This document shows, piece by piece, positions 1 to 32,000 of a DNA stretch of 32,000 nucleotides. How positions within the stretch are numbered: position 1 is the stretch's first letter; every line of letters starts with the position of its first letter. Where the stretch lies: the NCBI GenBank assembly GCA_030149205.1, contig JASBSB010000001.1, forward strand, positions 1 through 32,000. The letters run 5' to 3'. The notes under the pieces are model-generated. The model ran no database searches and had not been told where the DNA came from. It was given only the letters and a program-made list of their open reading frames with translations. Position numbers and translations under genes: made by a program. The DNA comes from Candidatus Heimdallarchaeota archaeon. Lineage in GTDB: Archaea > Asgardarchaeota > Heimdallarchaeia > Heimdallarchaeales > Kariarchaeaceae.

Positions 1-21
1 AAGAGATGAGAGAAATTTTGA

Positions 22-2444
22 GTTTCCAGACCATAAAGGTACTTCTTAGACGAGCCAGGGGTAAATGTCAAACCTGTGGTAAGCTCCGTTTCCAGACCAT
101 AAAGGTACTTCTTAGACGTACTTTGTTGAACCCCACAAGCTTTTAGGAGTTTTGTTTCCAGACCATAAAGGTACTTCTTAGACTTCTGAGATATATTCTA
201 TTCCTGTGTATGTTCCTACGTTTCCAGACCATAAAGGTACTTCTTAGACCTTCAAGAATCTGCTTTAGATGATCAAAACAAATTATCTTATGTTTCCAGA
301 CCATAAAGGTACTTCTTAGACCTAACAATGATATAAACTACAATGCAACCCTAAACGTGTTTCCAGACCATAAAGGTACTTCTTAGACATGACTTGCTTA
401 GCACCTTATCCGTTTACTCTCATTGTTTCCAGACCATAAAGGTACTACTTAGACGGTTGATCCTGACCAGATAGCACCAGAAATCAAAGGGTTTCCAGAC
501 CATAAAGGTACTACTTAGACATGACTGGTGTGAGTGCTTTAACGTCTGCAAAAAACAGTTTCCAGACCATAAAGGTACTACTTAGACTTTTAGATATTCC
601 TTAAGTCTAAAATTATCATGATGTTTCCAGACCATAAAGGTACTACTTAGACCAAGATTTTTTGTATCTTACGTAAATCCCGAAGTTTTGTTTCCAGACC
701 ATAAAGGTACTACTTAGACAATTGTTCTGAATGGATGACCGAAGTACTCGATCCAAGTTTCCAGACCATAAAGGTACTACTTAGACATTGATTGGAAGTT
801 TGAAAGGGGTGAGTCTATATGAGGTTTCCAGACCATAAAGGTACTACTTAGACTTAACTCATATAGCATTCAAGATGTATTTAACAACGTTTGTTTCCAG
901 ACCATAAAGGTACTACTTAGACGTCAGAATTTATCTGCTACGGACTCAGGAGGATATTGTTTCCAGACCATAAAGGTACTACTTAGACGAACCTGAATTT
1001 TTCTTGGTTTTTTAATAAGTGGTCGTTTCCAGACCATAAAGGTACTACTTAGACAAATGTTTACAGTATAATTTTATACTATTTTATTGATGTTTCCAGA
1101 CCATAAAGGTACTACTTAGACTTCCTGAAAAGAAAAATAAAAATTATTATGATTTATGTTTCCAGACCATAAAGGTACTACTTAGACTTAGAGACACCCC
1201 AACCTATTTCTATACCGTCAGACGGTTTCCAGACCATAAAGGTACTACTTAGACCAGCGCTTGGGACTGCTGGTGAGTTGTTTTCGTTCGTGTTTCCAGA
1301 CCATAAAGGTACTACTTAGACGAAGAGGCTCACAGCTCAAAAATTTGATGTGAGCATCTGGTTTCCAGACCATAAAGGTACTACTTAGACTGGGACTTGG
1401 GGGGATAAAAATGGATATTTTTACAAGTTTCCAGACCATAAAGGTACTACTTAGACCCTCCAGCCATGGTGGCTGGGACCGATTATTATGTGTTTCCAGA
1501 CCATAAAGGTACTACTTAGACGATTCATCATGAATAGCCCCGCACTGTATTGTTCCGTTTCCAGACCATAAAGGTACTACTTAGACATATTCCTGCGACA
1601 CTCATAGGAACCAAGACAAGAAGTTTCCAGACCATAAAGGTACTACTTAGACTTTTTAGAGATGCAAAAACCATTTTAATCAAAAATAATGTTTCCAGAC
1701 CATAAAGGTACTACTTAGACAAATCTGTGCTGCTCGGAATCTTTCGAGCATTGTATTGTTTCCAGACCATAAAGGTACTACTTAGACAAAAGATAGCCAA
1801 TATGATCCCCAAAAATGAAACAAGTTTCCAGACCATAAAGGTACTACTTAGACATGATGCACTGTAAGCGGTAAATGTATTATTTTCACGTTTCCAGACC
1901 ATAAAGGTACTACTTAGACTTCCAACGATTTCCCTTGTTTGTCATGATTCGAACAGTTTCCAGACCATAAAGGTACTACTTAGACCTGTAACATTGTCAG
2001 ATCCAAGAGCTGAGTTTGGGTTTCCAGACCATAAAGGTACTACTTAGACTTCGTGATGAGATCTTTGGATTCAGGGAGCGAGTATCGTTTCCAGACCATA
2101 AAGGTACTACTTAGACTAAAAAAATCATTGGAAAACACCCATGAATCCCTTTGTTTCCAGACCATAAAGGTACTACTTAGACCAGCAACAGCTTAACCTG
2201 GAGGAATCATCATGAGTAGTTTCCAGACCATAAAGGTACTACTTAGACTATGAAAGAAATTTATTCTTATATTGATGAGAAGCTGTTTCCAGACCATAAA
2301 GGTACTACTTAGACACGTGTTCCATCAGAACTGGAGTTGGTAGCATGGCGTTTCCAGACCATAAAGGTACTACTTAGACCAGTGAAAGCATTGATTTAGA
2401 TATTGAGTATTGGGGTTTCCAGACCATAAAGGTACTACTTAGAC
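22..2444 (-). CRISPR. CRISPR array: 37 copies of a 30-bp repeat (transcribed strand GTCTAAGTAGTACCTTTATGGTCTGGAAAC), 36 complete unique spacers of 34-42 bp; continues beyond the left window edge
   Basis: Repeat GTTTCCAGACCATAAAGGTACT(A/T)CTTAGAC counted on + from 22-51 to 2415-2444. Minus orientation inferred from the 3' GAAAC end, the GTACCT..GG core typical of I-B repeats, and the non-coding leader between the last repeat and cas2. Confidence 0.99.
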
Positions 2445-2693
2445 GGTTATTCCCTGCGTCTGATACCCCAATCTGTTGGGATCTCAGCGAGACCGATTCC
2501 CCGAACCTCCGATAGCATGGGTAGTTTAAATGGTCTGAGGATCGCACGATAGGTACGAAAACCTCTTTCAGAGGAATAATTAAGCCTCAGATATTTTTGA
2601 GGCAGTAGCATTATGCTATTAGGTGTGAAAAACAGAAACGTTTTGCACACAACCCCTCGTAGCGAAAACCTATAAATTACCCATTTTCTTGAA
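2445..2693 (-). promoter_or_regulatory. CRISPR leader
   Basis: 249 bp between the cas2 stop and the first repeat; TATA-like TTTAAA (2525-2530) and TTTATA (about 2671-2676 on minus); several short inverted repeats. Confidence 0.8.
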
Positions 2694-2963
2694 TCAGAGA
2701 ATATCAGAAACCTCATTCTTTTCAGTTCCGACCAATTCTCTCTTAAGATAATTCTGACTTTCAAACTTATAAATTATTACCATATCATTTGGCCCTTTCG
2801 CAAGATCTTCTAATTTTTTTTGTAATGTTGCGGTCTGTGCAGCTGAGAGCTGACCTTCAAAGACAGAGTTTTGAACCCAATAGAGGTATCTTTTCAGAAG
2901 CTTATGAACCTTGGTGACATACTTCGTATCAATATCGTAGACAACTATAAGGAAGGGTAATAT
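2694..2963 (-). CDS. cas2: CRISPR-associated endonuclease Cas2 (about 89 aa, non-canonical start; not in the ORF track)
   Basis: Manual translation: (I/M)LPFLIVVYDIDTKYVTKVHKLLKRYLYWVQNSVFEGQLSAAQTATLQKKLEDLAKGPNDMVIIYKFESQNYLKRELVGTEKNEVSDIL*. Contains the Cas2 VVYDI and WVQNSVFEG motifs; lies directly downstream of cas1. Confidence 0.95.
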   Translation of the reverse strand: MLPFLIVVYDIDTKYVTKVHKLLKRYLYWVQNSVFEGQLSAAQTATLQKKLEDLAKGPNDMVIIYKFESQNYLKRELVGTEKNEVSDIL

Positions 2964-2965
2964 GG

Positions 2966-3925
2966 TCAGCTCCTGTAAAATGCCTTGAAAGGCTTGTTTT
3001 CTAAAATCGTCTTAAGGAGTCTATGACAGTCATGTTTAATTATTGTTCTGTAGCTCAATTTTTTGTTGTTATGTCCGATAACTGAGTTTAAGCTCTCCTG
3101 AAACTCTGTGAGAACAAGGTTGAAAGGCTTTGGTTTGAGGCGGTATCCCTGGGAGAAAGAGTTTGTTTTGATTTGTTTGGTGTTGATGAGTTTGAAGATG
3201 AGGGGATGTGTGATCAATGGTTTGTAATATTCAGCCAGGTCAAGTGAAAGGGAGAACCGCTTTGCCGTGGGCTCATGTAGATAACTTATCTCAGGTGAGA
3301 GATAGGTTTGTTGAATCTGACTTAGAACGACAGTGTATAACAGCATGTTGGTTAGTGATAACAATGCATTGAATTCGTTTAGGGGTGGTCTGTAACTTCT
3401 TTTTTGAAATTCTAGGTTTCCAGAGATCATATCGAAAGTTGAGTAATACTTTTTCCAGATGTTTGCTTCCATTCCTAAGATTTGATTGATAGATCCTTCT
3501 GGCTTATCTAGTGAGGAGAGCTCATTTATGATGGTCTCAATGCTTTCATTCCTATCTGTGTATCTTCTGAGTGTGTAAATCATATTTAGTTTGGTCACAT
3601 GAACAATCTGAGCAGCAATTGATAGTCGTTTTTCCTCGTCGAGATAGGCCTTTACTTGTTCGATTAGAACCTTTCCACTGTGGTATTGTTTTTTGGGTAA
3701 AAGGCTGGATATATGGGTTTCGTACATGTTATAAAAATGGATAGGGATGTGATGCTCTGCCAAAAGACCGATAGCACCTGATCTCACGCTTACCTTGCCC
3801 AGACAGTGAATATCCGAGATTTGTGCTATGGGGATGGTCTTTTTCATCTCCTCGTTAATGTATTGAAGGGTAGAATCTTTTCGTGCGATAATTCCATTTG
3901 ATCTAATAAAGAGTGATATTTTCAT
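2966..3925 (-). CDS. cas1: CRISPR-associated endonuclease Cas1 (likely start MKISLFIRSNG at 3925)
   Basis: Motifs GMEANIWKKYY, SYRPPLNEFNALLS, SYLHEP, SLSLDLAEYYKP (catalytic E/H/E). The ORF-track extension to 4012 overlaps cas4. Confidence 0.97.
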   Translation of the reverse strand: MKISLFIRSNGIIARKDSTLQYINEEMKKTIPIAQISDIHCLGKVSVRSGAIGLLAEHHIPIHFYNMYETHISSLLPKKQYHSGKVLIEQVKAYLDEEKRLSIAAQIVHVTKLNMIYTLRRYTDRNESIETIINELSSLDKPEGSINQILGMEANIWKKYYSTFDMISGNLEFQKRSYRPPLNEFNALLSLTNMLLYTVVLSQIQQTYLSPEISYLHEPTAKRFSLSLDLAEYYKPLITHPLIFKLINTKQIKTNSFSQGYRLKPKPFNLVLTEFQESLNSVIGHNNKKLSYRTIIKHDCHRLLKTILENKPFKAFYRS

Positions 3926-3929
3926 TGTA

Positions 3930-4445
3930 CTAGGCCTCACAAATTTCTCTGTATGCACATCCTTTGCAGTATGGTTTCTTTTCATATGGTGGAGGATTTG
4001 ATTGTCTTGCAATTTTTTTGATCTTAAGTATAGCTGCCTTCAGCTCATCAATATCATCTTCTGTTAGAAGAACGGGGATCACTTTTTTCTCCTTTGGGAT
4101 TCGAACCTCACCCTTGATTGACTTTCCTTGGAGTTTAAGTTGCCATAGGTAAAATTTAAGCTGCCATAGGACAGGCTCAATAAGCTTAGAGCTTTTTTTA
4201 ACCTCGAGTATAGTTGGGGTTTTTCCCCCGATGTAGACATCAATCTTTGCATCTCCAACACTTACCTCCTTGGTTCCTTTCTGGTTGTAGCTCCTCTCAT
4301 GGATGAGCCTTCCTACCACAATATTCTCATCGTCTTGCATAGGATCAATAAAATTGGTATAGAACCAGAGTTCTCTATGGCAGCTGAAGAAGTATTGAAT
4401 GGTGACCCCTCCAATTCTGAAAGAGTCTTGAAGTTCACCAGACAA
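3930..4445 (-). CDS. cas4: CRISPR-associated exonuclease Cas4 (likely TTG start at 4445)
   Basis: IGGVTIQYFFSCHRELW, KIDV, EVKKS, QLKFY and C-terminal CKGCAYREIC (4-Cys Fe-S). GGAGTGAGG SD-like motif precedes the TTG. Confidence 0.96.
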   Translation of the reverse strand: MSGELQDSFRIGGVTIQYFFSCHRELWFYTNFIDPMQDDENIVVGRLIHERSYNQKGTKEVSVGDAKIDVYIGGKTPTILEVKKSSKLIEPVLWQLKFYLWQLKLQGKSIKGEVRIPKEKKVIPVLLTEDDIDELKAAILKIKKIARQSNPPPYEKKPYCKGCAYREICEA

Positions 4446-7125
4446 GTTCCTCACTCCCTGGCAAGTTAGTTGTGAATCCGATGGTCTGATCATAGTAGTT
4501 TTGAATTTGTTCCATAGGTAATATCCAGAACCATTTTTCTTGTTCAAGGTCAGTACTTATCATGGCAATTTTTCTGATGGATGTGTTAATCAGGTATTCT
4601 GCCATTTGAGGTTTTATCCTGTAATATTGGTTTCTTGCCTCTTTCCAGTCACTCGGTCTAATAATTGCTATTTCTCTGTACTCTTCAAGTAAATCTTTTG
4701 CTTTGTTATCTTTGGTGACGTATAATGGGACAGAGTAGTCATTCTCGATCAGGTTAAATTTTGCCTCAACATTATTGAAATCAGTTTTGCAGATGTATGT
4801 GTAGAGATCTCTGCTTGTTTTGGTACTTTTGTATTCTTTTGCCAATTCAAAATAATTTCTCACTAGCTTCCTGTATGATTTTTCATTGATTGGGGAATTT
4901 TCTTGCAAAATCTTAATCGTGAAGTTTAGGAGTTCTTTGTCATAGACGAAGGAAGCTAGTAACCGTTTTTTTTGGTTAATCAGTTTGGTGACATAGCATA
5001 TACCTTGTCCAATTTCACCCTCTCTGTTGATTCTTCCAATTGTTTGGATGATTGAGTCCATTGTGGAGATATCACGTACACCAGCTTGGAATGATATATC
5101 AACACCAGCCTCTATCACTTGTGTTGAGACAAGCACAACCTTCTCTTTTCCCTTCAGCTTTGATTTAATAGTATCAATCCTATTCTTTCTCTCTTTTGGG
5201 GTGATAGATGCACTGAGATAATATTTTTCCCAATCATCAAAGAACGGATCTGATGAAACAGAGCGATAAACTATCTGAGATGAATTGATTGTGTTTAATA
5301 CTATCAGAAAGGACTGAATTGAGTCGAAGACATTCTGTTGATGTAGAACTTGAATTAAGTTTTCAGGTTGAATCTCTTGATCAATAAATTTCACACTTGT
5401 TCGATTGAGCTTTTGAAAGAGTGAGCTTGCTGATTTTGAGACGATGGGGGGATTTATTGTGAGTATTCCTGGTAGAGTTGCTGTACTAAAAAGAAGGTAT
5501 GAATCAAGAAAATCAAGGAACTTGGGGATGAATCTATCAAATAAGTTCCAATACCTCAGAGGAAACCCTTGAACCTCATCCATGATAATTATAGAGTTTG
5601 AGAACTTTGAGTATTTTCTCAGGTTTTTCTTGTTGTTTGTGAATACAGAATGGAAGAACTGGTGGAAGGTTGTGATAATAATCTCACTGTTCCAACCCTC
5701 AATATAGAAAGCAGATACGTTTGGTTCCTCCTCTTCCTCATTCCTGCTGACAGTTGAAGGATCTTCATCAAGTGCAAAAGAGGTTGGTATATCAGAAAAC
5801 TCTTGTCTTGAAAACTTTAAATCAGCATCCCCATGATGTTTCAAGAGGACATTTGATGAATCATTGATGACCCCGAGCATCCTTTTCATCACAGAATGTG
5901 TTTGTTCAAGGATTGAGGTGAAGGGAAGGATGTAAATTATTCTGTATTTGGAGTTTTTTATCTCGAGTAATCTCTGTCTAAGAGTCAGTGCAAAGTTCAT
6001 TCCACTAAGCGTCTTTCCCGATCCGGTTGGAGCTTCAAGACTGTAAATTCTGGTTGATAGATCACAGAAATTGGCGTATTTTGCCACTTCGGAATAAATT
6101 TTTGGCCTTGTGGTACGTATTGATGAAAGTGAGGATTCTTTAATTCTGGGAGGAGAATAGTTTGAGGTGTCAACATAATTCGATTTCTCATTTGATTCAA
6201 GGGGAGAGGTTAAGGTAAATTTCTTGAAGTAATTTTTTTGAAACAGGTTATTTAAGTCAATGCTTACCCTTTGGATAATCTCTTCGGTCATGGCACTGGT
6301 CTTATCAGATTCTTGAAGCAGACTATACCAGAATTGAATAATCATTATGGAGTTAAATGGGAAGTTAGTAAATGAATTGTCTTTTTTGCTCTGCCTGTCT
6401 TCACAGAGTCTTTTAAATGAATCTCCAGCTTTAGTAATTTTCGTTCCTACCTTATAAAGATCTGAAAATTGTGCATTACTGAGGTTTATGAAAGTAGTCC
6501 ACTTAGGTAGTAAAATAGTTTTACCGATCTGTTTTGTCAAATACACAGATAGATCAGAGAGGATTTTATCAATATGAGCTGTGTGTGATCGAGTTGATTC
6601 TAGCTGTAATTTTAAAATATTGTTCTCAGATTGCTCAGCAAGGGATTGAAAACCAGCTCGTAGATGTTTTTTCTCTGTTGGTAACTCTTTTAGGTTTCCA
6701 TGATGTCTATTAATAATAATTGAAGAAACGAAAGCGATGAATATCTTTTGAAGTTGATTATGGGTGTAACTTTCTAGAAATTCAGTTGAATATAGAAACC
6801 AAAAGATATACAACATCCCTAGGTTTGCGTGGTTTTTCTTTGGGTTGTTCTTGTACCCCTCATTTCTAATATATTTTTGGAAGTACCCAGTTGATTTGCC
6901 AATGTCGTGAAGAGAAGAAATCACAATTGCGAGATCTCTAAGCAGAGATGAATTAAGGTTATAGTCAAGTTGAAATTTAGGTGAATTAATCTCTGAAAGC
7001 AAAATTCGGGTATTTTCTGCTGTCTCCAGTAGATGTTGTATTAAAGGGGTATCAGGATGTGACCAAATTTCGTCTGAAGAGCTGACATCGATTATTGGGT
7101 TCAAAGAGATTTCATCACCTACCAC
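4435..7125 (-). CDS. cas3: Cas3 HD nuclease-helicase
   Basis: SHP..LIQHL and LHDIGK HD motifs, HHGNL, APTGSGKT Walker A, DEVQ, STATLP, STQVIEAGVDIS, QTIGRINREG. Start may be TTG at 7104. Confidence 0.97.
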   Translation of the reverse strand: MVGDEISLNPIIDVSSSDEIWSHPDTPLIQHLLETAENTRILLSEINSPKFQLDYNLNSSLLRDLAIVISSLHDIGKSTGYFQKYIRNEGYKNNPKKNHANLGMLYIFWFLYSTEFLESYTHNQLQKIFIAFVSSIIINRHHGNLKELPTEKKHLRAGFQSLAEQSENNILKLQLESTRSHTAHIDKILSDLSVYLTKQIGKTILLPKWTTFINLSNAQFSDLYKVGTKITKAGDSFKRLCEDRQSKKDNSFTNFPFNSIMIIQFWYSLLQESDKTSAMTEEIIQRVSIDLNNLFQKNYFKKFTLTSPLESNEKSNYVDTSNYSPPRIKESSLSSIRTTRPKIYSEVAKYANFCDLSTRIYSLEAPTGSGKTLSGMNFALTLRQRLLEIKNSKYRIIYILPFTSILEQTHSVMKRMLGVINDSSNVLLKHHGDADLKFSRQEFSDIPTSFALDEDPSTVSRNEEEEEPNVSAFYIEGWNSEIIITTFHQFFHSVFTNNKKNLRKYSKFSNSIIIMDEVQGFPLRYWNLFDRFIPKFLDFLDSYLLFSTATLPGILTINPPIVSKSASSLFQKLNRTSVKFIDQEIQPENLIQVLHQQNVFDSIQSFLIVLNTINSSQIVYRSVSSDPFFDDWEKYYLSASITPKERKNRIDTIKSKLKGKEKVVLVSTQVIEAGVDISFQAGVRDISTMDSIIQTIGRINREGEIGQGICYVTKLINQKKRLLASFVYDKELLNFTIKILQENSPINEKSYRKLVRNYFELAKEYKSTKTSRDLYTYICKTDFNNVEAKFNLIENDYSVPLYVTKDNKAKDLLEEYREIAIIRPSDWKEARNQYYRIKPQMAEYLINTSIRKIAMISTDLEQEKWFWILPMEQIQNYYDQTIGFTTNLPGSEELVW

Positions 7126-7859
7126 ATGAATAATGTCTCATTTCCAGGTATGAGTTTAATTGGTTTTAGAACTTCTTCAGAATTGGATATCAATTTCCCT
7201 GCTATTTTATTGGCCTTTATATCAACGACTGTTTCTCTAAAGTTGAATGGAACCCTTTGTTTATCCATGTAATGAGCGACTTTTTCGATGACCACATGAT
7301 TTTCAGGTTTTGGATTCACCAGAAAAGATTTTAGAGGAATAATTGAATTTGTTTCGAATTCCTCTGTATCTAATTCCTCTCCTTCAAATTCACCAATATA
7401 TTCAAAATCTGCTAAAAGTTGTGCTAGTCCCATTGCTGGTGGATAGACGCACTCATGATTCTCTAGCAATTTTTTGAGGGTTGAATACATCTCTTCATCC
7501 TGTAATGAAACAAAAATATAGTAAGCTGGTTCTCTAATAAACTGATATGGTACTATGCTGTGTTGTTTGACACCTAGATACCCTTGTAAACTTGCTTTTT
7601 TGAGAAGGAGTTGTTTCAGCGGAAATCTTAAAATGGAGAGGGGATGAACTGGGGCTATCCCAATTTTTGAGTGATCTGGATGGAACACATCCGAAACCTC
7701 GTGCCTTTGTAGACCTAAGATTGCACCTAATATTCCTGCGATAGTATGTCTAGGAGGGATAAAGTATGTGGCAGGAGAGGATGTTGTATATCTGATTCCA
7801 AAGTGTCCGAAGTCACCAAACAATTTGAATTTTAACACTTTGAAGCTCATAGTCATCAC
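7119..7859 (-). CDS. cas5: Type I-B Cas5
   Basis: N-terminal FKLFGDFGHF..YTTSSPATYFIPPRHTIAGILGAILGL; YPPAMGLAQ; position between cas7 and cas3. Confidence 0.95.
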   Translation of the reverse strand: MMTMSFKVLKFKLFGDFGHFGIRYTTSSPATYFIPPRHTIAGILGAILGLQRHEVSDVFHPDHSKIGIAPVHPLSILRFPLKQLLLKKASLQGYLGVKQHSIVPYQFIREPAYYIFVSLQDEEMYSTLKKLLENHECVYPPAMGLAQLLADFEYIGEFEGEELDTEEFETNSIIPLKSFLVNPKPENHVVIEKVAHYMDKQRVPFNFRETVVDIKANKIAGKLISNSEEVLKPIKLIPGNETLFMW

Positions 7860-8870
7860 CTAAGATAACTCTAATTCTGAGACTTTTACACCTGAGGATC
7901 CGAGTGCTTTTCCAAGGTCCGTTCCAGAGTAAGTTTCACCATGCAGGGAAAATCTAATTTCATCATCTGTATAGAATTCAACTGATTCGATTTTAGATTT
8001 ATATTTCTCCAGCTTATCAACTAATTTATCGATCTTTAGCACGTAATCATCACAGGATCGAATGGCAAGATCATCCTGATCTGATACTAATTCTACCTTT
8101 TTATCGAGTTCTGATATCTGAAAGTTTCCAGGATTGTATGTAATTTGAAAGAGCAATCTTGGGTTTTGACCAATTTTTGAGCGGGTGATTAAGTGTTTGA
8201 TCCCATCCCACATTGCTTCATGGAGATTCTGAAGGTCTCCCTCTGTCAGATCAACCTCTTTTGCCCTATGTTCATTAACAACACCATAAAAACCTATTAA
8301 AGAATATGGAACCATGAATTCGGTTCTGAAAGTTTGTTGCTGAGAGCCCGATTTTGAAGCAAATGCTCCAGTTCCTTTGATTCTTTCAACAGAAACTTTG
8401 TGTAATGATTTTCCCATCTTGAACTGAACAGGGCCAGTATGTGTTATGGAACTTCCTTTTGCCGTCTTTGATTTTCCCTTTTCATCTTTATACTTAATCT
8501 CTAATGGAATTGTTCCTCCGAAAAGCCTTACATCAACACATTTTGAAATGATAGTCTTATCAAGAATATTTTTGGCCTCATATTCACTTGAGTAGTTTTG
8601 ATCTGGAAGGAACGAATTTGCTCTCTCCTTGGCATCAGGCACATTTCCATCCTCATCAGCAAGTGCATGAACAAAAATTTCTTGACCTTTTACTTCTCTA
8701 AGGAAATCCCTGATTGTTCTCTTTAATCTAACATCAGACACAAGATTGTGCATGGTCTCAGGGTCTGTTCTTGGTTTATTTTCATCTGCTGGATCTCCAT
8801 TGGGGTTGCAGTATGACGCATCATAAAGAAATAATAATTCTCTTCTATTTTGTAGTGGTGTGTTATTCAT
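7860..8870 (-). CDS. cas7: Type I-B Cas7 (Csh2-like)
   Basis: NRRELLFLYDASYCNPNGDP.DENKPR, VSDVRLKRTIRD, DVRLFGGT, TGPVQF motifs. Confidence 0.96.
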   Translation of the reverse strand: MNNTPLQNRRELLFLYDASYCNPNGDPADENKPRTDPETMHNLVSDVRLKRTIRDFLREVKGQEIFVHALADEDGNVPDAKERANSFLPDQNYSSEYEAKNILDKTIISKCVDVRLFGGTIPLEIKYKDEKGKSKTAKGSSITHTGPVQFKMGKSLHKVSVERIKGTGAFASKSGSQQQTFRTEFMVPYSLIGFYGVVNEHRAKEVDLTEGDLQNLHEAMWDGIKHLITRSKIGQNPRLLFQITYNPGNFQISELDKKVELVSDQDDLAIRSCDDYVLKIDKLVDKLEKYKSKIESVEFYTDDEIRFSLHGETYSGTDLGKALGSSGVKVSELELS

Positions 8871-10731
8871 CTTCTTTCACCTCATTATCTGTTTCAACAT
8901 TATAGTTTGCCCAGATGGCATTCCCAAATGACAACCCCATAGCAAAGGTGAATGAGATTGTTTCATTGGATGGATAATCTGTGTTTTCAAGGAAATATTT
9001 ACTGGCAAGTGTTTCTAAGCTGCTCACCTCAAACTTATTTGCATTGTATTCAATGAGCTTATTAATAGCCTCGGGGAACAACCTTTCAACAACACGTGGA
9101 GAAAACCTCAAACCCTGCAATTTTTCATAAAATGGTGTTGATTTTAGTCTCTTGTATTGTTGATTTGCAATCTGTTTTGTCAATATTCCTAGTATGAACA
9201 CCCCTTTTTTGTAGGGATGGTCAAAATATTCATTTTCGTTAAATATTTCGAGACTCTTTCTTGCAAGTTTAGAACTTGAGAGTCCGAAATTTGTTAATTC
9301 TTTTTCTATGTCCATTTTTTGTATCTCTCCTTTTTGTATACAACCAATTTCTTTGTAAAATTCAAGCACCATGTAAACTGTCAGTGTCATATAAAGGAAA
9401 TTATCGTTTAGGTCCCCTCTGTTAACAAATAAGTGTCTGATCATTCTGTTTCCTTGGTTGATAATTTTTGTTTGCTGCAAAGAGTCACCCCTAAAGCTAG
9501 CAGCTACTAGTTCAATGAATTCCTTTTTGAAAATATCACTATTTCCACCTTCTCCTACAGGAGACTTAGGGAAAAGCTGTCTGAGGTTATAGTAAGAAAA
9601 TCTGAGAGATGATTCCTTTGTCAAGGAATCATACCAGCCTGTATTAAATGCTCGGTTTTCCACTATTTTTTTGGCTTTGAACAGCTCAGCTATCCTAGAT
9701 GGAAGTACATTGTTGACTAAAGATAATATCTCAAATTGAGAGTTATTCAACTGATAGAAGAGGAAAGTTAATGTTAAAACATTGTTTTCACCCAGCTCCT
9801 CATAGACTTCATCCTCATTCCCGAATAGCTCATCTCTTATTGTCACCTGATTCTTATCTGTTTCAGCAGTTCTCTCAGGATCAAGATGTGCCTCCTTTAA
9901 TCTTTCAATAAGTGATTCTAAATCTTCACTATAGAACGCTTTGGGGAATAGCAGATAAAATACACCATGAAGGTTAAAGCTAAGATTCTTTTTTATGAAT
10001 CGCATTCCCTCTTCAACAAGAAGTTCGCATTCATCACAAACGGGAAAAATTTTCCAAGCTTCACTTTTATCGAACCCTGGGGAAAATGTGGTCTTATCAT
10101 GCGTGTAGAATGTTTCTGGGCTTGCAAAACCATTTACAGTCTTTTCTTCTCCACAATAATAACAGGTGGATGTACCTCTACTTACAGTATCATATTTTTC
10201 AGAAAAACTAGCTGTTGCAGATGACATGAGATTAGATTGGATATATTGAGAAAAGTTTTGATCCAACCCTTTATCGATAAATCTAACAGTTACCAGGTAA
10301 GTATTTTGATTGTCAGTTCTTTCTTTGATATCTTCGATTAATTTTTGCAGATTTGGATTTGATTCACCTCTACTCACCTTATAAAATTCTGATAGTGTTA
10401 TGAAGATAGGTTGTAATAATGCTGATGAATCTTTTTTTCTTTTATCAAACCAACCAATGATTTTTCTTGTAAGTGTACTTCCAATTTTGTCTAGGTTTAG
10501 TCTTACTGTAGGCACTCCACCAGGACCACTCGCGGGTGGTTTTTGATATGGAGTAGATTTAAGATGTTTTTGTTCATCATATTCAACCACTTCAATAGAA
10601 TGCTCTATTGAATTATCTTCTTTAATTTCCAACTCAAGGAATAAAACATGTGAAACATTTGGATTTTCATAAATTGAATCCTCTATGTCTATGTCAAGTT
10701 CTTTGGCGATCTCATAAGCCGATTCAAACAT
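8863..10731 (-). CDS. cas8b: Type I-B large subunit Cas8b (TM1802/Csh1-like; likely start MFESAY at 10731)
   Basis: CYYC..CDEC Zn finger, FYTHDKTTF, C-terminal KKGVFILGIL..QY...STPFYEKLQGL and FTFAMG; position between cas6 and cas7. Confidence 0.9.
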   Translation of the reverse strand: MFESAYEIAKELDIDIEDSIYENPNVSHVLFLELEIKEDNSIEHSIEVVEYDEQKHLKSTPYQKPPASGPGGVPTVRLNLDKIGSTLTRKIIGWFDKRKKDSSALLQPIFITLSEFYKVSRGESNPNLQKLIEDIKERTDNQNTYLVTVRFIDKGLDQNFSQYIQSNLMSSATASFSEKYDTVSRGTSTCYYCGEEKTVNGFASPETFYTHDKTTFSPGFDKSEAWKIFPVCDECELLVEEGMRFIKKNLSFNLHGVFYLLFPKAFYSEDLESLIERLKEAHLDPERTAETDKNQVTIRDELFGNEDEVYEELGENNVLTLTFLFYQLNNSQFEILSLVNNVLPSRIAELFKAKKIVENRAFNTGWYDSLTKESSLRFSYYNLRQLFPKSPVGEGGNSDIFKKEFIELVAASFRGDSLQQTKIINQGNRMIRHLFVNRGDLNDNFLYMTLTVYMVLEFYKEIGCIQKGEIQKMDIEKELTNFGLSSSKLARKSLEIFNENEYFDHPYKKGVFILGILTKQIANQQYKRLKSTPFYEKLQGLRFSPRVVERLFPEAINKLIEYNANKFEVSSLETLASKYFLENTDYPSNETISFTFAMGLSFGNAIWANYNVETDNEVKEDE

Positions 10732-11449
10732 GTCTTTGTCTCCTTGAGAGTTTGAATGGTTGGAGAAAACCAAATCCCCATGCTCGCTTTTGTCCAACTC
10801 CGGCTTCTTGAAGCCAAGATTTGAATTTAGATAGATCCTTTCGCTGGTTTAGAAATAGTTTATTCCAGGTGGATCCAATAAATAGGAACCCCTCCCCCTC
10901 CCGCCTGATATTAACAGGAACCTCGTTCCTTATCTCAAGCTGTGTGAATAAATTTCCATCGAAATTAAAGTCCTCGTTACCAGAAAATGTTCTGTATCTT
11001 TGAATAGCTCTCCTTTTGATCTCATCATTAAATGATTGTAAAGTCATGGAGTTCCTTTTGAAAGAGTGATATCTGTTTTGGTTGGCGTCCTCAACAAGAA
11101 CCACAGGACTTCCAGTTTTTAGGTAATTCAACTGAGGAAGCTTTGATTTTGTTATCTCCGTAATTTTGCATCCATAAAACTCTGTTTCAATATTTTCTGT
11201 GTGATATCTATAAAAGCTCTCAATCAGATTGTCATAAGGACTTGAGACGTAAAATGTGAAGGTTTTGTTAAACCGGTCTAGATTAAACCAATCTGAAAAG
11301 ACAAAACTTTTGGAATTCGTAGAATCATGCAATTCAGAATAAGAAGTGTCTTGTAAAGCTTTGTACAAAAATCCTTGAATTGCATGCTTATTTGGTCTCA
11401 CCCTTCCTTTTTGATGAGTTAATGACTCAAATTTATACTGAATTCTCAT
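10724..11449 (-). CDS. cas6: Cas6 endoribonuclease (likely start MRIQYKF at 11449)
   Basis: HAIQGFLY, LHD..KSFVFS, TGSPVV and C-terminal G-rich loop GVGQKRAWGFG. Confidence 0.94.
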   Translation of the reverse strand: MRIQYKFESLTHQKGRVRPNKHAIQGFLYKALQDTSYSELHDSTNSKSFVFSDWFNLDRFNKTFTFYVSSPYDNLIESFYRYHTENIETEFYGCKITEITKSKLPQLNYLKTGSPVVLVEDANQNRYHSFKRNSMTLQSFNDEIKRRAIQRYRTFSGNEDFNFDGNLFTQLEIRNEVPVNIRREGEGFLFIGSTWNKLFLNQRKDLSKFKSWLQEAGVGQKRAWGFGFLQPFKLSRRQRHV

Positions 11450-11471
11450 AGTTATCAATATAAGAATCTTC

Positions 11472-11480
11472 TATAAATAT
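11472..11480 (-). promoter_or_regulatory. Putative TATA box of the cas operon (likely leaderless cas6 mRNA)
   Basis: ATATTTATA on minus, ending 23 nt upstream of the ATG at 11449. Confidence 0.55.
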
Positions 11481-11681
11481 GTAACGTGAAATCAGTCATT
11501 ACCATAAAATAAAAGATAATGTCTTTTAACGACGATCTAATTCAAATCTCTCAAAATTAATATTAGTCAAACTGTAATTCTTTCCCATTTTTCATAGAAT
11601 TTTTGATACAAAAAAGATAAATTTAGTTTTTCTGATGCATAGCAATGTAGTAAATGCTTATAAAAGTCATAAAATTTGTAA

Positions 11682-13334
11682 TTGTTGAATTTTCTAGAGA
11701 TAAATTCTAAGTTTAAGGAGTTTATTGTAAACCATATTTCAACCGGTGCGAAGTTAACCAGAAACAAATTTACTCTTGCTGTTTATAACCTTTACAATGA
11801 ATTTGAAGAGCTGGGATTTTCCATGACAGATAAGATTCAAGATGTTCTACCTACGAACCGAGAATATAGAGGGAGATTGAAAACACCCTTCTCTCTTAAA
11901 ATCACGAGAAAACAAAAATTATTAGTGATCAGAGAAGATTACTATTCACTAAATCCACATAGGGAGATACTCTCGTTGGTAGCATTATTTTCTCAACTTG
12001 CATCAACATCTATCAAGGATTTTCAATTCAGTACAAATGTAGCCTTCACCATTGTTTGGGTAAATTTGGAAGAAAAATTTCGAGATAATGTTGTTTCATT
12101 ATGGAGTGAGCAAGTCGATGAAAAATTGCAATTAAGTTCCTCATTTAAAATTGACGTTTCAAAGGCAATTTCGAGTTTTCCCATAAATAATGAATTCATC
12201 AAAGTGGCTATAGAACCACTAACGGCTGAGGTCATTTATGAATATTCACAACAGAAATGGATAGAGAGGCTATTTAACACCATTCCAATACCTTTCTCGA
12301 AATTGACTCTAAAGAGGTTAAAGTTTTTTCAACATGTTATTAATTCTAGAGAATCGAAAGTTTCAAAAATTTGGAAGGAAACGAATTTTTCCAAGAATTT
12401 CTCCTATGAATGTTTTAATTTCTTAATTCTCAACAAATTCATAAGAAATCGAATTTTTATTGACCTGGAAGCAATTGGATTGGAAAAATATTTTCTGCTA
12501 TTTCATCCAATTGACAAATTTTATGGCTCAAACGTTTTTAATTTTAATTTTCTTAATGGGATTCAGTACTATTCTGATGTTGTAAAAACAGAGCTAGTAA
12601 ATTTTAATTATAAAATTGGGAGTGAAAACAAATTAAAAAAATGGCTCTCTAATCAGAACCAGACCTCATCCAATATAAGCGTCATTTACCCTCCTGAATT
12701 GTATAAGGTAACTGAATCTTATCTTATTCAAAATCCATTGGCTTACAATCTTGAGAACAATAGGTGGGAAAGTTATACTGAAATAAATAATAGCTTAATA
12801 AACAAATTTAAGAAATCAAGCTCAGCAACATTACCTCAGAAAAAATCATATTTTGAAACTGTTTTAAAAGTATTAAATTACAACACTCTGAATTTCCAAG
12901 ATTCAACAATATTTAATCCAAGTGAAAAAAGGATCGGTCAAAAATTAGTTAGGGAGCACATCATTTATGAGGGGTTTATTATGCCATTTTTCTTAAATTT
13001 AACCACAATATTTTGTATTATTCAGAATGAGACTTTTTCAAATTTTTTTGATCAATTCAAGACGGTTCTTCCCATAATTCAAGGATTTGAACTTAGAATA
13101 GTTCAAAAAGAAAAATCTGGTGTCGATGAAAATGCCTTGCTGCTGTACTTAGCAGTCCCACACCATTTATTGTCACCTTTGTTACATAACCTTTCAACCA
13201 AATACAAATCTAATATTAAGAAAACTGTGTATATTGGTAATAGAGAACTTACACCATCCTTTTTAACAAAAATTAATAACAGAGGGTGGGTCTTTAATAA
13301 TTTACCTAATGTTAATTTTAATGTATTGGGTTAA
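11682..13334 (+). CDS. Putative transcription regulator, tandem Lrp/AsnC-like wHTH-RAM protein with an extra N-terminal domain
   Basis: HTH-like KVSKIWKETNFSKNFSYECFNFL followed by IFIDLEAIGLEKY (Lrp-like linker). A second degenerate half; both halves end in a similar Trp motif (YNLENNRW / INNRGW). Start uncertain (TTG). Confidence 0.5.
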   Translation: MLNFLEINSKFKEFIVNHISTGAKLTRNKFTLAVYNLYNEFEELGFSMTDKIQDVLPTNREYRGRLKTPFSLKITRKQKLLVIREDYYSLNPHREILSLVALFSQLASTSIKDFQFSTNVAFTIVWVNLEEKFRDNVVSLWSEQVDEKLQLSSSFKIDVSKAISSFPINNEFIKVAIEPLTAEVIYEYSQQKWIERLFNTIPIPFSKLTLKRLKFFQHVINSRESKVSKIWKETNFSKNFSYECFNFLILNKFIRNRIFIDLEAIGLEKYFLLFHPIDKFYGSNVFNFNFLNGIQYYSDVVKTELVNFNYKIGSENKLKKWLSNQNQTSSNISVIYPPELYKVTESYLIQNPLAYNLENNRWESYTEINNSLINKFKKSSSATLPQKKSYFETVLKVLNYNTLNFQDSTIFNPSEKRIGQKLVREHIIYEGFIMPFFLNLTTIFCIIQNETFSNFFDQFKTVLPIIQGFELRIVQKEKSGVDENALLLYLAVPHHLLSPLLHNLSTKYKSNIKKTVYIGNRELTPSFLTKINNRGWVFNNLPNVNFNVLG

Positions 13335-13398
13335 TTGTTAATATTATAATATAATTGAATTATTCATTTAAACAACATAATATATCGAATACCAAACT

Positions 13399-13536
13399 CT
13401 ATGCGGGCAAAGGATCTGTACCAGGTGGGACACTTGGTGGATCCGTTGGGTCGCCCATCAGATAGTAGGTAGTCACAATAGCAGCGAGCTTCAGAAGAAG
13501 CACGGAAATGATTGAAGTTGTGGTAACTGTAATCAT
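13399..13536 (-). CDS. Candidate 45-aa single-pass peptide MITVTTTSIISVLLLKLAAIVTTYYLMGDPTDPPSVPPGTDPLPA
   Basis: ATG-to-TAG frame read manually; hydrophobic N-terminal half, Pro/Asp-rich tail; sits in a locally GC-richer island inside an AT-rich gap. Confidence 0.4.
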   Translation of the reverse strand: MITVTTTSIISVLLLKLAAIVTTYYLMGDPTDPPSVPPGTDPLPA

Positions 13537-13780
13537 AGTAAATTAAGCTATTTGAGTAAAATACTATGGCAATTTGGTCATAACAGGAAAATATTTCCAA
13601 TAGGATGTTGAGAGTTCTGTACTTAGTTTTTCATGACTATGCTGTAATTTGTAAGAGAAAATTGTTAGGGATTGTTTTTCTTACACTCCTCAATTGTACT
13701 AGTCTTGTACTTATATCTAAATTCTTATTATTAAAATTCAGATACTGTTACATAAATTTTGACAAATTCGTCAGATAATA

Positions 13781-13788
13781 TTTATAAA
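13781..13788 (+). promoter_or_regulatory. TATA box TTTATAAA with an upstream near-palindrome TGACAAATTCGTCA (13760-13773)
   Basis: Consensus archaeal TATA, about 22 nt upstream of a GC-rich structured element. Confidence 0.5.
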
Positions 13789-13808
13789 AACATATTCAAT
13801 CTAAAAAT

Positions 13809-13878
13809 AGGGAGTGGGAACCGTTATCCGATAGGGTTCCTTGTGGATGGCCACTTAAGCTCCCTCATCTTCATTCCC
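13809..13878 (+). ncRNA. Candidate structured RNA or 5' leader (three-way junction)
   Basis: AGGGAG(13809-14)/CTCCCT(13860-65) encloses GGAACC(13817-22)/GGTTCC(13835-40) and GTGG(13843-46)/CCAC(13851-54). No known family recognised. Confidence 0.4.
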
Positions 13879-13934
13879 AACCTTAATCATTCAAATTTAA
13901 GCAAACCCGAGTGATTTAAATAAATCAATACAGT

Positions 13935-15308
13935 ATGAAGTTTGTGAAGCGACTCTATGTTATCTTTCCATTTATTGTCTCTGTACAATTTTTGGAAGAC
14001 TGGAGTAGAAAACTCAAAAACAAAATGCTAAAAATTAACTCCTTAGGTTACAAACCACAAATTCTTAAAAAATTTGAGAAAAATTACAGCTCTACTGAAT
14101 TTCACATCTACAAGAAACACTTTGATAGATTAAATGTATACACTAATGACAGTTCTAGGAGTTTGGACCTTCCTCTGTTAAGTCATAGCCCGATCTATTG
14201 GAAGAAAAGAATACATAAAAATCAAAATTTGGTACTTTGTCTTCGACAAAGTGGAATTAATCATCTAGTAACTTTTGTATTAATCGAAGACAACACTGAT
14301 GTTGATCAAATTAACAAACTTAGGCGTAGCTTAAGACAAGAGATCCGTGATTATTTTAGGGAATTTAAGGATGCGAACCGAATATTTTCTTTCATAAATT
14401 TTGACCCAGTGTTTCTGGTTTATGGTTCGTATCATAATGGAGATATCGCAGATGATTCACGCTATGTAAAGAGATTGTTCTCTGAATTTCAGATAAATTC
14501 AGGGATCGAAGAACTGAATGATGAAAAACATGACTTACAATACTTTAGCAAAAAGATTTATTATTTTGCAACCGAGAAATTACCTAACGATAAGAATTAT
14601 TTGGCAGAACTATTAATCAACCCCTTGGTTCTAGCGTATGGAACAAATATTCTTGTTAAGGATCTTCCTCTTGGATTTAATAATGATTCTGTGTATCCCA
14701 AAAAGATCTGGATGACATTGTTATATCAGTATAATCCACTCATCTTAGGAGCAAAGGCAAGGATAGATTCTTTATTAGTCAGTATAAGTCGCCATTTTTT
14801 TCTTGAAGTGTCTAGAGTTATTAAGTTACGACAAAAGTATCGTGAGTTTTTGCTAAACCTCCTCGAGCCTAGCCAATCCTCTATTTTTTCATGTCTTCAA
14901 TTGTATTCAATAATTAGACAACTTCCTATGTACAATGTAAATCCGCTTCCCATCATTGACAATAATAAAATAACAAATTTGAGTATTGAGGAGGAACAGC
15001 TTGATACCTATAACAAGGTAATAGATGCGATGCGGAAATGGACTGATCCTACTATTCCAAATGGTGCATTACTATCCGATATCAATAAAAAATTTGGCAA
15101 TAGATATCGTAGGACAATAGATCTTACTGAAAAGTTACAGCCTCTTGTTAACAAGGGATTAATTACATTTGAAAAGATTAAGGGGCTTCGAGGGAGGGGT
15201 AAATTCAAAAGAGTGTATAGGTTAAGCTTCGAAGAATCAAATTTGAGGAATATTCTTAAGGATCAAATTTTAAGTCTACAAGACCCTGACCTTGATTTTA
15301 AGGGGTAA
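13935..15308 (+). CDS. Hypothetical protein with C-terminal winged helix-turn-helix
   Basis: C-terminal LLSDINKKFG..TEKLQPLVNKGLITFEK..GRGKFKRVYRL fits a wHTH with wing; N-terminal part unassigned. Confidence 0.6.
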   Translation: MKFVKRLYVIFPFIVSVQFLEDWSRKLKNKMLKINSLGYKPQILKKFEKNYSSTEFHIYKKHFDRLNVYTNDSSRSLDLPLLSHSPIYWKKRIHKNQNLVLCLRQSGINHLVTFVLIEDNTDVDQINKLRRSLRQEIRDYFREFKDANRIFSFINFDPVFLVYGSYHNGDIADDSRYVKRLFSEFQINSGIEELNDEKHDLQYFSKKIYYFATEKLPNDKNYLAELLINPLVLAYGTNILVKDLPLGFNNDSVYPKKIWMTLLYQYNPLILGAKARIDSLLVSISRHFFLEVSRVIKLRQKYREFLLNLLEPSQSSIFSCLQLYSIIRQLPMYNVNPLPIIDNNKITNLSIEEEQLDTYNKVIDAMRKWTDPTIPNGALLSDINKKFGNRYRRTIDLTEKLQPLVNKGLITFEKIKGLRGRGKFKRVYRLSFEESNLRNILKDQILSLQDPDLDFKG

Positions 15309-15396
15309 AATTAAATTTTGAATTTATTTATAATTTTTTTAAAAATTTATCAATTAAATTTGAATGTATTTATTTTAGCATTATCCTAACTAGGCA

Positions 15397-15969
15397 CTAC
15401 TTCTTTTTTCGAGTTAACCCAAATAGTATACCCATAGCTATAGCAGTATTAATACCAAATCCAATGATTGCTGCCTTGAAAGGAACCAAATAAGATAGTC
15501 TTACAAGTGCATAGGACACATTTCTGGCTTTTTGCTGGTCAGCTGGGGAAAGTGGACCAAGATAAAGACTTTGACCTACGAACAATGCGATGAGCATTGA
15601 AACAATTAAACTAAGGAATACAAATACAACAAATGAGAATAATGCATGCTTAAAGTTCTTAGATAGAAATCCTAAGACTACGATGCTAATTAGGAAAACT
15701 GCAAAATAGAGGACATAGGAAATGTTGAAATTCAGCGAAACAAAACCCTCAGTTCCAACCAAGGTAAATACTAGCATTGACCATACATCAAAGAGCATTC
15801 CCAAGTTTGTAAGATCCGAGCTACCAGAGATTTGAAATTTAGTCAACAGGTCAGTCATAGGTATACTTGGCTTTAACAATCCAACCAGGGTCAGAGCATA
15901 GAGCAATGCAAAATTTATCACCAGACCAACCACACCTGGAATCAGTAAAAGAAGACTCTTGAGATTCAT
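15397..15969 (-). CDS. Hypothetical polytopic membrane protein (about 4-5 TM)
   Basis: Several hydrophobic segments, basic C-terminus RKKK; 4-nt ATGA overlap with the upstream 1063-aa gene. Confidence 0.85.
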   Translation of the reverse strand: MNLKSLLLLIPGVVGLVINFALLYALTLVGLLKPSIPMTDLLTKFQISGSSDLTNLGMLFDVWSMLVFTLVGTEGFVSLNFNISYVLYFAVFLISIVVLGFLSKNFKHALFSFVVFVFLSLIVSMLIALFVGQSLYLGPLSPADQQKARNVSYALVRLSYLVPFKAAIIGFGINTAIAMGILFGLTRKKK

Positions 15970-18900
15970 AATCTGAGCCTCCTCTTACGCTTCATCACAA
16001 CAGGAAGAGCAATTAAAAAGGTAGGAATAACTATCCAATTGAATGGTAATGAGTTGGCAAGACTTTCTACCTGTCCAGCTGCGCTTTGCACTGATTTTGC
16101 CTTGGGAACCAAGTTTGCACCCCAGTTTAATGGAAGGTCTACCCAGTAATTCATAACATAAAAGCTCTGAGTTTTACCTAACTTCTTTAGACTCGTCTGA
16201 TAGACAGCCATTCCGAAAGAGTACTGGAGATCAGTGTACTCCTGAGGATTACTTATACTACCAATATCTCCTCTGAATGCTGTATTTTGTCCAACGGCTG
16301 TTGAGTGAGAACCAGTCTTTGTGATTCCCCAGGTTGCTCCTCCTCCACCTCCTATTCCAAAGAGAGTTGCACCTCCTCCAAGAGAGTAATCTTCAGACAC
16401 GGAGTAAGTGAATCCAGTTGCTTTTTCAGTGCTTAAATCTATCTGAACTCCTTGAGAACCGCCTCCTTGTCCCACAGTTCTTTGAGTTGACAATATTGGG
16501 TTTGAGATAAAGTTTGTGAAGTAAGATTTGTTGTGATAAGAAGGAACATATCCTGGAACATGTTTAAAGAGGTTACTTCCAAGTTCTACATCAGCTGTAT
16601 TTTTGTGAGCGTTATAGTATTGAATTGTCTCTAGCAACAGGCTTGGAGCTCTAGGTACATTCAAAGTGAAATTTGTTCCAATTAGCCTTGGGTCCTGAGA
16701 ATCTAGGATTCTATACACATAGTAATCAATTATAGTGGTTGTATAAACCACGAAGTCGTCCTTATATCCACCCGAGAAATCATCAGTTTTTATGATGGTG
16801 GTCGTCTTTGTGTTAGTTTTCGTAAACTCTTCATTAAAGTTATACTGAAACTCTCCACCAACTTCAAAAACATCAAAGAAGGTTGGTTTGATCTGAGCTT
16901 GTGCATAAGCACCATATGAAGAGGTTACCTCGTTTTCTGCTGTTTTAGAGTTGGTGACTGATTTCCCAAAGGTTGATCCTGTACTCGCAAAATTTTGTGA
17001 GGTTCCTTCCTGACTTGGAGGCGCTGCTGCTACCACCATTATCTCACCACCAGTTTTAAATTGCCCAAATTGGTCTGTGTATTCGAGCGTAAACTTGTCA
17101 CCATTTGAATCTCCAATTGAAATATGGATGACATAGCGAGAATCATGAGTCTGGAAAAATTGATCAAGAAGTTTAAACTGCGTTCCATCCCATTGATACA
17201 CTTTGATACCATATCCACTGTTTCCATAAGAAAATGAAGTGGTCATTTCTGGAATTGTGTCCTGGTTTATGTCACCAAACCCTAATTCACCCCACATTCC
17301 ATAGTTACCGGGTAAATCACCGTTCTTTGAATTTCCTGGGTAATAGTCCACTTTTCCGGTGAAGAGAGATTTGTAGCTTTGAGATTTCCCAGCAAACATA
17401 TGTAAAGTCATATCCGGAAGAAGAACAAATAGTTCTGACTCCTTATTTTGATTTATATCATAGGAATATATCCTAGGAATTGTTCCCTTGAATGTGGGAT
17501 TATCAGCAATCAAAGACTTTTCCAGAACAAAGTTGTTTAGTTTGTTACCATAGATTAAAACTGATCCTAGATTCTTGTCAGATTTTATTACCGCAATCTC
17601 AGAGACAGAATCATTGTTATAATCACCAACTGTGGCTTGGACTCCCATGTTGACCTGATCCCAAGTTAAATCTTTAAGAATTTTAAAATCAGTGGATTTG
17701 TCGTCTAGAACTATCACATGAGGCTTTTTCTGTGCGTCTATGCCAGAAATGACGAGTTCTTGACTTGAATCTGAGTCTAAGTTCCCAGCACTCATGGATT
17801 TTGTACCAAAATATTCAATATCAAAATCACCTGTATTTTGCATTGAATAGGTGATTTGGGGTAGTTGTATTTTCTTAATAAACTTAGGACCATTTCCGAA
17901 ATTATTTGGGAGTGCAGATGAATTTGAAATCTTATAGATTTCAAGAGGGGTTGCTCCTTGAGGAACCTCAGTAGTGATAGTTCCGTAATTTCCTTTAACA
18001 TAGACCCCTGTCTTAGATTTTATTGTCCCAAAAGTGTTAATATAAACCCCTCCTGATAGACTTGAAGAAGTTGTGTCACCTTCAAATGAAAACATTTCAA
18101 GTGAGTTAAGTTTTGTCACATTTTGGAGACTCAATGCACCAGTCTGATTATTTACAGACCAATAATTCCCAGATGTAGATTTTAGTGCAAAAGTCTGACC
18201 ATACCTAATTGTAGAGTTATCATTTTTATTAAATGGGTTTATCAAAGTGAATTTTTGTCCTGCCTCAGCCTTATTCAATCCAGGAAGTTCCGTCGTGGCA
18301 AGAGTATTAGAAGTGCTTCCAGAGATATATCTTGCGCTTCCAGATTTTGTTCTTAGTGATATGTCTTGCCCGTAAGCAATTTGACCTGGAATCACAGAAT
18401 TCATTAGATCGTCAAAGACCCAAATTGTGGTTTTACCATTTTCTACACCCATTACAACGAACTCATTCATTATATCATTATCTAGATTTAGTGTTAGTAT
18501 TTGTGGGATTTGAATATTACTTGAACCAGGGTAATTTTGTGCACCTCCAAAAGGGTTTGCATAGTTGTTAATTAAGAACGATTTATCTTTAGGACCCCAA
18601 GTCTCAATAACCCTTAATTGTATTCCTACATCAGGACAGCCTGTGCATTTATATGTTGTTGTGAATGCCATGATTAAATCTGACCTAAAATTACCGTCTA
18701 CATCACCATTAGCAACATTGGATGGTCTTGCTTCATCTCCATTGGACATAATGTTTGGTCCAACAACGGTTTTTGCAAGCTCTTGTGAATAATTAAAGTT
18801 AGGTTTGTTTCGACTACTAATGATTGAATATCCCAGATCTCCGGGAAAATTCGCATAATCAATCTGTCTCCAAACAGAAGCCATTAGCTCATTGCTGCCA

Positions 18901-19157
18901 ACCAGAGCTATTTTTCCTTTGCTCAATGGTTGTTTAGAGACTGGAGCTTGATTTAGAACAGGTTCGTTTGAGTTCTTTGTGGCAACTAATGTTTCCACTC
19001 CATTTCCATCTGTTTCATAGACCTTGTAGCTTACACCCGTATCAAAAATCGAGGTTTTCTTTGCAATGGTAGGCTGAAAGCTATTTGCTGAGGTCTGTAT
19101 TATCAAAATATACAGAAGGAATGAGATTACTATAATTACAGGAAGTTTCTTCCTCAT
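15966..19157 (-). CDS. Large cell-surface protein: signal peptide, FG-GAP/VCBS-type Ca-binding repeats, beta-trefoil-like insert, Ser/Thr-rich C-terminal region, C-terminal TM anchor
   Basis: MRKK plus hydrophobic N-terminus; repeats GDVDGNFRSDL, NLDNDIMNEF, GNLDSDSSQEL, GDYNNDSVSEI, DINQNKESEL, GDINQDTIPEM, GDSNGD; C-terminal WIVIPTFLIALPVVMKRKRR. Confidence 0.85.
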   Translation of the reverse strand: MRKKLPVIIVISFLLYILIIQTSANSFQPTIAKKTSIFDTGVSYKVYETDGNGVETLVATKNSNEPVLNQAPVSKQPLSKGKIALVGSNELMASVWRQIDYANFPGDLGYSIISSRNKPNFNYSQELAKTVVGPNIMSNGDEARPSNVANGDVDGNFRSDLIMAFTTTYKCTGCPDVGIQLRVIETWGPKDKSFLINNYANPFGGAQNYPGSSNIQIPQILTLNLDNDIMNEFVVMGVENGKTTIWVFDDLMNSVIPGQIAYGQDISLRTKSGSARYISGSTSNTLATTELPGLNKAEAGQKFTLINPFNKNDNSTIRYGQTFALKSTSGNYWSVNNQTGALSLQNVTKLNSLEMFSFEGDTTSSSLSGGVYINTFGTIKSKTGVYVKGNYGTITTEVPQGATPLEIYKISNSSALPNNFGNGPKFIKKIQLPQITYSMQNTGDFDIEYFGTKSMSAGNLDSDSSQELVISGIDAQKKPHVIVLDDKSTDFKILKDLTWDQVNMGVQATVGDYNNDSVSEIAVIKSDKNLGSVLIYGNKLNNFVLEKSLIADNPTFKGTIPRIYSYDINQNKESELFVLLPDMTLHMFAGKSQSYKSLFTGKVDYYPGNSKNGDLPGNYGMWGELGFGDINQDTIPEMTTSFSYGNSGYGIKVYQWDGTQFKLLDQFFQTHDSRYVIHISIGDSNGDKFTLEYTDQFGQFKTGGEIMVVAAAPPSQEGTSQNFASTGSTFGKSVTNSKTAENEVTSSYGAYAQAQIKPTFFDVFEVGGEFQYNFNEEFTKTNTKTTTIIKTDDFSGGYKDDFVVYTTTIIDYYVYRILDSQDPRLIGTNFTLNVPRAPSLLLETIQYYNAHKNTADVELGSNLFKHVPGYVPSYHNKSYFTNFISNPILSTQRTVGQGGGSQGVQIDLSTEKATGFTYSVSEDYSLGGGATLFGIGGGGGATWGITKTGSHSTAVGQNTAFRGDIGSISNPQEYTDLQYSFGMAVYQTSLKKLGKTQSFYVMNYWVDLPLNWGANLVPKAKSVQSAAGQVESLANSLPFNWIVIPTFLIALPVVMKRKRRLRL

Positions 19158-19179
19158 TAGAGGTCAAGAATTTTACTTA

Positions 19180-19187
19180 TTTATATA
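19180..19187 (-). promoter_or_regulatory. Putative TATA box (TATATAAA) of the surface-protein operon
   Basis: Ends 23 nt upstream of the ATG at 19157, consistent with a leaderless mRNA. Confidence 0.55.
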
Positions 19188-19416
19188 CATTTCCTGTAGT
19201 TTAAATTGAATTCATTATTCCAAATAGACCTAAGGGACATATAATCAATCAGTTATTTTCTTGAGACCCATATAGATCTTCTAAGCATCCCAAAAAATAT
19301 GAGTAGAATTTGCCTAGATAGCCATGAAGTGTAGTATGAATGTAGCCACTAAAGTGACTATGAATGTTAAAAATTTGATGAAATCAAAATTAAGTTCGTA
19401 ATTCTGTGCTATTTTT

Positions 19417-20256
19417 TCAATATTTATTTAGAAGATTTATGGACAAAACCGTAACCAACAAACTCATTATTGCTAATACTCCTAAAATTGTATTAATTTT
19501 TTTCGAATATCTGTTGATATTTGAGGGGTCAACAGGTCTTTGGATTATAAAGACTAAACCCACGAGGAAAATTGGTAGGAAGATGATTGGTAGAATTTTA
19601 GTAATAAAACCATAAAGGCTAATGAAGATCATTGTAAACTGTAACATCCTGTAAACCCTTAAGGTGGATTTAAATCCAAGCAGATGTGCGAATGTGGTAT
19701 AGTGTTTAGAATCAATTTCAAAATCACGAAGCTGACCTGCAATTTGACCTGAAATTGAACTTAAAAGCAGAACAGATAAAATTAAGAGATCAATGTTTTG
19801 AAATTTCAAGTTCATTAGATAGATGACAACAATATAGGGAGCGAATTGTACAAAAATCCCATGTATAGCAATATCAAAACCAGGACGTTTTTTGAACTGA
19901 AATGGTTTCATAGAATATGAGTAAACACCGAACATCAGGATTGCCAATACTATAATTCCCTCAGTATTAAACAGTAAAAATACATAAATGAATCCTATAA
20001 TAAGTGTTAATGTAACAATAATAAGAAGAGAGGCTGGAAGCTCATATATCACAAAAAAATTCTTCTGCCTTTTGTTTGGGTCTAATCTGTCCTCTTCTCT
20101 ATCAATGTAATCATTCAATGCAAACCCAAATACGTACCCAATGGTTAGCGTAAAAACTAGTAAAAACCCCTTAATGGAATAAGAGGAATTGAAAACCAAT
20201 GGGAGTGATGATATAATAAGGGTGGATGCCCAAATGTCCCGAACTATGCTTAGCAC
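19417..20256 (-). CDS. UbiA-family prenyltransferase
   Basis: Asp-rich motif NDYIDREEDRLD, YSMKPFQFK, second motif QLRDFEID..TT; multiple TM helices. Confidence 0.92.
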   Translation of the reverse strand: MLSIVRDIWASTLIISSLPLVFNSSYSIKGFLLVFTLTIGYVFGFALNDYIDREEDRLDPNKRQKNFFVIYELPASLLIIVTLTLIIGFIYVFLLFNTEGIIVLAILMFGVYSYSMKPFQFKKRPGFDIAIHGIFVQFAPYIVVIYLMNLKFQNIDLLILSVLLLSSISGQIAGQLRDFEIDSKHYTTFAHLLGFKSTLRVYRMLQFTMIFISLYGFITKILPIIFLPIFLVGLVFIIQRPVDPSNINRYSKKINTILGVLAIMSLLVTVLSINLLNKY

Positions 20257-20264
20257 TAAATTGG

Positions 20265-21374
20265 CTATGTATAGACAAAATAAAAGGTTTCATCAAAAAT
20301 TCCATCCAAATTGATATAAGAGTGCCCTTTTGTAAATACATCTGAATCTTCTCCATACGTGTCATGAATTCTTTGAATCGTCTTCTTCATTGAGTTTCTA
20401 ATGAGACTGGAATCTCTCTTAACAAAAGCTGCAATGAAAAAATTGCTTGACCAATTTAAAAGAATAAGCTGGTTATCAAACTCAATAGTTTTTGGGTAGA
20501 CCTCTGTGTTATAGAAATCACTCATTACTGTAAAAATTGCTGAAAGAGCACCTGAGATCAACATTGTCGGTGTGTCTGCATCTTTACTTTCAAATTCCTT
20601 ATAGCTTTTGAGTAACCCACTGTTGTTTACTACAATTATTCTTTCTATCTTTTCAGGTAGAACGAATACTATCCTAGGGTCGATTAAATAGGCATAGGTT
20701 AAACCTCCCATGGTAATCGTTAAGTTTATGAACGCTATAGATATAAGACTCCTCTCCACAAAGTTTCCAAGTATTAAAATTGGAATCTGTGACAAAAGTC
20801 CATAGTACGTAAAATAGGTAATGATCTTCATTTGCTTTGTCAGAGTTTCGTTGGTGTTTACCAAGCTTTGGTTAAGAACTCTAAGGTCTTTATAGACATA
20901 ATAGAGAAGAACAATTAAGAACAGGACATTAAAAACATTGATGACCATAAACACCTCATCGTATAACGAGACGTTTTTTTGAATAGCAATGAGGATCAGG
21001 GGTACATAACCCGCAATGATTAGCATCGTGAAGGAAATCCAAATAGTCATCCTTTTCCATTGAATGTGTGGATAGATAAGCAGGGTATAAAATGTGGAAA
21101 GAAAGCTTAATCCTAATACAATTCCTACGTTACTAATCCCTGAAAGGATCCCAAATGGGAGCATAAACTCAACTTGTTTTTTAGGAAAATACGGAAAGTA
21201 CATTTCTTCAATGTAGACTGATAATATCCAAATCATTGTGGTGAGTATTGCAAAAAATAGTAACCAGTTCATTTTCACCTTTGCCTGTTCTCTGCGACGC
21301 AATATAATAACCGAAATAGCGACTGCTAATGTCATAGATACATAGAACATTACTTGTGAAAAAAACGGTAACAT
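20265..21374 (-). CDS. 7TM membrane protein with cytoplasmic C-terminal longin/roadblock-like domain (paralog A; likely start MLPFF at 21374)
   Basis: Seven hydrophobic segments, then a soluble domain of about 130 aa (IIVVNNSGLL..LISGALSAIFTVM..ILL..FFIAAFV..IRNSMKKTIQRI). Fold assignment by pattern only. Confidence 0.65.
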   Translation of the reverse strand: MLPFFSQVMFYVSMTLAVAISVIILRRREQAKVKMNWLLFFAILTTMIWILSVYIEEMYFPYFPKKQVEFMLPFGILSGISNVGIVLGLSFLSTFYTLLIYPHIQWKRMTIWISFTMLIIAGYVPLILIAIQKNVSLYDEVFMVINVFNVLFLIVLLYYVYKDLRVLNQSLVNTNETLTKQMKIITYFTYYGLLSQIPILILGNFVERSLISIAFINLTITMGGLTYAYLIDPRIVFVLPEKIERIIVVNNSGLLKSYKEFESKDADTPTMLISGALSAIFTVMSDFYNTEVYPKTIEFDNQLILLNWSSNFFIAAFVKRDSSLIRNSMKKTIQRIHDTYGEDSDVFTKGHSYINLDGIFDETFYFVYT

Positions 21375-21532
21375 TATTGTAGTATAAGCTTCATGGTTTT
21401 TAAATTTACACACCTATCAATAGAAAATATTCTGAAGAATAATACGAATAAATATTCTATTAAAAAAATATTAGATGAAAAATTTCCTTTGGCTCGGAAT
21501 AACTCTTTATACTAAATATAAAAACTATATTT

Positions 21533-22786
21533 GTGTCCTTAAAAGTCGCTGTGATTGGGTCAGGAATTACCGGTCTTTCACTTGCTTATTTTTTAAAGGA
21601 TGAAGAAATTGAACTTCAGGTGTTTGAAAGAGGGGACAGAATAGGAGGAAGAATAAAGACAGTTGAATTTTCTGAAGAACTAGTTGAAATTGGGGCTGTT
21701 TACTATCATTCCACAAATAAACTTGTTTCAGAATTAGTTAATGATTTTAATTTAAATTTTAAACCACTTGAAAGGCAGCGTGTAGGTCTCTGGGATGGTG
21801 AGAGATTTGTGTTTAAGACAAGCAATTCAGAGCTTTTAACTCAATTGAAGATGCTCTGGAAGTTTGGTTTTGGTATAACAAAGTTAGGCGGTCTTATAGG
21901 TGAAGTCAAGGATATGAACTCTTCATTTTATACTGGGTTACCCTTCACGACCGTTGAGGAATTTCTTGGAGATGGTATGATGAGAAAATCAACTTCTGAA
22001 ACAGTGGTAAGGTACCTAAAGTCTAGAGGATTTTCAGATAAAATTATTCAGAACCTTGTGTTACCAACTCTGAGATATGTGTATCATCATGCTGGATCAA
22101 GTGATTCTAATGCTTTTTCAGGAATTGTATCCTTGATCGCATATGACAGTGATCCTGTTTATTATCTTCCAGAGGGAAATTTTGCGCTTATCGAAAATTT
22201 AGCATCAAAAATTTCAAAAGTACATCTTAATTCACCAATAGAGAAGATTGAACAGCTTGAAAATGGTGTAATGATAAATGATGAACTAAAATTTGATATG
22301 GCTGTGATTTGTACCCCATTGGAGATAAGCAACATTGAACTGACAAATGTCAACAACAAGGGATTGATGATAAATACCTTTAAAGGATATTACAAGACAC
22401 TTGTAAAAGGATATCCAAATCTGGATTATTTTGGTACTAAAAGTATGAACGATCTTCCCCCAATGATACTCACAACGATGACATCACCATTTTATGGATT
22501 TGAAAAAATTAGAGATTCAACCATAGGAGGTGACATTTATGAAATCACCTCATCAACCCAACTTTCAGATGACATCTTAAATAATCTATTTACCAAAATT
22601 GAGATTAGCCAATCCTTTGAATTGCCTTACACATTTGCTGATTTAAAGGTTAAAAACTCATTTCCCCCGATTATAATTAGTAAGGACATCTACTACGCAA
22701 ACGCGATGGACACAATTATTGCAACAATGGAATCATCCGTGTTAATGGGTCTAAACATCAGTAAGTTAATAATGGAGCGAACATAA
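21533..22786 (+). CDS. FAD-dependent oxidoreductase resembling prenylcysteine oxidase/lyase (PCYOX1 family)
   Basis: GxGxxG (VIGSGITG), ERGDRIGGRI, EIGAVYYHSTN, VGLWDGERFVF, MLWKFG, GFSDKIIQNLVLP, NAFSGIVSL, TLVKG, IYYANAMDTIIATMESSVLMGLNISKL. Confidence 0.75.
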   Translation: MSLKVAVIGSGITGLSLAYFLKDEEIELQVFERGDRIGGRIKTVEFSEELVEIGAVYYHSTNKLVSELVNDFNLNFKPLERQRVGLWDGERFVFKTSNSELLTQLKMLWKFGFGITKLGGLIGEVKDMNSSFYTGLPFTTVEEFLGDGMMRKSTSETVVRYLKSRGFSDKIIQNLVLPTLRYVYHHAGSSDSNAFSGIVSLIAYDSDPVYYLPEGNFALIENLASKISKVHLNSPIEKIEQLENGVMINDELKFDMAVICTPLEISNIELTNVNNKGLMINTFKGYYKTLVKGYPNLDYFGTKSMNDLPPMILTTMTSPFYGFEKIRDSTIGGDIYEITSSTQLSDDILNNLFTKIEISQSFELPYTFADLKVKNSFPPIIISKDIYYANAMDTIIATMESSVLMGLNISKLIMERT

Positions 22787-22863
22787 TTCTAAAAGTATTC
22801 ATTTGTGATATTCGAGCTTAGACGATATATATTCATTACTTATGTTAACTTATCCAAAAGTGA

Positions 22864-23976
22864 TCATGCATAAACAAAATAGAAGGTTTCATTAAATATA
22901 TCACTAAGATCCAAACCTTGGTAAGACTTAACTAAAATCTCAGGCGTCCTTGCGTATTTCTTTATGATTTCGGTTACCGTATTCTTCAGTGAGCTTCTCA
23001 GCAAGGTAGATTCCCTTTTTACAAAGGCTGCAACAAAAAATGTATCAGACCATTCTAGTAGGATTAAGTTATCTTGAAATTTTATGGTGTTGGGATACAC
23101 CTCTGAGTTATAAAAGTCACTCATGACAGTAAATATTGCTGAAAGAGCACCAGATATAAGAGAGGGAGGCAAATTATCATTTGGTTTTACAAAGTTTTTC
23201 TCATGACGAAGAACCCCATCATGACCAACCACAATCACCTTTTCAATTCTTTCTGGAAGAACAAATACTATCCTAGGGTCTATAACATAGGTATAGACCA
23301 ATGCAACCAGAGATATTATGAGGGTAATGAATGCCACTGAGATGAGATTTCGATCAATAAACCTAGCAATTATCAAAATCGGGATGATAGGGATGATCCC
23401 CATTAGAATTGAAAATGTGAGAAATCTTACCTGTGTGTCTAGGGTTTTGTTTCTTCCCTTCAGGTTTTCACGTAAGAACCTTAAATCTCTCATCAACACA
23501 TAGATAGCCAGACCAAGAAACAAAAGATTGACAAAGTTTGTAAGCAATGCAATTTGATTGAAGAGCGATACATTTCTTGTTGGTGCAACATAAAACAGGG
23601 ATATATACAAAGTAAAGACAACAATATCTAGAGTAACTAGAAACCCTGTCCAAATGATATCGATGGTCGGACTTATCAACAACTGAACAAACATTGTCAG
23701 GAAAATGATTCCTGTTAGTATGCCAACATTACTCGTAAAAGCTAGAATCGTGAAGGGAACCATTAGGTTAGGATCATTGGTTTGATAATATTGAAAGTAA
23801 GTTTCCTGAAGATATGTGGATGTGATCCAAAATATAACACTCACAATTGTAAGGATTAACAACCAATTCATTCTGATCTTCACTTGTTGCCTGTTTCTTA
23901 ATATAATTCCAAGAACCAGTATTCCAAGTACCACAGAAAAAAATGAAAAAAACTGGAAGACTCCGGACATTACCAT
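22864..23976 (-). CDS. 7TM membrane protein with C-terminal longin/roadblock-like domain (paralog B)
   Basis: Collinear with 20265-21374; identical 18-aa block LISGALSAIFTVMSDFYN; shared ILR.R.Q.K..MNWLL, DPRIVFVLPE and F.ETFYFVY. Confidence 0.7.
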   Translation of the reverse strand: MVMSGVFQFFSFFSVVLGILVLGIILRNRQQVKIRMNWLLILTIVSVIFWITSTYLQETYFQYYQTNDPNLMVPFTILAFTSNVGILTGIIFLTMFVQLLISPTIDIIWTGFLVTLDIVVFTLYISLFYVAPTRNVSLFNQIALLTNFVNLLFLGLAIYVLMRDLRFLRENLKGRNKTLDTQVRFLTFSILMGIIPIIPILIIARFIDRNLISVAFITLIISLVALVYTYVIDPRIVFVLPERIEKVIVVGHDGVLRHEKNFVKPNDNLPPSLISGALSAIFTVMSDFYNSEVYPNTIKFQDNLILLEWSDTFFVAAFVKRESTLLRSSLKNTVTEIIKKYARTPEILVKSYQGLDLSDIFNETFYFVYA

Positions 23977-24169
23977 GTATATTTAAAGAAAATATTTCTC
24001 ACATTTAAACTTAAGTAAGCAATTTGGGGTATTCGGCGAAAATTTATTGATTTCAACAAATGATAAATGATTCATTTTGAGTTGAATTCTTTTAAAAAAT
24101 ACAAATTTGATAGTTTTTATTTCATTCAAAAGAAATAATATTTAAAAGTGAAAGGAGCATGTGCTATAC

Positions 24170-24589
24170 ATGAATGAAAACAGTATCAAAATTTCTACTA
24201 TAATACAAAGCGATTTATCAACTGTATGGAAATCATGGGTTGAACCAAAACATATTGAGAGTTGGGCTGCGGCCAGTGACGATTGGCATGCCTCTGATGT
24301 AAGTAATGAGCTAAAACTAGGAGGGAGGTTCAAAACACATATGGCTGCGAAAGATGGATCTGCTGGATTTGATTTTTCAGGAACTTACACCAGTGTTGAG
24401 GAGAAAAAAGTGATTGAATACAATTTAGATGATGGAAGAAAAGTTAGTGTCCGCTTTTCTCCAAAGCGCAATGGGGTTGAAGTGGTGCAGATGTTCGAAC
24501 CAGAGCAAGAAAACTCTCGAGAGATGCAGCAACAAGGATGGCAAGCAATTCTTGATAACTTTAAAAAGTACACAGAAAAGTTAGAATAA
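24170..24589 (+). CDS. SRPBCC/AHSA1 (START-like) domain protein
   Basis: VWKSWVEPKHIESW, GGRFKTHMAAKDGSAGFDFSGTY, FEPE..N..EMQQQGWQAILDNFKKY. Confidence 0.92.
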   Translation: MNENSIKISTIIQSDLSTVWKSWVEPKHIESWAAASDDWHASDVSNELKLGGRFKTHMAAKDGSAGFDFSGTYTSVEEKKVIEYNLDDGRKVSVRFSPKRNGVEVVQMFEPEQENSREMQQQGWQAILDNFKKYTEKLE

Positions 24590-24782
24590 GAGCATTAACT
24601 TGAGAAGCATTACTCCGCTTGAAATAGAGAACAATGTTGAAACTAAACAGATAAGACATTAAACACCAATGAAATAGAAACCACAAATTTGTGGAATAAT
24701 GGACAAAAATGTACTTTTCTAGAGAAAATACAAAATTCTGTCCCGATAGGATTTTGATGAATTACTTTCCTGTAAGGATATA

Positions 24783-25883
24783 ATGTTAAGTGAATCTTCA
24801 CCTGTAACTAGCCAAGAGATAGGGTCACAAGATTTCCAATATCTAATTGAAAAGACTCTTGATGGAAATGGATTAAATTTTGAGGAATCCAAGTTATTAA
24901 TGCGGTTTATAATGTCAGGTGAATTGAATCAGATACAAACCAGCGGGATTCTCACCGCATTAAGGTCCAGGCTTGAGACAGCAGAGGAAATAGCCGGATT
25001 TAGCTCAATCATGCTTGATAAAGCAAGAAGAATTCAATATAATGGAGTTTTACCTTTAATAGATATTGTCGGTACAGGAGGTTCGAGATTCAAAACTTTC
25101 AATGTTTCCTCAACATCGGCGATCATTCTTTCGAGCCTTGATATAGCTGTGGCAAAGCATGGTAATCGAAGTAGCACCAGTAAATCAGGTTCTGCAGACT
25201 TTTTTGAAGAATTGGGGGTTAACATTCATGTAGATCCTAAAAAATCTGAAGAAATATTAAATAAGACAGGATTTGCTTTCATGTTTGCCCCCTTATATCA
25301 TCCAGCGATGAAGTTTGTTATCCCTGTCAGAAAACAGCTAAAAATACGAACAATATTCAATTTACTTGGTCCATTAACCAATCCGGCACAGGTTAAATCT
25401 CAGGTTACAGGTTTGTTTTCGCGAAAACTTCTTATGCCAGTTGGTGAATCACTGAAAAAGCGTGGATACGAGAACGTAGTACTTGTCAGTAATGAAATTG
25501 GGGCAGATGAATTTATTCCTAAGGGTATCAACCATGTAGTTGAGTTAAGAAACAATGAATTATTTGAAACTAAACTTCAAGCAAAAGATTTTGGATTACC
25601 AGGAATTGAATTGAAAGTTGTTCAAAACCGTAGCTCAGTGGAGTCTGCTGAGTTAGCAGTGAGACTCTTTCTTGGGGAGAACCATCCGATTCTTCCTTTC
25701 ATTCTTATGAACAGTGCTGTTGGATTAAAGGTTGCTGGAAAGGTAGATTCTTACCCAGAAGGTGTGGATATGGTTCAAGAGCAGCTTTTTAGTGGAAATG
25801 TTATAGATAAATTGCTTGAAATTGTTAAGACTACAGAAGGGAATAGTGAAAAGTTGAAAACATTAATTGAAAGGTTTGAATAA
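24783..25883 (+). CDS. trpD: Anthranilate phosphoribosyltransferase
   Basis: DIVGTGG..TFNVS, AKHGNRSSTSKSGSAD, FMFAPLYHPAMK, RTIFNLLGPLTNP. Confidence 0.96.
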   Translation: MLSESSPVTSQEIGSQDFQYLIEKTLDGNGLNFEESKLLMRFIMSGELNQIQTSGILTALRSRLETAEEIAGFSSIMLDKARRIQYNGVLPLIDIVGTGGSRFKTFNVSSTSAIILSSLDIAVAKHGNRSSTSKSGSADFFEELGVNIHVDPKKSEEILNKTGFAFMFAPLYHPAMKFVIPVRKQLKIRTIFNLLGPLTNPAQVKSQVTGLFSRKLLMPVGESLKKRGYENVVLVSNEIGADEFIPKGINHVVELRNNELFETKLQAKDFGLPGIELKVVQNRSSVESAELAVRLFLGENHPILPFILMNSAVGLKVAGKVDSYPEGVDMVQEQLFSGNVIDKLLEIVKTTEGNSEKLKTLIERFE

Positions 25884-26763
25884 TTTGAATAGTTCTATAT
25901 CTATCAATTCTGGAAGAAATTCAGGACACCTTCAAAAGTTTCTTAGAAACGCTGAATCTTTAATTGAGTCTGGCTATTATCTTAAGGAAACAGCCCCTGA
26001 CTCTTTGGTTTTGAATCACAAGGGTAACAAGTCTAGAAGTTTTGTTTCAGCTATCAAGGAAAAAAGGTTTATCTTGATTTCAGAGTTAAAGCAGTCCTCT
26101 CCCAGTCATTCAAAGAAATATTTTCCTGACAATATGATTATAGATAGATCAACCACATTGGTCAAGTATTCAGATGCAATTTCTATTTTAACTGAACCTA
26201 ACTTCTTTTCAGGAGAGCTAAACCGTCTAAGTAAGTTTCAAAATTCTTCAAAACCAGTGTTAATGAAAGATTTTATTATTTCGAAGGAACAGATTCTTGC
26301 GGGAATTTCAGCGGATGCATTTCTGTTGATTAAAAGAATCCTCTCTCCTGATTCTCTCCTCGAACTGGTAAATTTTATCAATAAATTAGATAAAGAATGT
26401 ATTATAGAGGTAGATAGCGAGTCTGATTTTGTGAATTTGTTAAACTTAAAGTTTAATGGAGTATTGGCTATTAACAATCGAAATTTGGCAACATTAAAAA
26501 TTGACCAAAATTTAGCAAGCAGAATATTTAAAGAATATGAACCTAAAAGACCTGTTTTGAGCTTTTCAGGAGTAAGTGACCCAACAGATGTCGAGAATAT
26601 TGTTGGTTCAGGTTTAAGTGGAGTTCTAATCGGGACAGCATTATCTAAATCAAGAAACCCAGGGAAACTTTTGGAAAGATTTAACACAATAATAAAATCC
26701 AGTCTTACGAAGAATCAAGAGAAGAGCAGTTTAACTATAAAGGAAAGAGGTGCAATTAATTGA
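25867..26763 (+). CDS. trpC: Indole-3-glycerol-phosphate synthase
   Basis: ISELKQSSPS, ISILTEPNFFSG, PVLMKDFII, IIEV, INNRNL, LIGTAL. Confidence 0.92.
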   Translation: MKGLNNLNSSISINSGRNSGHLQKFLRNAESLIESGYYLKETAPDSLVLNHKGNKSRSFVSAIKEKRFILISELKQSSPSHSKKYFPDNMIIDRSTTLVKYSDAISILTEPNFFSGELNRLSKFQNSSKPVLMKDFIISKEQILAGISADAFLLIKRILSPDSLLELVNFINKLDKECIIEVDSESDFVNLLNLKFNGVLAINNRNLATLKIDQNLASRIFKEYEPKRPVLSFSGVSDPTDVENIVGSGLSGVLIGTALSKSRNPGKLLERFNTIIKSSLTKNQEKSSLTIKERGAIN

Positions 26764-27623
26764 AAAACACTCCTATCTTGAAACTTTGTGGATTCATGAC
26801 TCAAAATGAGATAAATTTCGCATTAAAATATGACCCAGATTATATCGGTATAGTAGTTGGCTCTCCTAAATCTAAGCGAAATGTTAGTTTAGATGATTTC
26901 ATAGACTTATCAGTACCTAAGAACCAGAAGGTATTAGTTACTGTGAATACTGATCTAAGAACTCTTACGAAGTATTTCAATGAACAAGACATAATAATTC
27001 AGTTACATGGACAATCGAGAAATCTATACTTTTCTAATTTTATAGACTCTAGCACAAGAATAGCATTATCAATTAATTATGAAGAATTAACCAATGCTTT
27101 GAACAGATTTGAAGAAGTTAGAGTAAGAGAAAATAAAGTACCCTTTGAGAATCTTTTGATAGAATCTATAGAAAAATCGGATATAAATTCTTTATCACCA
27201 TCAAAGGTTGAAAAAATAATTCAAAATATTGAATATTTTGTCCTAGATACTAATAAGTATGGGTACGGGGGAACTGGTATTTGCTGGGATTGGAAACATA
27301 TCCCAAATACGTCCACACCTTTGTTAATTGCAGGTGGTATAAATTCAGATAATGTCATTGAAGCATTAAATCAGACCAATGCATGTGGAGTTGATTTATC
27401 CTCAGGAATTGAAATTACAGTCCCTGAAAACGAAATCAAAGGGCTTAAAGAAGAAAAATTATATCAACCTCAGCGAGAGACATCACCTTATCATTTTTAC
27501 AGAAATGAGTCAGGTTCGGGGGTATATTGGAGGAAGGATGAAAGGCTAATTAAGGCAATTCATGATAGAATTATGAAATTTGAAAATCAAAGGAGGAAAC
27601 AAAGTGTTAAAGCAAAATTCTGA
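26760..27623 (+). CDS. trpF: Phosphoribosylanthranilate isomerase with two insertions
   Basis: [33 protein letters not shown] ... KD. Confidence 0.9.
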
Positions 27624-28860
27624 GAAAGAAATAATTTCAACTGACAGAAATGAGATTCAAATTGAATCAAAGAAATATTCAGATTATCCTGTTAATGGAT
27701 TTTATGGAAAGTTTGGTGGAGCCTATGCACCAGAGATCCTTCAACCTGCCCTAGGAGAGCTGCTAAAAGCCTTTGAAGAGCTAAAATCAGATGAAAATTT
27801 TCTATCAGAATTACATTATCTCAATAGACATTTGGGTGGTAGACCCACCCCATTGTACAAACTGAACAGGTTGACTAAAAAGTTTGGGAACGCACCAATA
27901 ATTCTGAAGAGAGAGGATCTTGTGCATGGTGGTGCACACAAGTTTAACAACGTTATCGGTCAGGCTTTGGTAGCAAAGTTTTTGGGTAAACCTCGGATAA
28001 TTGCTGAAACTGGTGCTGGACAACATGGTGTGGCTACAAGTATTGTAGGAGCTGCTTTAGGCTTAGAAACAGAGATATTTATGGGAGAGGTAGATATCCA
28101 AAGGCAAATGCCAAATGTCCAAAGAATGAAGCTGCTTGGAGCAAAAGTGACAGCTGTGAAGTCCGGGAGTCGAACATTAAAAGATGCGGTTAATGAGGCA
28201 ATGAGAAATTGGGTTGCCACTGTCGAAGACACACATTATCTCATAGGATCTGTCGTAGGCCCACATCCATTTCCTCTTATGGTAAGGCATTTTCAATCTG
28301 TAATTGGGAAGGAACTCAAATCTGAATTCTTTGAAACCTACGGGAGACTGCCAAGTCATGTTGTTGCATGTGTGGGAGGTGGATCTAATGCTGCTGGAAC
28401 TTTTTATCCTCTAATTGATGATGATGTTGAGCTCATAGGTGTTGAAGCTGGTGGTCGAGGAACTGACTTAGGTGAAAACAGTGCCACACTAAACTTTGGA
28501 TCTCCAGCCATTATCCATGGAGCAAAATCTTACTCAATTCAAGACAATGACGGTCAAATAATTGAGACACACTCAATTTCTGCTGGATTGGACTATCCAG
28601 GGGTTGGTCCAGAGCATTCATTTTGGAAGGAGAGCGGGAGAGTTAGATACACCTCTATCACAGACACAGAAGCTCTTCAGGCATTCAATTTGTTATGTAA
28701 ATATGAAGGGATCATCCCTGCATTAGAAAGTTCCCATGCGCTTGCATATGCCCTCAAACTCTCTAAGGAATTAGATAGCACAGAAGAGATTGTTGTCACT
28801 TTATCGGGAAGAGGTGATAAAGACCTTAACTCAGTTTTAAATCTACAGGAGAAAGAATAA
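27580..28860 (+). CDS. trpB: Tryptophan synthase beta chain (TrpB1 type); start uncertain
   Basis: [22 protein letters not shown] (PLP Lys), [48 protein letters not shown]. Confidence 0.98.
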
Positions 28861-28861
28861 T

Positions 28862-29647
28862 TTGTTATTAGAAAACCGTCCTAAATCCAGTCTCAGAGAT
28901 AAACTCAATCAAATTAAAGACAAAGGTGAAGGGATATTATCAATTTATCTCACTTTGGGTTTTCCATCAAAAGAGGAGACAGGAGAGCTGATTGACCTTC
29001 TCTTTAGATCAGGTGCAGATATCGTTGAAATTGGAATACCATTTAGTGATCCAAGTGCTGATGGATCAACCATTCAATTTACCTCTCAAAAGGCTCTTGA
29101 AAATGGTATCAGAGTTAAAGATACTTGGTCAATATTAAGGAACACAAAGAACAGAAAAAACACTGTCCTTATGACCTATGGAAATATTCCCTTTCATTAT
29201 GGGTACCAAAATTTCGCATCTGATGCCCTTGAATCTGGAGCCGAAGGGATAATCCTGCCAGACATTCCACCAGAACTGTTTCCAGCAGAATTAAAATCTC
29301 TTCAACCTATATTTCTTCTAACACCACTAACCGGAGAGAAAAGGTTACATATGGTCGCTGAAAGAAGTTACGGTTTTAACTATATTGTATCTCAACTAAA
29401 TGTTACAGGAGTTCAATCAAATGCTGATAAAAGGGTGAAAAATGTAATTTCACAGGTGAAAAAAATTACTCCAAAAACACCAAATCTCATAGGATTTGGT
29501 GTTTCAAATGAGCAAGATGCTAAAAACAGTATGAAAATTGGAGCGGATGGAATTATTATAGGATCTGCATTTCTAAAACTGTTAATTGATAGTAAATTTT
29601 CAGAGATTGAAGATTATATCTCAGGGATTAAATCAGCTATTTCTTGA
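28862..29647 (+). CDS. trpA: Tryptophan synthase alpha chain
   Basis: YLTLGFP, EIGIPFSDPSADGSTIQ, LMTYGN, PDIPPE, GVTG, IGFGVS, DGIIIGSA. Confidence 0.97.
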   Translation: MLLENRPKSSLRDKLNQIKDKGEGILSIYLTLGFPSKEETGELIDLLFRSGADIVEIGIPFSDPSADGSTIQFTSQKALENGIRVKDTWSILRNTKNRKNTVLMTYGNIPFHYGYQNFASDALESGAEGIILPDIPPELFPAELKSLQPIFLLTPLTGEKRLHMVAERSYGFNYIVSQLNVTGVQSNADKRVKNVISQVKKITPKTPNLIGFGVSNEQDAKNSMKIGADGIIIGSAFLKLLIDSKFSEIEDYISGIKSAIS

Positions 29648-29695
29648 AGAATTATAAGAAGTTTTATTGTCCTTTTTATCCTATATTTTAATTCA

Positions 29696-29956
29696 TCAAG
29701 TTTTTTTCCATTGATAATTACTGAACTCTATAGCATGGAAAATCCTTCCAACCGGAAGCTCATTTTCAGATACCTCTTCACAATACATTGTAAAACCATC
29801 AAAGTTGAAAAAAAAGAATTTGTTAACCTTGTAAATCCTTTTAGGTTTTGCTTGAGCCACTAAATCCAAAAATTCTTGTGCCCTAAACTTAAGTCTATAA
29901 CCACTTCCGTCTGCCTGTTCTGAAGAACTGGAGTATGTTGTATTTACGCTAGCCAC
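29696..29956 (-). CDS. Small hypothetical protein (86 aa)
   Basis: Fills the gap between trpA and the ACT regulator; plausible globular composition; GTG start. Confidence 0.6.
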   Translation of the reverse strand: MASVNTTYSSSSEQADGSGYRLKFRAQEFLDLVAQAKPKRIYKVNKFFFFNFDGFTMYCEEVSENELPVGRIFHAIEFSNYQWKKT

Positions 29957-30097
29957 AGTTTACAAGCTCTAATTAAGAATATAAGGATTTTCTTATTCTG
30001 AAATAATTTTGAGTTATGTGTTGAAAAATCTAATTGAATACTTTATACTGGTTTATATTATAGAATCCACTGTTTCATCAGAGATTTAATTGAAAAT

Positions 30098-30628
30098 TTA
30101 AGATAGAGTAACCTTGATTACATCTTTGTTTTTCAGCAACCTTTCGACGATCTTCCCTGGTATCTTCTTGTCTGTAACAATTGTCATTGTAGCTTCAACA
30201 CTTAACTCAGGATCCTTACAAAGCATATATCGAATGACCAAGTCTTGATCAGCAACTAATTGAGCAGCTAATGCTGCAATACCCACCCCTGATGAAAATG
30301 CATGGATTTCCATTACACCCTCAAAGGAATGTTTATCATAACGTGCGACGTCACTAATATCCGCAACTGTACTAAGATGTGAAAAGACATCAAATAGTGC
30401 AGGATTATTTCTGATGTTTTTCGTAGTTTCTTCTACAACTTTACGATCCACTCGACAGGCTTTGGCAACCTTGGTTACTGATAATTGAACTGGCCCCGCA
30501 AAAATTCCTTCTTCTGTGACTCTAAAACCATACTCAAGAAATAATTCCGCAACTTTTAATCGAGAAGGTTTGTTCTCAAATTCTTTTAAAATATCAGGTC
30601 TCATCAACCTTTTTAGAATTAGGATCAT
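30098..30628 (-). CDS. Archaeal ACT-domain regulator of amino acid metabolism (COG2150-like)
   Basis: KVAELFLEYGFRV, KVAKACRVDRKVV (HTH-like), C-terminal ACT with DPELS..TIVT..KIPG. Start may be the internal Met (MRPDIL). Confidence 0.85.
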   Translation of the reverse strand: MILILKRLMRPDILKEFENKPSRLKVAELFLEYGFRVTEEGIFAGPVQLSVTKVAKACRVDRKVVEETTKNIRNNPALFDVFSHLSTVADISDVARYDKHSFEGVMEIHAFSSGVGIAALAAQLVADQDLVIRYMLCKDPELSVEATMTIVTDKKIPGKIVERLLKNKDVIKVTLS

Positions 30629-30888
30629 AAAAATATATGTTAATGCCCCAAAATTGTAGTCTAAACATTATATAAAGGTAACTTGCCACATTATTAGTTA
30701 GTAACTTAAAAGTGTTCCAAAAAGAATAGATATCTAAATTTCGAGGTTGGTATAATTTACAATTGAATCTGGACCATTATTAGGAAATCGAAGCTGCGTA
30801 TAGGTTATCGGAATTGAATCACCAAAAATGTGGTGAAATGGTTATTTTATTCCATAACTTTTACAAATTAGGAAACGTACCAATTTTC

Positions 30889-31989
30889 ATGAGTTATGAA
30901 AGTAAGTTGAATCAATTACGTACTAATATACGTGAATTAGATTCAAAAATTGTGAATCTACTTAAGGAACGATTGGAGCTTGCTGTGGAAATTGGAAAGA
31001 TTAAATCAGAGTTGAAATTGCCTGTGAAGAATTTTCAAGTTGAAAAAGAAGTTATTCAACGAGCAAGGTTATTAAGTGAGCAATCTGGATTAGATCCAGA
31101 TTTCATGGAAAATATTATGAGCCTAACAATCAATGCCTCTGTTAATAAGCAGTTACAGGAGGTTAAATCTACCCCAGTTTTGCTTGAGGATTCACAGAGA
31201 GTTTTGGTGGTTGGTGGTTTGGGTAAGATGGGTGATTGGTTGTTGGGCTTCTTCCAATCTTCTGGATACATTGTGCATGTGGCAGATATTAAAGTAAGGG
31301 AGGAGGATGATACACATTTCAAAACATTACCCAATGATCAAAACTATGATTATATATTCATAGCAACCCCACTTGACAGACTTGGTGAAGACCTAAAAAA
31401 TGCTGCTAGGTCTTTTCCTGATTCCATTATAATAGAAATTGGTTCTTTAAAGTCCCACTTAATAGATGCGATAGCAGAAGTGATCAAAAGTGGTGGAAAG
31501 GTTGTCTCAATACATCCTATGTTCGGAGCAGATGTTGTGAATTTATCCGGGAGAAAACTAATTATCTGTACAAATGGGTTACCAGAGGAGGAACGAATGA
31601 CTGAAGCACTCTTTTCAGACACAACAGTAGAAATATCACATTTAAGGTTGAATGAACATGATAAGTATATTCTATACACTCTGGGTCTCTCCCATCTCAT
31701 CAATCTTTTGATGGGTGATGTTCTCCAATCCTCTGAATATGACTTTCCTTCACTTCGAAGAGTGGCTGGTACAACCTTTGATAAACAGATGCTAACCACC
31801 TTAGAAGTCTTTTCTGAGAATCCTTATCTCTACTATTCTATTCAACATTTAAACAAATTTCGAAGAAACTTATTTTTTGAGATGCAGGATTCGTTAAACA
31901 GGCTTATGTTCGCAATAGAAGGAGACGAACCCTCTGAATTTATTGAACTAATGGAACAGGGGAGAATGTTTTTGCTGGGAGAAAATTAA
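30889..31989 (+). CDS. tyrA: Bifunctional chorismate mutase/prephenate dehydrogenase (likely start MSYESK at 30889)
   Basis: AroQ-type LRTNIRELDSKIVNLLKERLEL..IGKIK; Rossmann VGGLGKMG; EIGSLK, SIHPMFG, HDKY...GLSH. Confidence 0.92.
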   Translation: MSYESKLNQLRTNIRELDSKIVNLLKERLELAVEIGKIKSELKLPVKNFQVEKEVIQRARLLSEQSGLDPDFMENIMSLTINASVNKQLQEVKSTPVLLEDSQRVLVVGGLGKMGDWLLGFFQSSGYIVHVADIKVREEDDTHFKTLPNDQNYDYIFIATPLDRLGEDLKNAARSFPDSIIIEIGSLKSHLIDAIAEVIKSGGKVVSIHPMFGADVVNLSGRKLIICTNGLPEEERMTEALFSDTTVEISHLRLNEHDKYILYTLGLSHLINLLMGDVLQSSEYDFPSLRRVAGTTFDKQMLTTLEVFSENPYLYYSIQHLNKFRRNLFFEMQDSLNRLMFAIEGDEPSEFIELMEQGRMFLLGEN

Positions 31990-32000
31990 CAATAACATTG

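Follow-up and report, generated by a model that had tools for sequence, protein, structure and literature searches.

A full-length prenylcysteine oxidase-family flavoprotein encoded near a UbiA prenyltransferase gene in a Heimdallarchaeota genome

The window, a stretch of 32,000 nt from a Candidatus Heimdallarchaeota archaeon, contains a gene that, by family match, codes for an intact, full-length FAD oxidoreductase of the prenylcysteine oxidase (PCYOX) family. The PCYOX-like gene lies in an arrangement with genes for a UbiA-family prenyltransferase and a 7TM-Roadblock membrane protein that recurs in related archaea. We estimate a probability of about 0.55 that the enzyme would act on an isoprenoid conjugate tied to the co-located UbiA, rather than on prenyl-cysteine derived from CaaX proteins. 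The relevant features of the window are:

19417..20256, minus strand: UbiA-family prenyltransferase (Pfam PF01040, E 1.3e-16), directly downstream of the 7TM-Roadblock gene
20265..21413, minus strand: 7TM-Roadblock multi-pass membrane protein (Pfam PF03259, E 1.1e-5; Roadblock/LC7 domain C-terminal)
21414..21532, no strand: AT-rich spacer separating the divergently oriented 7TM-Roadblock and PCYOX-like genes (from sequence reading)
21533..22786, plus strand: PCYOX-like FAD oxidoreductase (Pfam PF07156, match to 9fxq, AF2 model and Foldseek)
22864..23976, minus strand: further paralogue of the 7TM-Roadblock type (46% identity with 20265-21413, E 3e-107)

Family assignment, fold and key residues

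The open reading frame (ORF) 21533-22786 starts with GTG and specifies 417 aa with no internal stops. It matches the Pfam profile PF07156 (Prenylcys_lyase; E 3e-36, 125.7 bits, cut-off 27) over residues 94-416 and profile positions 1-353 of 363, which is the whole domain, and scores 126.3 bits in a six-frame search of the genome. Its N-terminus additionally matches NAD_binding_8 (E 2.8e-14) and Amino_oxidase. The PF07156 check proposed in the initial annotation, which had named the protein a PCYOX1 homolog, therefore came out in favor of that assignment, because the match is far above the cut-off whereas protoporphyrinogen-oxidase matches in NCBIfam are sub-threshold and limited to the Rossmann N-terminus (52.7 bits vs. 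a cut-off of 97.85). Among all PDB sequences, the sole full-length match is 9fxq, "Ancestral PCYOX1" (an ancestral mammalian form), in which chain positions 12-457 align with residues 4-412 of the query (E 8.1e-31); the remaining PDB matches span only residues ca. 4-90. The two proteins share the two-domain organization, with an FAD Rossmann and a prenylcysteine-oxidase domain, and are collinear over ca. 410 residues with 24% identity. The similarity thus extends past the FAD fold, as had been claimed: all the motifs quoted in support of it are present in the translation, and the blocks given as human PCYOX1 have their counterparts in the corresponding blocks of 9fxq, the sequence used here for comparison in place of the human strings.

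The protein also lacks a signal peptide, as annotated, since the GxGxxG motif begins at residue 9 and the ORF already opens at the first ATG, GTG or TTG past the upstream stop, making a longer N-terminus impossible. Eukaryotic members, in contrast, begin with a hydrophobic extension of 20-50 aa, and the window protein differs further from PCYOX1 in being ca. 60 residues shorter and in having neither ER/lysosomal targeting nor a KTEL-type tail.

The AlphaFold (AF2) model is confident along the whole chain (pLDDT 91.9, pTM 0.90) and superposes best on the solved PCYOX1 structure: Foldseek places 9fxq on top (TM 0.88, E 3.6e-34), followed by nicotine oxidoreductase (TM 0.71) and by putrescine and monoamine oxidases (TM ca. 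0.7). The key residues of the protein are:

GxGxxG 9-14, E32, GGR 38-40, R181-x-x-Y184, V199, N216, D255 and E400

The motifs typical of a Rossmann fold with non-covalent FAD (GxGxxG, the acidic residue ending beta-2, GGR and the C-terminal Glu) are all present, with G9, G11, G14, E32, G38, G39, R40 and E400 being invariant or nearly so in two alignments and in a set of 79 rows. In the alignment to 9fxq, Tyr184 corresponds to PCYOX1 Tyr221 and Val199 to Val234, with the chain index of 9fxq taken as residue number minus 20 from the described construct, so that both the essential tyrosine and the small residue are in place. Tyr221 is essential in PCYOX1, where the mutant Y221A is inactive (Barone et al., 2024; PMC11530802). 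Tyrosine occupies position 184 in 72 of the 79 aligned sequences (10/10 Asgard, 8/8 Bathyarchaeota-clade and 30/31 eukaryotic rows), and R181, N216, D255 and E400 are likewise conserved. Nevertheless, H186 replaces the consensus Q of the family, and in the W..AYP...P motif the W, Y, P and P shared by almost all members are changed to L364, F368, A369 and V373. Phe368 stands for PCYOX1 Tyr433, a flavin-contacting position that is not defining for catalysis because the mutant Y433A is still active (PMC11530802).

Distribution and phylogeny of the family

PF07156 exceeded its cut-off in 12 of 400 sampled Asgard genomes, all from the class of the window genome (Heimdall families f1 and f4, and Hodarchaeota); the window genome shares a GTDB family with "Candidatus Heimdallarchaeota archaeon CSMAG_823". 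Three genomes of the same genus yielded no copy of the gene, and the copy in genome G006 is interrupted by stop codons (hereafter, G denotes genomes, L loci or contigs, and P PCYOX-family protein sequences). Since a word-indexed search with the single protein returned six matches, an exhaustive search of representatives was used instead; a locus search seeded by the Rossmann motif of a six-row alignment recovered three true full-length loci and otherwise mostly unrelated flavoproteins. The family is also present in Bathyarchaeota, in Halosegnis/Halobacteriales, and in one MAG each of Bacillota and Ardenticatenaceae (Chloroflexota). The prokaryotic database entries, such as WP_075938086.1 from Halosegnis longus, designated in RefSeq as "prenylcysteine lyase family protein", and the "FAD-dependent oxidoreductase" entries from Bathyarchaeota, resemble the window protein in being signal-less PF07156 proteins of ca. 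420-450 aa, but are only 25-30% identical to it. Its nearest relatives are archaeal, with at most 42% identity.

In the trees, the window protein falls inside an archaeal clade and not within the eukaryotes, and by this position it belongs to an archaeal branch common to Heimdallarchaeia, Hodarchaeota and Bathyarchaeota. Bathyarchaeota-type sequences are in this clade together with those of Hodarchaeota and f4, although many of its rows could be placed only by their clustering with named Heimdallarchaeota, Hodarchaeota or Bathyarchaeota sequences. With IQ-TREE, the window clade had a support of 99/88, was nearer to eukaryotes only weakly (65/56), and was joined weakly (87/78) by a small clade of protists (P0039, P0051 and P0084), while the split containing the main eukaryotes and the Halosegnis/bacterial group was supported by 92/96; the Halosegnis/bacterial sequences are associated with eukaryotes and not with the window's clade. 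A quick tree rooted with amine-oxidase-like proteins outside PF07156 put the root on a eukaryotic clade with weak support, and an AU test did not reject a single archaeal clade (p 0.26). The window protein is the most divergent of its clade, with a terminal branch of 0.98 vs. 0.47 for its sister P0008, and with 126 bits against PF07156 vs. 176-209 bits for the other full-length, uninterrupted copies from Heimdall and Hodarchaeota.

This distribution weakens the description of the gene as eukaryote-type and as a possible eukaryotic signature protein. Signature proteins are expected to be essentially restricted, among prokaryotes, to Asgard archaea, and the PCYOX-like protein is not a clean one, since its family extends to other archaea and to some bacteria; moreover, it is placed in an archaeal clade outside the eukaryotes. 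A literature search that took in the supplementary material of Eme et al. (2023) retrieved no paper tying PCYOX or PF07156 to Asgard archaea.

Gene neighborhood and the recurrent cluster

The PCYOX-like gene lies in a contig of 995,517 bp among archaeal CRISPR-Cas I-B, trp and Asgard-type genes, and its GC content resembles that of its surroundings. It is transcribed divergently from the 7TM-Roadblock gene 20265..21413, whose N-terminal region is HisKA_7TM-like (ESM Atlas cluster of the histidine kinase N-terminal 7TM region, score 0.96). The intergenic region between them contains the TATA-like sequences TTTATACT/AAATATAAAAA ca. 20-27 nt 5' of the GTG, which suggests a putative promoter of archaeal type whose transcript would have little or no leader. 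On the other side, gene 22864..23976 is convergent with the PCYOX-like gene and showed no Pfam match of its own at E<=0.001. We were unable to assign the UbiA protein to a subfamily, since it gave only sub-threshold matches to generic "prenyltransferase" entries in NCBIfam, no match in a PDB sequence search, and generic UbiA clusters in the ESM Atlas.

The arrangement of UbiA, 7TM-Roadblock and PCYOX-like genes recurs beside the closest homologue of the window protein, in locus L089, where an orthologue of the 7TM-Roadblock protein 20265-21413 (38% identity, E 4e-88) is encoded next to the PCYOX-like gene. The same arrangement exists in genome G014 (locus L114) and, accompanied by PAP2 and EamA genes, in L099, the contig of P0159, a protein from the same 90% cluster as P0011, the PCYOX-like protein of G018. 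The PCYOX-like proteins from L089, G014 and L099 are merely 27-42% identical to that of the window. UbiA orthologues adjoin 7TM-Roadblock genes in G003, G004, G008, G014, G018 and L089, with the pair being adjacent in seven genomes or contigs, and PAP2 is co-located with UbiA in L099 and G004. The cluster was found in the two Heimdall families f1 and f4, and the linked loci represent about two independent lineages. The linkage to UbiA is lineage-limited, because it was absent around the homologues from Hodarchaeota, G006/G011, Bathyarchaeota and Halosegnis; GT2 and cation-efflux genes appear instead in a contig of the Bathyarchaeota clade, and unrelated genes in Halosegnis. Additionally, these genomes have 7-16 UbiA matches each, which makes a coincidental adjacency likelier.

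Proposed function and alternative explanations

To our knowledge, work on PCYOX enzymes has been confined to animals and plants, where they perform the final step in the breakdown of prenylated proteins. They catalyze a rare flavin-dependent C-S oxidation, by which the eukaryotic enzyme converts S-farnesyl- or S-geranylgeranyl-L-cysteine to cysteine, an isoprenoid aldehyde and H2O2; in PCYOX1 the heteroatom is sulphur, and hydrolysis yields the aldehyde and the free head group. By analogy with PCYOX1, we propose that the window protein would be a cytoplasmic and probably membrane-peripheral enzyme in which a long polyprenyl chain would enter a tunnel, and a hydride would be removed from the carbon beside the heteroatom at the head of the isoprenoid conjugate. 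The substrate would most likely be an isoprenoid lipid conjugate that the co-located UbiA prenyltransferase supplies as its product, as an intermediate or as a by-product, and the 7TM-Roadblock proteins would probably be membrane sensors or regulators of this module. The electron acceptor may be O2 or, as in NicA2-type dehydrogenases, another carrier, which is conceivable because relatives of the protein occur in Bathyarchaeota, most of which are anaerobic.

Prenyl-thioether chemistry is possible for the window protein, and the family-wide conservation of the R-x-x-Y-x-Q motif, which in PCYOX1 presumably binds the head group of cysteine, would fit a cysteine-like substrate across the family. 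As against the conserved essential tyrosine, the gene neighborhood points to isoprenoid lipid metabolism linked to UbiA. An isoprenoid-lipid role is likelier than one on prenylated proteins because of the archaeal branch, the UbiA-type cluster, and the failure to find prenylation machinery. The existence of an intact archaeal branch, its confinement among sampled Asgard genomes to Heimdallarchaeia and Hodarchaeota, and the repeated linkage to UbiA and Roadblock genes together suggest that the ancestral job of the family was isoprenoid-lipid chemistry and not protein turnover.

The window protein could instead be a canonical prenylcysteine oxidase, releasing cysteine and isoprenoid aldehyde from S-farnesyl- or S-geranylgeranyl-cysteine that originates in the cell's own, so far unrecognised S-prenylated proteins or peptides, or in eukaryotic detritus. 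Full family membership and retention of the essential tyrosine and R-x-x-Y agree with this, as do an ICMT-like gene (32.8 bits), Rce1/CPBP-like genes and, besides large repeat proteins matching PF00432, a 361-aa alpha/alpha-toroid protein (PF00432, 51.7 bits). Yet the ICMT and CPBP families also match control bacteria and archaea and are thus uninformative, the toroid protein reaches only E ca. 0.05 against RabGGTase beta, and there were no matches to the PPTA alpha subunit (PF01239) in the genome, which is 93.5% complete, so that the gene may have been missed. Likewise, the 25 Ras-family GTPases are all without CaaX, CC or CXC termini and have no Cys within their last 10 residues. Any external substrates would have to be imported by the cell, given the lack of a signal peptide, and few lipobox lipoproteins are predicted in Asgard archaea (PMC12462473). 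We thus consider this explanation unlikely, and the turnover of prenylated proteins, the role invoked initially from the eukaryotic enzymes, is not sustained by the gene content of this host. If the protein were nevertheless simply a prenyl-cysteine oxidase, S-prenylated substrates would have to be sought in Asgard archaea.

It is very unlikely, in our view, that relaxation or neofunctionalisation has made the window copy a paralogue whose specificity is altered or whose activity is slight, and thereby a poor guide to the role of the family. Its low PF07156 score, long terminal branch, substitutions at Q186, W364, Y368, P369 and P373, the failure to find the gene in three congeneric genomes and the broken copy in G006 speak for such a change, but the frame is intact, the model is confident throughout, the FAD motifs and Tyr184 are preserved, Y368F need not matter in view of the active PCYOX1 Y433A, and synteny with the orthologous locus L089 is maintained. 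A generic amine or amino-acid oxidase, acting on a substrate unrelated to isoprenoids, would account for the amine-oxidase superfamily fold and for the nicotine, putrescine and monoamine oxidases as next structures; however, the match of the substrate domain is specifically to PF07156 and 9fxq, by ten orders of magnitude over any amine oxidase, and the repeated adjacency to UbiA and PAP2 genes also makes this highly improbable. Finally, the idea that the gene was recently acquired from a eukaryote, or that eukaryotic DNA contaminates the assembly, is effectively refuted: the family is best known from eukaryotes and the protist clade groups weakly with that of the window, but the archaeal context and size of the contig, the GC content, the archaeal nearest relatives and the lack of the signal peptide found in eukaryotic members all contradict it.

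In a further and very doubtful reading, UbiA, the PCYOX-like oxidase and the 7TM-Roadblock proteins would form a make-and-break cycle for a polyprenyl thioether or allyl ether conjugate at the Heimdallarchaeial membrane. UbiA would put the polyprenyl on a thiol-bearing acceptor (for instance a cofactor, a peptide or cysteine), the flavoenzyme would take it off oxidatively, and Roadblock-domain receptors would link the lipid state to small-GTPase signaling; such a cycle would be a prokaryotic forerunner of the prenyl-cysteine metabolism of eukaryotes, older than the CaaX prenyltransferases. Should an isoprenoid-lipid role be true, these signal-less proteins would offer tractable enzymes, probably expressible in E. 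coli as ancestral PCYOX1 was, for finding a new lipid reaction, as well as a handle on the question whether thioether-linked isoprenoids occur at all in the closest archaeal relatives of eukaryotes.

Turnover of archaeol-thioether lipoproteins was also considered and set aside, since AliA/AliB, which have been reported from Euryarchaeota and DPANN, do not belong to the UbiA proteins, and in view of the few lipoproteins predicted in Asgard archaea.

Known pathways that bring together a UbiA protein and an FAD oxidoreductase on polyprenyl-linked membrane substrates include the mycobacterial decaprenyl-phosphoryl-arabinose route, with Rv3806c (UbiA), Rv3807c (PAP2) and DprE1 (FAD), and haloarchaeal bacterioruberin synthesis, with LyeJ (UbiA) and CrtD, a desaturase of the amine-oxidase fold. 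The co-location of UbiA with an FAD oxidoreductase and, in L099 and G004, with a PAP2 phosphatase recalls these systems by analogy only and with no claim of orthology at the sequence level; DprE1 has a VAO fold and CrtD is from a different subfamily.

A divergent member of the prenylcysteine lyase family

The window contains the following features around the PCYOX-like gene:

690–2444 and 2966–11458: CRISPR array and minus-strand type I-B-like cas operon (Cas1, Cas3 (HD + helicase), Cas5, Cas7, Cas8b/TM1802, Cas6)
15966–19157 and 24161–29647: large FG-GAP repeat surface protein (1063 aa), AHSA1/SRPBCC protein and trpD-C-F-B-A operon
19417–20256: UbiA prenyltransferase, next after the gene at 20265–21413
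20265–21413: multi-pass membrane protein with a C-terminal Roadblock/LC7 domain (7TM-Roadblock), divergent from the PCYOX-like gene
21533–22786, plus strand: PCYOX-like ORF, GTG start, 417 aa, uninterrupted
22864–23976: 7TM-Roadblock paralogue on the other side of the PCYOX-like gene, 46% identical to the 20265–21413 product
30814–31989: chorismate mutase/prephenate dehydrogenase fusion, after the trpD-C-F-B-A operon

Residues 94–416 of the PCYOX-like protein match the Pfam profile PF07156 (Prenylcys_lyase; E 3e-36, 125.7 bits, gathering cut-off 27 bits) over profile positions 1–353 of 363, and its N-terminus matches NAD_binding_8 and Amino_oxidase. Among all PDB sequences, its sole full-length match was 9fxq, 'Ancestral Prenylcysteine Oxidase 1' (E 8.1e-31, query 4–412 to chain 12–457), the remaining matches spanning just the first ~60–100 residues. 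An AlphaFold2 model, built from a 27-sequence alignment, was confident (pLDDT 91.9, pTM 0.90) and retrieved 9fxq as the top Foldseek hit (TM 0.88, E 3.6e-34). These results bear out the initial annotation, which had recognized a PCYOX1 similarity extending beyond the FAD fold and had proposed the PF07156 search, and confirm that the likeness to PCYOX1 far exceeds chance. NCBIfam returned protoporphyrinogen-oxidase-type matches only, all sub-threshold and restricted to the Rossmann region; therefore the outcome that the annotation had named as contrary, a best match to protoporphyrinogen or amine oxidase without PF07156, did not occur.

PCYOX1 binds FAD non-covalently and accommodates the isoprenoid in a long tunnel, and activity is lost in its Y221A and V234W mutants but retained in Y433A (Barone et al., 2024, PMC11530802). 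In the PDB-sequence alignment, Tyr221 and Val234 correspond to Tyr184 and Val199 of the window protein, using a 9fxq chain index of residue number minus 20, an offset inferred from the 26–502 construct and the 482-residue chain. A 79-sequence alignment has Tyr at position 184 in 10/10 Asgard, 8/8 Bathyarchaeota-clade, 14/18 Halosegnis/bacterial and 30/31 eukaryotic rows, and R181, N216, D255, E400 and the GxGxxG and GGR motifs are also kept. Five family-consensus residues are replaced in the window copy: Q186 by His, W364 by Leu, Y368 (the position of PCYOX1 Tyr433) by Phe, P369 by Ala and P373 by Val. At 126 bits, its PF07156 score is below that of every other Heimdall or Hodarchaeota copy that is full-length and uninterrupted (176–209 bits), and its terminal branch in the IQ-TREE tree is long. 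The protein is thus an intact, though divergent, family member.

Distribution and phylogeny

PF07156 is an established family whose prokaryotic members are auto-annotated in databases, and no publication describing PCYOX-family proteins from Asgard archaea turned up in a literature search that extended to the supplements of Eme et al. (2023). The window, G000:C4:1–32000, comes from a Heimdallarchaeia-class Asgard archaeon. Its genome, G000 (3.31 Mb, 12 contigs, 93.5% complete), has one copy, and the family occurs in 6/41 close relatives, this genome counted. Across 400 sampled genomes of the phylum, 12 exceeded the cut-off, all 12 in the window's class: besides G000, 3 of 11 other genomes of its own Heimdall family (f1), 2 of 3 of a second one (f4) and 6 of 22 of a Hodarchaeota genus. 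No match was found in the 135 sampled genomes of the largest other family, in three genomes of the window's genus (82–89% complete) or in any of 14 control genomes. The confinement of PF07156 within Asgard to Heimdallarchaeia and Hodarchaeota, in this sample, is a new observation. When 1.84 billion representatives were searched exhaustively, 603 proteins matched at E<=1e-10, the best of them with 42% identity. Named members outside Asgard and eukaryotes come from Bathyarchaeota, Halosegnis longus, a Halobacteriales MAG (these last two termed 'prenylcysteine lyase family protein' in RefSeq), a Bacillota MAG and an Ardenticatenaceae MAG, so that the suggested status of eukaryotic signature protein, taken strictly, is not supported.

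In the f1 genome G006 ('archaeon isolate Dive100_bin10.34'), the PCYOX-like gene at G006:C293:7200–8170 (loci L005, L007, L011, L122) is broken by stop codons into 279-aa and 124-aa frames, which reflects pseudogenization or else faulty assembly; contig G006:C117 carries a second, very divergent copy.

A 79-row tree (IQ-TREE, LG+C20 PMSF) paired the window protein with its closest homologue, P0008 (support 100/98), inside a six-row Heimdall clade (99/88) to which a small protist clade is weakly sister (87/78). A second archaeal clade joins f4 Heimdall, Hodarchaeota and Bathyarchaeota-type sequences, and a 92/96 branch separates most eukaryotes, with the Halosegnis/bacterial clade nested among them. 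Backbone support was weak (65/56 and 79/53), a constraint uniting all 30 archaeal-clade rows was not rejected (AU p 0.26), and an outgroup-rooted quick tree placed the root, with weak support, on a eukaryotic clade. A distinct archaeal clade of PCYOX-like proteins is likewise new. All named sequences that carry a hydrophobic N-terminal extension are eukaryotic, among them those of Heterostelium, Rhizamoeba, Flabellula, Gaertneriomyces, Antedon and an MMETSP protist. The gene lies on a 995-kb contig, between the CRISPR-Cas I-B and trp genes; it is not a recent eukaryote-to-archaeon transfer, a reading to which we give almost no weight, nor is it contamination.

Prenylation machinery and possible substrates

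In the search for protein prenyltransferases that the initial annotation had proposed, the PPTA repeat of alpha subunits had no match in the 93.5% complete G000, and PF00432 matched large multi-repeat proteins and one stand-alone 361-aa alpha/alpha-toroid protein (G000:C4:274827–275912, L095:880–1965; 51.7 bits), which is only marginally similar to PDB entries for RabGGTase beta subunits (E ~0.05). ICMT-like and Rce1/CPBP-like genes are present, and both families also match in control bacteria and archaea. Ras-family (PF00071) matches number 27 in G000; none of the 25 GTPases examined ends in CaaX, CC or CXC or has a Cys within its last ten residues, which fits non-prenyl anchoring of Asgard small GTPases. 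The archaeol-thioether lipoprotein route of Haloferax requires AliA/AliB, which have been reported from Euryarchaeota and DPANN, and few lipoproteins are predicted for Asgard archaea (PMC12462473). Thus, a source of canonical prenyl-cysteine substrate is not evident in G000, an incomplete genome.

UbiA and 7TM-Roadblock neighbours and a proposed function

The UbiA / 7TM-Roadblock / PCYOX-like order is identical at the P0008 locus (L089, JAZHCI010346664.1), where the membrane protein shares 38% identity with its counterpart in the window (E 4e-88). In family f4, G014 shows 7TM-Roadblock(+) <> UbiA(-) PCYOX-like(-), with another UbiA 3.5 kb off, and L099 shows UbiA-PAP2 <> PCYOX-like-UbiA <> 7TM-Roadblock-EamA; L099 is the contig of P0159, which shares a 90% cluster with P0011, the PCYOX-like protein of G018. 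The PCYOX-like proteins of G014 and L099 share just 27–29% identity with the window protein, and 33% with one another. This recurrent cluster, also new, represents roughly two independent lineages. Heimdall and Hodarchaeota genomes (G006–G074) have 7–16 UbiA matches each, a strong expansion that suggests diverse prenylated lipids or quinones; from these counts we roughly estimate chance UbiA adjacency at ~1% per gene, and recurrence in two families is therefore meaningful. Such neighbours were not found around the PCYOX homologues of Hodarchaeota, the f1 genomes G006 and G011, Bathyarchaeota or Halosegnis.

The 7TM-Roadblock proteins are Asgard proteins of ~360–390 aa with a HisKA_7TM-like membrane region, a C-terminal Roadblock/LC7 domain and no kinase domain (window 20265–21413 and 22864–23976; G003:C50, G004:C85, G008:C7, G014:C130, G018:C206). 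Their genes nearly always adjoin a particular UbiA subfamily, an arrangement present in G000, L089, G003, G004, G008, G014 and G018 (seven genomes or contigs). The pair occurs without any PF07156 gene in G003 and in G004, where two PAP2 genes lie beside it, and is better conserved than its link to the PCYOX-like gene.

We favour, with a probability of about 0.55, a signal-less, membrane-peripheral flavoenzyme that would apply the PCYOX tunnel-and-flavin mechanism to an isoprenoid conjugate linked to the adjacent UbiA enzyme, the 7TM-Roadblock proteins acting as putative sensors or regulators. By analogy with PCYOX1, hydride would be taken from the carbon next to a heteroatom, and hydrolysis would then give an aldehyde. 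Whether it uses O2 is uncertain, given that the mostly anaerobic Bathyarchaeota have relatives of it and that NicA2, its second-nearest structural relative, is a dehydrogenase. A canonical prenyl-cysteine oxidase has the full-length likeness to PCYOX1 on its side and would have to draw on unrecognised or imported substrates, which we consider unlikely. The non-consensus residues and long branch could reflect a relaxed or neofunctionalised copy, a still less probable reading, Tyr184 being kept. Nicotine, putrescine and monoamine oxidases follow 9fxq in Foldseek (TM ~0.7); an amine oxidase unrelated to isoprenoids is, with PF07156 matched over nearly its whole profile, slightly more doubtful again.

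Adjoining the cas operon of the window, the CRISPR array has a 30-nt repeat, GTTTCCAGACCATAAAGGTACTACTTAGAC, with a period of 65–67. G014 also has an intein-interrupted RtcB tRNA ligase gene (G014:C130:672–3656, L114; 994 aa in total), which adjoins an archease gene and lies within a few kb of the cluster of UbiA and PCYOX-like genes.
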